Part shown: positions 1-64,000 of the stretch, piece by piece
How the letters are laid out: each line of letters begins with the position of its first letter
How positions within the stretch are numbered: position 1 is the first letter of the stretch
DNA from: Macrostomum lignano
Taxonomy: Eukaryota
Assembly: GCA_002269645.1 (NCBI GenBank)
Contig: NIVC01000812.1
Location: 51,327-115,326, forward strand
Direction: 5' to 3'
Length of the DNA stretch: 64,000 nucleotides
Position numbers and translations under genes: made by a program
Notes under the pieces: model-generated
Database searches by the model: none
What the model saw: only the letters and a program-made list of their open reading frames with translations
Told to the model about the DNA's origin: nothing

Positions 1-524
1 TCCAGCCTGCCCTTGTCTTTGTCCAGCCTGCCCTTGTCTTTGTCCAAACTGCCCTTGTCTTTATTCTGCCTGCCGGCCTCTCCGCTTGGTTTTGGGTCCG
101 CAGTGAGCCGGCGGTCTTTGTTCTGCTGTCGGCGGCCCTCTCGCCCAACACCCAAGCGGCCAGCGCGCAACCGGCCATCCGAGCACTCCAGGAACTCCTT
201 AGACAGCCGGTTCAACAGCCGGAAACTAGCCGTCGGCCGCGCGTCCTCGACTGTCCGGCGCCTCCGCCGAGTCCGGGCAGCCGCCGAGTTTGCGCCGCTG
301 GTGAGGAGCGGCGCCGGCGGCTGGTCCCGGAAGCTGATCACCTCGTAGCCGCCGATGGAGCGGATCGTCACGTCGCAAATCGAATGCGGCTGGCGACGCC
401 GCCGGCCTGAAGGACTGCGGCGGCTGCCACCACTGCTGCCGCCGAACCACATGCTCATGCAGTACCAATAGAAGTTCCTCATCATGCCAGCCAGCCTCCA
501 CGAGAGAGTGCCTGGACCGGCCAT
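1..524 (-). CDS. 5' part of an uncharacterised protein gene running off the left window edge
   Basis: ATG at 524 opens an uninterrupted GC-rich frame (MAGPGTLSWRLAGMMRNFYWYCMSMWFGG...VEDARPTASFRLLNRLSKEFLECSDGR...QNKDKGSLDKDKGRLDKDKGRL) to position 1. It is absent from the ORF track because it has no stop in the window. No family recognised. Confidence 0.5.
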   Translation of the reverse strand, partial: MAGPGTLSWRLAGMMRNFYWYCMSMWFGGSSGGSRRSPSGRRRRQPHSICDVTIRSIGGYEVISFRDQPPAPLLTSGANSAAARTRRRRRTVEDARPTASFRLLNRLSKEFLECSDGRLRAGRLGVGREGRRQQNKDRRLTADPKPSGEAGRQNKDKGSLDKDKGRLDKDKGRL

Positions 525-716
525 GCCTCCTCCGCGTCAATTGATAATTTATTGTAAATAAAAGTTCATGAAGACTTCGCTTCGATCTCAGCATGCTGTT
601 TGCATCCCGGTTTGGTGTTGCCGAGAATAGACTGCTCTATGGAAAAAGCTCTCATTAGTAGTATATACGCAAGTAGTGTAAGAGAAGCCTACCTTGTCTA
701 TCTTAGTGTCTTTCTT

Positions 717-1092
<376 letters not shown>

Positions 1093-1454
1093 TTCTCACT
1101 TTCAATTGCTTCGGATTTAAATATTTTTCACCATACTACTTTCAGTAGTACGGTAAGCAAAGAAAACTTATTAAAATAACATCTGTCGGCATTATGATTT
1201 TTGAGCCAGCTAATTATGGTATAAAAACTCAGAGGAAAATACGGTCGTAGAATCGACAGAATTTTTCGTATTCGACTGTTTCACTTATTTTACACATTTA
1301 AACCTCTTTTTCGACTATAATTAAATTGATGCATAAAGTCCTGACATTCATTGGATTCAAGATGTGCAATTTCGCCAAGAATTTGGGTTGATACTATTGA
1401 GCCAAATATTTTTATTGCTGCCATATTTGTGCGTCTGACCGAAACTAGAGAGGG

Positions 1455-1660
1455 CTAGAAAACCAGGGAGCCAATCAGAGGCTAGCCAGGGGTAGAAAAA
1501 CTTGGGAGCCAATCAGAGTCTAGCCAGGGGTAGAAAAACTTGGGAGCCAATCAGAGTCTAGCCAGGGGTAGAAAAACTTGGGAGCCAATCAGAGGCTAGC
1601 CAGGGGTAGAAAAACTTGGAAGCCAATCAGAGGCTATCATGGGATAGAAAAACCGGGGGA
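1455..1660. repeat. 38-bp tandem repeat, about 5 copies, each with a CCAAT motif
   Basis: Unit GAGCCAATCAGAGGCTAGCCAGGGGTAGAAAAACTTGG. Confidence 0.9.
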
Positions 1661-1751
1661 ACCCAGTCAAGGGTAAAGAAATAGGGTTGGCGGACCTTTA
1701 TTAAGTCAAGCTCTACATCCAGGGAATGTCTTCAATGAAAACAGACTGCGC

Positions 1752-4700
1752 TCAAAAGTCCGTGGTTCGATCGCTGCCGCTGCTGGTCGCATCGTCCGAA
1801 GTCAGACCGAAGCTGCTGCCGCCGCTGTCAAGAAGGTCTAGTCTTCGCCGGGACGAACCGGACGAGGCCGACGAAGCTGAGGAAGAAAATCCCGATTGCG
1901 AAGTCACGGACGCCTGCGCCAGTCGCTGCTGCAGCTGGCGAATCTCCTCGCCGAGGCGGCTTGTTAGGAGCTGCCGAGTCGATGACGATGCAGTCCCGGG
2001 CCCGCTGTCGGCGTCTGTTGCGTCGCTGCTGCGCTGCTCGTCTCCTGACTCTTCCCAGACAGTCGCCGCCTCCGCAGCCTCCTCTTCATTTGGCAGCTCC
2101 GGTATGCTTTCCAGCGATGGCCGAAGGTCGACCAGCTGTCGCAGGCTCTGGTGATAGGCCTGAATGCCTCGCCGCCTGTCCTCAGTGTGGCGGTACAGCT
2201 CCATCATCTGGCGCAGGTGCCACGGGCAGCAGGGCTCGTCGGACAGTTCGCCGGCGCTCCACGCGTCCTCCAGCTGCTTGCTGTCGGAGTCGCCTCTGTC
2301 GCTGCTCAGCGTTGAAGCATCGTCAGGCGTTGATGATCTCGACGGCGACAAGCGGCAGCCGACGCAGCGAGCCAGTGCGTCCAGCTCGGCCCTCAGCATC
2401 GCCTCCATGCCGGCCGGCGCCTTCAGGCTGCGCAGCCGGGCCAGGAGCTCCGCTGCAGCTGCGGCCGCGGGTTCGCGTGGCAGCTGCTGGACTTCTGGCA
2501 CAGGAGCTTCTGGCGCCGCTGCCGGCGCTGTGGACGGCGGAGCTGGCGGCTGAGGCTGGGCTTCTGAGAGCTCCTCTGCATTTGCGCCGGTGGTGCCTGA
2601 CTCATCATCAGATGAAGACATCTCGACTGCCATGCTCCACGAGACGGTCAAGCGGATGGCTTCGGGTCGCTCGGTTGGAGTGCTGGGCGCTTCGTCTTCT
2701 CTGTGACTTGCGCAGCTGGTTTTGTCGCTGCTGCTGCTGCTTCTATTGGTTCTGTTGCTTCTGCTACTTTTGCTGCTTTTGCAGCTTCTGCTGCTTTCAG
2801 TGTCGCAGGATGAGTCGCTGCTGAAGCTGTTTGAGTCGCTGCCCGCTACTGCTACGGAAAGTGACGTCATGCCTGGGGAATTCTGGAGAGGCTGATGCGT
2901 AGGCGGAGGCAGAGGAGGGGGCGGAGGAGGAGGCGGAGGCGGGGGCGAAGATAGGGGCGGAGGCGGGGGCGGAGATGGGGGCGGAGGCGGGGGAAGATAC
3001 GGAAGCGGGGGTGGAGGAGGGGGCGGAGGCGGAGGCGGAGGTGGAGCTGCTATTTGGGGCAGCCGCGCTGCCAGCGGTGAGACCGCAGCTGCGACAGTCT
3101 TCAGCGGCGGAGGTGGCCGCACAGGCAGCTCAGTGAAAGCCGGAAACGACACAATGGAGCCGTCGTCATCTCCCTCGTCTGATTGCAGGTCTTTGCAGTC
3201 TGGCCGCAGGTTGTCATCAAGCGTCGTCAGGGAATCACTGTCGTCATCGAACAGTAGCTGAGACTCGGACGCCAGCTGATCGTCCGGGCCATCAACGATC
3301 ATGTTCCTGACCGCCTCCTCGAGCTGCAGCAGCTCGGCCAGCTGCTTTCGGCGCCTCGCCTCCGCTCTGGAGACCGGCTTCTGCTGCGGGCCGCGGGCCG
3401 GCTTGGGGGCCGCAGGTTCCGGCGGCAGAACCCACCGACGCTGCGGAGCGGCCGCCCCCACCGCCAGCGTCTGCGGCCTTCGCTCGGTTGCGAGGCGCGT
3501 TGCTCGGCTGGGCGGTGGCTGCGTCCTGGGAGCGACTGGTTGCCGCTGCGAGCGCTTCTGCCGCTGCTGCTGTGGCTGCTGCTTCGGCGGGCAGCGCTTT
3601 GGCTTTGAACCCGCAGGCCGAGGAGGCGGCGGCTGCGGCGCCGGCATCGGCGGGGCAGCAGGGAGTCTTTTTTGGTTCGGCTGCTCAGCTGCGGTCCGCC
3701 TTGGATTGGCCGAGATGGGTGGGGTTTGGCGCGGGTGCTGCGGCGGCGGAGATGGCAGCTGGGGTGGCGCGGCGGCGGAGACTGACGAGGTCGCCGAAGA
3801 GGCGTCCTGAGAGTCAAGCAGGCTGGCCAAGAACGCCAGCCGGTTCGGCTCCGATGGCGTGGCCTGCCTGAACCAGCCGCTGAAAGTCGCCACCACGACC
3901 TCCGACTGCCTCTGCTGACCTGGCCGGGGTTGCCGCTGCTCCGCCGCCTCCTCCTCCTCGGCTTCACCGGCGGAGGACTCAGCAGACGGGGAGTCTCCAT
4001 CCATCGACATTGCAGAGGTCGCCGGCGTCGGCATCGGCGGTGTCGGCGGCGGTGTCGGAGTTTGCGACCGCAGCATCGGCCTCGACGACGCCGGGGTTGG
4101 CGGCAGGCTGCGGCTGCGGCCTCGCTTGCTGTCGCCGGCGCAGCGGCCCCGAGACCGGGAGCGGCGGCCGACCCGCTTGAGGAAGCTGCGGAAGAAGCGG
4201 AACGGTCGGCTGCCAGCGCTCTCTCGGCTGCCCAGGGTGGCGCCGGTGGCACCGTCGGCAGCGTCTCCGCCCGGGCAGCAGCGAATCTCCGGCGGGGCGG
4301 CTGCCCTGCAAACGGGAAGGCGCGGCCAGCGGCGCAGATGCGCGTGGCTGCGGGGCGGGCGCCGCTTCTGCGCCGAACTGGGCGGGCTGACGGAAGTCAG
4401 CGGCGTCTCCAGCTGCACAACGCAGGCAGTCGCTGGCGGGCCCTGCGGCCGAGGCGGCGGTGGGGCTGAAGAAGGTTGCGGCGTTTCAGGCATCGGAGTC
4501 GGTCGGCTGTGGGTCGCTGCCGCCCGCTCTTTGAATGGGCAGCCGCCGCTGATGTCGCCGCTCGGTGCAGCGCTCGGCCGTCGACCTGCAACTGTCCCCG
4601 ACACTGTCCCCGGCCGCTGCTGCAGCTGGGCCGCCTGCGGCCGGAAAGCCTTGGCCAGGTTCAGCCGGCCGAAGATGATGCCAGGGACGGCGGCGGGCGC

Positions 4701-4904
4701 GGGGCTGTCGGCCCGCCGACTGGCAGCGGTGACCCGGACTCGCTGGCGGCCGCCCGTCGCCGAAGAAGCCGAGTCATCCGCTGCTGCCCAGCCTCGGCTG
4801 CTGCCGTATGCAGGACGCATGGCTGATGCTTTGACGAGACTTCCGCGTGTTTTTGCTGAACAAAATGCACTTGCGAAGTGCACAATCTCTGTGTCAGCAG
4901 CCAC
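1752..4904 (-). CDS. Pro/Ser/Ala-rich, largely disordered uncharacterised protein (single long ORF; first ATG at 4820)
   Basis: 1050-codon open frame in GC-rich sequence flanked by AT-rich DNA; poly-Pro tract near 2900-3050; short helical segments near the C-terminus. No recognisable domain. Confidence 0.65.
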   Translation of the reverse strand: MAADTEIVHFASAFCSAKTRGSLVKASAMRPAYGSSRGWAAADDSASSATGGRQRVRVTAASRRADSPAPAAVPGIIFGRLNLAKAFRPQAAQLQQRPGTVSGTVAGRRPSAAPSGDISGGCPFKERAAATHSRPTPMPETPQPSSAPPPPRPQGPPATACVVQLETPLTSVSPPSSAQKRRPPRSHAHLRRWPRLPVCRAAAPPEIRCCPGGDAADGATGATLGSRESAGSRPFRFFRSFLKRVGRRSRSRGRCAGDSKRGRSRSLPPTPASSRPMLRSQTPTPPPTPPMPTPATSAMSMDGDSPSAESSAGEAEEEEAAEQRQPRPGQQRQSEVVVATFSGWFRQATPSEPNRLAFLASLLDSQDASSATSSVSAAAPPQLPSPPPQHPRQTPPISANPRRTAAEQPNQKRLPAAPPMPAPQPPPPRPAGSKPKRCPPKQQPQQQRQKRSQRQPVAPRTQPPPSRATRLATERRPQTLAVGAAAPQRRWVLPPEPAAPKPARGPQQKPVSRAEARRRKQLAELLQLEEAVRNMIVDGPDDQLASESQLLFDDDSDSLTTLDDNLRPDCKDLQSDEGDDDGSIVSFPAFTELPVRPPPPLKTVAAAVSPLAARLPQIAAPPPPPPPPPPPPPLPYLPPPPPPSPPPPPPLSSPPPPPPPPPPPLPPPTHQPLQNSPGMTSLSVAVAGSDSNSFSSDSSCDTESSRSCKSSKSSRSNRTNRSSSSSDKTSCASHREDEAPSTPTERPEAIRLTVSWSMAVEMSSSDDESGTTGANAEELSEAQPQPPAPPSTAPAAAPEAPVPEVQQLPREPAAAAAAELLARLRSLKAPAGMEAMLRAELDALARCVGCRLSPSRSSTPDDASTLSSDRGDSDSKQLEDAWSAGELSDEPCCPWHLRQMMELYRHTEDRRRGIQAYHQSLRQLVDLRPSLESIPELPNEEEAAEAATVWEESGDEQRSSDATDADSGPGTASSSTRQLLTSRLGEEIRQLQQRLAQASVTSQSGFSSSASSASSGSSRRRLDLLDSGGSSFGLTSDDATSSGSDRTTDF

Positions 4905-5479
4905 CTTGCACGTGTCAGGCTAATTTAATGCACGCGATTCGTACCATAGACTTAAGCTGTTTGGCACTTTGCAACTGAACTGTGGCCGCTGAGTTCAGTA
5001 GTTTGAACGCGTATTATTGGATATTTTAGCCCTCAAGAATTTTGCGTCTTTGCCTACATGCAACTTTCACAGTCAGTGAGAGTATGCGAGAGCCTTAGAG
5101 AACCCTACGAGGTCATGTGCCCGCAAAATGCAACTATCTATTCGTGAGTGCATTAACCATTCCAATGGTTTTCTGTTACTAGGCTATAGTATCAAAGTGA
5201 CCAGCGCTACTACTGCATTCTATTGCCATGCAGCTGAAAGGCTGGAATTCTTCAGCAAAATGCAGCAGTTCGGCTTCACCTCGATACTCTCTGGTATTCA
5301 CACGTGATTAAACTAAAATAGCTTGTATTACTGGGCTCTCGCCGTGCCTGCAACTCCGCTGCAGCTGCGATGCTTGCTAAACAAATCTTTTAAAACTTCA
5401 CTTTTTTAAGACAGCTGCTTACTTGAAACTGACAGAAGTGACAGAGGATTGCAATAATGGAAGAGTTGTGAGCATGTCT

Positions 5480-5985
5480 AAAATTGAAATGTGTGACAGA
5501 AACGCAGGCGAGAGTGTGACAGAAATGCTGACGACAGTGTGACAGAAATAAAGGCGAGAGTGTGACAGAAATAAAGGCGAGAGTGTGACAGAGATGCAGG
5601 CGAGAGTGTGACAGAAATGCAGGCGAGAGTGTGACAGAAATGCAGGCGAGAGTGTGACAGAAATGCAGGCGATAGTGTGACAGAGATGAAGACGACAGTG
5701 TGACAGAAATGCAGGCGAGAGTGTGACAGAGATGAAGACAAGAGTGTGACAGAAATGCAGGCGAGAGTGTGATAGAAATGCAGGCGATAGTGTGACAGAG
5801 ATGAAGACGACAGTGTGACAGAAATGCAGGCGAGAGTGTGACAGAAATGCAGGCGAGAGTGTGATAGAAATGCAGGCGAGAGTGTGACAGAAATGCAGGC
5901 GAGAGTGTGATAGAAATGCAGGCGAGAGTGTGACAGAAATGCAGGCGAGAGTGTGATAGAAATGCAGGCTAGAATGACAGAAATT
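5480..5985. repeat. 23-bp minisatellite
   Basis: Unit GAGAGTGTGACAGAAATGCAGGC, about 21 copies with variants. Confidence 0.95.
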
Positions 5986-8601
5986 TAAATACCAAAACCA
6001 GCAAAAGATCCGAATGCGTGGGAGCAGTAAAAATTTGCTTTCTTGCTTCATTGAAAATACGAGTTGAGTCTGCAACTCAAATTGAGTGTAACTCGCTGGG
6101 CTCACGCAGCTCGAAGACCGGCAAAAGCCGGCAGAAATTCTTTAGGCATTACTCGCAGCTTTTGTGAGTGAAAAAGCCAGCCAGTCTCTCGCCAAATTTA
6201 TACCCCCCCTCCGCTTTCTTTTGCGTCTTTCCACATTTTTGCGTCTAAATACAGCTTGTGGCCCCATTTTGGCCCCGAGACAGCACATTTTGACCTGAGC
6301 TGCCCTCTCCATGCGTTGTCTATTCATTGCTTTTTCTTCTCGTTTTTTACGCTAGAGTGAGCGAAGAAGAGGGGAGCAGTTTGCGGGTGAAGTGGAAGTC
6401 TGTTTACAACTCGGAGTAGCACAGCTGACTACAATTGGCTTCGTAAACAGTCTGGAATCTCTGTCTAAGATCTTCGCATTTGCAACAGGTTTTTATTAGC
6501 TCTGCCTAGGAAAATATTTTCGACCTCAGAACTCCTAAAAATAGGTAGCTCAGACACGATTGAAGGAAGTTTGGCCAAGTTGCGTTTTGGGGTAATAAGC
6601 TAAGCTAAATACAGCTATTATCCGCGACGGGGAGAGGAAATCACGTGATCTGGGGTGCGCGAGCTTGGCCCGTCACGTGACCAGCTATAAAATTAGATGC
6701 AGAGTAATATTCGAGCAACTTCTAATATTAGAACAGGCACGTCCTTGAGGCTAGAGATAACAAGAACCGGCCTCAATCTTTAACCATTACGAATTTACTG
6801 TAAAGAAAGCAGGTGGCTCTCTGACTGGTCCCTCAAAGTCTAGTATTTTCCTCCGCCAAAGCAATAAAACGGGATGTCAAGCTATAAGTCTGGGAAAGAA
6901 ATACGGGGTTTGCCACGCAATTTTGTTATGTTCAGCTGTTTCCAAGTATTTTTAATGTCCTTCCGTATCTCGCTAACCCGTTGAAATTTCCTGTAGGTTC
7001 AAATCGTTGAAATTTTTGCACACAGTTTAAAGTTTATCTGGTTTATCTCAACTTACCGATGTTCTTCAAATTGTACCAGTCCCTGAACGGCTCTTTCTAT
7101 AGAAGGAAGGTTATGATAAGCGCAATTTTTTTAGAAAGAAACCGTTTGAAGAACGGAAGTGAATTCTGCATGTTTCCGGACCTGGATCCAGACATTGGCC
7201 CGTATGAATAAAAAGAGTAATTGCTCGGGAGAAATTTCTTTTTGTAGAGAAGCATGTGAAGAAACTCAGGAGAAGACACTCTTAACTTGCTCTATTTGTT
7301 GTTTTCAAGTCTCAACAAAGACGGATTAACAATCGGCAGGCAGCAAAGTACAAAAATGTTGAGTAAGCCACCGAGGCGGTGAGAAAAACTAGGCAAGCCC
7401 AGCAAACATGGCCCAAACTGCCTCATGGGTATCTCAGGCGTGGAACCCGAAACCAGATCTGGCAGGTTGTCGGTGTTCCCTATCTCCCCTGCTCCCGCTA
7501 AAAGAGTTTCTGCCTTCCCAGCTGAGGCTGAGGGAGGCTGCCGGCTGCATAGATGAGGATGGTGAGGAGCTCATTAGGAAGCCAAGTGAAGGGATTAATC
7601 AGTGGACTCCACGTCATAACTTTCGCTTTCTCAAGGGCCCGCTAATCATCGGATGCAATCCGTCTAATGACCTGTTTGAGCAGTTGTGCTCAATATTTGC
7701 CAGTCAAGTAATCTCTCATACTTTGTTCTAAGGACAGTTAAAATGAAATAACAACTCAGATTAGTACTGTGCTGTGTAGGTGTAGCTCAGTACGAGCTAT
7801 ATTTCAGTTGCTGAGCGAAATCCATCATAGTGCGCAGTGCAGTGGCAATGTGTTCTCGAATCGTTCTGTGGTAAAACCGGGGACAGCAAGGAGATCGCTC
7901 TGCAGCGTGCTTGGACCTAAATAGTTTCAGTTACTAATCTAAGACAATCCTGAAACCCATAAAATTGAGTTGCTGACCGAATACACCGCTCGAGTCGATG
8001 CATTAATTACAGGTGCGTGTGGATTTGTTAGAATAAAAATAGTAGCTTAGGCGCCCTTCACAGATTCCAAACAGATGCGCATTATGTACATGAGCAAATC
8101 GGCGAGCAGCTGTGAAACCAAAATCAACTAAAAAGAGGTAAATGTTAGGCATATGTATATAGTTATCTGTTACCGCGCTTGCATTGAGTCGCATTGAGAT
8201 TGAGACTGTTCTGTAGTCAACAGAGGCATACGAGCTACAAGAAGTATGAAGCGGACGAACGAGCTTACAGAGCACTAAAGTAAGTACAAGACGAGGCGCG
8301 GCAGTGTGACCTAAAACTAAAATAAACAGCCTTACCCAAAAATTCTGTGATTGCTATGATGCTACAGAGGCACAGGCATCCGCTATTCAGTAAGCTATAT
8401 GTATTGTTTAGCGAAATGTGTCTTATAGCCAGTCATGCCAGTAAAATTTCTGTGGTATTTCGCCGACCAGTCTTCCGAATTCATCTCTCCGGAGACAGCC
8501 GGCGCGGTCGAGATGTAACAGAAGGAGGCAAGACTGTGGATAAAAACAGCGGCGGTAGACAGTTCGCTTTCTCTACTTAAAAATTCTCGGCCAGAGACTG
8601 C

Positions 8602-11600
8602 TCAGGCCACCGTGTCCTGCTGCTTCTTCTCGATGCGGTCAGCCTTCAGCAGCGACATGTTTGACGACATCGGCTTGGCGTCCGGCCCGCCGTCCTCGAT
8701 CACCTGGGCGTCGTTGGCGCCGCGGCACAGCCGGGTAAAGGCCAGGTCGTTGGCGATGTCATCAAAGCTGCGGTTCTTCGTCTCCGGCATGCAGACGAAG
8801 AAGAAGATCCAGAAGGGCACGACCACGCTCAGGTAGATGAGGAACACGTAGCCCTGGATGGCCAAGTTCAGGTTGACGAAAGTGGTGGACACGATCAGGT
8901 TGGAGATCCACTGGACGCCCTGGCTAAGCGAGTAGGCGGCGCTCCGCGGCTCCTGACGGAAGACCTCGGCAACGATGAAGCCGGGATGGTGCCCAGGCCG
9001 AAGGCGAAGCCAGCGATGTACACGAAGATGAAAAACATGAAGACGATGGAGAAGTTGCGCTTGACGTCGGGTGATTGAGTCTCCGAGACCACCACGGCGC
9101 TGGCGCAGAGGACCACCAGGCTGACTGCCAGGAAAACGGACGGCACCAGCAGGAGGGTCCTGCGGCCGAATTTCTCCAGCAGAGGCAGCGAGGCCACGGT
9201 GCACACAACGTTGAAGAAGCTGAAGCCGAGGTTCACGTAGGGCACGTAGTCGCTATGGATGCCGGAGGTCTCCATCATGGTTGAGGAGTAGCTCATTACC
9301 TGCGAGCCGAAGCGGGAGGTGCGACAGGTGCAAGTCTTGACCCTGTTTAGATCCGGGTTCCATATCCGATTCGGGCCCCAGTAAACAGGGAATTAGCATT
9401 TGATTAATTATGCATTTATGGTTGCATTGAGCGCGGGAGTTTTCCAGAACGCTCCGGATCGAGAGAAATTGGAGAGAATAATAGTTCACCCTCGGTTCCC
9501 AAGGGGGCGGGGGGAATAGACTCCTTGTCTGCAGTCGGGCAATAGGGAGGCCAGAACACAGACCCGCTGCCTTGACTACAACAAGACTAAAGCGTCTAAA
9601 CTGCGCTGACAATGCACTGCGGAGTGGGGCAGTTTACTGGAGGTAGTAAAAAACTTGAGAGAGAAGCGGCAGTTGCCATGCAGTGCTCTAGGGTTTAGTC
9701 AATGCGAGATACAGCTCAGGGCCGCAGCTGCTAGGGGACTGGGGGAGGGGGGCTCAAATTCAGCAGGGGATTTCAATAGACTCAGGGCATGCCGGGGTGC
9801 GGAATGAGTGCGAGAGTGTTAGTGACTGGGAGGGCAAGGCAGCGCCTTCCTTCCCTGCTCTCCCTTGCAGCTTGTTCCCCAACCTCTGTGTTGCCGTTGT
9901 CATGGAAACCATCCACTCTAGCCTCAATCCCCCAGGCTAAGAAATCCTCAAAGCTCCACCCACGTAGCCCCCGCCCCCCGCCTCTGCCCCGCTCCCCAAA
10001 CAGACGGCAACAACACGGCCTCGGTGAGGACGAGGTTCCCTCTCAGTGGGGCGCAGCTTTGCAATAGAAAAGTGCACGCAACAGAAGGAGGCTGAGAGCC
10101 ACGCCCCCATCAATCGATGGCTAAGGGTGAGCAGGTGACAGAGCCTGCTCAAGCTGTCCATCTGCTTCAGCTGCCAGCGGGGAGTCTAGCGGCAGCCTGG
10201 TCACCTGACAGCCATTTAATTATCTGTGCGCACATCGTCGGTGCTCATTAGGCAGGCAGTTTACTGCTCATTATTGTCTTGAGCTAGCGGGCCTGAGAAC
10301 TTGTCACGCTCTTAGACACCCCCGCTGGGAGCAGTTCAAACTGGTCAGACGCCTAATTGACGTCAGCCAGCCAGGTGCTTCATCGTGTCTTAATTGATTA
10401 CGAAAAAGTCCGTTTCTACCTATCTGTCTGCCATTTAGTCCGGAGCCAACCGAGAGAGACCAACAGTTTTGCTCGGGGCGACAGCTGCTGAGACAGCTGC
10501 TGGCGGCCGGATCTGCTTCGGCCAGGGGGGGGGGTGATTTTTTCTACCTCGCAAAAATCTCTACGATTGTGTGCACAGATTTCGTCAGCATGCATGCAGT
10601 AAAAGTGCCAGCTCCAGAAATAGCAGCGGAAACTATTCACCAATTCCCCAAAGCTGCTAGCAGCCGGGGGGGGGGAAGTCAGTCAAAGCATTCAGCTGAC
10701 GGTCAGTTCGCGGGGCGCCAAAACTGAAGATTGCATTGGGAAAGCATTGCGGTGCTGGGCTGGTCTTCTATTTGAAGACTAGCAGCTGGTCCAGCCAACC
10801 AGACCCCGCTAATGAGGGCCGACCGTATGACGTCAGCAGCTTTCGGGTTCGGGGGGGGGTTGCCTTGGCAACTCTAATGGACAAATAATTGAGCGCAGGT
10901 AAAAAAGGATTTGATTGGCACAGCTGGCCAAACGACTGTCCAAACCCTGGAGCGGAAAACTGCAGTTCTGACGGGCTCCGGGTGAGTCTCGAATCCCTTT
11001 GATGGAGGAATTCTTCACGGATGGCGCGTGCTGGCTCTCTGCTAAGCCCAATAAATAAATTGACTCTCGGGTCGGTCCGATTGCTTTAATTGACCTATTT
11101 ACGACGACAATTTCGTCCTTCAACCGACCCTCAAGTCAGGGTTCTCTGGGAAATAGCATGTTCCAGAGAATTCGCATCGTGTCTCATTTAGTCGACATTT
11201 TCCCTGACGGGTCCTCAGGGGTCCTTGGTTCGAACTCCTCGGTACAAGAGTTTCCCATTGGCATTAATAAATCATCTCATGATTGGCTGCTCACAGCATT
11301 GATGCCGCTCAGCTGCTGCATGATCTGGATTCCCACGGCGATGGCGACTGGCATGCGCAGGTCAGCCTGGGTGAACAGCTGGACAAAGTGGAACTTCTTG
11401 GCCGGAGCCGCCGCAGCCATGGGGACGTCGTCAGCGTCGTCCTTGACAGCGCACTCGCCAGCGGAGCAGGTGCCCTGCATCTCCTGGCGCATTTCCTCGA
11501 TGTAATCCTCGGGATTATCGCCCGGGTATAGCCGCTCCAAGGCCTTCTTGGCGTCCTCAATGCGGCCCTTGTTCATGAAGAGAAACCTGGGCGACTCCGG

Positions 11601-14600
11601 GCAGAAGGGCAGCACGATCAGGGAGATGATGGCCGGGACCCCGGTGAGAGCCTGCGCCACGATCCACAGGTCCTCGTGGTTCATCGTCTGCTTCAGGCCG
11701 GAGCACACGAAGGCGACCAGAATGCCGATGGTCACCGCTAGCTGGTGGCAGGCGCCGATGGCGCCACGGATGTGGATTGGGGCGATCTCGGTCAGGTAGA
11801 TGCTGGCGAGCCCGATGGTCACACCTGCGAGAGAGATGGGCGGGTGAGAGTGAGAATTGAATGCGGATTAGCGAGAAAAGAAAATTTCGGTACATGAGAG
11901 AGCGCATCAGCAATGCACTGCGCTGTGGGAGCGATGTGCTGGGGGTTATTGCAACTTGAAACACTGTGAATTTTGTGTCTGGTAGACCGTGTGAAACTTT
12001 GTGTGGGCGGGCGGAATGCGTGAACGAAAACTGCTACATCTTTCTGTCTCACGAGTTTTACTGCTTATACGTCCTCTTAATGTGAAATAAACCAGACCGA
12101 GTGAACCTAGTCTGGAATTGCAAGTGCGCAGTCTGCGCAAACGGGACACATGAAACCAGATGCGGTCTCACTGCTGGGCCGCGATTCTTACCGCAGTTGA
12201 AGCCGATGAACGCGCGGCCAATGTAGAGCAGATAGGGAATCTTGGTGGCCACGGTTGGCGCTGAGATGATGGCTCCGGCGATCATGAAGGCGTTGTTGAA
12301 CAGCAGGCCGTTGCGTCTGAAGGGGCGTTTGGAGGGTGTGGCACACTGCATGTAGTCTGGTACAGGGGGAGGGTGTGGCACACTGAATGTCGTCTGGTAC
12401 AGTGGGGAGGGTGTGGCACACTGCATGTAGTCTGGTACAGGGGGAGGGTGTGGCACGCAGCATGTAGTCTGCGGCACAGTGGGAGGCGAGGGTGTGGCAC
12501 ACCGCATGTAGTCTGGTACAGGGGGAGGGTGTGGCACACTGAATGTCGTCTGGTACAGTGGGGAGGGTGTGGCACACTGCATGTAGTCTAGTACAGTGGG
12601 GAGGGTGTGGCACACTGCATGTAGTCTGGTACAGGGGGAGGGTGTGGCACACTGCATGTAGTCTGGTACAGGGGGAGGGTGTGGCACACTGCGTGTAGTC
12701 TGGTACAGGGGGAGGCGAGGGTGTGGCACACTGCATGTAGTCTGCGGCACAGTGGGAGGCGAGGGTGTGGCACACTGCATGTAGTCTGGTACAGGGGGAG
12801 GGTGTGGCACACTGCATGTAGTCTGGTACAGGGAGAGGGTGTGGCACACTGCATGTAGTCTGGTACAGTGGGGAGGGTGTGGCACGCAGCATGTAGTCTG
12901 CGGCACAGTGGGAGGCGAGGGTGTGGCACACTGCATGTAGTCTGGTACAGGGGGAGGGTGTGGCACACTGCATGTAGTCTGGTACAGGGGGAGGGTGTGG
13001 CACACTGCATGTAGTCTGGTACAGTGGGGAGGGTGTGGCACACTGCATGTAGTCTGGTACAGGGGGAGGGTGTGGCACACTGAATGTCGTCTGGTACAGT
13101 GGGGAGGGTGTGGCACACTGCATGTAGTCTAGTACAGTGGGGAGGGTGTGGCACACTGCATGTAGTCTGGTACAGGGGGAGGGTGTGGCACGCAGCATGT
13201 AGTCTGCGGCACAGTGGGAGGCGAGGGTGTGGCACACCGCATGTAGTCTGGTACAGGGGGAGGGTGTGGCACACTGCATTTAGTCTGGTACAGGGGGAGG
13301 GTGTGGCACACTGCGTGTAGTCTGGTTACTCTGGTACAGTGGGGAGGGTGTGGCACACTGCATGTAGTCTGGTACAGGGGGAGGGTGTGGCACACTGCGT
13401 GTAGTCTGGTTACTCTGGTACAGTGGGGAGGGTGTGGCACACTGCATGTAGTCTGGTACAGTGGGGAGGGTGTGGCACACTGCATGTAGTCTGGTACAGG
13501 GGGAGGGTGTGGCACACTGCATGTAGTCTGGTACAGGGGGAGGGTGTGGCACACTGCATGTAGTCTGGTACAGTGGGGAGGGTGTGGCACACTGCATGTA
13601 GTCTGGTACAGGGGGAGGGTGTGGCACACTGCATGTAGTCTGGTACAGTGGGGAGGGTGTGGCACACTGCGTGTAGTCTGGTTACTCTGGTACAGTGGGG
13701 AGGGTGTGGCACACTGCATGTAGTCTGGTACAGTGGGGAGGGTGTGGCACACTGCATGTAGTCTGGTACAGGGGGAGGGTGTGGCACACTGCATGTAGTC
13801 TGGTACAGTGGGGAGGGTGTGGCACACCGCATGTAGTCTGGTACAGGGGGAGGGTGTGGCACACTGCATGTAGTCTGGTACAGGGAGAGGGTGTGGCACA
13901 CTGCATGTAGTCTGGTACAGGGGGAGGGTGTGGCACGCAGCATGTAGTCTGCGGCACAGTGGGAGGCGAGGGTGTGGCACACCGCATGTAGTCTGGTACA
14001 GGGGGAGGGTGTGGCACACTGCATGTAGTCTGGTACAGGGGGAGGGTGTGGCACACTGCGTGTAGTCTGGTTACTCTGGTACAGTGGGGAGGGTGTGGCA
14101 CACTGCATGTAGTCTGGTACAGTGGGGAGGGTGTGGCACACTGCATGTAGTCTGCGGCACAGTGGGAGGCGAGGGTGTGGCACACTGCATGTAGTCTGGT
14201 ACAGGGGGAGGGTGTGGCACACTGCATGTAGTCTGGTACAGGGAGAGGGTGTGGCACACTGCATGTAGTCTGCGGCACAGTGGGAGGCGAGGGTGTGGCA
14301 CACTGCATGTAGTCTGGTACAGGGGGAGGGTGTGGCACACTGCATGTAGTCTGGTACAGGGGGAGGGTGTGGCACACTGCATGTAGTCTGGTACAGTGGG
14401 GAGGGTGTGGCACACTGCATGTAGTCTGGTACAGGGGGAGGGTGTGGCACACTGCATGTAGTCTGGTACAGTGGGGAGGGTGTGGCACACTGCATGTAGT
14501 CTGGTACAGGGGGAGGGTGTGGCACACTGCATGTAGTCTGGTACAGTGGGGAGGGTGTGGCACACTGCATGTAGTCTGCGGCACAGTGGGAGGCGAGGGT

Positions 14601-17058
14601 GTGGCACACGGCTAAAACCGGAGCACAAAAAACATACGCATCTACGCAGCTGCATGGTGGGCGTATAGTTAATCTGGAAGCCTCACTCTCTTGGGTGCTC
14701 TTGCTATTTTAGTATGGCAGTTTTAATCGTCTACATCCGACGCCCCGGCCCAGAAGGACAGGGCAGGAATGTGGAAGGCAGCCCATGCCCCTTGTAAAAT
14801 GGACTTTTTATTGCGCCTGTCTGGCCTCCGCGAGCGTATTGACGCAAATGCTGGTTGGGTGTTTAGGGTCATAAAGCCTTAGAAGCCTCTAGGATTCCAT
14901 TCCATTCCAACAATGAGGCACTGAAGCATGGCTCGGAGTGCAGCAAGGTTAAAGCACGAGTGTCTATGGGCGAGCCGTCCACCATTGATGCACGAGCCAT
15001 GGAGGAACGATTGGATCTGCATTGCTACCTTCAACGTTAATCTACGGCTTTTATAAGGAATAGTTCAGCGACCTAGTTTTGACAAAGCATAAGACGGTAG
15101 CCCAGCTAAGCTACGGTTGCCCGAAGGGGACGGCTGTTCTGTTGCAGATTCGAAAAAGGCTGCAGCCTGCTCACAAAGCTCACGCCCACGAACTCCTTTT
15201 ATCTCAAGTATTGGCCTCTGCGGGGTGGCAAAACCACTTCAAGTGAGACTAGTTGGAGGCTCTGCTCTGTATTTAGTTGAGTACACATCAAGCTCAGAAT
15301 ACTTATCAAATAATTACCCATGCCTCATATTCTCAGCAATACTTCGTTTTAAGAGGCTTGGACAATTCTCTTTAAGTATGGCCTAATGCACTACTAAATT
15401 AAGAATCTATGACGCTCAGCTGCAAGCAAACACTGTGAGACCAGTTGCTAATCAACTGAAGTTTCTAACAAAGTACAGAAATGGCTGATAAAGTGAATGT
15501 TCGCAGGAAGGCTGCAGGGACCCCGGTGCAACGTCTTCGGTGACATCGTCCCGCAATCAGCGCTGACGACAATTCTGCCTATTCCGCTGACTCCTGACCA
15601 CAGACAGACACGCACTCGGACACAGCTCACACAGGGTGCACATGGGCCCTGACTGTCTAATCCTCAGGCATGTACACTCTCAGTGCCTTGCTAATTGACC
15701 ATCATGGCCGTGAATCGCAGGACAACCCTCTCGGCCTATTCTCGTGCACAAGAAGGGGCCGTGGCGCCCCCCCCCCCTATAGAATGCTTAGAAAACAGTT
15801 CGCACAGAGCTCTGGCAGCGACACCTACCTTCCAAAGAAGTTCGAAATCGCACCGGTGCTGAAGGCACCGATTGCGCCGAACACGATCCACACCGTCATG
15901 ATGAGGGAGTAGTACAGACCGAGCTTGTGCCCCGCTTCGTCCACCGCAGTTTCCGGGCGGTGCCGTTCGCATCCTTGCCGTTTTCGGCATTTTTCGAAAG
16001 ATCCTTGCAGGGGATCTGCAGCAGGTTCTCGCTCAGGAAGCACATGATGTGCTGTACATGGGTAAAGAGGGATTTATTTGTTAGTAAAGTCTTGACCTTA
16101 AAGTCTAGAGGCTTGCTGTTTGAGATTCTCACTGGGGCGGATTTCTTTGGCTGAGATTCTCACTGGGGCGCATTTGTTTGGATGAGATTCTCACTGTGGC
16201 AGATTTCTTTAGGTGAGATTCTCACTGGGGCGCATTTGTTTAGATGAGATTCTCACTGTGGCGGATTTCTTTAGGTGAGATTCTCACTGGGGCGCATTTG
16301 TTTGGATGAGATTCTCACTGTGGCGGATTTCTTTAGGTGAGATTCTCACTGGGGCGCATTTGTTTGGATGAGATTCTCACTGTGGCGGATTTCTTTAGGT
16401 GAGATTCTCACTGGGGCGGATTTCTTTAGGTGAGATTATCACTGTAGCGGATTTCTTTAGGTGAGATTCTCACTGGGGCGCATTTGTTTGGATGAGATTC
16501 TCACTGGGGTGGATTTGTTTGGATGAGATTCTCACAGGGGCGGATTTGTTTGGATGAGATTCTCACTGGGGCGGATTTATTTAGGTGAGATTCTCACTGG
16601 GGCGCATTTGTTTGGATGAGATTCTCACTGGGGTGGATTCTTTGGATGAGATTCTCACTAGGGGGAATTTCCTTGGGCGAGGTTCTCACTGGGGCGCATT
16701 TGTTTGGATGAGATTCTCACTGGGGTGGATTCTTTGGATGAGATTCTCACTAGGGGGAATTTCCTTGGGCGAGGTTCTCACTGGGGCGGATTTCTTTGGG
16801 TGAGATTCTCACTGGGGCGGATTTCTTTGGGTGAGATTCTCACTGGAGCGGAATTCTTTGGGTGAGATTCTCACTGGAGCGGGTCTCTGCATACTCTGGC
16901 CGAGTAAGAGCCAGTTAGAGAACTTCTATTTATATAAAGTAGCAAGTGCACTTTAAGCTTACATCCTTGGGCCCATTAAACACGGAGATATTGTATCCGT
17001 ACAACATCGACGAGCCAAAACAGGTGATAAAGCAGGACAGAATTAGCCACGGCGTCAC
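8602..17058 (-). CDS. SLC2A: Facilitated glucose transporter (GLUT/SLC2A, MFS sugar porter; flatworm SGTP-like), multi-exon, with two apparent 1-bp frameshifts
   Basis: Exons with AG/GT boundaries and matching phases: 17058-16963 (VTPWLILSCFITCFGSSMLYGYNISVFNGPKD), 16051-15829 (HIMCFLSENL...GAISNFFGR), 12316-12192 (RNGLLFNNAF...GRAFIGFNC), 11824-11295 (YLTEIAP, PESPRFL, QQLSGINA), 9299-8602 (FGRRTL, GFAFGLGTIP, VAEVFRQ, PETKNRSF). Possible start exon 17741-17685 (weak). Frameshifts near 15955 and 8984. Confidence 0.92.
12330..14610. repeat. G-rich 37/38-bp intronic minisatellite (about 2.3 kb) with variant units
   Basis: Unit TGGCACACTGCATGTAGTCTGGTACAGGGGGAGGGTG plus longer variants; lies in a GLUT intron and generates many spurious ORFs. 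Confidence 0.97.
15415..15690 (-). mobile_element. SINE body fragment (same family as 24767-25270)
   Basis: Reverse complement matches the SINE body at about 24910-25195. Confidence 0.8.
16120..16880. repeat. 31-bp intronic minisatellite
   Basis: Unit GAGATTCTCACTGGGGCGGATTTCTTTAGGT, about 24 copies with variants. Confidence 0.95.
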
Positions 17059-17939
17059 CTGCAATTAATAATACAAGGAATGAATAGATAGAGCTGAGCC
17101 GAAACATGGTTATGAAATTAAGGTTGCACAACTTTACCGTTCGTTTTGCCATGTTTCTTAGAATCGGTTGGGTTGATTATCTGGAGTACAGCAGTTGAGG
17201 CTTTACGAGATGCTTAAAGGCGTCCGAATTCTCTTGCTTTCTGTGTTGCTAAGAGCGGCAGCAGAGGTTCTGTGGGTGCCAGAATTTACTTTACTATATA
17301 GGGCTGGCCGTGCGTGTGTGGGGGTGTGGGGGAGGGTTTGGTCTGGGCGTGACCAATAGCAAGAGCCGGGAGTGGCTGCTGTGTGCGTGCAGAATCCTGA
17401 GCCTGATGAGGAACGACGGGTTATGAAGAAGCCTTGCAGTTTTTTTTTCTGGAAAATTCCCACATCACTCCCATGCATTTGAACGGGCTCAGCTGGGGAC
17501 ACTGCAGGGTCAGATAAAAATAGACGAGGCCGGTCCTCTGGGATGAAAATGTCTGGGATCCCGGCCTCTCCCTTCCTCGCTCCCCTCGGCCCTCTCCAAC
17601 TCTCTCTCTTCCCTTCCTAAGTCCCTCTATCGATTGTGACTGCCAAATTTGGGAAATCTCTCCCCATCCGACCCAATCGCGTACTTGTGCTGACGTCCGA
17701 GTTACTGTCGGGCCTGCGGGCCTGCCTGCATTGCCTTTCATTCAGTGCTGCCTGAATGGCCTGCAATCAAAGAGTGACATTTTGGCCGCCGTGTAAACAG
17801 GCCATTTTTAGGATTTTATCCTACATAAGAGTTTCTGCTGCACCATGTTGGCCAGCGTAATTTGTGTCTCTGACAACAAGTCCGAGACTGAAGTCAGACG
17901 GATATCAGCATCCGAAACCTGTTTTAAGGAGTTATTTAA

Positions 17940-18080
17940 TTCGTGATTCCACTGACTTCTGGGCACGCACTCATACGAACACACGCTCACTCAGGGTGTA
18001 CAGGGGCCCTGACTTTCCTATCGTCAGGCATGTACAGTCTCTGTGCCTTGGGGGTTGGCCATCATGGCTGTGACACGCGT
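17940..18080 (-). mobile_element. SINE core fragment
   Basis: Similar to the reverse complement of the SINE core (GGGCCCTGACT...GGCATGTACA...TGTGCCTTGGGG). Confidence 0.65.
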
Positions 18081-18247
18081 TTATCCCTGAACTGCTCTGC
18101 CTCCCTTTTAGAAAGAGAGAATATTCTGCCTAAACAGAATTATAGGCCCCACATTCAGGACCAATCCCGCTAGCGAACAGCATCACAAACTTCTAAAGTG
18201 CTCTGGCTCACTGCTCAAGGACCACTGAAATCATTTTTTTCATTAAA

Positions 18248-18618
18248 TGACCCATCGAGTATCCAATTCAGTTTGTGGGTCAGCTGACCCATCGAGTATC
18301 CAATTCAGTTTGTGGGTCAGCTGACCCATCGAGTATCCAATTCAGTTTGTGGGTCAGCTGACCCATCGAGTATCCAATTCAGTTTGTGGGTCAGCTGACC
18401 CATCGAGTATCCAATTCAGTTTGTGGGTCAGCTGACCCATCGAGTATCCAATTCATTTTGTGGGTCAGCTGACCCATCGAGTATCCAATTCAGTTTGTGG
18501 GTCAGCTGACCCATCGAGTATCCAATTCAGTTTGTGGGTCAGCTGACCCATCGAGTATCCAATTCAGTTTGTGGGTCAGCTGACCCATCGAGTATCCAAT
18601 TCAGTTTGTGGGTCAGCT
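18248..18618. repeat. 37-bp tandem repeat, 10 copies, with palindromic junctions
   Basis: Unit GACCCATCGAGTATCCAATTCAGTTTGTGGGTCAGCT; junctions read TGGGTCAGCTGACCCA. Confidence 0.97.
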
Positions 18619-18914
18619 TTAAGCTAACCTTGGTTTAAAAATTGAAGACTAGGTCAACAAAAATATGAAAAATGATATTGGTAAACATTGTTTACATCAA
18701 ATTATTTAGGCAGGTATAGGAATAGCTACTAGTATGAGAATTATTAGTTTTACGTCCTTTTACATTTGTGATCCTACAGTGATCCTTGTTACAGCCATGA
18801 CAAAATATCTTGAACAAAAATATATAATCTTCATGGAGTTCCAGCTCTTCCTCCTGAACCTCATTTTCAATAACACTCTCCGCACCTCCCTTGAAAATCA
18901 TGCGGATTGCGAGG

Positions 18915-19530
18915 CATCGTCATCGACATTTTTAGAGGCATAAGGCAGAACAACCGAGAGAGGCATTACTGTCCATTCCACCTGCTCCCCTGAGCAGGCA
19001 CACAAGCGCGCGGATACTTACGCATTCAGTGTGCCTTGGGGGTTGGCCCTCAAGGGCATTAGACCCGAGCCGGGATTCTAATTTAGCTCCAAATTAAAGT
19101 GACTGCACAGTCATAGTCATAGTCATCAAAATAGTCATCGATGTAGATATCGACATAGTCTTCGACATTTTATTAGAGGCAGGGGGGCTGTGTGCACTCT
19201 GGCGCACTTTAAGCGACATCGGCACACAACCGGCGAGAGGCATTACTGCCCATTCCGCCGACTCCCCTGAGCAGGCATACAAGCGCGCGGATACGTACGC
19301 AGGCACACACTCACACAGGAGTGTACAGCAGCCCAAACTTTATTTTATCGTTAGGCATGTACACTTCACTGCACCTTAGGGGGTTGGCTCTCAAGGCCGT
19401 TAATTGCACGAGCAGAGCCAAGCCGAGATTCCAATTCAGCCCCAAATTAATGTGACTGCACTTGGAATCGAGCCTGGGTCGCTGGCACACCAGAGCCTGC
19501 GCTAGACCGCTGGGCTACGGCCCCCTTAGT
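18915..19530 (-). mobile_element. tRNA-derived SINE (19530-19105) followed by a headless second copy (about 19105-18915)
   Basis: Minus strand starts GGGGCCGTAGCCCAGCGGTCTAGCGC...GGCTCGATTCCAAGTGCAGTCAC (A and B boxes), then the shared core, then an (ATGACT)n-like tail; the core repeats immediately downstream. Confidence 0.8.
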
Positions 19531-19880
19531 CTTCGACATAGTCTTCGACATAGTCTTCGACATAGTCTTCGACATAGTCTTCGACATAGTCTTCGACATA
19601 GTCTTCGACATAGTCTTCGACATAGTCTTCGACATAGTCTTCGACATAGTCTTCGACATAGTCTTCGACATAGTCTTCGACATAGTCTTCGACATAGTCT
19701 TCGACATAGTCTTCGACATAGTCTTCGACATAGTCTTCGACATATTCATCGACATAGTCATCGGCATAGTCATTGATATATTTATCGACATAGTCATCGA
19801 CATAGTCATCGACATAGTCATCGACATAGTCATCGACATAGTCATCGACATAGTCATCGACATAATCATCGACATAGTTC
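19528..19880. repeat. 12-bp tandem repeat (GTCTTCGACATA)n
   Basis: About 29 units, perfect on the left and degenerating on the right. Confidence 0.97.
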
Positions 19881-20809
19881 GAACTTTATTCGGGCATCTC
19901 TTAGCATCTCAACTTTCGAACAAGATCTCCAATTGCTCAGGGAGATACTCGTGCTCAGGCGTCACACACTACGGCAGCCGCTACCCGCGTGCCAGTGCAG
20001 AGGAACTCTGCGCTAAGCAAACTGCTGCGCATTGCGGAGTTCCAGAATTTCCCGCCAGCCGAGAAATCTGATTGCGTCGCTCACACGAAAAAAAATCAAA
20101 GAAAAAGCGACTGTTTGGTTTAAAAAATGTAATTGCGCAGGCGCAGGCAGAGCTGCTACAATTAAGCTGCCTGTAATTATCTTCTTTTTCTGTGAATTTT
20201 CTGAGATTTTCTCGTTTTGCTTCTGGTTGTGTCCAAGAACGACTTCAATAAAACAAACGGCAGCTGCTGATCCTGACGTCACAGTGTGTAAGCCGAAGGA
20301 AAAACAAGTTTTCCAGTTAAATCACGACGCTGTAAAACTTCAGAAAGCAATAGAAAGAAAGTACTTATAAAGTCTGCGACCTTTCGAAATGTAGAGAAAT
20401 TCTCTGAAATTACCGATTGAAGAGCGGCGCCCAAGTAGTCGCCCATGACTCCCAAATTGTGGTGCATTTTAGATTATTTTGTATTTTCACGACACCGGGA
20501 CCTTTTGCGATATATTTTGATCACGGAGAAATGCACCCGGTCGAGGAGGCTTTGAGGCTCAGTCAGAAAAGTTCAGAAAAAAACTTTAATTAACCGGACA
20601 CTGTAGGATAGACAGTTGGAGAATTTTAATTTGACTCTGGGAGATTCCGTTTTGATTAACTTTAACCGACTGTGAACGTCAGAGCGAAAATTCCCTAAAA
20701 GGTCATTACGCTTTGTATCGGGTATGAAAAAACTGTAAATTAAGAGTACAACATAGAAGCATACTCAGTCAGTATTCAATTCTAGACTCAGTGCTTGTGT
20801 GGCAAGAAT

Positions 20810-21715
20810 TAAACTCACTAGACTCAGTGTACCTGAGTGTAAGGTTGAGAATTAACCTCACTAGACTCAGTGTACCTGAGTGTAAGGTGAGAATTAACCT
20901 CACTAGACTCAGTGTACCTGTGTGTAAGGTGAGAATTAACCTCACTAGACTCAGTGTACCTGAGTGTAAGGTGAGAATTAACCTCACTAGACTCAGTGTA
21001 CCTGAGTGTAAGGTGAGAATTAACCTCACTAGACTCAGTGTACCTGGGTGTAAGGTGAGAATTAACCTCACTAGACTCAGTGTACCTGGGTGTAAGGTGA
21101 GAATTAACCTCACTAGACTCTGTACCTGAGTGTAAGGTGAGAATTAACCTCACTAGACTCAGTGTACCTGAGTGTAAGGTGAGAATTAACCTCACTAGAC
21201 TCAGTGTACCTGGGTGTAAGGTGAGAATTAACCTCACTAGACTCAGTGTACCTGAGTGTAAGGTGAGAATTAACCTCACTAGACTCTGTGTACCTGAGTG
21301 TAAGGTGAGAATTAACCTCACTAGACTCAGTGTACCTGAGTGTAAGGTGAGAATTAACCTCACTAGACTCAGTGTACCTGAGTGTAAGGTGAGAATTAAT
21401 CTCACTAGACTCAGTGTACCTGAGTGTAAGGTGAGAATTAACCTCACTAGACTCAGTGTACCTGAGTGTAAGGTGAGAATTAATCTCACTAGACTCTGTG
21501 TACCTGAGTGTAAGGTGAGAATTAACCTCACTAGACTCAGTGTACCTGAGTGTAAGGTGAGAATTAACCTCACTAGACTCAGTGTACCTGTGTGTAAGGT
21601 GAGAATTAACCTCACTAGACTCAGTGTACCTGAGTGTAAGGTGAGAATTAACCTCACTAGACTCAGTGTACCTGAGTGTAAGGTGAGAATTAACCTCACT
21701 AGACTCAATGTACCT
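20810..21715. repeat. 42-bp minisatellite
   Basis: Unit CTCACTAGACTCAGTGTACCTGAGTGTAAGGTGAGAATTAAC, about 21 copies. Confidence 0.97.
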
Positions 21716-22569
21716 AAGAGACACAAGAACAGAACCTAAAATGGCAGGTAGGATGTGTCTCGACTTGATTCAACTCAGGTAGAAACTCAGGTAGCCGTGG
21801 TAACTCGCTGACGTCAAGCTATGAGTGCATCCTTGATGAGAATCGACCGCTTCGATCCCGGAGCATGCTCAGTCGATTAGTGCAAGTGCAGGCTTATCTG
21901 AATATATGCGCCGGCCGAGACCGGATCGATCGAGAGCGAGAGGCGCTTCTTGCTGCCACTGCAGCTCCTCAGCCCACACTTTTGAGCTGCATTGCCCAGC
22001 CCTTCTGGGCAAGAGAATCTCCGGCGCGGCTCGGCAGTGGATTTGGAGAGCACTTTTAAGGGAGCATTTTATAAAAACTTTGCGACGAAAAACGTCATGT
22101 GCTAGAAGACTGATTGGGTTTTTATTGCTGCAGTCTAGTTTAGAATGAACAGAACCACTAGCCTGCCTACTATGAGTACTCCAGCTTAGGTATTAGAAAT
22201 TCTTCCAATGAACACAATTTTCATCGGTGGTAGGAGGCATTTTTGAGGAACACTGTGATTAGTGGCGATAATCCAAGGATTACTGCCAAGGTTAGTGGAG
22301 ATAATCCTCACGAATACTACCAAGGTTAGTGGCGATAATCCCGATGAATACTGCCAAGGTTAGTGGCTCTTTCGGGAGCTAGCTCCGGAGAAAGTAGTTA
22401 CGAGGGTAAGTAGTCTGTTTGAACGCGGCTGTTCTGCCACTGAATCAACTTCATCGAACTACAAACTGCACTCAAGGACTGCTTAGTAGAGTCGAAGGAT
22501 GGGCGACTTCGTTTATTTGAATGTCTTTAAAGACTGCAATGCTGTGCGAGAAACATACACAAAAATACG

Positions 22570-22695
22570 AACGCGCATGCAGACCCGAGTCGAGATTCCA
22601 ATTAAGCCCCAAATTAATGTGACTTCACTTGGAATCGAGTCTAGGCACACTGGCACGTAAGAGCGCCGATTTGGACCACTATGCTACGCCCCGGC
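22570..22695 (-). mobile_element. SINE 5' fragment (tRNA-like head)
   Basis: Minus strand GGGGCGTAGCATAGTGGTCC...GACTCGATTCCAAGTGAAGTCACATTAATTTGGGGC matches the head of the 19530 SINE. Confidence 0.7.
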
Positions 22696-22881
22696 TGTGT
22701 TAGAATGTTAAAAAATATTAAGATACGCACATACTTCGCACATTTAAATTCAATGAATACAAATTATAGACAAGCACTGTTATATGCTTGAAAACGAAAA
22801 CAGATTAAACTGAAGAGACTACTGTACGCTCGTAACTCCTTAGAATTGACTTATAGTAGAACTCAGTCTAGTGTAGGAAAT

Positions 22882-23640
22882 TTAGAACACGGACAGGCAC
22901 TCGCAAAGGTATTTCCGGTTGCTAGAGCATCCGTAATCATCGACGCCGATCTTGTGATTGGCGTAGACAGCCGCACAGCCCTGAATCGGCAACCCACTGC
23001 TCGGCCTCTCGGGCTCCCAGACGTCGGCCCGGATGCTCTCGTTGCAGGCGTCCCAGATCCAGCCTTCCGTCTTGGTCGCAGAGCCCGGAATCTGGTGGCC
23101 ACCCAGGTACAAACTCTCTACAGGAATGTTCGAGACGCTCTTGATCCACATCAGGTGACGGGACTCGTCGGAGTCCAGAGCGTCCGCGAACTTCGACAGT
23201 CCGGCCTCCTGTCCGCACCGGGAGAGAGCGTCAGCCCAATTAGTCACAGGTTCGGCCGACACCTTGTATGAGGATCCGAACTGAGAGTACTCGTATCCGG
23301 GTCGGCACAGGCGACCCGGAGCTACTCCAGGTAGCGATCTCACGTACACGGTTACTCGGTGAGTGCAGTTGGCCTCTGACTGCACTCGGTGGCTGCACTT
23401 GTCGAACAGGAACAGCTTGCAGAGGCAGTCGCCATCCGGCAGAGAGAAGGCCCGGCAGTTCGGCATCTTGGCGCAGTGCAGGCTGCAGGACTGCGGATCG
23501 CACGAGCCCCACACGGTGTGGGTGAAGCTGGACGTCACGCAGTCAGCGCCAGAGATCGAGTGGAAAGTCGCTTTCGGAGAGTCGCAAGTTGCACCGCAAC
23601 TAATTTTGAGACCCAGAAGCAGAAACAGCAACGGTCGCAT
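22882..23640 (-). CDS. Secreted PAN/Apple-like + C-type lectin domain protein, paralog 1 (252 aa, intronless)
   Basis: Signal peptide MRPLLFLLLGLKISCG; PAN-like CSLHCAKMPNCRAFSLPDGDCLCKLF; CTLD hallmarks CRPGY, WADALSRC, LYLGG, GWIW, WEPERP, GCAAV, DDYGC, YLCE. Confidence 0.88.
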   Translation of the reverse strand: MRPLLFLLLGLKISCGATCDSPKATFHSISGADCVTSSFTHTVWGSCDPQSCSLHCAKMPNCRAFSLPDGDCLCKLFLFDKCSHRVQSEANCTHRVTVYVRSLPGVAPGRLCRPGYEYSQFGSSYKVSAEPVTNWADALSRCGQEAGLSKFADALDSDESRHLMWIKSVSNIPVESLYLGGHQIPGSATKTEGWIWDACNESIRADVWEPERPSSGLPIQGCAAVYANHKIGVDDYGCSSNRKYLCECLSVF

Positions 23641-23739
23641 TTTGGTTGTCTACAGAGTGTGTCAAGTTTGAGAACTTAGTGTTCTACGAAGTTAGCTTAT
23701 ACCTTTTTTACAGTAAATTTAAGGTTAGATCAGAGTATC

Positions 23740-24112
23740 AACTCTCTTGAGCATCGAATCTCTTGAGCATCAACTCTCTTGAGCATCAACTCTCTTGAGC
23801 ATCAACTCTCTTGAGCATCAACTCTCTTGAGCATCAACTCTCTTGAGCATCGAATCTCTTGAGCATCAACTCACTCGAGCATCAACTCTCTTGAGCATCG
23901 AATCTCTTGAGCATCAACTCTCTTGAGCATCGAATCTCTTGAGCATCAACTCTCTTGAGCATCAACTCTCTTGAGCATCAACTCTCTTGAGCATCAACTC
24001 TCTTGAGCATCAAATCTCTTGAGCATCAACTCTCTTGAGCATCAACTCTCTGGAGCATCAAATCTCTTGAGCATCAACTCACTCGAGCATCAACTCTCTT
24101 GAGCATCAACTC
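23740..24112. repeat. 16-bp minisatellite upstream of lectin paralog 1
   Basis: Unit GAGCATCAACTCTCTT, about 23 copies. Confidence 0.97.
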
Positions 24113-24766
24113 ACCTGCTCATGAACTCATCAATATTCCAGTCAGGGAAATCAACGCGTGAGTTGTGTGCTTTTGTCTTTCGGGAAGTCTATGAGACTTT
24201 AAATCGGTTCCTGTTTTACGCGGATGTTTGCATATCACAAGTTAACACCGAGTCTGAAACCGTGCTTATCATCCTCACTATATAGAGTTTCACGTCATCC
24301 CAGCGTGGGCGAGTCCATTACACTCGTATTTGTCCCCAAAGCTAAAAATGGCTGGTGCAGAATCCTGCAGAAGCCAGTGAGAGCAAATAGTTTCATTTGC
24401 CAAGATAGCCCCTCGGCTTTCTATACTCAACCCGTTCCATTTTCCTTCATCACTAGGCATCCGGCCTTTTTCAACCACAGCCCAGCCATCGGTCGGGTGA
24501 ATGTCGCCACAACGCTACTTTTATCCGGTATATATCGTTCTGGATTAAACATTGAAGCCGCTGCCTCCCCCCGGAGACTTAATTGTTGTCGTGGAGCGAA
24601 AAGCTAGCTCTGGCTTCACCAGAAAAGCAGGCGATTTATCTTCAAAATGGATATCGAGACGGATTTCTCTCCTGTTTAATCGGATGTCGGGACATGCATT
24701 GCTGAACCATTTCTAAGCAACAGAGACTCTTTAGTGCGAATTGTTTCACACAATTCTGACACTGCA

Positions 24767-25270
24767 GGGGCGGAGCAGCTCAGCGGCGAACGCGTCCGAC
24801 TCTCGAGCCGCGACCCCGGGTTCGATTCCGTGAGCGGCCCCACATTCATTGGGGCTTGTGCGCACAAAATGGGCTTTTCGTGCGATTCACAGCTATGAGG
24901 GCCAAGCCCCAAGGCACAGAGAATGTACATGCTTGACGATTAGACAGTCAGGGCCCATATGCACCCTGTGTGAGCGTGTGTCTGAGTGCCGTGCCTGTGT
25001 ACAGTCGCGCTTGTCTGTGCTCAGGACTCAGCGGAATGGGCAGAATTGCTGTCAGCGCTGGTTGTGAGACGATGTCGCCGAAGACGTTGCACCGGGGTCC
25101 CTGCGGCCCTCCTGCGAACATTCACTTTATCAGCCATTTCTGTACTTTGTTAGAATATTCAGTTGACTAGCAACTGGTCTCACAATTTTACTTGCAGCTG
25201 AATTGATTGATCATCAATCGATTACTAAAAACCAGCTCGAACTACTGCAAGTAATAAGCGCAGTTATTAT
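24767..25270 (+). mobile_element. tRNA-derived SINE, near full length
   Basis: Head GGGGCGGAGCAGCTCAGCGGCG (A box) ... GGTTCGATTCC (B box, 24819-24829); body recurs at 15415, 17940, 34170 and 50695. Confidence 0.85.
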
Positions 25271-25499
25271 CTTAGCTTTCTACGCCCCAATCCAAATGCA
25301 TCGCTTCACAATTTTTGCATGAAATATTCTATAAACTGTGTTTAATTCTGAGCAAAATGGCTTTTACAAAATGACCCGAGGACTGATAAATAAGCGGAAG
25401 AGTCCGAACTCGAACTGAGCTACTTGGCAACCCCCCCGGACTCCCGGGAAGGCTTGGGTCTTCAGAGACGAGCAGAAGATTGCTCCGTTGACTGGGAAG

Positions 25500-25695
25500 A
25501 GACAGAAGAGACAGAGACAGACAGACTCTCTCCCTTCTCCTTTCTCCCCTCTCCTCTTGCCCTTTTTCCTCTCTCCCCTCTCCTCTCTATACCCTCTCCT
25601 TTCTCCCCTCTCCTTTCTCCTCTCTCCTCTCATCTCATCCCATCTCTCGCCTCTTCTCTCTTCTCTCACCTCTCATCTTCTATTCTCTCTCCTTA
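25500..25695. repeat. AG/CT-rich low-complexity tract
   Basis: Runs of (GA) then (CT)-rich sequence. Confidence 0.85.
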
Positions 25696-25988
25696 ATTGA
25701 AAAATTCTTGGTCTAAAAACTAAACAGGCAGGACGGGTATGTTTATCAAACTAAACATTTCATCTGCATCCAATGAAAAACTATCCCCATGCTCGTTCTG
25801 AAAAATGAGAAGTTCCTATTTCGCTAGTGTGTTTTCGTTCAAATCCCAACTAGAAATTTTAAGTACTTTCTTGAAATTGAAACGCACTTGCCGTCCTTCT
25901 ACAATAAAAGTACTTAACTCGTCCTTGACTACACATTTATCTAACATCTAACATGTACTGTCCTGGTTGACTGCTACCAAAGCACATA

Positions 25989-28900
25989 CACTGTAAATTA
26001 AAAGTGGCCGCAGAAGTAGCCGGTTGTAAAATAGTCTTTAGTAGCCGGTTGTTGAATTTCTTAAATCACTTCAAAAATAGTTACATATATTTAGTTTTCA
26101 TTATCTGCAACCTGCTAGGTATTTTTCATACTGAAAAAATCCGCAGGGAATCCTGACAAAGCCATGGGAGCTGCATAATTAAAAAGTAGCCAGTTGTACA
26201 ACGTACAAAGTACCTATACTTAAGATTGGAATTCATTTACAAAAGTCTGTAAAGCAAAGTTTCTAAATGCATGTGCTTTATGAATAGCATATAAATAACT
26301 TGAAGCTTGATAGTTTTATAATTGAAAAAAGATGCTTGTATGTTTTCTTATAATGATTTCTTTTTAAAAATCAAACACTTTTGCTTGAGCAGAGTGATTA
26401 TTGCATGCTTAAAATCTCCTAATTGTCAAATTTGTCGAATATTCGTTTTCAGTTTCAGACAACTAACTTGCTACAATTATTTCTTTGTGAATAACAGTGT
26501 CTGACTGTCTCGTTGCTCTTTGTAGAAACTTTGTATTTTAGCTACTGATAGTTTTTATTTCTGTCCTAATATTTAGTAAGCCATCCTTATCGTTTTAATT
26601 TTTGCCTGTACTGTACTGTAATCAATGGCTCCTGAATTTTACTTGTATAGTTCCAAAGCTATTAAGCTTTACTTTGGCTTCATTTTTTTTATGATGGCAA
26701 GTCATAACTCCTTGTCCATGTTCACATGTAAATGTGGTTGTAAGAGCACTTCTTTATCCCAGTTTTTAAAGCATTATCGCCATTATTGTCCTCTCTTGTC
26801 CACTAGGTCAGCTGAAATTCAACTGAAGTTTCAGTGTCCATTACAGAATTGTTTTGTATTTTCATCCTCGAAAGAAGCCACTATCAAGCATATTTCTAGG
26901 TTCCACAGTGATACTATCCTAAGTCAAAGCTTAACTGAGCCATTTCAATTTGATGTTACAGACATAAGTCCTAGCAATCAAGCCAGTGCCAATGATATGC
27001 ATATGAATGAACACTTACTGACTGGATCTTCTACAATAAATATGCCTATTGACATTGAGCAAAACCAGCTTGTACATGCTGAATTTAAAAACCAAGAAGG
27101 GTCTAGAGATTTATCAAACCTAGTTAGGCCTCCTGTTTCTATGTTAGCACTAGCCAGGCCAGAATCATCTGCATGGGAATTGAAAGAAAAGTTAAAATCA
27201 AACAGTGGTTGCAACATGGCAAAGTTTTATTTTCAAGCTAGAGATTATTTCAGCTTACCAAATAGTACAGCAAGGTCATTAAGTTTACAAGTAAAAGGCA
27301 TTTTTTCTTCCTTTAGTATATTATATCTATCAACCATTTGTCAATTCCTGAAAGAAAAAGGTATTCCAAATAAAACCATCCAAGGGGTCCAAGATTTCTT
27401 GCAATTAGAATCATTCTTTGATACTTGCCTTGAAATATTAGAAAGTGATTCACAGTTATTAAGTTTTATTAAAGGGCATTATCAATTTGTTGAACCTATT
27501 GAAGTACCATTATTTAATAGGAATAGTATTGTTTATATTCCAATCAAAAGCAATATTTCTTCAGTTTTACAAAATAAATATTTTCAATCTATGATTTTTA
27601 CTGGGGAATTAAAGGAAAAATCACCTTTCTTTTCTAGTCCATACTTTAAAAATTATATCAAACCATTAATTGAAAATGACCCTAAAGATGCTATTTATCT
27701 TGCACTATATACAGATGAATTTGAAGTGGCAAACCCAATTGGTAAAGCTAGGTGTAAGCATAAAATTTATGCAATTTACTATCGAATTTTAAATCTGCCA
27801 AAGGAAATTGCATCTCAAGAAAAGTGTTTCTTTTTAGCTTGCTTAGTAAAATATAAAATTATTCAAGATAATATCCTCAACCTTGAAGAGCTATATTCTC
27901 CTTTGATTGAAGAATTGAATAATCTGTATGACTATGGAATTACATTTGAAGCTTTAAATGGGGAAAAAATAAATGTTCCAGTTATTGCATGTTTATGTAC
28001 TGGTGACAACCTATCAATTAATTCACTTGTTGGACTTGGGACAAATTTTGTATCAGGCCAAGCATGTAGATTTTGTATTGCAAAGGCTACTGACATTGAT
28101 TTTTGTCTAACTAAGCATGATGACTTAAGTAGAGATGATAGCTGGGACATTAGCATTCAAACTGGAATTAAGCAAAACTGTCCATTCAATGGTCTTGGAT
28201 ATGTTACCATGCCTTACTTTTTCCCCCCAGATTTTTTTCATGATTTACTAGAAGGTACATCACACTTCGTTGCTTGTCTTGCTATTAAATTCTTATTAAG
28301 GCACAAAATCCTAAATTTTGATAATATCAAAAGGCTTTTCAAACTTTTCCCTGTCTCAATGCCTTCTCTTTTGCCAGCACACATCAACAATAATAGATTG
28401 CCATTCTGTGCAGCAGATATGATTCACATTATCCATCGAATGCCTCTATATTTTGGGCCTTATGTTCTTTCCAGTAATAATCCAATTAAGTATGATATCA
28501 TGAATCTTCTATTAATACATTGTGAAGTTCTGGCCATTTTATTATCAACTTTAGATGAAGAAGAACACAATTCAGACTATATTGCTACCTTAATAAATGA
28601 ACATAATAACCTAATATACAAAGTATCAAACAATCAATTATCAAAAAAATGTAAACTCCATTATATGTTGCATTATCCAGACCTAATCCCTATGTATAAT
28701 GGATTGAAAGTAGCATGGACAATGAGATTTGAGTCAATCCATCAGTACTTTAAAAAAATAATACCTATAGTACGTTGCTTTAAAAATGTATGTGCAACAG
28801 CAGCACAAAGGTTTCAACTGCATCAAGCTATTACAATGTCTACTGTTGAATTTGATGTTCCATTGGCTTCAAATTTACAGCAAGTATCACTTGTTAATCT

Positions 28901-30453
28901 TTTTGATTTTCAAACAATCGAAACCATTGCTAGTTATTTGCAGTTGCCTAGTATAAATGATATGCCTAAGGATTGTATTGTAGCAAGTAGTTTAAAAATA
29001 GGGTCATTAGAGTTTAAAGCTCCAACTAAGTACAAGTCAATTATTATTTTTCAAAGTAAACATCAAGACTTTGATGATTGCTATGATCTAACCCTATCAT
29101 CACTTTTTAAAATTATATGCATTAAGGGCAAGTGGCTTTTGGTAACAAAAAATTACAATTCCATTTTTTTGCCATCATACTTTACTTTTTATTGTAAACC
29201 AACATCACAAGTTAATATTATTGATCCAGTACACAAATTTCTCTATCCACCAGTATTTGTAGACATAATTGCAGGTAAACACTATGCTATTTTATCTTCC
29301 TTTTTGCCCTTCTAATCAGTGTCCATAATCTTAAAACTATGTTTTTAAATGTGGAAAAAGAATATGCATTGAATCATGGTTTTGATATATAGCAAGATTA
29401 TGAATTTGTTATAAGAAAAATCTTAAAAAACTGCTGGCCACAATTCCTAAGAAAGACCTAAGACTATTGTTTCAATATAATGTCTACTTAATGTCCAATG
29501 TCTAAGTAATGTCTGAACTCTGAAATTAATCACTTCAAAATTTTATTATTAATGCCCGCAGCTGAATTCATGCCATTGTACAAAATTTCTGCAGTTGGAA
29601 AGGAGAAGAAAGTTCTGATCAACCTGCAAAATTCTGACTTTGACAATTTTGTAACTGCTGGATGTACAGCCCTAGGAATCAGCTATGTGCCAAGCCCACT
29701 TGTTTGCACAGAGGATGGCTTCGAAATTGCAGATTCTGACACTTGGAAAGCAATCACTGCCGATAATCCAAGCAGCCAGGTCTTCCTAAACATGCTAAAC
29801 ATGCTCTCTGTGCAATTTTTCATGCTACTAGCTAAACCTTGTTGTTCACTGACTAAAATTAAAGTACTATTTCTTATTTTCATTGCTTGACTCTTTTAAG
29901 GTGCTAAACATGCTCTCTGTGCAATTTTTCATGCTACTAGCTAACCCAATTTGCTGAAAACAGTGTCTAATTTTAAATATATGCTTAACTTCAAAATTAC
30001 ATTATTTTTTTCAAACCTTAAAAATTATGCACTCAAGATTTGCCACTGAATGATTTTTTTTCACTATTATTAACTAACTAACCAACTACATACATCAAAT
30101 GACCGAAAGAAAGCTGGTTAGTTGAAACGCTCAGGATATTGAAGGAGTAAGTTCTTGGAAGGGCCATATTTTAATCATCAAAAAGTGGCCTAAAGGGTGC
30201 CGGTTGTAATTAGTCGGATAGGTGCCGAAAGTGTCTAATTTTCGGCGCCCTTTTCTACAAAAAAGTGTCACAAGCGGTTACTTTTTTAACCTAAAAGTGG
30301 CTGCATGCGGCACTTTTTAAAGCCTAGAATTAGCCGCTTGCGGCACCCTAATATTGAAAAAGGCGCCGAAAATTGGACACTTTCGGCACCTATCCGGCTA
30401 CTTACAACCGGCACCCTTCAGGCTACTTTTTCGGCTACTTTTTATTTACAGTG
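25989..30453 (+). mobile_element. CACTA/EnSpm (CMC superfamily) DNA transposon
   Basis: Termini CACTGTAAAT.AAAAGT.GCCG and the reverse complement ending CAGTG at 30453; TA on both flanks (25987-88, 30454-55); subterminal AGTAGCCG(GTTGT) repeats; AT-rich interior with a transposase ORF. Confidence 0.9.
26625..29315 (+). CDS. CACTA/EnSpm-like transposase, 896 aa, uninterrupted
   Basis: Two N-terminal C2H2-like fingers; motifs YIPI, LYTDEFEVANPIG..KHK, GDNL, CRFC, PPDFFHDLLEG, KLHYMLHY, WTMRFESIHQYFK typical of animal EnSpm-type transposases. Confidence 0.9.
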   Translation: MAPEFYLYSSKAIKLYFGFIFFMMASHNSLSMFTCKCGCKSTSLSQFLKHYRHYCPLLSTRSAEIQLKFQCPLQNCFVFSSSKEATIKHISRFHSDTILSQSLTEPFQFDVTDISPSNQASANDMHMNEHLLTGSSTINMPIDIEQNQLVHAEFKNQEGSRDLSNLVRPPVSMLALARPESSAWELKEKLKSNSGCNMAKFYFQARDYFSLPNSTARSLSLQVKGIFSSFSILYLSTICQFLKEKGIPNKTIQGVQDFLQLESFFDTCLEILESDSQLLSFIKGHYQFVEPIEVPLFNRNSIVYIPIKSNISSVLQNKYFQSMIFTGELKEKSPFFSSPYFKNYIKPLIENDPKDAIYLALYTDEFEVANPIGKARCKHKIYAIYYRILNLPKEIASQEKCFFLACLVKYKIIQDNILNLEELYSPLIEELNNLYDYGITFEALNGEKINVPVIACLCTGDNLSINSLVGLGTNFVSGQACRFCIAKATDIDFCLTKHDDLSRDDSWDISIQTGIKQNCPFNGLGYVTMPYFFPPDFFHDLLEGTSHFVACLAIKFLLRHKILNFDNIKRLFKLFPVSMPSLLPAHINNNRLPFCAADMIHIIHRMPLYFGPYVLSSNNPIKYDIMNLLLIHCEVLAILLSTLDEEEHNSDYIATLINEHNNLIYKVSNNQLSKKCKLHYMLHYPDLIPMYNGLKVAWTMRFESIHQYFKKIIPIVRCFKNVCATAAQRFQLHQAITMSTVEFDVPLASNLQQVSLVNLFDFQTIETIASYLQLPSINDMPKDCIVASSLKIGSLEFKAPTKYKSIIIFQSKHQDFDDCYDLTLSSLFKIICIKGKWLLVTKNYNSIFLPSYFTFYCKPTSQVNIIDPVHKFLYPPVFVDIIAGKHYAILSSFLPF

Positions 30454-31349
30454 TAGTTTCAAATGGCATACGAGTATTAACTGAATTACCATTGTGACTT
30501 TTGCACGATGATCTTCAACACCGAAGTTTATTAGTGCAAAATTTGTCAGAAAACGCAACGGCAGTATGGTGTAAAAATCAGCTTTAGTCCTATAAGAATG
30601 GGACCACAAAAATAAGCATAAAGATAGTTATATGACTTTTCAAAGACTCAATCGTTAAAATCAAATCGATTCATGATCATAAATCACTCAGTGACAATGT
30701 TACTTCATTAACATATACTGTAGTAGTATTGCAGTAGTATATAGTGAGGCGTTATTATAGACTTCAAATTTGAAGATGCGTAAATAAAGCGATAGCATGG
30801 GATTATAATCAAATAACGCTCGCAAAAAACAACAACATTGTTTGTAAACAAAGCCCACCAGGTGTTAAGGCATCACCGCAGGAGAAAAAATTTCTAATAA
30901 AACACCAATGAGTTTTGCAAAAAATATTCTCTATTACTTGATGGTGTCCAATTGCTCGTGGGATAAATAACCAAGACGGAATGACTAACATTTAAGAAGC
31001 TATATTTAGCAGCAGGCGGTCATAAAAGTCGGCGGTGAGAGAGAGATACGAGAGAAAGTGAATAGAAGGTAATAATAAACCGAGGCGAGGGCCAGGCTAT
31101 ATATTTAAAGTAATAAACTGGACCTCTTCGTGCGCCACGCGCACAGAGAGGCCTAAAATATCAATCGTACAATTATTATACGCTCTAAATAGATCGTGCA
31201 CACAACAGGAAAGTAAAACGGCCCAATTGGGGGCAACTAAAAGCAAAATTACATAGAGTAAGTAGGAATTGATACGGTTTTTGTCAGTTTATATGGATAA
31301 ATCTGACAGATGGTTCTTTGCAACTCAGTTTCTGTCCAGTGCAGTAAAG

Positions 31350-32113
31350 TTAGAACACGGACAGGCACTCGCAGAGGTACTTCCAGTTGCTAGAGCATCC
31401 GAAATCATCGATGCCGATCTTGTGATTGGCGTGGACAGCCGCGCAGCCCTGATCCAGCAATCCTTTGTTCGGCCTCTCGGGCTCCTAAACGTCGGTCCGG
31501 ATGCTCTCGTTGCAGGCGTCCCAGATCCAGCCTTCCGTCTTGGTCGCAGAGCCCGGAATCTGGTGGCCACCCAGAAATAAAGTCTTTACAGGGCTGTTCG
31601 ACACGTTCTTGATCCACATCAGGTGACGCGACTCGTCGGAGTCCAGAGCGTCCGCGAACTTCGACAGTCCGGCCTCCTGTCCGCACCGGGAGAGAGCGTC
31701 AGCCCAATTGGTCGCAGGTGAAGCCGACACCTTGTATGAGGATCCGAACTGAGAGTACTCGTATCCGGGTGGGCACAGGCGACCCGGAGCTACTCCAGGT
31801 AGCGATCTCACGTACACGGTTACTCGGTGAGTGCAGTTGGCCACTGACTGCACTCGGTGGCTGCACTTGTCGAACAGGAACAGCTTGCAGAGGCAGTCGC
31901 CATCCGGCAGCGAGAAGGCCCGGCAGTTCGGCATCTTGGCGCAGTGCAGGCTGCAGGACTGCGGATCGCACGAGCCCCACACGGTGTGGGTGAAGCTGGA
32001 CACGTCACGCAGTCAGCGCCAGAGATCGGGTGGAAAGTCGCTTTCAGAGAGTCGCAAGTTGCACCGCAACTAATTTTGAGACACAGAAGCAGAAACAGCA
32101 GTGGTCGCAGCAT
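31350..32113 (-). pseudogene. PAN + C-type lectin paralog 2, pseudogene
   Basis: Near-identical to paralogs 1 and 3, but has a 2-bp insertion at about 32001 (frameshift) and a TGG>TAG nonsense change at 31485-31487. Confidence 0.9.
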
Positions 32114-33499
32114 TTTGGTTGTCTACAGAGTGTGATAAGTTTGAGAACTTAATATTCTACGAAATTTAGGAAGTTGATTAGGCTAAAATTGGTTACCTGG
32201 CAAGAAAATTTGTGCCATCTAAGTATGGGATGGGCTTACTTCACTTGCATGTTTCTCCAAAGTTAAAATAGCTGGTACAGAAGCCAGTGAGAGGAAATAG
32301 TTGCATTGGCCAAGCCAAACCAACAAGATGCGGCCGATGCATTGCGGCTTTAGCTTCCTGTGCTCAGCACCGTTCCATTTTCCTTCATCGCCAATGCATT
32401 CAATAAGTCATTGTGCCCAGGCATCGGTTGGGTGAATGTCGCCACAACGCTTCTTTTATCCGGTATGTCTGGTTCTAGATTAAACATCGAGGCTGCTTCC
32501 CCGGACACTTTAATGTTGTCGTAGAGTGAAACCCCCACTCTGGCAGAGTTGCATCGATCTTCCGAATGGATACACGAGACGGATTTCTCTCATTTTAACC
32601 GGATGTAGGGACATGCATTGTTAAACCACGCCTAAGACTCTTAGCGCGAAAATCTTTCGGGTTCGATTCCGTGCTCGGTCACGTTCATAGGGGCTTGTGT
32701 GTCCATTACTCTGCTGCGTTCAGTGGATTGCCAATGTACGCGGGGTTGGAGTAATGGCGTTTAAACTGTGGGTGGTGGGTGGCTGCCTGCATACGACGTA
32801 TTTCTGCCACCGCGCGGCCTTTGCTCTTTGCACTCAATTTTTTACCCCCTTCGTCTCCAGCTATGTACCTCCTACACCTATCACAGTGAGCTAGATACGC
32901 TCGTCTGTCTGAACTGCAAGAACCGCTGAATCATTATACAGCAAAAGAACTGCGTGGCCTACTATGCAATTATGGGTGCAAATAACAAGGCAAAAGTGCG
33001 AGCTTATTCAGCGCCTGCGCCAAGCCATGCAGCAAAGCACGCACAGCCGGAGATCTGAACGGGGACGCCCAGGCCAACAACGAAGAGGCGGCCCTCTCTG
33101 CAGCGCTGGGTGCAGCCCGGATCAGTGATGGATTAGACGAGGAGATGCCGTGGGACCCCCGTCCCAGTCGGAAGGCGACCGAAGAAGACGGCTTCAGCAC
33201 GAGGTGGAAGAGCTGGAATGTAGGGTCCTCGAGATCCCGATCTCCTTCGGATCTATCAAAGTATGGCTTTGTTGTGCATTCGTGATGGTATTTGTATTGA
33301 AGCAGCTATCACCTGCCGGGTAGTATGCAAATTTTTAGTGACGCTGCGTCTCTTATGCTTGGTTCTCAATATTTGCTTTCGTTTTTACGGTCATATCTGC
33401 CTTTCGCCTGACAATTTTGCCATGCGCGCGCTCTCGGTGTCTTCTCGCGCCGCCCTCCGCTTTCAGGTCACCTCCGCTCTCGGGACGGGCCGCCCCAGA

Positions 33500-33960
33500 A
33501 GGCAGTCCCCGCCGATCTGCTCTGCTGTCTCGCCCTCGCAGACAGCTTCTGGCGATCCTACCGAAGCCAATTCAAGGCCTGGTGTGCGTTCAGTGATCAG
33601 GCGGGCATCGGTCCGACCACCGCTAGCGAGAGAGACCTTGTGCCAGTACGTGGTCCACATGGTGTAATCACGGATCAGCGAGTTCCGGCTCCGGGCTGGT
33701 GCTGCAGCTGCAGCGGTCCAAGACCAACCAGTTCGGCCAGCGTGTCCACACGGTGCAGCTGCCCTGTCTGGCCGGCGCTGCCTGGTGCCCTCTCAGAGCT
33801 GTCAGGGCTCGCGGAGGCAGCGTTTGAAGCTTCGTCTGCTGGTTTCAATCCGACTGCCTTCTCTGGTCACAGCCTGCGGTGCGGTGTGCCCAGCTTTGCC
33901 CTGCAGGCGGGGGCGGCCCTGCCTGGCATCATGGCCCTGCGGAGCTACTTCAGTTGACCG
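33500..33960 (+). mobile_element. Degenerate tyrosine-recombinase remnant (DIRS/Ngaro-like or Crypton)
   Basis: Frame from 33511 reads LALADSFWRSYRSQFKAWCAFSDQAGI...ERDL then, shifted, CQYVVHM (integrase N-terminal region); later FSGHSLRCGVPSFALQAG (HxxR box). The central part is missing. Confidence 0.65.
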
Positions 33961-34169
33961 TGCCTCTGAGGCCCGCAAGTATCGGGCGGTTGATCAGCTG
34001 GTGTCGCATTGGTAATTCCCCCTCTCTTCTCTGACTGTCTTGTCCTTTTTGGGGTTGGGAGTTCGCCTGCTGCTCCCCCCTATGCTTCTTTGCGCTGTTG
34101 CCGCCTCTTGCTCGCCAAAACGCCGCTTTGTTTGCCGCCTCTCTGCTTGTCCATCCTCACGGTTAAATG

Positions 34170-34590
34170 CACAAAATTTGAAAAATGGGCTTTTCTTGCG
34201 ATTCACAGCTATGAGGGCCAAGCCCCAAGGCACAGAGAATGTACATGCCTGAGGATTAGACAGTCAGGGCCCATGTACACCCTGTGTGAGCGTGTGTCTG
34301 AGTGCCGTGCCTGTGTACAGTCGCGCTTGTCTGTGCTCAGGACTCAGCGGAATGGGCAGAATTGCTGTCAGCGCTGGTTGTGAGACGATGTAGCCGAAGA
34401 CGTTGCACCAGGGTCCCTGCGGCCCTCCTGCGAACATTCACTTTATCAGCCATTTCTGTACTTTGTTGGAATATTCAGTTGACTAGCAACTGGTCCCACA
34501 ATTTTGCTTGCAGCTGAATTGATTGATCATCAATCGATTACTAAAAACCAGCTCGAACTACTGCAAGTAATAAGCGCAGTTATTATCAAA
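34170..34590 (+). mobile_element. SINE copy lacking the tRNA head
   Basis: Near-identical to 24865-25270. Confidence 0.85.
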
Positions 34591-35419
34591 GCTTTTACAT
34601 GCAATGTTTTCAAAACTGCCTTTCATTATCTTTCTAACTTTTTAAAACTCGGTACTACTTTACGAAATGACCCGAGAAGGCCCGGGCCGCCAGAGACGAG
34701 CAGAATGCACCGTTGACGGGGAAGGACAGGGAGTAATGCGAAAGACAGAAGCCTAGGAAAGGGGAGGCCGCGTCTGGTTCAACCAATGCGCTAAAAACCT
34801 CTTCAGCCACCCCCGAGAGCAGAGCCAACCACCCTAGCAACTGGCTGGTTTGATGCTCCTGGGCTACACTTTTTCAGGAGCTGCGTCCCCACTCTGAACA
34901 CTGCGAATGAGGGCTGTTGTGAAGGCCTCAAAAGAGAGTCTTTTTCAGAATATTACAGAAGTAAGAGGGAACGCAGAATCTGGTCCGTTCTGTCGCAGAG
35001 TCGAAACCTCCTTTGGCTTTGCAATCGCGGCTCAGATCCACTTGAGACACTTGATTTTACTGCAGGTGGGAACCGAGGTCATTGATTCGGTCAGGACTGA
35101 GTTACGGCGTCTGAGAGTGCAAGCCGACTGCAGACCCGGCACGAGAGTTAGTGAGAAAGGGTCAAAAGAGCACGCTAGGCATGTCTTCTTAGCATGTTAG
35201 AAATCGATGTTGAAAGAAAGCCGCTGTGAAGAAACGCAAGGACGCCAAAACAAAGACTATAGCCAGCAGCATACTAGGATAAAACCAATACAGAAATTTT
35301 TTTCATTTATTTCTATATTAAAGTAAGCCAGGGGGTCGACAAACTTCGGCGAGCGGGCCACATACGGCCCTCGGGTCCTTTAAAACTGCGCAATAGCAAT
35401 CCTGCATGCTCAAGTTTTG

Positions 35420-36097
35420 TCTCTTCTCAGTTCTCCTCTTCTCTCCCTTCTTCTCGTTCAGTCTCCTCTCTCCCTGTCTCTCTTCTTGCCTCTCCCTGTC
35501 TCTCCTCTGGTCTCTCCCTGTCTCTCCTCTTGCCTCTCCCTGTCTCTCCTCTTGTCTCTCCCTGTCTCTCCTCTTGCCTCTCCCTGTCTCTCCTCTTGTC
35601 TCTCCCTGTCTCTCCTCTTGCCTCTCCCTGTCTCTCCTCTTGTCTCTCCCTGTCTCTCCTCTCCCCTCTCCCTGTCTCTCCTCTCCTCTCTCCCTGTCTC
35701 TCCTCTCCTCTCTCCCTGTCTCTCCTCTTGCCTCTCCCTGTCTCTCCTCTCCTCTCCGTGTCTCTCCTCTCCTCTCTCCCCGTCTCTCCTCTTCTCTCTC
35801 CCTGTCTCTCCTCTTGCCTCTCCCTGTCTCTCCTCTTGTCTCTCCCTGTCTCTCCTCTCCCCTCTCCCTGTCTCTCCTCTTGTCTCTCCCTGTCTCTCCT
35901 CTCCCCTCTCCCTGTCTCTCCTCTCCCCTCTCCCTGTCTCTCCTCTCCTCTCTCCCTGTCTCTCCTCTTGCCTCTCCCTGTCTCTCCTCTCCTCTCCGTG
36001 TCTCTCCTCTCCTCTCTCCCCGTCTCTCCTCTTCTCTCTCCCTGTTTCTCCTCTCCTCTCTCCCTGTCTCTCCTCTTGTCTCTCCCTGTCTCTCCTC
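35420..36097. repeat. CT-rich ~22-bp minisatellite
   Basis: Unit like CTCTCCCTGTCTCTCCTCTTG(C/T); explains the ERRGETG and LSPCLSS pseudo-ORFs. Confidence 0.95.
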
Positions 36098-37135
36098 GAC
36101 ACGACCGAGTTGGCGGGCTGGCGGATTCGCCGCCAAGGAGGAGCGAGTGCTGCACCGAGGGCATCCCACCTGACCGCCTGGCTCCTTGTTGGTAAAAGGG
36201 GATGTGGTGCCGGGGCGCTGAGCCCTGGCACACTGTTGTGACTGACGGATTCACTCGCTCTGCATATTGCGTAATTGCCACCCCCAGTTTTAAACCCGTG
36301 ACTTCTCTGTCTCGCGCTCTCACTTCTACATACTTCGTGACTCATTTGCATGCATGCACGCACGCTCGGACATGTACGCTGTATTACAGTTTTATACCCC
36401 TCGCCTGTATTGCTCTCGCGCCACGATCGCCTAGTTAAAGGCAAATACTTCGCAAATGAACAAGCTAAGCATTGACGACACGACAAGAAGCGAAGCACAT
36501 AGTTGTAGGCGTCACACTAAATGGATTACCATTTTGAATTATGCACGATGATCTTCAATATCGATTTTTACTTAGTTCCGATAGCAAAGCTATTAGTAAA
36601 GGAACATGGAGCAGCTACATAGATAAAACAAAATTGAAAAACTGCAGTGCGAAGTACACGTGGAAAATTCGCGGAATCGAGGCAGTTCTCGTGCAAAACG
36701 ATAACGAATCAGGATCAGAAAACGCAGTGGCAGCATAATGTAAAGTCAGCTTTAGTCCTACAAGATTGGGAACAAATTAGACAGAAAAAAGTTACATGCA
36801 TTTTTATTTTCAAATCTTCAATCAAAGATTTAAAAAATTAGTGTTAAAGATCAAATTCAATCTACGATAATAGATAGAGTAGTATGCAGTGAAGTATTGT
36901 AGACTGAATATTTTAAGATACGCGAATAAAGTGATAGCATGGGAATTATGTCAAGATTTATGGCCAAATTCACAAAGGACAGCCGTGTTTGAATAACAAA
37001 GCCGAACAGGTGTTAAGATATTGACGCCTTAGAACAAATATCAATAGAACAGCAATGAAGTTTTGCATTGCCAACAATATCCTCAATCATTTGATGGTTC
37101 TTCGCGACCTTTCATATCTGTCCAGTCTAGTATAG

Positions 37136-37897
37136 TTAGAACACGGACAGGCACTCGCAGAGGTACTTCCAGCTTTTAGAGCATTGGGCATCATCGACGC
37201 CGATCTTGTGATTTGCATGGACAGCCGCGCAGCCCTGATCCGGCAATCCTTTGTTCGGCCTCTCGGGCTCCCAGACGTCGGTCCGGATGCTCTCGTTGCA
37301 GGCGTCCCAGATCCAGCCTTCCGTCTTGGTCGCAGAGCCCGGGATCTGGTGGCCACCCAGAAACAAACTCTCTACAGGGCTGTTCGACACGTTCTTGATC
37401 CACATCAGGTGACGCGACTCGTCGGAGTCCAGAGCGTCCGCGAACTTTGATAGTCCGGCCTCCTGTCCGCACCGGGAGAGAGCGTCAGTCCAATTAGTCA
37501 CCGGTGAGGCCGACACCTTGTATGAGGATCCGAACTGAGAGTGCTTGTATCCGGGTGGGCACAGGCGACCCGGAGCTACTCCAGGTAGCGATCTCACGTA
37601 CACGGTCACTCGGTGAGTGCAGTTGGCCACTGACTGCACTCGGTGGCTGCACTTGTCGAACAGGAACAGCTTGCAGAGGCAGTCGCCATCCGGCAGCGAG
37701 AAGGCCCGGCAGTTCGGCATCTTGGCGCAGTGCAGGCTGCAGGACTGCGGATCGCACGAGCCCCACACGGTGTGGGTGAAGCTGGACGTCACGCAGTCAG
37801 CGCCAGAGATCGGGTGGAAAGTCGCTTTCGGAGAGTCGCAAGTTGCACCGCAACTAATTTTGAGACCCAGAAGCAGAAAGAGCAGCGGTCGCAGCAT
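37136..37897 (-). CDS. Secreted PAN + C-type lectin protein, paralog 3 (253 aa from ATG 37897)
   Basis: Intact frame MLRPLLFLLLGLKISCG...YLCECLSVF with the same architecture as paralog 1. Confidence 0.88.
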   Translation of the reverse strand: MLRPLLFLLLGLKISCGATCDSPKATFHPISGADCVTSSFTHTVWGSCDPQSCSLHCAKMPNCRAFSLPDGDCLCKLFLFDKCSHRVQSVANCTHRVTVYVRSLPGVAPGRLCPPGYKHSQFGSSYKVSASPVTNWTDALSRCGQEAGLSKFADALDSDESRHLMWIKNVSNSPVESLFLGGHQIPGSATKTEGWIWDACNESIRTDVWEPERPNKGLPDQGCAAVHANHKIGVDDAQCSKSWKYLCECLSVF

Positions 37898-39420
37898 TTT
37901 TTGTCTACAGAGTGTGGTAAGTTTGAGAACGTTATTCGACGACATTTGAGTATACCTTTTACAGTAAATTCAAAGTTAGATCTGGGTATTAACTTTCCCG
38001 AGCATCAACTCACCTGCCAAGCAATGTTCCGGTCAGGGAACTCAACGCAGGAGTTGTGTTCTTTTCAGGAAGTTAATGAGACTTGAAAATCGAGAATGTT
38101 TGCATAACACAAGTTAGCACTGAGTCTAAAACCGTGCTCATCATCCAGAGTTTTACGCCATCCTACTAGTATCACACTTGCATTTGTCCCCAAAGCTAAA
38201 ATAAAATGGCTGATGCAAAAGCCTGTATTGGCCAAGCCAGCCCCACAAGATACAGCCGATGCAGGCATCTCAGCCTTGGCTTTCTCTGCTCAGCACCATT
38301 GCATTTTCCTTCATCACTAATGCATCTGGAATTTTCAGCCAGTTAGCCCTGGAATCGGACGGGTGAATATCGCCACAGCGCTTCGTTTCGCTAGACGTGC
38401 TGTATCGCTTCTCTCGGCTTGGCCTCTGTTTTGTCAAAGACTGCTCGCCACGGGCAAACAACTTCCAACCCTCGACGATCGATAGCAAGGGCTCTTCCCT
38501 TCCTACCCCTCAGTCATTGGGCCCACTCTATTGCTGCCTTTTGCCTAGTGGGACACGGATTGCTAACCATTTTGATGTAACCACGCTCTGGTCGCGGGAT
38601 AGGGCATGGGAACTTTTTCGAAAGTGCCTCCTATCCCGTGCACCCTCTGCACAGAGCTGTCGAGACTCGGCCAGGTCTCCGCCCAGGCCTGGAGACTCCC
38701 GCTCTGCTGCCCCCCTCCTACTGCCTTTGTTCCGTCTCCCCTGCCGCCACACCTGCCTTTCCGGAACTCCCTGTCCCTCTCTGTACCCTCCCCTCTACCT
38801 TATCTCCCCTGCACTCCACCCTATTCTTCTTGTACTTTCCCTTTCCCCCCCTCTTTTTGTCTCTCTCTGCACTCTTTTCCTGCGCTGTCCCCTCCTTCTC
38901 TGTGTCTACTTACAGTATTTTGTGTGCTCACCGTCTCCCCATCCCCTCCCAAACTCCCAAACGGTGACGCAAGTCGTGTGACCCCTTCTTCCCCCCGATG
39001 ACTCATCGATGACTCATCTCCCTCTCTTGCGCAACCTTTTCTCATGCCATTGTTCTCCTCCCCAAATTTCTCATGCGACACCCACCCCACCTCCGCTTCT
39101 ATTGTTCTCGTTTTTGATTCTTTTGTTCTCTCGACCCCACCAATTATCACATTTTCTCCGATTTTCTCTTTCTTTTGTTCTCGTTTTCGCACCTAATTAT
39201 CACCTTTTCTCCAATGTTTACTTTTCCATTGTTCTCAGTTTTCCCCAATTATCCCCGATTTCCAATTCCTTTGTTCTCGACCCCAGCCCTATTGTTCTCA
39301 ATGTTTGCTTGCGCAACACTTTCGCGACCACCCGCTGCGCCAATTATCCCCCACCCCACCTCCGGATTGCGCAATTTCCCTATTTCTCATGTTGCTATGC
39401 CGGTCTCATGCTTCTCATCA

Positions 39421-39511
39421 TGACTCATTCTGACGTCATTCTGCCGGCAGCCAATCAGAGAGAGGGAGCCATGGTAACGACCTTGAGGAGGCGGCTGTGA
39501 GGTCTATAAAA
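39421..39511 (+). promoter_or_regulatory. Pol II promoter-like motif cluster
   Basis: TGACTCA (39421), TGACGTCA (39431), CCAAT (39451) and TATAAAA (39505) in canonical order; donor-like CG|GTAAGT at 39843. Motif matches only. Confidence 0.45.
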
Positions 39512-40799
39512 GGAAGCGATTTCGGCATGAGAATCCTCAACTTCTGCCCACCTTCGGGCTCCTAGTCTTTCTTTAGACTTGCCGTCAGACTGAGTTCTGA
39601 CCCATTCGTCTATTAGACGAATCCCTGCCGGTCCGCGGTCTGTTACCGTCAAGTTATCCTTAGCTCCCCAAGCGAGCTCGCCTATCGGCCAGCGGTCTGA
39701 TACTGCCCAGCATCATCAGCATCGCCTGATCTACATCAGCGCCTCGTCGCTCCAGCGCATCGCCGCTTCACTGTCTGCCTGACTGCAGCCTACAGCCACC
39801 CTCGGTCACTCCGCCTCTCTCTCTCTCTCTGTGCAGCTGCCGGTAAGTTCCTGTTACTAATTTGTGCTCTAATTGCCTTTGCTTATCCGGGGTTTGCCTA
39901 TTTTCCATTGTCTGATTAGAGAGCTGAGCCAATTGTGATACCGTATCTTTTGCTGTATTTTACTCAATAGTGAAGCCGCCTAATTGCCTGATTATTCGCC
40001 TAAGGGCCTAATTATTAACTATTAACTAACTTCATCATTATTCAATCTTTCACCATCATTTAACTCATGGCTTGCTAAGCCTTTCTCCCGGGGTGGCAAA
40101 GCATGAGGGAGTTTGGGTAAGCTAATGGACTCTCCCCGTGCAAAGCCCGCCTGTGAGTGCGTGCTGCGCGGCCGCGTGTGCGTGCAGTAGAGGGATTAGC
40201 GAGTCTTGGCACAGAATGGCAGTAGGAAGGTTGCAACCCCATGCTAACGCGTCCCTTCGCCCTGAGCAATCTAAACTGGAGACAGTACATGTTCGCCTCA
40301 TACTACTCTTAGTAATCAAAGTCGCAAGTCAGCCTCGCTCACAGCCACAAAGGATCCCCTGCTGAGAAATCCTCCAGGATTGAGCCCAGAGTTCCCGATC
40401 ATGCCCCAAGCAGAGTCCCTGTACTCGGCTGCATGTGTCTCCCCTGTTGGCCTAAATCTCCTGGTAACCAATCCAGGCGGGGCTCTAGCCTCGAGAGGTC
40501 TGGTAGAAAGATCCAGGTGCGCCAGGTCACATAGAGTGGTGGCAGCCACTCGGTCATACCATGACCGAGTGACCAACTATTGCACCTTGGCTACAGGTGG
40601 GGTCCATGTGGGTCCTTGGCCCTCTGGTCACGAAGCGCTACCAAAAGCTACTAATCATGTGGGCGGGACAGTCTGGTGCTGGAGGTCCGTCAGGTCGTTG
40701 CCCGGTCATAGGCAGCCTACGGTCATTGCCCCCTCTAGTCATGTGTTCGTCTCTCTACGGAGCGGACAGGCGACAAGGGCGGTTACATCAATTTAACCA

Positions 40800-41190
40800 A
40801 CTTTATGTGCAAATACACAATTAAGCAGTTTAATTTTAAGGATGATTTTTTTACAAACTCTAAAAAGGTAACGCTAGCCAGGGAATACTCTACATGTGGA
40901 AGTGACACTTCCCGATTCAGCCCTCTCTGGGCCGACCAACCCAGGCCAAGGTTTTTTAGAAGGAAAAATAGCATAGCTTTAAAAACTTTTTGTTTGGTGG
41001 CATGGGGGGTTTCAAACACTGTCTTGCTTTCCTCATTAAGTCAATCGGAGGAGCGTACCAAGATGTCGTCAGCCTTTCTCCTGTCAATCGTCTAACAGCA
41101 GAGGATCTGAGCAGCAGGGCAGAGCGCATTATTGAGACTGTGACAGCCAGCGGCTTTGGAGTCGTCGCAGTGTCGTGCGACAATGATAGT
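40800..41190 (+). mobile_element. P-element/THAP9-type transposase fragment
   Basis: LAFLIKSIGGAYQDVVSLSPVNRLTAEDL...GFGVVAVSCDN resembles the P-type catalytic core; frameshifted and truncated at the (GA)n tract. Confidence 0.6.
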
Positions 41191-41266
41191 CACGGGAGAG
41201 AGAGAGGTAGAGAGAGAGAGGAGAGGTCACGGCGTGTTTAAAAAATAATTAATTTATTGTAGTATG

Positions 41267-41304
41267 GGCTACCGGTTTCGAGCCTCTGGGCTCTTCGTCA
41301 GGCC
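41267..41304 (-). ncRNA. Minimal type I hammerhead ribozyme motif
   Basis: Sense: GGC-CUGACGA-A-GAGCC-CAGA-GGCUC-GAAA-CCGG-UA-GCC. Conserved CUGANGA and GAAA boxes, 5-bp stem II, palindromic ACCGGU stem III, 3-bp stem I. Confidence 0.75.
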
Positions 41305-41653
41305 AAAAATCAGTGTTTCATGCGTGCAAGTTGGTCTTTTAAGTATTAGTTTTCTCAGTCTAATAAAATCGCTGAGCTGCTGTACATATGAGGGGTGTAC
41401 ATTTAAACTGGGTTCATTCTAGCTCTAACTTGTCCCAGAGGCTTTCAACCGGTCAGTTTAAGCGACGGTATATTTAGTATATTAAAAAATTGTTTTTTCG
41501 AAGTACGATTAAATATTGTACAATGCTGTATTGAGGGTGGGAGCATAAAAATCGATATTTGTGCGTACATTCAAGCAGTTTGAATAAAATACACGACAAA
41601 GTGAATAAATATTGTAGTTCTATAGGTAAAAAGAGCGCATTGGTTAAAACGAT

Positions 41654-43894
41654 TCAATGGTTTCCTGGCTGGGACTTAAACTTATTGGGAGCCAGGAGGC
41701 TCCGTAAATTTCGTTGCCGTGTAAATGCGGGCAGTATGCGGGAGCCTGCTTTATTTTGTAGCTTCTCAAAGTTTTTAGCCATCTCGTTGGCAAGCCAGAC
41801 CGTAGATGGGTGAAAAGGAAGGACCAGAGGGATGGGTCGGAGAAGATGATTGTCGACCCTGATTTTTGTACCTGGCGGTTTGTCAGTCCCCGGTTTTTTA
41901 ATCCAGATTTCTTCCCTTAGTTCGATTTTGTTGTTATTAAGAACTTGTTCGATAGCAATGGAGACAAAGTTTGCAATCGAGTGATTGGGGGTGAGAAAAT
42001 GCTCTGATCCCGAAGTAACGACTCTCCTGTTAATATTTGACCTGTGCTGGTTCATTCTATCTCTCATTGATCTTCTAGTCATACCTACATAGAGGATTTT
42101 CCCAGGGTGGCACTGGTTGCAGTAGAAGCCATATATGATGCTCTTGGAGCCACAGGACAGGCTCTGAGAGATTAAAAAACCGGAAGCCGGTTTCAGCCCC
42201 TGGGCGGAGAGAGCAGGCGGTGAGTGGGTGCAGCATTTGCAGCGGGATGACCCACAGGGATGGAACCCTTTGGGAAGCAGACCCAGATTGGTCGTTGGTC
42301 CTGCAGTCCAGTTCATGAGTATGAGGACCTTCTTTTTGCAGTTTTTAAGAAAAATATTCAAGCAGCCTAAATGCTTGAGTTCCGATTTTAAAGAATTGAA
42401 AGCATCGTTGAAAGACTTGTAGTCATCACAGATACGAGCGTACCGAAGGATTTGGGATTTTACTACCCCCTTGAAGGTGTGTGACGGATGGAAGGACTGT
42501 CGGTGCAACAATCTATGGGTGTATGTTTCTTTTGAAAACAGTTGTGTTGTGAAGCGGTTTTCAGCTTTCCTGATGGTCATGTCAAGGAAACTGACCTCAG
42601 TTGATGAGGAGCTGACGGTGAGTTTGATGTTGGGGTTGATTGAATTTAGGTGTACAACAAATTCTGTCAGAGCTTCAGCCGGGTGGTCCCAGTGAATGAA
42701 GATATCATCTATGTACCTAAAATAGATGTTCGGCTTATAAAGAGCAGTTCTCAGGGCAGTTTCCTCCCAGAGGCTCATGAAGAGACAGGCATAGCTGGGC
42801 GCAAATATGCGCCCCATGGCTGTACCTCTAAGTTGTAGGAAAATCATTTTGTCAAATTCAAAGTCATTCCTGTACAAACACAATTCCAGTAGCTTTATTA
42901 TTTCAGCATCCGGTCTAATGGGATCCGGGTATCGGTTAAAGAATTCCTGGATCGCTGCAATGCCCTGATCTATTGGGATCATGGAGTACAGACTCTGGAC
43001 ATCACAGGTTGCCAGAGTCGAACCTTCCGTGCAGCTTTTATCCATAAGGTGTGCCTTGAAGTCATAGGAGTCCTTAATGAAAGTGGGTTGCGCTTGGGCA
43101 ATCGGTTTTAGAAAGAAGTCTATGTACTTTTCTGCCCCAATTGCTTCAGAACTGCATCCGCTAACAATAGGTCTGCCTGCTGGGACCCGAAAGGGGATCA
43201 GCCAGGTGGCCGGGTCCTTGTGAATTTTTGGGAGCAGGTAGAAATGCCGGGGACGGAAGTTCTCTCCGGGACAAAGAAATGCACACTGTTTCTTAGATAT
43301 GAACTTTCTGTTACATAAATTGAGGAAGATCCCCCTGATAAGTTCCGCAGTCTCGGGTTGCAATGGCTGGTCCAGCTGTTGATAGGCATCAGTGTCAAAC
43401 AGTTGGTTGTAGGCTGCAAATTCGTAATCCTTGGGGTGCATGATGACCACTGCGTTGCCTTTGTCCGCCTTTTTTATAAGGACGGAGCTGTTTCGCTTGA
43501 GCCTCTGAATCGCCCTGGTCTCTGCAGGTGCCTCTAGGTTGCCTTTGATCTGTACCGTTGTCAAATTCTCTACCAGATTTTGGTTCTCAAGTACCAACAA
43601 GTTGCAATCATCCCTTCTGAGTCTGAGGGGAACCTCCTTCACTGATTTCCCGGTGAAGGGGGGCGGGCTGGTGTTGGCGAGACCCCTCTTTTTGAAAAAG
43701 TCTTTCCAGAAAAGTTTACGATGAAATTCCGTCATGCAGTTCCTCAACTCATCGAAATCAAGGGCTTGGGTTGGGATAAAATTGAGTCCCCTATCTAGCA
43801 GCCTCGTCTCAGACTCGGAGAGTTTGAAGGTAGGGTGTAGATTTAAAATGTTGCCTTCCAGTTTGGGAGGCCTACAGTAGTCAGCTAGTTTAAA
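41654..43894 (-). CDS. PLE reverse transcriptase + GIY-YIG endonuclease (ORF2)
   Basis: Frame is open from 43927; ILNLHPTFKLSESETRLLDRGLNFIPT (PLE N-terminal motif), KKADKG, YLLPKIHK, GRPIVS, DVQSLY, GTAMG, YFRYIDD, Cys linker CGSSRCKCC, IIYGFYCNQC..LYVGMTRRSMRDRMNQH. No ATG until 43737. Confidence 0.93.
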   Translation of the reverse strand, partial: FKLADYCRPPKLEGNILNLHPTFKLSESETRLLDRGLNFIPTQALDFDELRNCMTEFHRKLFWKDFFKKRGLANTSPPPFTGKSVKEVPLRLRRDDCNLLVLENQNLVENLTTVQIKGNLEAPAETRAIQRLKRNSSVLIKKADKGNAVVIMHPKDYEFAAYNQLFDTDAYQQLDQPLQPETAELIRGIFLNLCNRKFISKKQCAFLCPGENFRPRHFYLLPKIHKDPATWLIPFRVPAGRPIVSGCSSEAIGAEKYIDFFLKPIAQAQPTFIKDSYDFKAHLMDKSCTEGSTLATCDVQSLYSMIPIDQGIAAIQEFFNRYPDPIRPDAEIIKLLELCLYRNDFEFDKMIFLQLRGTAMGRIFAPSYACLFMSLWEETALRTALYKPNIYFRYIDDIFIHWDHPAEALTEFVVHLNSINPNIKLTVSSSSTEVSFLDMTIRKAENRFTTQLFSKETYTHRLLHRQSFHPSHTFKGVVKSQILRYARICDDYKSFNDAFNSLKSELKHLGCLNIFLKNCKKKVLILMNWTAGPTTNLGLLPKGFHPCGSSRCKCCTHSPPALSAQGLKPASGFLISQSLSCGSKSIIYGFYCNQCHPGKILYVGMTRRSMRDRMNQHRSNINRRVVTSGSEHFLTPNHSIANFVSIAIEQVLNNNKIELREEIWIKKPGTDKPPGTKIRVDNHLLRPIPLVLPFHPSTVWLANEMAKNFEKLQNKAGSRILPAFTRQRNLRSLLAPNKFKSQPGNH

Positions 43895-44730
43895 GTTCTC
43901 AGCCAGGAAGCCAGCGCCAGTATAAAGTCAGGCGCTGAGAAGGATACAATTGGTTTAAGAGGAGGAGAGGCAATAAGAGTAACAGGTGAGAGTTTCTTAC
44001 TCAGAGATTGAGTCAATTCTTCACCGCTGGCAAAGGGCGGAACCAGAAGAATCTTACGTGTCAGACTGTCCGCTCTCAGTAGATCGATAGCCTCAGAGAG
44101 CGACTCTCGCCAGTGGTCTGTGCTGAGCAGCTCGTCCGGCAGGACCAGCACCGTTGACTGAGCGCATTGCCGGTTCCGCAGGGCAGCCGACCTCAGTAGA
44201 GATGGTAAGGCTGACAGTGAGTACTCATGTACCTCTGTGATTGCCGGCAGTTTGAGGCCCTCGAAAGGCTTTGGGCAGAGTACCAGGTTCCGGCAGTCCC
44301 TGCTGATGATGAGCGAAACAGGTTGCTCAAAGGTGCTGGGTGAGTCATTCAGATGCGGCCTGTGGCGTTCCGGACCACCAGGGGAGTCTTCAGAGTCCGG
44401 CGATGGTAAGCGGCGTTTGGCAGGTGAAGCAGGCAGTCCCACCCGTGGAAGAGGCGGGGTCACAAAAAGGTCGTCAGCTGCCGACGTACAGCCGTTCTCA
44501 GGTGAGGCGACTTCGGTGGTCCCGCCTGCCGCCGGACTGCCGTCCGAAGCCGCAACCGCAGCCGCTGAGGGGTCGTTGCAGATCGTCGCATCGGCGCTCG
44601 CTGCCACGTCCCCGATGGTCGTCGCGCCGCCGTCCACTACCGAGTCGGCGTTGGTCTCCGTGCTCGTGCTTGCCGTGGGCTCATTGCTAGATGCTGCGAT
44701 TTTCTTTTTTTTTCCACTTTTTTTCTCCAT
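43885..44730 (-). CDS. PLE upstream ORF1 (281 aa from ATG 44730): basic/disordered N-half, possible degenerate SGNH-like C-half
   Basis: Open frame ending TAG at 43887-43885 and overlapping ORF2; fold call is tentative. Confidence 0.65.
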   Translation of the reverse strand: MEKKSGKKKKIAASSNEPTASTSTETNADSVVDGGATTIGDVAASADATICNDPSAAAVAASDGSPAAGGTTEVASPENGCTSAADDLFVTPPLPRVGLPASPAKRRLPSPDSEDSPGGPERHRPHLNDSPSTFEQPVSLIISRDCRNLVLCPKPFEGLKLPAITEVHEYSLSALPSLLRSAALRNRQCAQSTVLVLPDELLSTDHWRESLSEAIDLLRADSLTRKILLVPPFASGEELTQSLSKKLSPVTLIASPPLKPIVSFSAPDFILALASWLRTLN

Positions 44731-44924
44731 CTTTAAAAGTCTTTCTTGGAAGTAAATTGCTTTTTGCACTTTTCGGGTCAGCGTTGCTGATTTGGCCGTT
44801 GGTTTGAGAGGAGCAACCGCTTCGTTGTACGTCGTAAATAAGTAGTTGTCATGAGGAAAAAGCCAGGACAGAAATCAACTAAATCCCCTGAGATCAACAT
44901 CTACTAAAATCTATCTAAACATAA

Positions 44925-45358
44925 TGCCCTAAAACCTAAAACCAACCACCTCATCGCAATGCTTACAACTACTGATCGAAAAGGGGTTTTGTTTTTTTTG
45001 TCCTGGAAACCTCGGACAGCAAAAAATCAACACCCTACCAACCAACACCCAACAACCAAAACCCAACACCTGACACCCAACACCCAACAACTGACACCCA
45101 ACATCCAACACCCAACACCTGACACCCAAAACCCAAAACCCAAAACCCAAAACCCAACACCTGACACTCAACATCCAACACCCAACATCCAACACCCAAC
45201 ATCCAACACCCAATATCCAACACCCAACACCCAACACCCAACACCCAACACCCAACACCCAACACCAAAAACCCAAAACCCAAAACCCAACATCCAACAC
45301 CCAACATCCAACACCCAACATCCAACACCCAACACCCAACACCTAACACCTAAACCCT
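44925..45358. repeat. (CCCAACA)n-type 7-bp degenerate array with CCTAAA-like ends
   Basis: Units CCCAACA, CCAAAAC and TCCAACA; flanks CCCTAAAACCTAAAA and CCTAAACCCTAG. Confidence 0.92.
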
Positions 45359-45464
45359 AGAACGATTTCTTTGTAGCTCTTTCTGGTTTTCGTCATTGCA
45401 TACAAAAAATTCACACACAGCTCACCACAGATGTCGCCCTTTTCTGCCATTTCAAGTAATTTCT

Positions 45465-45713
45465 TTATTCTTCAGGTGGAGCTGTTCCATAGCTATCGAA
45501 GTATTTATGCTTAAGATCAGGATCGATCACCCAGCAAACCCAATGAGAACCCGGTTTATCAGAGGTGTCAAAGTTCATGATACCACATTCTTTTTTTATT
45601 GTTTGTGTAGGAGTATTGTGTGATTTGGGAAGTGTATCTCTCATGAAGACCCCTCGGAAGTTTGGAATCTCCAACTCATTAGCTAAATCTTGAAGAAAAG
45701 TATTCGTTGTCAT
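45465..45713 (-). pseudogene. Polinton/Maverick adenain-type cysteine protease fragment
   Basis: NFRGVFMRDTLP...ECGIMNFDTSDKPGSHWVCW...YFDSYG. Confidence 0.8.
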
Positions 45714-45799
45714 TTTTTAGAATTTTTTAATTAAAAACCTAGTTTTCGCAACCGCCAATGACCAAAGGATAGACTTTTAATGTTGTAATGTTGTCAATG

Positions 45800-48700
45800 T
45801 AATGGGATCTGATTCCTCACATTTTATAAAATAACTCTTCTCTCTCAACCCGATAAATTCGGTGATGATGTCACCAGCTTTCTCATCCTTCATTTTCTAG
45901 GTCATACAAGTCCTTCTGTATCAAAAGATCCTGATAAAAGTCTACTGTTTCTATGTTCAAAATCAAACTGTCTGTGTCGGTATACAGCAGTTTGATTTTT
46001 TTTGATTTTCTGATTTTTGATTTTGTTAATTACATTTTCTACATCAGTGTTTGATAGTTGCCAGGTTCCATCCGGACTTTCAACAATTTTCGGGCAATGA
46101 CGATTTTCTGGGAAGGGTGGAAAGTCCGAGAAATGGTCGTGAAGTTCAGATGGAATCTCTACATCCACCTCATAAATTGCGGGTGTTGAAAAGTCCCATT
46201 AAGTTCTTCAAGCCACCTGAAATCTCTAACAGGCAACTCCTGGCTCATTGCCCAACCATAGAGGTTGTTGGCATCCAGGTAGCTGATATAATTGGAGGGT
46301 TGCTCGCTGTTGTAATCTTCAACGTAAGGATTGTTTGCAATAGCATGTCTATGAACACAAACAGACACGCCTCCTCTTTTGGAACTTTCGACAAAATTGT
46401 ACATGTCTGTCAAAAGTTCAACAAACCAATCTGGGTCTTTATCCCATTTCATTTTCTACAAAGATTCCCAGCTGGTGGCAGGCAGAGACACAAAATGAGC
46501 GGGATCGAGGCCACAGGCTGCATACCAGGTGTCTTCGCTGCTACTGCCCGGCCTTCAACCGAGACCGGCTCAACCACCTCGGGCCCAACCCGTCCCTGGA
46601 CGACGTTTGCCGGCCCGAGAACATCCCACGGCTCATCCGGTTCCTCCGGGCCACCAAGCGAGCCTCCGTCTTCCCCACCGAAGACAACGCTGCAGACAGG
46701 ACCGGCAGACCTCCCTGACCGGCCCCGCGCCCTAGCCTATGCGGGTCTTTCAGGGATTAGCGGAATGGGCGACGCTCGCCTCCCCGCTGCGTCTTCGGAC
46801 CGCCCTGCAGCTAAGTCAAGTCAGGTGTCTTCGAAGGTTTCAAAGACATCGGCCAGAAGAAAGACATCTATATAGAGGTAAAGCAAATGATAATCAAAGA
46901 ATATTTTACATTTAAAATGATTATAAACATGCTTTGCATGCTCATAGTCATCTTCTGAGATCCCAGAGTTCGTCAGCTGGGAATACAATTTTCTTTTTGT
47001 GGCAGCCCTTCTTCAAATATGTGATACCCAATAATATATTCATAGGGGTTGTGCCCCTTCTTCCTCAGAAGTTTAAATGACTCATCAGTGTCATTAGCAA
47101 ATATTTTTGTAAAATTACACCGATCGTCAGTTAAATTTTTACTGAGTGCATCCTGCTTAATATCCAGGCACTTAAACTTTTACTGAGTGCATCCTGCTTA
47201 ATATCCAGGCACTTAAACTTTTACTGAGTGCATCCTGCTTAATATCCAGGCACTTAAACTTTTACTGAGTGCATCCTGCTTAATATCCAGGCACTTAAAC
47301 TTTTCTTTATTCTCTGCGATGCAATCAAGCTTGACGCTTGGAATCATCCCAATTTTTTCAACCAATAAAATTAAAATTATAGCCCCGACTGTTGTAGAAA
47401 AACACTGTTAAATCCCGAATATTAGATTTTAACTTAAGATTGCAAGCGTTATGTGCAGCCCCCCTAAATTTCCCCGTTAAGTTGCAGTGGTCCCTGACTG
47501 TTGGGCTCTTGAGATTGCCGCTTGTCAACTGTTTTCTACAGATGTGGCAATGATTAGCTGATTGAAATGCCACCTCATTAGCTTGTGACATGTTGATTGG
47601 TTCTACGATAAATTGAAGTGCTGATTTGTTTTTGTAATTCCAGCATCCTGAAAATAAACTGTTCCACATTTGTCCCCGAAGAAATGGTTAAATTCGATAA
47701 GTTTTTTTCCAGATATAAAGACAAAAACCACTGAGTTGGGGACATGATTTTGTTTATTTTAATTCAGGATTTTCAGGTGTTTTAAAGCATTCAAAATCAG
47801 CATAAACAACAAACGGTAGTCTCTCCATCTTATGATAATTTTTTAACCTGAGATATTTTTCTTCAGCTGAGGGGAGAGAGCAGATGGTGGGGTGATCTTC
47901 CCAGGTTAATTCATGCTCTGCAAGCTTTTCATTGCGGTTTGATCCGCTGTAATTTTTAAGACACAATCGACAGATAGCTACAGATGAATCATGATTGTTG
48001 ATTTGTTTATGAATTAACTTGGATAAATCTTTAATCCACACAATGAGCATTTACCTGTAGTTTCCTATCACAAGCAGGTCTATATCCAACCTTCTCTTTC
48101 CCTCCGGATCAAACCTGTTTTTACTACACCTGACTAGTTGTGTACTTTTTCACTTTCTTCATCCCACTCAAAGACTGTGATCCTAATTTTATTGTTGAAA
48201 ACTTCTTCTAACTTTGGGATCTGAGCAATTTCTAAACCACCTTTATTGAATACAATTCCTTTCTTGGAGCATTCAACGCCTGAAAATTGTGAATGAAGAT
48301 ATTCAGTTTGCTCAGAGAAAATTCACAGAACATTGTATTGAGTATACTCTACCCTACATAGAAAACGGGGACATAAATGACTACAGAGACAACATCCAAT
48401 TAGGCGTATTTTTCAACGCCTAAAATGATTCTGATGTCTGATGTGATGTTCTTTCATGATGAGCCATTGTTGTTTTATTATAAATTGCAGAAAGAACAGC
48501 CCATAGAGCACCACAATTATCATCATTTTTAACATTTACACAAGCCTTTTTGCTAGCCAGCTTTGTTGAGAGTGGTAGATAGGATGAGGCCCTCAAGGGG
48601 TCGTACTTCACCACCTTAACCATTGTTCTTTGAATCCCACCGACAACCCATCCTGAACCTCGGGATGTAAATGATTCAATTCTTTTCGTGATATCTTGGA

Positions 48701-49240
48701 GGAAAGGATCCAAGGTGTCGGCGGGAGAGAATGGTTTAGCCTTCGTGGTCATGTAATAATTAAGATGTTCTTTTGGTCTAGCTGGCATTTGAAAACTAAC
48801 TAAAATGATAGCTGCAGCTTAAAGGTTCTTCGTGTTCTCAAGGTGTGGTCTCTAACTAATTGGATGTTGTCTCTGTAGTCATTTATGTCCCCGTTTTCTA
48901 TGCAGGGTAGAGTATACTCAATACAATGTTCTGTGAATTTTCTCTGAGCAAACTGAATATCTTCATTCACAATTTTCAATTCTTTTTGTTCAACTAACCG
49001 CTCCAACGCTTCTTGTTCTGGTCTACTTAGTGGGTATCGGTGATAGTCGACCTGTTAGAGTCTTATATTTATTAGCAAGGAATCGGCTCCTTTCTTGACA
49101 TTCTCTTTGTTGATTGTGGTAGATAGTGGAATTAGGTTGGTCTACTTCCAATTGTTCGATAGCTTCCCTTTGTTTTTCATACCTACCGAGATACGGTGGC
49201 TTTCTGTTAAACCGTCTCAGATGCTCGTTTTGCAACCAGG
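45800..49240 (-). pseudogene. Fragmented protein-primed DNA polymerase B of a Polinton/Maverick-like element
   Basis: Collinear fragments: RGSGWV..KYDPLRASSYLPL..KKACVNVKNDD; PFVVYADFEC; HCHIC..VRDHCNLTGKFRGAAHNACNL; LLRKKGHNPYEY; DVFLLADVFETF; SKRGGVS..YLDANNLYGWAMSQELP; KMKDEKAGDIITEFIGLREKSY. Many stops and frameshifts. Confidence 0.85.
47137..47304. repeat. 41-bp tandem duplication, 4 copies, inside the polB remnant
   Basis: ACTGAGTGCATCCTGCTTAATATCCAGGCACTTAAACTTTT starts at 47141, 47182, 47223 and 47264. Confidence 0.95.
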
Positions 49241-49349
49241 CGCTTTCTCTTAAAAAAACGAGAGGCGTTGATTATTTCGCCTCTTTAAGAATTCATTAAC
49301 AAAATTTTTGCCGGATTTGCTTTCGGCATTTTTTTCTGTAATGTCCACA

Positions 49350-49835
49350 TGAAAGCCAAGTGGTGTAATGTCTACATGAAAACCAAGCAGTGTAATGTCT
49401 ACATGAAAACAAACAGTGTAATGTCTACATGAAAACCAAGCGGTGTAATGTCTACATGAAAACCAAGCGGTGTAATGTCTACATGAAAACCAAGCGGTGA
49501 AATGTCTACATGAAAACCAAGGGGGTAAAATGTCTACATGAAAACCAAGGGGGTAAAATGTCTACATGAAAACCAAGCGGTAAAATGTCTACATGAAAAC
49601 CAAGGGGTAAAATGTCTACATGAAAACCAAGCGGTGAAATGTCTACATGAAAACCAAGGGGTAAAATGTCTACATGAAAACCAAGCGGTAAAATGTCTAC
49701 ATGAAAACCAAGCGGTGTAATGTCTACATGAAAACCAAGCGGTGAAATGTCGACATGAAAACCATGCGGTGAAATGTCGACATGAAAACCATGCGGTGTA
49801 ATGTCTACATGAAAACCAAACGGTGAAATGTCTAT
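49350..49835. repeat. 27-bp minisatellite
   Basis: Unit AATGTCTACATGAAAACCAAGCGGTGT, about 18 copies. Confidence 0.95.
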
Positions 49836-50578
49836 TAGAAAAACACACTTGAACCCACCAAAAGCGGCCAGATTACTAATCCGTTATTCTTTTATCCACA
49901 AGGAAACAAAACTATATTTGCGTTTCTCAAGCTGCATGATTTCATGAATCGACATTAAATGCATATCAGAGTACAGTTACACCAGGTGGGCGTCCTTCGT
50001 CGGTATTACTCGTAGCTTTTTGAAAAAATCAATAAACTTGGTAAATTTTTTCTCGTTAATATACCGAAAATACTTGCTCGACAATTGCCTCCAAACACGA
50101 AGCGGTTATCGACACTCGGACGCAGCTACTAAGAGTAGTCCCTCAGTTCTCGCAAGTTCTAGCAAGAAGCACGCGTTTGTCCAAACGAAAAGAAAAATGA
50201 TGTCTCAAATTACAAATGATGTTAAGAAGTTTACGCAGCCGCTCAACTGCAAGCGCAGACGCCATTCAGGTGCGAAAATCTCACGCGGCCCTAGGGATTG
50301 TACTTTTATCAAGCATAAGCTAAACGAAAGCAAATTTTGCAACCAAAGCACTCGTGCAAGAAGCTGTTTGCTATATCGGCACGTAGAAAGCAGTTGGGAA
50401 TCGCAGCAAATTTTGAGTAAGCCCAGATTGCTGGTTCCTGTCACGGAATGAATGTCTGGAGCAGTGCATTCCGTAATCTATGGGACCGGGACTGCCATAT
50501 TTAAAGCACAGAAGCCAGTCTTTACCGCAGCGAGCTGACAATCCGACGTTAAGCTGATTTGAAATCATTAATTGCATA

Positions 50579-52029
50579 ATGAAAATTTTCATCATTGCTG
50601 TTCTCTGCGCCGCTGCCGCAGTGGCTGAGGCTGATTGTAAGTTGACCTGATCCGTAATTGGTGTTTTGATCCGGTTTTTTGTCTAGCATATTTGCCGAAC
50701 AGCTCAGCGGTAAACGCGTCTGACTCTCGTGCCAAAACGACCCACTGGTTCGACTCCGCGAGCGGCCAAATTCATTTGGGGCTTTTGCAGGAAAATCGGG
50801 TTTTAGTACAGTTTACAGCCATGAAGGCCAACCCCCGAGGCACAGAGAGTGCACGCACGCATGGGGACCAAGTTCCAAGGCGCAGAGAGTGCACGCACGC
50901 ATGGGGACCAAGTTCCAAGGCGCAGAGAGTGCACGCACGCATGGGGACTAAGTCCCGAGGCGCAGAGAGTGCACGCACGCATGGGGACTAAGTCCCGAGG
51001 CACAGAGAGTGCACGCACGCATGGGGACCAAGTTCCAAGGCGCAGAGAGTGCACGCACGCATGGGGACCAAGTTCCAAGGCGCAGAGAGTGCACGCACGC
51101 ATGGGGACCAAGTTCCAAGGCGCAGAGAGTGCACGCACGCATGGGGACCAAGTTCCAAGGCGCAGAGAGTGCACGCACGCATGGGGACCAAGTTCCAAGG
51201 CGCAGAGAGTGCACGCACGCATGGGGACCAAGTTCCAGGGCGCAGAGAGTGTACATTCCCGACTATTAGAAAGTCAGGGCTGCTGTATACACTGCGTGAG
51301 CATGTGCATGAGTTCGTGCCTGTGTACAGCATTGGCGCAGGAGTCATATGCTCAGTAGTCAGCGGAATGGGCAGAATTAAGAGGCCTAGACTGAGACCCG
51401 GGACGGGGACCCCTGACTGAAGACACCCACCCTGGCTCCGACCCCTGCTTCCTGACCGGCCGCAAGAGTTCGCCGACGCAGCTACTCTCTGAGCAGCGAA
51501 AGTTCATTGCCCAGTGGCTGACTCAGGAGAGAAAGTTTACTGACCAATCAGAGACCCGCTACTAGTAGACGGGGGAACGCAGCGCAAGGGCCGGGGCAGA
51601 GGGAACAGCCACCCCAAACCCCCAAAAAAGGGTGGAGTCATAAGCCCCCAAACCCGGGCCCAGGTGGTGCTGGCAGGCTAGGAAAAACTGGAGGAGGGGC
51701 CAAACCCGCCAGGCAAACACAGGGCGGTCGGCTGGGGATGCACAAAGCAAAACAATTATAGTATTCTAGCATTCCGATGAGTCCGGGGGCAAATCACTGA
51801 GCAATTTTCCTGCAGCAAAGTGGCCCACATTGCAGACGGAATGGACCCGATGGTCCGGGACGCCATCGACTGGGTTGAGCGCTTCGTGCCGGAGGTGAAG
51901 GAGGTGCGGACCAACGGCAACTACATGGAGATTCTGGCTAAGGTGATTGACGCCATGCAGCGCTTCCCGGGCCTGCGGGACCAAATGCAGAGGGACAACC
52001 CGCTGCTGTTCAAGATCCTGCTGGGCTGA
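50579..52029 (+). CDS. Putative two-exon small secreted protein gene with an in-frame TGA
   Basis: Exon 1 50579-50636 encodes signal peptide MKIFIIAVLCAAAAVAEAD followed by GTAAGT. Exon 2 (acceptor TTCTAG at 51769, matching phase 1) is GC3-rich (...DGMDPMVRDAIDWVERFVPEVKEV...FKILLG), with TGA at 51778-51780. Confidence 0.55.
50695..51380 (+). mobile_element. tRNA-derived SINE with an internal 40-bp minisatellite expansion
   Basis: Head AACAGCTCAGCGGTAAACGCGTCTGACTC...GGTTCGACTCCG; core interrupted at about 50835-51250 by 10 copies of CGCAGAGAGTGCACGCACGCATGGGGACCAAGTTCCAAGG, then resumes to CAGCGGAATGGGCAGAATT. Confidence 0.85.
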
Positions 52030-52922
52030 GCTCTGGGGCCGGCACTTCCTTTTTGACCTTGTCGAAGTGCTTTAAGCTGGTACTTTGATGCGCTTAGGAA
52101 CTGTTGATGTGGTGGTGAGGCTCGCTAAATACATTGGAGTTTCAATACACTGTCTGTACAGAACTTCAGAGACGTGTTAATGAATTCGTATTGCGTTGGA
52201 AAAACACATGCTAGGCAGGCTGCCCCATTCATTCGTGTATTTTAACTGTAGAGGCGCTATTGACCACTACATTGTGTATTAGCAATAGCGAATGCTACTG
52301 AAAGTAACAAGTTGTAAATAAACATGCAGAATCATTGAAAATTGCAAGAAACTTTCGATGCAACAGACTGTGTTAGGAGAAAATTCCAAGGATCGGAATG
52401 TCCCATCATTTTACCCCTAGCAGCCCTAGAGCCCTACTTAGCGAAGTCTAACTCTTTTCTCCAATTCGAATCAAACAGACTAACGCAGCCTTGTCTGATT
52501 ATTGCCGAGTGTGCGGCCTCCCTTTTGTATCTGGCGTGGGTGAACGACTGGCTGCGTGTAACGACTTTATTAGAATTTTGGTGGCCTTGATTGTCCTGAT
52601 TGTCTGCTTGGTTGGCGCGAACGTCGCTGGACTGACCGCTCTTGACTGGTGCCGGCGGCTGTCGTTTTGTCCCCATGGAACCCGCAAGTTCATCTAAAAA
52701 TGTTATTGATTATTTATGAACGATGATTCGAGAAATCCGCTTTCACTCTTTCAGTTGAGTAAGAGCAATACTACTCACGCGTTGCCACGATGTCAGTAGC
52801 TAGACTGGCTCCAGAAGGTCGGCGAAGAGTATTTTCTATCAGTTTATGCTTCAGGTTGGGCTGAAGTTAATCGAAATACGTAGATCAAACCAATACAGCA
52901 AGTAATTCAATGTAATCGATAT

Positions 52923-55900
52923 TTATGAGCTATGAAAATTGTTTTTAAAACCAATTAATGCTAAACAAAAAGCGCCTACCTGAGCATCCAATAAAGTCGA
53001 GACCAGCCTACTCAGATGAGCAGCCGTGATTCTCTTCCTACGCCTGTCGAAAACTCCCATTAGCTGTTCATTGCTGATGCTGTGCTGCAGGCAGTAATGC
53101 AGCAACAGCCCCAGATCCTGGGGATCGCCGTAGTCCCAAGAAAATGTGTTGAAGAGTTCAGCTGCTTTTTCATTGCCATTCGGTTGTTTTCGAATGAACT
53201 CGAGGCGGAGCGCCTTGGACAGCGCGTCGAAATTGATGTAGCTCGCCTGGTCGCGACTTCCCCGACTCAGTGGAAAAATCTCTCTCAGATAGGCTGGAAG
53301 AAACTTGAACTCGACTTTCTTGTGAAATCGGAAATAGAATTTCCAAGCTGAGTCGTTGGTCTGAAGATAACGGAGGACGTCCTCCACCGAGCTCGGGATG
53401 GACTTGCTGACGGTGCTGACCGGGGCGACGAGTGAATAGCCGCTTTTGCCAGTCCTCATGAGCGCCATCGCTCTGAGGCACTCTCGAGCAGTTCTGGCCC
53501 AATCAGGTATGCTGTTGATTTCCTCTTTGATGGTCTTTTCAAAGTTGTCATCAGCCAGCGACAAGAGGACATACTTGATAACATCGTAGGTATCGTGGTA
53601 CTGCAGCTCAGCTGTAGGAAATGACCGCTCTTCCAGCACGGGCAGTAGAAGAAACGGGTGAAACTGGAACTCCATAGAAGGATTTTTGCAGAGTCCTTGT
53701 CGAAATTCTTCCAGTGCAGTAGAAAGATTGCAAATAACTTCTTCAATGGCTCTTCGGATTTCCGACTTGGGGTGGTGATTGCGGTGCAGATAAACAAATG
53801 CATCTCGCAGGAAAAAGTGTTGCATGCACTGATGCGGTGAACAGAAGTCAGTTCTTGTGTTGTGAAAACCTCTTTTAAGCAGAAGCTCCAACGATCGTCT
53901 CACCAGCTCATGAAGACTCTCTTTAGTCCAGTGTTCTCTTGGCGTCCCGTCGAGCATAAAGAAGAAAGTGTTCTTGGCGTGGTACGTTTTCAGTCCATTC
54001 ACTTTAGCGGAAATTACTTTTTTGATAATGTATTTCAGCAGCACGAAAACCTGGCCCTGCTCGTCGGTTAGGCTCTGCATGAGCCGCCTCTCAAGCAGGT
54101 TGGTGCTGACTCGCATTCGTTTGCCACTCAGCCCTGGCGGCGCTGCGGCAACCAAATGGCATGGCGAGTTTTTCAGCTCGTCCGCGAGCGATTTCAGAAT
54201 GTTGGACGGAATGCACGACTGATAGCCAGACTGCAGCACAGCGATCGTGGGATACTCACTGAGTGGATACGCAGTCACAAAGTCCATATTCGGTCGAAGC
54301 ATTGATCCATTTTGAGTGACACTTGGCTCAGAAACTGGAACGGAAGTAACAGGGTGCATGATGATAATGATCGATTGTTTGTAAATTAGACCGGTTACTC
54401 CTACCTGAGATATCAATCTCGATGTGCCCGTCGCTATAGCTATGTTCGGAGCAGACTTTCACTACAGGGCCTTGCTGTAGCGCTGTCATATCGATGTCTG
54501 AATCCGGGTCCAGCTTTCCATCGTTTTGCGTAAAGCACATGCCCCATCCATCAGAGAAGCTACCAACGATGGAGAACTGATCAGAAGGCAGCCTTTGCTT
54601 TTGGATGAATTCTAGGGTGGCCGCAATCCTGCTTTGCATTGCGGCGTTCGCTGCTGTGAAACCGGCAAGCCTCATTTCGGAGCTCAAAGATTCGCAAGAA
54701 TCCATCAGGCTCGTGTCTGAGCTGTCAGATGCAGAGATACTGCTCGGCAAGGCACTCATGGCAAGAGCTGTCAACCAAGGCTCTATGGTTGCCTGCGACT
54801 GGATCAACAACTTCGCAACCTTAGTGTGGCCGTTCTCCAGTGCAACAAGCAATGGAGATTCTTTCCGGCGGTTTCGCTGGTTCAAGTTTGCTCCGGCCTG
54901 AACCAGACTTGCGACGACAGCGATATGACCATTCCTAGCGGCAATCATGAGAGGTGATCCTTTTTTTGTCTGGACATCAACATCCGCCTGAGCCCCAATC
55001 AGTTTCTCAATCACCCGAATGTGACCTCCCTTTGCTGCTGCGAACATTGGCGACGATAGCGGCTTCGGCCAAAGAGAGTTGCCGCAGGCCCCGGCACGAA
55101 TCAGACTGACGGTGGCGTCTACGCGGCCCTTACTGGTCGCTAAGCAAAGCGGGGAGTCGCCCGCTCTGGTCAGGCTGTCGATATTGGCTCCGGCTGCGAC
55201 AAGCAGATCGACAAGGTTGGCTTGAGAGTTCTGTGCCGCTGCATGCAGGGGACTGAAGCCCTTGCAATCGGCCAGGTTAATGTTGGCGTTGGATGCTAGC
55301 AGCTTGCGTACAACGTCGAGTTTGCCATTCTTGGCAGCCACTAAAAGCGCCGTTGCTCCCAATTTAGTCTGGTGGTCAATTTTAACTCCTGCCTGCAAGA
55401 GCTCAGTAATCACGGCTGTGTGCCCGTGACGGGCCGCTATGATGAGCGGCGTGCAGCCGTCCTTGTCCCCGAGATCTATGTTGGCTCCATGTTTAATGAG
55501 CGCTTGCGCAGACTCGACACGTCCTGACTGGGCTGTTGCATGCAAGGCTGCACGACCTTTGTTAGTCTGGAAGTTCAGGTCCGTTCCCGACTCAGCTAAT
55601 AAGGAAATCACTTCCGCGTGTCCGTGCTGAGCAGCGATGTACAAAGGCGTTGCGTTTGAGCAGCGGAGCTGAAGATCAACATTCGCTCCGGATCTTATTA
55701 GAAATCGAACAAACTCCAGGAGACCTCTCTTAGCGGCGAGGTGAAGCGGTAATGCGTACAGCTCGTTCCGCTTTTGCGCTTCCAAAAGCACTCCACCAAG
55801 GCAGTCGGTCAGTTCCATTCTGCCACACAAAGCCGCAATTTGAATCGCTGCAAATCCGTTGTCCTTTGCTGTTGTGAAATCCGCGCCCATCGATAAGAGC

Positions 55901-56364
55901 AGATTCAGTATCTCTCGGTGGCCCCTGAGCATGGCCAGTTCAGTCAGGGTGAGTCGCATTTGACTTAAAATGCGCTTCTCCTGCTCACTCGGTGTCTTCG
56001 CTAGTCTTGAAGCCGCGGCCAGCACCCAGAGAGCTGGAGAGCCGGTGCTGCAAAAATGAACATCGGCGCCAGCGCGAATCAGCACCTCGACGGCGTCCAA
56101 CTGGTCGCAGAAGACGGCAACAAACAGCGGCGAGCCGACCTTCTTGTCAGAAGGACAGTCGAGCCCGACGCCGTGCTTAAGCAGCAGCCGCACAGCAGGA
56201 GCGCAGAATGCCGCTGCCACATGCAGCGGTCGGCTTCCATCGGGATCTTCAGCATCAGCAGAACGGGGCTGGACAGTAAGCAGCCTCTCTGCTGCTTTCA
56301 GGTCACCGTCTCGTAATGCCAATTTGAGCTCTGCCCTGTTCGATTCGCAGTACATTTCTGTCAC
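52923..56364 (-). CDS. Ankyrin-repeat + cGAS/Mab21-like nucleotidyltransferase (cGLR-like), about 1120 aa
   Basis: Roughly 14 ankyrin repeats (G.TPLH.AA..G type), then IVGSFSDGWG...DSDIDM. A 70-bp GT-AG phase-1 intron (54404-54335) joins in frame to NMDFVTA, CHLV, MRVS..LLERRLMQSL, LLKYIIK, LKTYHAKNTFFF..P.EHW. Possible extra intron 52979-52861 and last exon 52860-52771. Confidence 0.85.
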
Positions 56365-56611
56365 TGCCGAAAGGCAGCTACTGCATAATTTACAGGTTTA
56401 TTTATAAAATGCTTCCATGTAGCTGTACTTCATTGCTTCTCGAAAATCACTAGTTGAAGATTTTCCTTGCTTATCTGATTCGATAAAAAAAGACCCCTTG
56501 ACGGCTGGTTGCAGAATTAACCGCAGGCTTCCAACCTCTGCTCAAGCGGAGGACGCACACTCGTGCGATAGTGTCAGTTTGGCGGCGCGAGCTAGTGGCT
56601 GCTGCTGCGTG

Positions 56612-57135
56612 TAGGGGCGTAGCCAGAGGGGGGGGGCAAGGGGGCCGTGGCCCCCCCCAATCAACCAACTCTGGCCTTGGCGCCCCCCCCCTAAAAGAAA
56701 CTGGCGCCCCCCCCCTAAAAGAAACTGGCGCCCCCCCTAAAAGAAACTGGCGCCCCCCCCCTAAAAGAAACTGGCGCCCCCCCTCCCTATAAAAAACTGG
56801 CGCCCCCCCCTAAAAGAAACTGGTGCCCCCGGCCCCTCCTAAAAGAAACTGGCGTCCCCCCCCTAAAAGAAACTGGCGCCCCCCCCCCTAAAAGAAACTG
56901 GCGCCCCCCCTATAAGAAACTGGCGCCCCCCCCTAAAAGAAACTGGCGCCCCCCCCCTAAAAGAAACTGGTGCCCCGGCCCCTCCTAAAAGAAACTGGCG
57001 CCCCCCCTAAAAGAAACTGGCGCCCCCCTATAAGAAACTGGCGCCCCCCCCTAAAAGAAACTGGCGCCCCCCTATAAGAAGCTGGCGCCCCCTAACTCAC
57101 GGCCCCCCCAATCAAAATTCCTGGCTACGCCCCTG
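56612..57135. mobile_element. hAT-type MITE with internal ~23-bp tandem repeats
   Basis: 15-bp TIRs TAGGGGCGTAGCCAG / CTGGCTACGCCCCTG; 8-bp flanks GCTGCGTG and CCTGCGTG (7 of 8 match); interior (CTGGCGCCCCCCCCTAAAAGAAA)n. Confidence 0.85.
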
Positions 57136-59478
57136 CCTGCGTGTACCTGGCAGAGGAAATACGCTCGTAAGCACTGCACCCATGTAGTGTGCACGTATTT
57201 CCCGTATTCAATACAAAAGGCAGTGTGTATTCAAGTCTTCTGCAGCTGATAGTGGTTGAAACTTTTTTCACACAAACAGACAAAAAACTCGATAGAGGGC
57301 TCAACGTAACGGATCTTCCGCACAATTTATACACTAAAACGACAGTAGATAAGGCAATTGGTCACCCTTAAATCAAATGATCTGTCAAAATCTAACGAAA
57401 CTAGGCACTATGCATACACTTACAGGCTGGCTCTGCTTCAAATCAAACGAGATCAAAGTCCCAGCGACTACACGGGGTGCACAAAACTGCCGTTTTTATC
57501 CTGTCTGAAGTTGAGACCTTCGACAGAACGATGAACTGGAACCCAAGAAGTGACAAGTCAACGCGATTCCCAAGTGGGTTATCCAGCTGAGAAGCTTCTT
57601 TGACCTCACCAAGCATCGCGACTGCTCCTGCCGAGCCACAAATAGCCACAAAATCAATATTCTAAAGCAGGCTATATAGCTCGTAGCTTGTAAAGATCTC
57701 ACCGACAAGTGTCTTTAATACTCAGCAGTAATAGTACTCTGCAGTCTTACATTTGATTTGGACAAAATTTTTGCTGCGAGCCAGTCTGCACAAGTCGGTG
57801 TGGCTGTGGGTCAGCTTAATGCTAGGACTAGATAGTCTCTCTACCTTACAAAAGGAACTGTAATATAGAGAAGGCACTCCAAGTAAGAAGCTTGTTACGA
57901 TTCAACAATGAGGAAAAAAATCTGGTGACTCCAAGAAGTTCCGTTGTAAACTTCCTGTCGACCTGTCGTCGTTGGAGATTGTCTACTCAGGTCTGAGATT
58001 ACGTATTTAATGCAAGTACAAGAGTGAGCAAGGGCGAGCGAGCAAAGGGAGGAAAGCGAAGAAAGGCGCAGCTTCTTGCTTGTGTTGTGAGCCCCCGTCC
58101 TCCGGAGCAACGCCTACAGCTTTAACCTGTCGGGAAGCTGCGACCCCCACGTCCCCAGTCAGAGCTCCCGTCCCGCGCCCTAGGGAGAAGCAGAAAAAGG
58201 ACAGTAACTCGCGAACACGAACTTACACACCGTAGCCGATGCAGTTCGCCGTGCACTTTTTATGGTAGATCGACGAGTCGTTTAGTCAATAGCCAACGGA
58301 GGCGGACCAACGCGCGCAAGGGAGGAGTCTGCCCTCCAGACAGCGACTATATTTTTCATTGGTCCTACGCGTACATGAATATAACTTAAGAACAAATGTA
58401 CGGTACAGCAGGGGAGGTGGGGCGGGGTGGCGTGATCGGCGTACGCGTTGATTATTGATTGGAGGGTTGGGGCAGACTGGAGGGTTGGGGCGGGGCAGGA
58501 GGGCGAGAAAGGGCACGATTGCACAACACTTGGTTTGATAAGGGTTTGTATGTCATTTTCTCAGTCTTTCGCATTAAAGGATGCTGTCATAGTAAATTAC
58601 AGCCAATACTCTACAGCTTTTGCTAGTTTGAGCATATCCATCAGTTATTAATACATTCAAAGCTGAATAGAAACTTTAGGGCCGAAAGTACATCACTTCA
58701 TTACAGTCCAACTGAATGCTTGCGCCTGACAGAAGTAGCCGAATGCCTAGGCGATTAATAATTGGATTGTTTTCGGTCTCCCTGGCAGTCATTTTTCGAA
58801 GCTCAAGGTCAAATATGTATCCCGAACAGCTGAATTCGTTGGTTGAGAGTTCAAACACACAAGTAATGAAATAATTTAAAAAGCTGTCTCTTTCAGTATA
58901 TGCGAGCGATTCACACATTCGCACTGCTTTAACTCTTCATTAACTAAGTCTCTACGAGGCTGAATTCCTACTCAATTGTTAACGCCAGCTGAAGAAGTTA
59001 AAAAACACAAAGAACTGGTTCTTGGCTATCGCGAGTTGCGAGAGACATATAGAAGATCATAGCTGACATTGTCTTTATTCTAGCCAACCACTCTTCGTCC
59101 TGGCCTGATAAACACCTTACTCTGTGAAAGAAGAAAATTAATTTGGATTACATTTAGCTAAAAGAGAGTTGGCCAAAACTGACTTTAATCCTGAAAACTT
59201 TATGATTTTGCAGAGCGATTGTTAACTAGTACCTAAAACAAATAGACTAAATTTTATCTGCCGAATCAAGACACGATGGCTATTAAGAAAAAATACTCGT
59301 ATGTCCTTGAAAAATGGAAATAAGAATTGAACAGCAGTAACATTAACTGTAGCATCCTCTACAGATCAAATATTAGGACTTCTATTGAAATAAATAAAAC
59401 CGAAACCGAAATGGGGATTCAAAAAAAAGCCCGAGTAAAAACAGACGCAATTGGCAAATATTGTGGGATTTCTGAAAT

Positions 59479-60540
59479 TCACGAATTGCTGCAAGCTTCG
59501 ATGCTCTTAGCGTTGCCTCCGATCCTGATCCTTCTCGACATGCTCTTGGCGTTGCCTCCGATCCTGATCCTTCTCGACATGCTCTTGGCGATGCCTCCGA
59601 TCCTGATCCTTCTCGAAATGCTCTTGGCGTTGCCTCCGATCCTGATCCTTCTCGACATGCTCTTGGCGTTGCCTCCGATCCTGATCCTTCTCGACATGCT
59701 CTTGGCGTTGCCTCCGATCCTGATCCGTCTCGACATGCTCTTGGCGTTGCCTCCGATCCTGATCCTTCTAGACATGCTCTTGGCGTTGCCTCCGATCCTG
59801 ATCCGTCTCGACAAGCTCTTGGCGTTGCCTCCGATCCTGATCCTTCTAGACATGCTCTTGGCGTTGCCTCCGATCCTGATCCGTCTCGACATGCTCTTGG
59901 CGTTGCCTCCGATCCTGATCCGTCTCGACATGCTCTTGGCGTTGCCTCCGATCCTGATCCGTCTCGACATGCTCTTGGCGTTGCCTCCGATCCTGATCCG
60001 TCTCGACATGCTCTTGGCGTTGCCTCCGATCCTGATCCTTCTCGACATGCTCTTGGCGTTGCCTCCGATCCTGATCCTTCTCGACATGCTCTTGGCGTTG
60101 CCTCCGATCCTGATCCTTCTAGACATGCTCTTGGCGTTGCCTCCGATCCTGATCCTTCTCGACATGCTCTTGGCGTTGCCTCCGATCCTGATCCTTCTCG
60201 ACATGCTCTTGGCGTTGCCTCCGATCCTGATCCGTCTCGACATGCTCTTGGCGTTGCCTCCGATCCTGATCCTTCTAGACATGCTCTTGGCGTTGCCTCC
60301 GATCCTGATCCTTCTCGACATGCTCTTGGCGTTGCCTCCGATCCTGATCCTTCTCGACATGCTCTTGGCGTTGCCTCCGATCCTGATCCGTCTCGACAAG
60401 CTCTTGGCGTTGCCTCCGTACCGGATCCATCTAGATGGTGGGTACCTGATTATTATTCTATTCGCACTGCTGACTTCCTCGCAGTCGACTGAAGCACAAA
60501 TGATGCAGCAGGCGATGGCGGCCAGCAAAGAGCATAGCAT
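59479..60540 (-). CDS. Secreted repetitive peptide precursor (353 aa): signal peptide + 23 copies of RR-IRIGGNAKSMS
   Basis: ATG in CCCGCCATG context; MLCSLLAAIACCIICASVDC signal; 39-bp units whose common variants (AGG/CGG, TCG/TCT) are synonymous in this frame; TATAAAA at 60642-60636. Confidence 0.8.
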   Translation of the reverse strand: MLCSLLAAIACCIICASVDCEEVSSANRIIIRYPPSRWIRYGGNAKSLSRRIRIGGNAKSMSRRIRIGGNAKSMSRRIRIGGNAKSMSRRIRIGGNAKSMSRRIRIGGNAKSMSRRIRIGGNAKSMSRRIRIGGNAKSMSRRIRIGGNAKSMSRRIRIGGNAKSMSRRIRIGGNAKSMSRRIRIGGNAKSMSRRIRIGGNAKSMSRRIRIGGNAKSMSRRIRIGGNAKSMSRRIRIGGNAKSLSRRIRIGGNAKSMSRRIRIGGNAKSMSRRIRIGGNAKSMSRRIRIGGNAKSMSRRIRIGGNAKSISRRIRIGGIAKSMSRRIRIGGNAKSMSRRIRIGGNAKSIEACSNS

Positions 60541-60957
60541 GGCGGGCTGTCTGAGTACCATTACGGAGTTGGAGAATGCGGTTGGAGATTTTCTGGGAGT
60601 GTAGAGTGGCGATTTGTTGTGGAGAGCTAGCTGCTTTTTATAGTATTTAAATGCCAAGGAGAAATATTTTATCACCTGCTGTTTATTGGCGTCACAATAT
60701 TTGACGCAGTAACAATTAGCGTGGTAATGAAAGATTTTTGACAAAAGTTAAACATAAACTTTGCTGTTCTTAGCTAAAAATGGTCAATGCCATCGAGTGC
60801 AAACAGTTTTCGTCATTCAACTCTATTGCGTAATTTTCAATGCTAGCTGATGCAAAATAAGCTAGTTTTTAGCGAGGCTTTGACAGAAATGAAATTTTGA
60901 AGATAATAGAGAGAGTATTTGTTTACTAGACGGAGCCCTTCGATCAGAGACGAATCC

Positions 60958-61068
60958 AGTTTGGCGCCATCGGCATTCCGTTTGGCGCCATCGGCATTCC
61001 GTTTGGCGCCATCGGCATTCAGTTTGGCGCCATCGGCATTCCGTTTGGCGCCATCGGCATTCCGTTTG
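60958..61068. repeat. 21-bp tandem repeat, 5 copies
   Basis: Unit TTTGGCGCCATCGGCATTCCG. Confidence 0.92.
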
Positions 61069-62001
61069 GAGTGACTTAACGAAATTCTGCGCTTATAATC
61101 CAAAAAAATTTACACCTTCCCGATCAATTTGGGGAAGACTGAAGCATGACGGCATGAACAGATATCCAGGGGCTTCTAGCTGGGCACACGCATACCTTTG
61201 GAGATCGAGTCACACTGACCAGGTAATTCGTGTTTGAAGAATTCCAATAAGTGCAGTCTCGAATTAAACGCAGTTCTTTGTTCGGGGAAGAAGGCTGGAA
61301 GCAGACATTGGGATGTGGCTTGGACCCTTGGGAACAAACTAAGGTTGAAATGCCTCATCATTGAATATTGGAAATGAGACAGGCTTCTTCAGACTTCCAG
61401 ATGGATGTTACGAGCTAAAATGGATTGCCGCTCTTCAACAAAAACAATTTTCGAATTCCTTTTCGAAAAAATCGGACAAAATCATTCCGTGACAAACCGC
61501 TATTCCTGGGTCGTAACTTTAAAAAGCCTGCATTTTTTCCATTAGAACTGTTTTTTTTAGTTTAAATTGGCAAAATTGTAAATCAATTTCCAATGAAACA
61601 CAGCGGGTGAGAAACATAAAATCCGTTAGCTGTGGTATTTTATGCGGTAGTTGACTGGCACCGCGTGTTTATTAATGTTTCCATCATTAAAAAGCTTATT
61701 AATTAAAAGCTGATAAGCCGCTTAAAATTGCTTGAAATTGCTTTAAATTAATAGAACTGATTGCAGAGCATTGAAAACCGACTAAAAAGTTTAGTGAGAG
61801 CTGCTGTCAGCTGATCATTATAACAAATTACATGTATAGGGCTAAATGTTCGACTAATCAGAAGATATTCAGCGGATTTAATGGCACGGTGCCCACATGC
61901 AGGCAGCTGATCAGCTACCGGGCCCGGATTAGCGCTGCTGGTTTCGCATAGGAAGCGAGCAGTCTTTTCTTGTTATTACTATTAGTAGGATTCGTTAGCG
62001 A

Positions 62002-63930
62002 TCAGTCCAGGACCTTCTCCATCTGCGGGTTCTTCATGTTGCCGCGGCAGGCCGTCACCGGAATCAGCGGATGCTGCGTGGTCTTCAGGTAGTCCTGTGG
62101 TTCGAAATGGACCAGGTGTCTAGTAGAGAGCCTCATCGTGGGTGCAGATTAGCTCAGCGGGTAATGCATACTATAACTCTCTGAATTTGAACTCCAAAGG
62201 CACAGCCCCCCCACCGCACAAACTAACGTGATAAAGTTATCTCAAACTCGAGCAATCACTCACATGAGCATACTGCAGCGCGTTCATCTTCTCAGCGTCC
62301 GAGGCCCTGGCGCCGACGTATACGAAAATTTCCACGCCCGTGTCGATGATGTACACATCCTGGACGGGCGAACGGTCAAGTATGTGATGATCTGCAACCA
62401 ATACTACTCATAAAGTAGCTGAGAACTAAAGTTACGCTTACATCCTCATTGATCATAGACCTGGGGCAGTTGCCTTCGGAGACCAGCGAGTACTGCAGCT
62501 TGCCCGACTCGTCCGACAGCCTATGGGTAAGATGAGACGGTGAGATGAGTGAGATAGAGAGAGAATGGTGAGAGCGCGGGACTGAAGCCCGTGTGGAGGA
62601 TGGGGTGGGTGCGGGACTGAAACCTGTGCGGAGGATGGGGTGGGGCGGGACTGAAACCTGTGCGGAGGATGGGGTGGGTGCGGGACTGAAACCGTGCGGA
62701 GGATGGGGTGGGTGCGGGACTGAAACCTGTGCGGAGGATGGGTGGGTGCGGAATGAAACCGTGCGAAGGATGGGGTGGGTGCGGACTGAAACCCGTGCGA
62801 AGGATGGGGTGGGTGCGGGACTGAAACCCGTGCGGAGGATGGGGGGGTGCGGGACTGAAACCTGTGCGGAGGATGGGGTGGGTGCAAGACAGGCCAGCAT
62901 CAGCCAACAGATGCGCACCTGAACATGGCCTTCTTGCCGCTGCGCACATCGCTTTTCACCTCCGAGGATTTCTTGGCGTAGGGCACGTCCGGCAGGCTCT
63001 GGTAGAACTTGTGCTCGGAGCCGATGCTGTTCTCATCCAGGGTGAAAGTCTGCGTCTTGCCGTGGCGCTCGTTCTCAGCTGCTGCAGGAAAGCGCGCGGC
63101 CTTGATGCGCTCGTCCTTGTTGCAGGTTTTGCCGTTCCACTGGTAGGCGGTGCGGCCGAGGTCCAGGATGAAAACGTCATTGGAGTTGAGAGCTTTCCTG
63201 GTCAGCTTGACCTCCTTGACCTCAATGTTGCGCCGGACTCCACAGAAGTGCAGCAGTCGGGGCTTGTACTCCTCAGGCTTCACCTGCCGAAAGCCGGTGG
63301 CGCAGCCGCCCTTGAGATAACTTTCCGGCGCAGCGAGAGGTTGGGAAAGTGGATTTTTAATCTAGCAAAAATGGAAGAAAGACTACAGTAAACTGAGAAT
63401 CTAGCCTGACATGGATGTAGGAATAGAATGGATTGCTAATCTGGCCTACATCAATGCAGAACAGAATGGATTACTAATCTAGCCACTCGCTTACGTGATG
63501 GTCTTGAAGTAGGACTTGAACATCGAGGACTCGTGCTCCTGAACCTCGCGATGCTGCACGGCCTTGTCGTCCAGGAAGGTGTCCAGCTCCACGGTCTTGT
63601 AGGCGGCCGTGCCGTACTCGTCCTGATTGAGGATATTCAAAGATTTAAGCTTAATACAACGCTAATTACTAGTGCTACATCTAGTGCTCAAAAGCTCCCG
63701 CACCTGAGTGCTGTGCCTTTCCAATCCAGAAGTGCACATCGTAGAGCAGCTCATCACCGTCGGGGTCCTTGTACACATTGAGCACGATGTAGGAGTCGCC
63801 GCTGAAGAACTTGCCGTATCCTCCTTGGGCCAGGCCTTTACTTTGAACTTCTCGATGCGCCACACGAAGAGCTCGTCGCTGGTGCACTCCTTCACCGGCT
63901 GCCAGGCCGTCTCGACCTCGGACGCGGCCT
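62002..63930 (-). CDS. Gelsolin/severin/fragmin-family actin-binding protein (three-domain type), 5' exon(s) beyond the window
   Basis: Exons 63930-63704 ([30 protein letters not shown]), 63622-63495 ([25 protein letters not shown]), 63320-62919 ([24 protein letters not shown]), 62520-62442, 62359-62264 (DVYIID), 62094-62002 (stop). Splice sites and phases are consistent; two compensating indel pairs. Confidence 0.92.
62575..62885. repeat. ~35-bp G-rich intronic minisatellite
   Basis: Unit GAGGATGGGGTGGGTGCGGGACTGAAACCTGTGCG, about 9 noisy copies. Confidence 0.92.
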
Positions 63931-64000
63931 CTGCGGGCAAAATTAGTCCAAGTCAGTTTTTGTCTGACTTGCGTCAACTTCCGACCTTGTGGACTTTCGA

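What the first reader, a model, noticed from the sequence alone, without database searches (positions are those of the whole stretch)
59479..60540. Tandem repeat that is really a prohormone-like or antimicrobial peptide precursor
Seen: signal peptide, short spacer, one variant unit (RWIRYGGNAK), then 23 units separated by dibasic RR, predicting IRIGGNAKSMS peptides. The recurrent differences between units (AGG/CGG Arg, TCG/TCT Ser) are synonymous in this frame, whereas the Arg variant changes Leu/Arg in the plus-strand ORF, consistent with coding constraint on the minus strand. TATA box about 100 nt upstream. No C-terminal Gly-Lys/Arg amidation signal. Inference: an unrecognised neuropeptide, or a cationic (+4 per uncleaved unit) secreted defence or adhesion polypeptide.
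Basis: partly seen in the sequence, partly recalled or inferred. Interest (0 to 1): 0.7.

Follow-up and report, generated by a model that had tools for sequence, protein, structure and literature searches.

The report
Secreted cationic repeat-protein gene candidate
A 39-base tandem repeat in a flatworm genome sits inside what looks like a real small gene for a secreted, extremely basic protein made of 24 copies of a 13-residue unit. Nothing shows that it is expressed or that it is a neuropeptide or antimicrobial precursor.

Summary
In detail: 24 in-register 39-bp units (window 59497-60432, minus strand) lie in a 353/360-codon ORF with a hydrophobic N-terminus, 23 RR sites and a TATAAAAA box upstream.

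The window holds about 25 other minisatellites, and five of the six frames of this unit are open. The two frequent variants are synonymous in a second frame as well.

The flanks carry the case for a gene:
- The N-terminus is the most hydrophobic of all 352 ATG-ORFs of at least 60 codons in the window.
- A TATA box lies 74-81 nt upstream of the first ATG.
- Codon usage fits this frame.
- One relative exists among 1.84 billion representative proteins (P0053). It keeps the frame, the first ATG and the identical RRIRIGGNAKSMS unit. Its signal-peptide core has diverged heavily (10 of 22 residues plus a one-codon indel) yet stays uncharged, which about 2% of random-substitution simulations achieve.

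Best reading (about 0.5): a lineage-restricted gene for a secreted polycationic repeat protein (about 37 kDa, net charge +93), possibly cut at RR/RRIR sites. A neuropeptide identity is unsupported: no amidation signal, no acidic spacers, 360 aa, no family match. A non-coding minisatellite with chance gene-like flanks remains at about 0.3. No transcript evidence was obtainable.

The parts
60635..60642 (-). TATAAAAA box, 74-81 nt upstream of the first ATG. A YYANWYY-type initiator-like CCACTCT lies about 35 nt downstream of it (around 60607).
   Evidence: Sequence read. TATA[AT]A[AT][AG] occurs only 13 times on both strands of the 64 kb window, 0.10 per kb per strand. The transcription start site is inferred, not shown.
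60562..60607 (-). Inferred 5' UTR. It contains a pyrimidine tract plus AG (ctctacactcccAG, AG at 60594-60593) that the P0053 gene model used as a splice acceptor. It could also be a trans-splice acceptor.
   Evidence: KSPTAFSNS, encoded here, is identical in P0053. The function is inferred.
60559..60561 (-). First in-frame ATG (MVLRQPA...), conserved in the relative P0053, with G at -3 and G at +4.
60538..60540 (-). It is not conserved: Ile in P0053.
60490..60561 (-). Predicted signal peptide MVLRQPAMLCSLLAAIACCIICAS: an n-region with Arg, a 16-residue uncharged h-region, and a small-residue cleavage site after A23 or S24.
   Evidence: Highest 12-residue hydrophobicity (Kyte-Doolittle 2.98) of all 352 ATG-ORFs of at least 60 codons in the window. 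The h-region of P0053 differs at 10 of 22 residues plus a one-codon indel, yet stays free of charged, Pro and stop residues. This happened in 2.2% of random-substitution simulations. SignalP was not available.
60433..60489 (-). Non-repeat spacer VDCEEVSSANRIIIRYPPS. It holds the only acidic residues apart from the tail and one of the two Cys of the mature protein.
   Evidence: The region is about 90% identical in P0053, and DCEE is conserved.
60394..60432 (-). Variant first unit RWIRYGGNAKSLS.
   Evidence: P0053 has RWIRIGGNAKSMS.
59536..60393 (-). 22 full 39-bp units encoding RRIRIGGNAKSMS: 19 identical peptides plus one each of M>L, M>I and N>I. Each unit begins with RR inside an RRIR (R-X-X-R) motif.
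59497..59535 (-). Last, diverged unit RRIRIGGNAKSIE.
59479..59496 (-). C-terminal tail ACSNS with the second Cys, then the TGA stop. No AATAAA follows within about 280 nt downstream.
   Evidence: In P0053 the tail reads ACQFVKF..., a 2-nt indel relative to the window.

Best explanation
This is a lineage-restricted (orphan) flatworm gene whose coding region is mostly an expanded 39-bp minisatellite.

Inferred steps:
1. Transcription starts about 30-35 nt downstream of the TATA box, on the minus strand.
2. Translation starts at the ATG at 60561.
3. The first 23-24 residues act as a cleaved signal peptide that takes the chain into the ER.

The mature product is about 336 aa and 37 kDa, with pI about 12 and 97 basic against 4 acidic residues. 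It has one Cys near each end and consists of 24 units of RRIRIGGNAKSMS.

I think it most likely acts outside the cell as a polycation that binds anionic mucus, glycans or microbial and substrate surfaces. Its 23 RR/RRIR motifs match the dibasic and R-X-X-R convertase consensus. Partial or complete cutting into 9-13-residue non-amidated cationic peptides (IGGNAKSMS or IRIGGNAKSMS) is therefore about as likely as not.

What is shown: the anatomy, the statistical rarity of the flanking signals, codon fit, and one conserved relative. What is inferred: transcription, secretion, cleavage and function.
For: - The signal-peptide-like start ranks first among 352 ATG-ORFs of at least 60 codons in the window. 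Among about 50 array-spanning open frames in the window, no other reaches its hydrophobicity score (2.98); the nearest are this array's own plus-strand frame (2.53) and a 22-bp array frame (2.17).
- A TATA box lies at the right distance, against a background of 0.10 per kb per strand.
- Codon log-likelihood is +3.3 bits per unit in this frame and GC3 is 85%, against 66% in the window's real exons. Four of the other frames score negative.
- The flanks are unique in the window, so this is not a transposable-element copy. The locus is intergenic, 1.4 kb downstream of the stop of a 3-domain gelsolin-like gene.
- One strong relative was found among 1.84 billion representatives: P0053, E = 6.6e-248. 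It has a gelsolin exon-3 fragment upstream, the same frame, the same first ATG and the identical repeat peptide.
- The h-region has diverged significantly faster than its flanks: 10 of 22 residues against 6 of 47, Fisher P = 0.005. It stays hydrophobic (simulation 1.3-2.2%), and the indel is one whole codon. This is how signal peptides evolve.
- Both Cys of the mature protein are conserved.
Against: - No transcript, cDNA or peptide evidence could be obtained. No exact product is on record.
- The genome makes minisatellites everywhere, about 25 arrays in 64 kb, 13 of the TRF rows with a period divisible by 3.
- Five of six frames are open.
- Variant sites are 3 synonymous to 3 non-synonymous, and the two frequent ones are also silent in another frame.
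- The register-antisense plus frame scores as well on codon usage in the unit and better in the N-terminal flank (+7.4 against +2.2 bits).
- P0053 is a chimeric automatic gene model. After 24 in-frame units its array hops six times among the three open frames through 1-2-nt indels, and its C-terminus is frameshifted relative to the window. If real rather than assembly error, that argues against frame constraint.
- There is no canonical AATAAA downstream.
- Ile at P1' of both candidate cleavage sites is, from my memory of the dibasic-site literature, unfavourable for convertases.
Confidence: 0.5

Rival explanations
1. This is an ordinary non-coding minisatellite. The ORF exists only because the unit lacks stops, and the ATG, hydrophobic stretch and TATA box in the flank are coincidences, or the remains of a dead gene.
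For: - The window is saturated with minisatellites of similar copy number and identity.
- Five of six frames of the unit are open.
- There is no significant excess of synonymous variation.
- No homologues were found by two word-indexed searches, and no product is on record.
- The array of the only relative changes frame six times, and its C-terminus is shifted by 2 nt.
- The frame stays open for 61 codons upstream of the ATG, through the 'promoter', as a stop-poor sequence would.
Against: - The joint rarity of the flank signals: hydrophobic start ranked 1 of 352, TATA expected about 0.01-0.02 in such an interval.
- Codon fit in this frame.
- A localised burst of substitutions in the h-region that nevertheless keeps it uncharged, with a whole-codon indel.
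- Conservation of the first ATG and of both Cys.
Confidence: 0.3
2. This is a classical neuropeptide prohormone. It is made in neurons, cut at RR by PC2-type convertases into 23 copies of IRIGGNAKSMS, and these act on a receptor.
For: It has a signal peptide-like start and identical short peptides flanked by dibasic sites. These are two of the three operational criteria used for planarian prohormones (PMC2953531). Multi-copy precursors are well known in invertebrates (general knowledge).
Against: - It is 360 aa, against the <200 aa criterion.
- It has no Gly-basic amidation signal and no acidic spacer at all. A pI of 12 and net charge of +93 are atypical for prohormones.
- It has no similarity to any known peptide family: the only Pfam match is a sub-threshold low-complexity one, and one search found no related family.
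- Copies are 96% identical at the DNA level, and copy number appears to differ between the two loci. This points to recent minisatellite dynamics rather than an old signalling peptide.
- The peptide strings are absent from 8.3 million full-text papers.
Confidence: 0.1
3. The coding strand is the plus strand. The 425-codon ORF at 59327-60604 would encode repeats of DMLLALPPILILL.
For: The frame is open and its codon log-likelihood is as good as the minus frame in the unit (+3.0 bits) and better in the flank (+7.4 bits).
Against: - An antisense frame in codon register usually inherits a good codon score.
- The frequent A/C variant is Leu/Arg in this frame, placing charges in a hydrophobic repeat in 8 units.
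- I saw no TATA or other start context.
- The only related gene model uses the other strand.
- A 24-fold hydrophobic 13-mer resembles no protein type I know.
Confidence: 0.03
4. The ORF is an internal or alternative 3' exon of a larger gene, for instance spliced to the upstream gelsolin-like gene as in model P0053. The hydrophobic stretch would then be a transmembrane segment rather than a signal peptide.
For: A good acceptor-like site (pyrimidine tract plus AG at 60594-60593) precedes the ORF. The frame is open upstream of the ATG. The P0053 model joins gelsolin exon 3 to exactly this point.
Against: - The gelsolin-like gene has its own third-domain exons and a stop at about 62005.
- P0053 is visibly chimeric: it includes frame-shifted gelsolin sequence and an unrelated EF-hand protein at its end that is absent from the window.
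- A TATA box sits just upstream of the ORF.
Confidence: 0.05

Closest known systems
Multi-copy antimicrobial polyprecursors ('protein operons'): Drosophila Baramicin A, bee apidaecin
   Same: A signal peptide is followed by tandem copies of a short peptide separated by furin or dibasic sites (RXRR in BaraA; PMC8423362). Here 23 RR/RRIR sites separate identical 13-residue units.
   Different: There is no sequence similarity. BaraA has only three IM10-like repeats plus distinct domains, and its peptides are not strongly cationic. Here the 24 copies are near-identical at the DNA level and there are no other domains. Immune induction, cleavage and activity are untested.
Flatworm neuropeptide prohormones (planarian npp/spp/npy genes)
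   Same: A signal sequence and basic sites flanking short peptides (criteria in PMC2953531).
   Different: The product is longer than 200 aa. It has no amidation Gly, no acidic spacers, no family motif and an extreme pI.
Lys/Arg/Gly-rich repetitive regions of the flatworm adhesive protein Mlig-ap1
   Same: A secreted flatworm protein dominated by positively charged low-complexity repeats rich in G, R and K (PMC8621496). The protein here is 21% R, 13% G and 7% K.
   Different: Mlig-ap1 is a very large protein with a core of known protein- and carbohydrate-binding domains. Here there is no domain at all and no detectable homology. Adhesive-gland expression is untested.
Non-coding minisatellites of the same window
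   Same: The same size class (period 21-53 bp, 5-58 copies, 86-99% identity) and the same absence of indels.
   Different: Of about 50 array-spanning open frames, this one has by far the strongest signal-peptide-like start behind an upstream in-frame ATG, and I checked for a TATA box upstream only here.

Membership tests
Neuropeptide prohormone (operational definition of Collins et al. 2010, PMC2953531) | N-terminal signal sequence | tested here: met
   Heuristic only, since SignalP was not available. There is a 16-residue uncharged h-region after MVLRQPA, small residues at -1 and -3, and the highest hydrophobicity score of 352 ORFs.
Neuropeptide prohormone (operational definition of Collins et al. 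2010, PMC2953531) | Basic cleavage sites flanking the predicted peptides | tested here: met
   23 RR sites, each within RRIR. Actual cleavage was not tested.
Neuropeptide prohormone (operational definition of Collins et al. 2010, PMC2953531) | Precursor shorter than 200 aa | tested here: not met
   353 or 360 aa (criterion).
Neuropeptide prohormone (operational definition of Collins et al. 2010, PMC2953531) | cDNA-verified transcript, MS-detected peptides and neuronal expression | not testable with these tools
   No transcriptome or peptidome of the source organism is reachable. Exact-product look-ups were empty.
Known neuropeptide or other protein families (Pfam; 1.84 billion representatives) | Sequence similarity above a family threshold | tested here: not met
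   The only Pfam match is a sub-threshold low-complexity hit (22 bits against a 43-bit cut-off). Apart from P0053, the representative search gave only low-identity repeat noise.
Furin/dibasic-processed multi-copy antimicrobial peptide precursor (Baramicin/apidaecin type) | Signal peptide plus tandem peptide copies between convertase sites | tested here: met
   The comparison is from PMC8423362.
Furin/dibasic-processed multi-copy antimicrobial peptide precursor (Baramicin/apidaecin type) | Infection-induced expression, released peptides and antimicrobial activity | not testable with these tools
   These need experiments.
Non-coding minisatellite | Head-to-tail array of a 10-100-bp unit | tested here: met
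   39 bp x 23.9 copies, 96% identity.
Non-coding minisatellite | No gene signals or frame constraint around or within the array | tested here: inconclusive
   The flank signals and the conserved hydrophobic N-terminus argue against this. Within-array variation and the frame hops in P0053 do not.
Flatworm adhesive protein ap1-like | [quoted passage not shown] | tested here: not met
   No Pfam domain was found. The architecture is as described in PMC8621496.
Beta-solenoid repeat fold | Credible structure prediction matching solved solenoids | tested here: inconclusive
   Single-sequence AF2 gives strands with pLDDT 80-93 in the repeats. Foldseek finds nothing at E <= 0.001 and TM <= 0.35. AF2 is documented to give confident but unrealistic beta-solenoids for perfect repeats (PMC11795689).

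The most novel reading that the evidence does not exclude
A 39-bp minisatellite has been recruited as the body of a new flatworm gene. The gene is a 'protein operon' that delivers about 23 identical non-amidated cationic peptides (IGGNAKSMS or IRIGGNAKSMS) per translation event, as a new host-defence or signalling peptide family with no relatives outside a narrow lineage. Copy number would vary by ordinary minisatellite dynamics, so peptide dose could evolve quickly.
Probability: 0.15. Interest if true: 0.6.

Novelty: new member of a known kind. Interest (0 to 1): 0.35.

Why it matters
If the gene is real, it is a clean example of a secreted protein built almost entirely from a recently expanded minisatellite. 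It has no homologues beyond one related locus among 1.84 billion representative proteins.

Such orphan, repeat-born secretory genes are routinely missed or mangled by annotation. The only related model is a chimera of three genes. They are also candidates for lineage-specific functions in mucus, adhesion, defence or signalling in flatworms.

The case also has practical use. In a minisatellite-rich genome an open frame and 'synonymous' unit variants are not evidence for coding. The unique flanks, and how they evolve, are what discriminate.

Tried and rejected
- Exact-product look-ups for three start choices were empty.
- Two word-indexed homology searches found nothing, one with the full protein and one with an N-terminal alignment of window plus P0053.
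- No DNA is on record for P0053, so dN/dS and the real nature of its frame hops could not be examined.
- P0074 is a 216-bp-repeat ORF from an ENA metagenome contig that matched the N-terminus at 35-39% identity in 12 copies. I judged it a chance match inflated by repetition and dropped it.
- A metagenome DNA scan for the unit gave 0 hits.
- A full-text search for the peptide strings gave 0 papers.
- Rfam found nothing in the window.
- The synonymous-variant argument is rejected as non-discriminating.
- The AF2 beta-strand model is rejected as evidence of a fold.
- The transposable-element hypothesis for the flanks is rejected: there are no other copies in the window.
- The intron-of-gelsolin hypothesis is rejected: the gelsolin-like gene's third-domain exons and stop lie upstream, at about 62400-62005.
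- The organism could only be placed as a flatworm. The GLUT exon's best named hits are Protopolystoma, Trichobilharzia and Dicrocoelium at 49-52% identity, and neighbouring ORFs are not on record.

Full report
**1. What is there**

TRF reports 41 rows, about 25 distinct arrays, in the 64-kb window. One array lies at 59501-60432: period 39 bp, 23.9 copies, 96% matches and no indels.

On the minus strand the frame is open from 60744 to the TGA at 59479-59481. From the ATG at 60540 it reads:
- MLCSLLAAIACCIICASVDCEEVSSANRIIIRYPPS
- a variant unit, RWIRYGGNAKSLS
- 22 full units of RRIRIGGNAKSMS (19 identical peptides, plus one each of M>L, M>I and N>I)
- a diverged last unit, RRIRIGGNAKSIE
- the tail ACSNS*

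A second in-frame ATG lies 21 nt upstream at 60561 (MVLRQPA...). TATAAAAA lies at 60642-60635.

**2.

The ORF itself carries none. Five of the six frames of the consensus unit are stop-free, including all three on the minus strand. The window is full of minisatellites, about a third of them with periods divisible by three.

The synonymous-variant argument is weak. The two frequent variants, A/C at unit position 4 in 8 units and G/T at position 39 in 4 units, are silent in the proposed frame. They are equally silent in plus frame 0 (RHALGVASDPDPS). Interior variant sites split 3 synonymous to 3 non-synonymous against 21% synonymous expected, which my binomial estimate puts at P about 0.1.

The absence of indels is shared by most other arrays.

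**3. What does carry weight: the unique flanks**

- *Hydrophobic start.* I scored every ATG followed by at least 60 open codons on both strands, 352 in all. The two starts of this ORF have the highest N-terminal 12-residue hydrophobicity (2.98). This is above the clear signal peptides of three paralogous secreted Cys-rich ORFs in the window (2.29-2.53). Among about 50 array-spanning open frames in the window, no other reaches that score; the nearest are this array's own plus-strand frame (2.53) and a 22-bp array frame (2.17).
- *TATA box.* TATA[AT]A[AT][AG] occurs 0.10 times per kb per strand. Finding one 74-81 nt upstream of the first ATG has a chance expectation of about 0.01-0.02.
- *Codon usage.* Codon usage trained on 2144 codons of the window's recognisable exons (GC3 0.66) gives +3.3 bits per unit for the proposed frame, which has GC3 0.85 and mostly preferred codons. 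Four other frames score negative. The register-antisense plus frame scores +3.0 in the unit and higher in the flank, so this test excludes four frames but not that one.
- *Location.* The flanks have no other copy in the window. The locus is intergenic. A three-domain gelsolin/fragmin-like gene on the same strand ends with a stop at about 62005, 1.4 kb upstream. An ankyrin/Mab-21-like gene starts at about 56364.

**4. Relatives**

Word-indexed searches found nothing, and no exact product is on record.

The exhaustive phmmer search of 1.84 billion representatives gave one true relative, P0053: 1137 aa, E = 6.6e-248, UniParc UPI0007A11E81. The other 189 hits are low-identity repeat noise.

P0053 is a chimeric automatic gene model made of four parts:
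- a frame-shifted piece plus the end of gelsolin exon 3
- SKSPTAFSNSAMVLGQPILSCLLAVLACYIITTTADCEEVSNANRVIIRYPPSRWIRIGGNAKSMS
- 23 further perfect RRIRIGGNAKSMS units
- about 14 more units read through all three open frames, followed by an EF-hand protein that is absent from the window

P0053 therefore documents a second, partly syntenic locus. It may be a homeologue, a paralogue or a related species; I cannot tell which.

Informative points from the comparison:
- The first ATG (MVL) is conserved.
- The upstream KSPTAFSNS and the spacer are about 90% identical. The h-region differs at 10 of 22 residues, against 6 of 47 elsewhere (Fisher P = 0.005), and carries a one-codon indel.
- Despite that burst of change, the h-region contains no charged residue, Pro, Asn, Gln, His or stop. 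In 20,000 simulations of random nucleotide substitution to the same amino-acid divergence, only 2.2% stayed free of such residues and 1.3% kept the observed mean hydrophobicity. Fast but hydrophobicity-preserving change is what signal peptides do. This is the best evidence that the frame is translated.
- The repeat peptide is identical at both loci, and both Cys of the mature protein are kept.

Counter-evidence from the same protein:
- There are six frame changes by 1-2-nt indels in the distal array.
- A 2-nt indel lies three codons before the window's stop.

Without the DNA I cannot tell assembly error from real decay.

**5. The product and how it probably works**

With the ATG at 60561 the precursor is 360 aa. 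After removal of a 23-24-residue signal peptide the protein is about 336 aa and 37 kDa, with pI about 12 and 97 Lys+Arg against 4 Asp+Glu. It has two Cys, one near each end, and no recognisable domain.

There are 23 RR sites. Each lies inside RRIR, which is the minimal furin-type R-X-X-R motif (the motif knowledge is general).

I commit to a secretory polycationic repeat protein. Convertases may or may not cut it into IGGNAKSMS- or IRIGGNAKSMS-type peptides.

The features that argue against a classical neuropeptide are:
- no amidation signal
- no acidic spacers
- a length well above the <200 aa used operationally for planarian prohormones (PMC2953531)
- no family similarity

The closest analogies in how it might work are furin-separated tandem antimicrobial peptide precursors such as Baramicin A and apidaecin (PMC8423362), and the Gly/Arg/Lys-rich repeat regions of the flatworm adhesive protein Mlig-ap1 (PMC8621496). 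It is a member of neither.

The single-sequence AF2 model shows confident beta-strands in the repeats. It has no significant structural neighbour. AF2 is known to produce confident but unrealistic beta-solenoids for perfect repeats (PMC11795689), so I discount it.

**6. Organism**

The best named hits of a GLUT exon in the window are monogenean and trematode proteins at 49-52% identity. Other window contents fit an animal genome and specifically a flatworm: a Penelope-like element, a tnp2-type transposase, and gelsolin-like and ankyrin/Mab-21-like genes. The species was not identified.

**7. Verdict**

| Reading | Probability |
|---|---|
| Real gene for a secreted polycationic repeat protein or polyprotein | about 0.5 |
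| The same gene acting as a true neuropeptide precursor | about 0.1 |
| Non-coding minisatellite with fortuitous or decayed gene-like flanks | about 0.3 |
| Other gene structures or the other strand | less than 0.1 |

The decisive datum is strand-specific transcript evidence, and it was not obtainable here.

Novelty: a new, orphan member of a known kind (repeat-born secretory protein or multi-copy peptide precursor). Interest is moderate.

Noticed in passing
window 1-64000: Extreme minisatellite density: about 25 distinct arrays (periods 4-75 bp, up to 58 copies) in 64 kb. Several lie inside introns of real genes, for example the 37/75-bp array at 12331-14609 between sugar-transporter exons and the 34-bp array at 62576-62885 between gelsolin-like exons.
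   Followed up: partly
window 22882-23640, 31485-32113, 37136-37945 (minus): Three paralogous copies of an ORF for a secreted Cys-rich protein (MLRPLLFLLLGLKISCGATC...), about 250-270 aa with a clear signal peptide and no Pfam hit. The products are not on record. This looks like a tandemly duplicated orphan family.
   Followed up: partly
window 26625-29315 (plus): An intact 896-aa ORF with a tnp2-type (CACTA/En-Spm-like) transposase domain sits in an AT-rich island (GC 0.32 against about 0.5 around it). It may be a young DNA transposon.
   Followed up: no
window 41654-43747 (minus): A 697-aa ORF with weak, sub-threshold Pfam matches to reverse transcriptase plus a GIY-YIG endonuclease, the architecture of a Penelope-like retroelement. 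A 294-aa ORF lies just upstream at 43885-44769.
   Followed up: no
window 52923-56364 (minus): A 678-aa ankyrin-repeat ORF overlaps by about 90 nt, in another frame, a 497-aa ORF with a sub-threshold Mab-21-like domain match. This is probably one gene with a short intron or a frameshift.
   Followed up: no
window about 62005-63950 (minus): A three-domain gelsolin/fragmin-like gene in at least five exons, ending ...PQMEKVLD* at about 62005. Its exon-3 tail is what links the window to the chimeric model P0053.
   Followed up: partly
window 60959-61069: A 21-bp array (5.3 copies, 97% identity) lies about 320 bp upstream of the candidate gene's TATA box. It is open in five frames. Its relation to the gene, if any, is unknown.
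   Followed up: no
window 1752-4904 (minus): A 1050-aa GC-rich (0.67) ORF, Pro/Ser/Ala-rich with poly-Pro runs and two internal short-period arrays (2727-2796 and 2888-3046). It has no Pfam hit.
   Followed up: no
L004 6001-8616 (ENA metagenome contig ERZ25073751): An 871-aa ORF made of twelve 72-residue repeats resembles the candidate's N-terminus at 35-39% identity (VLRQ.A.LC...SNRR...G.NAK). I judged this a chance match inflated by repetition.
   Followed up: partly
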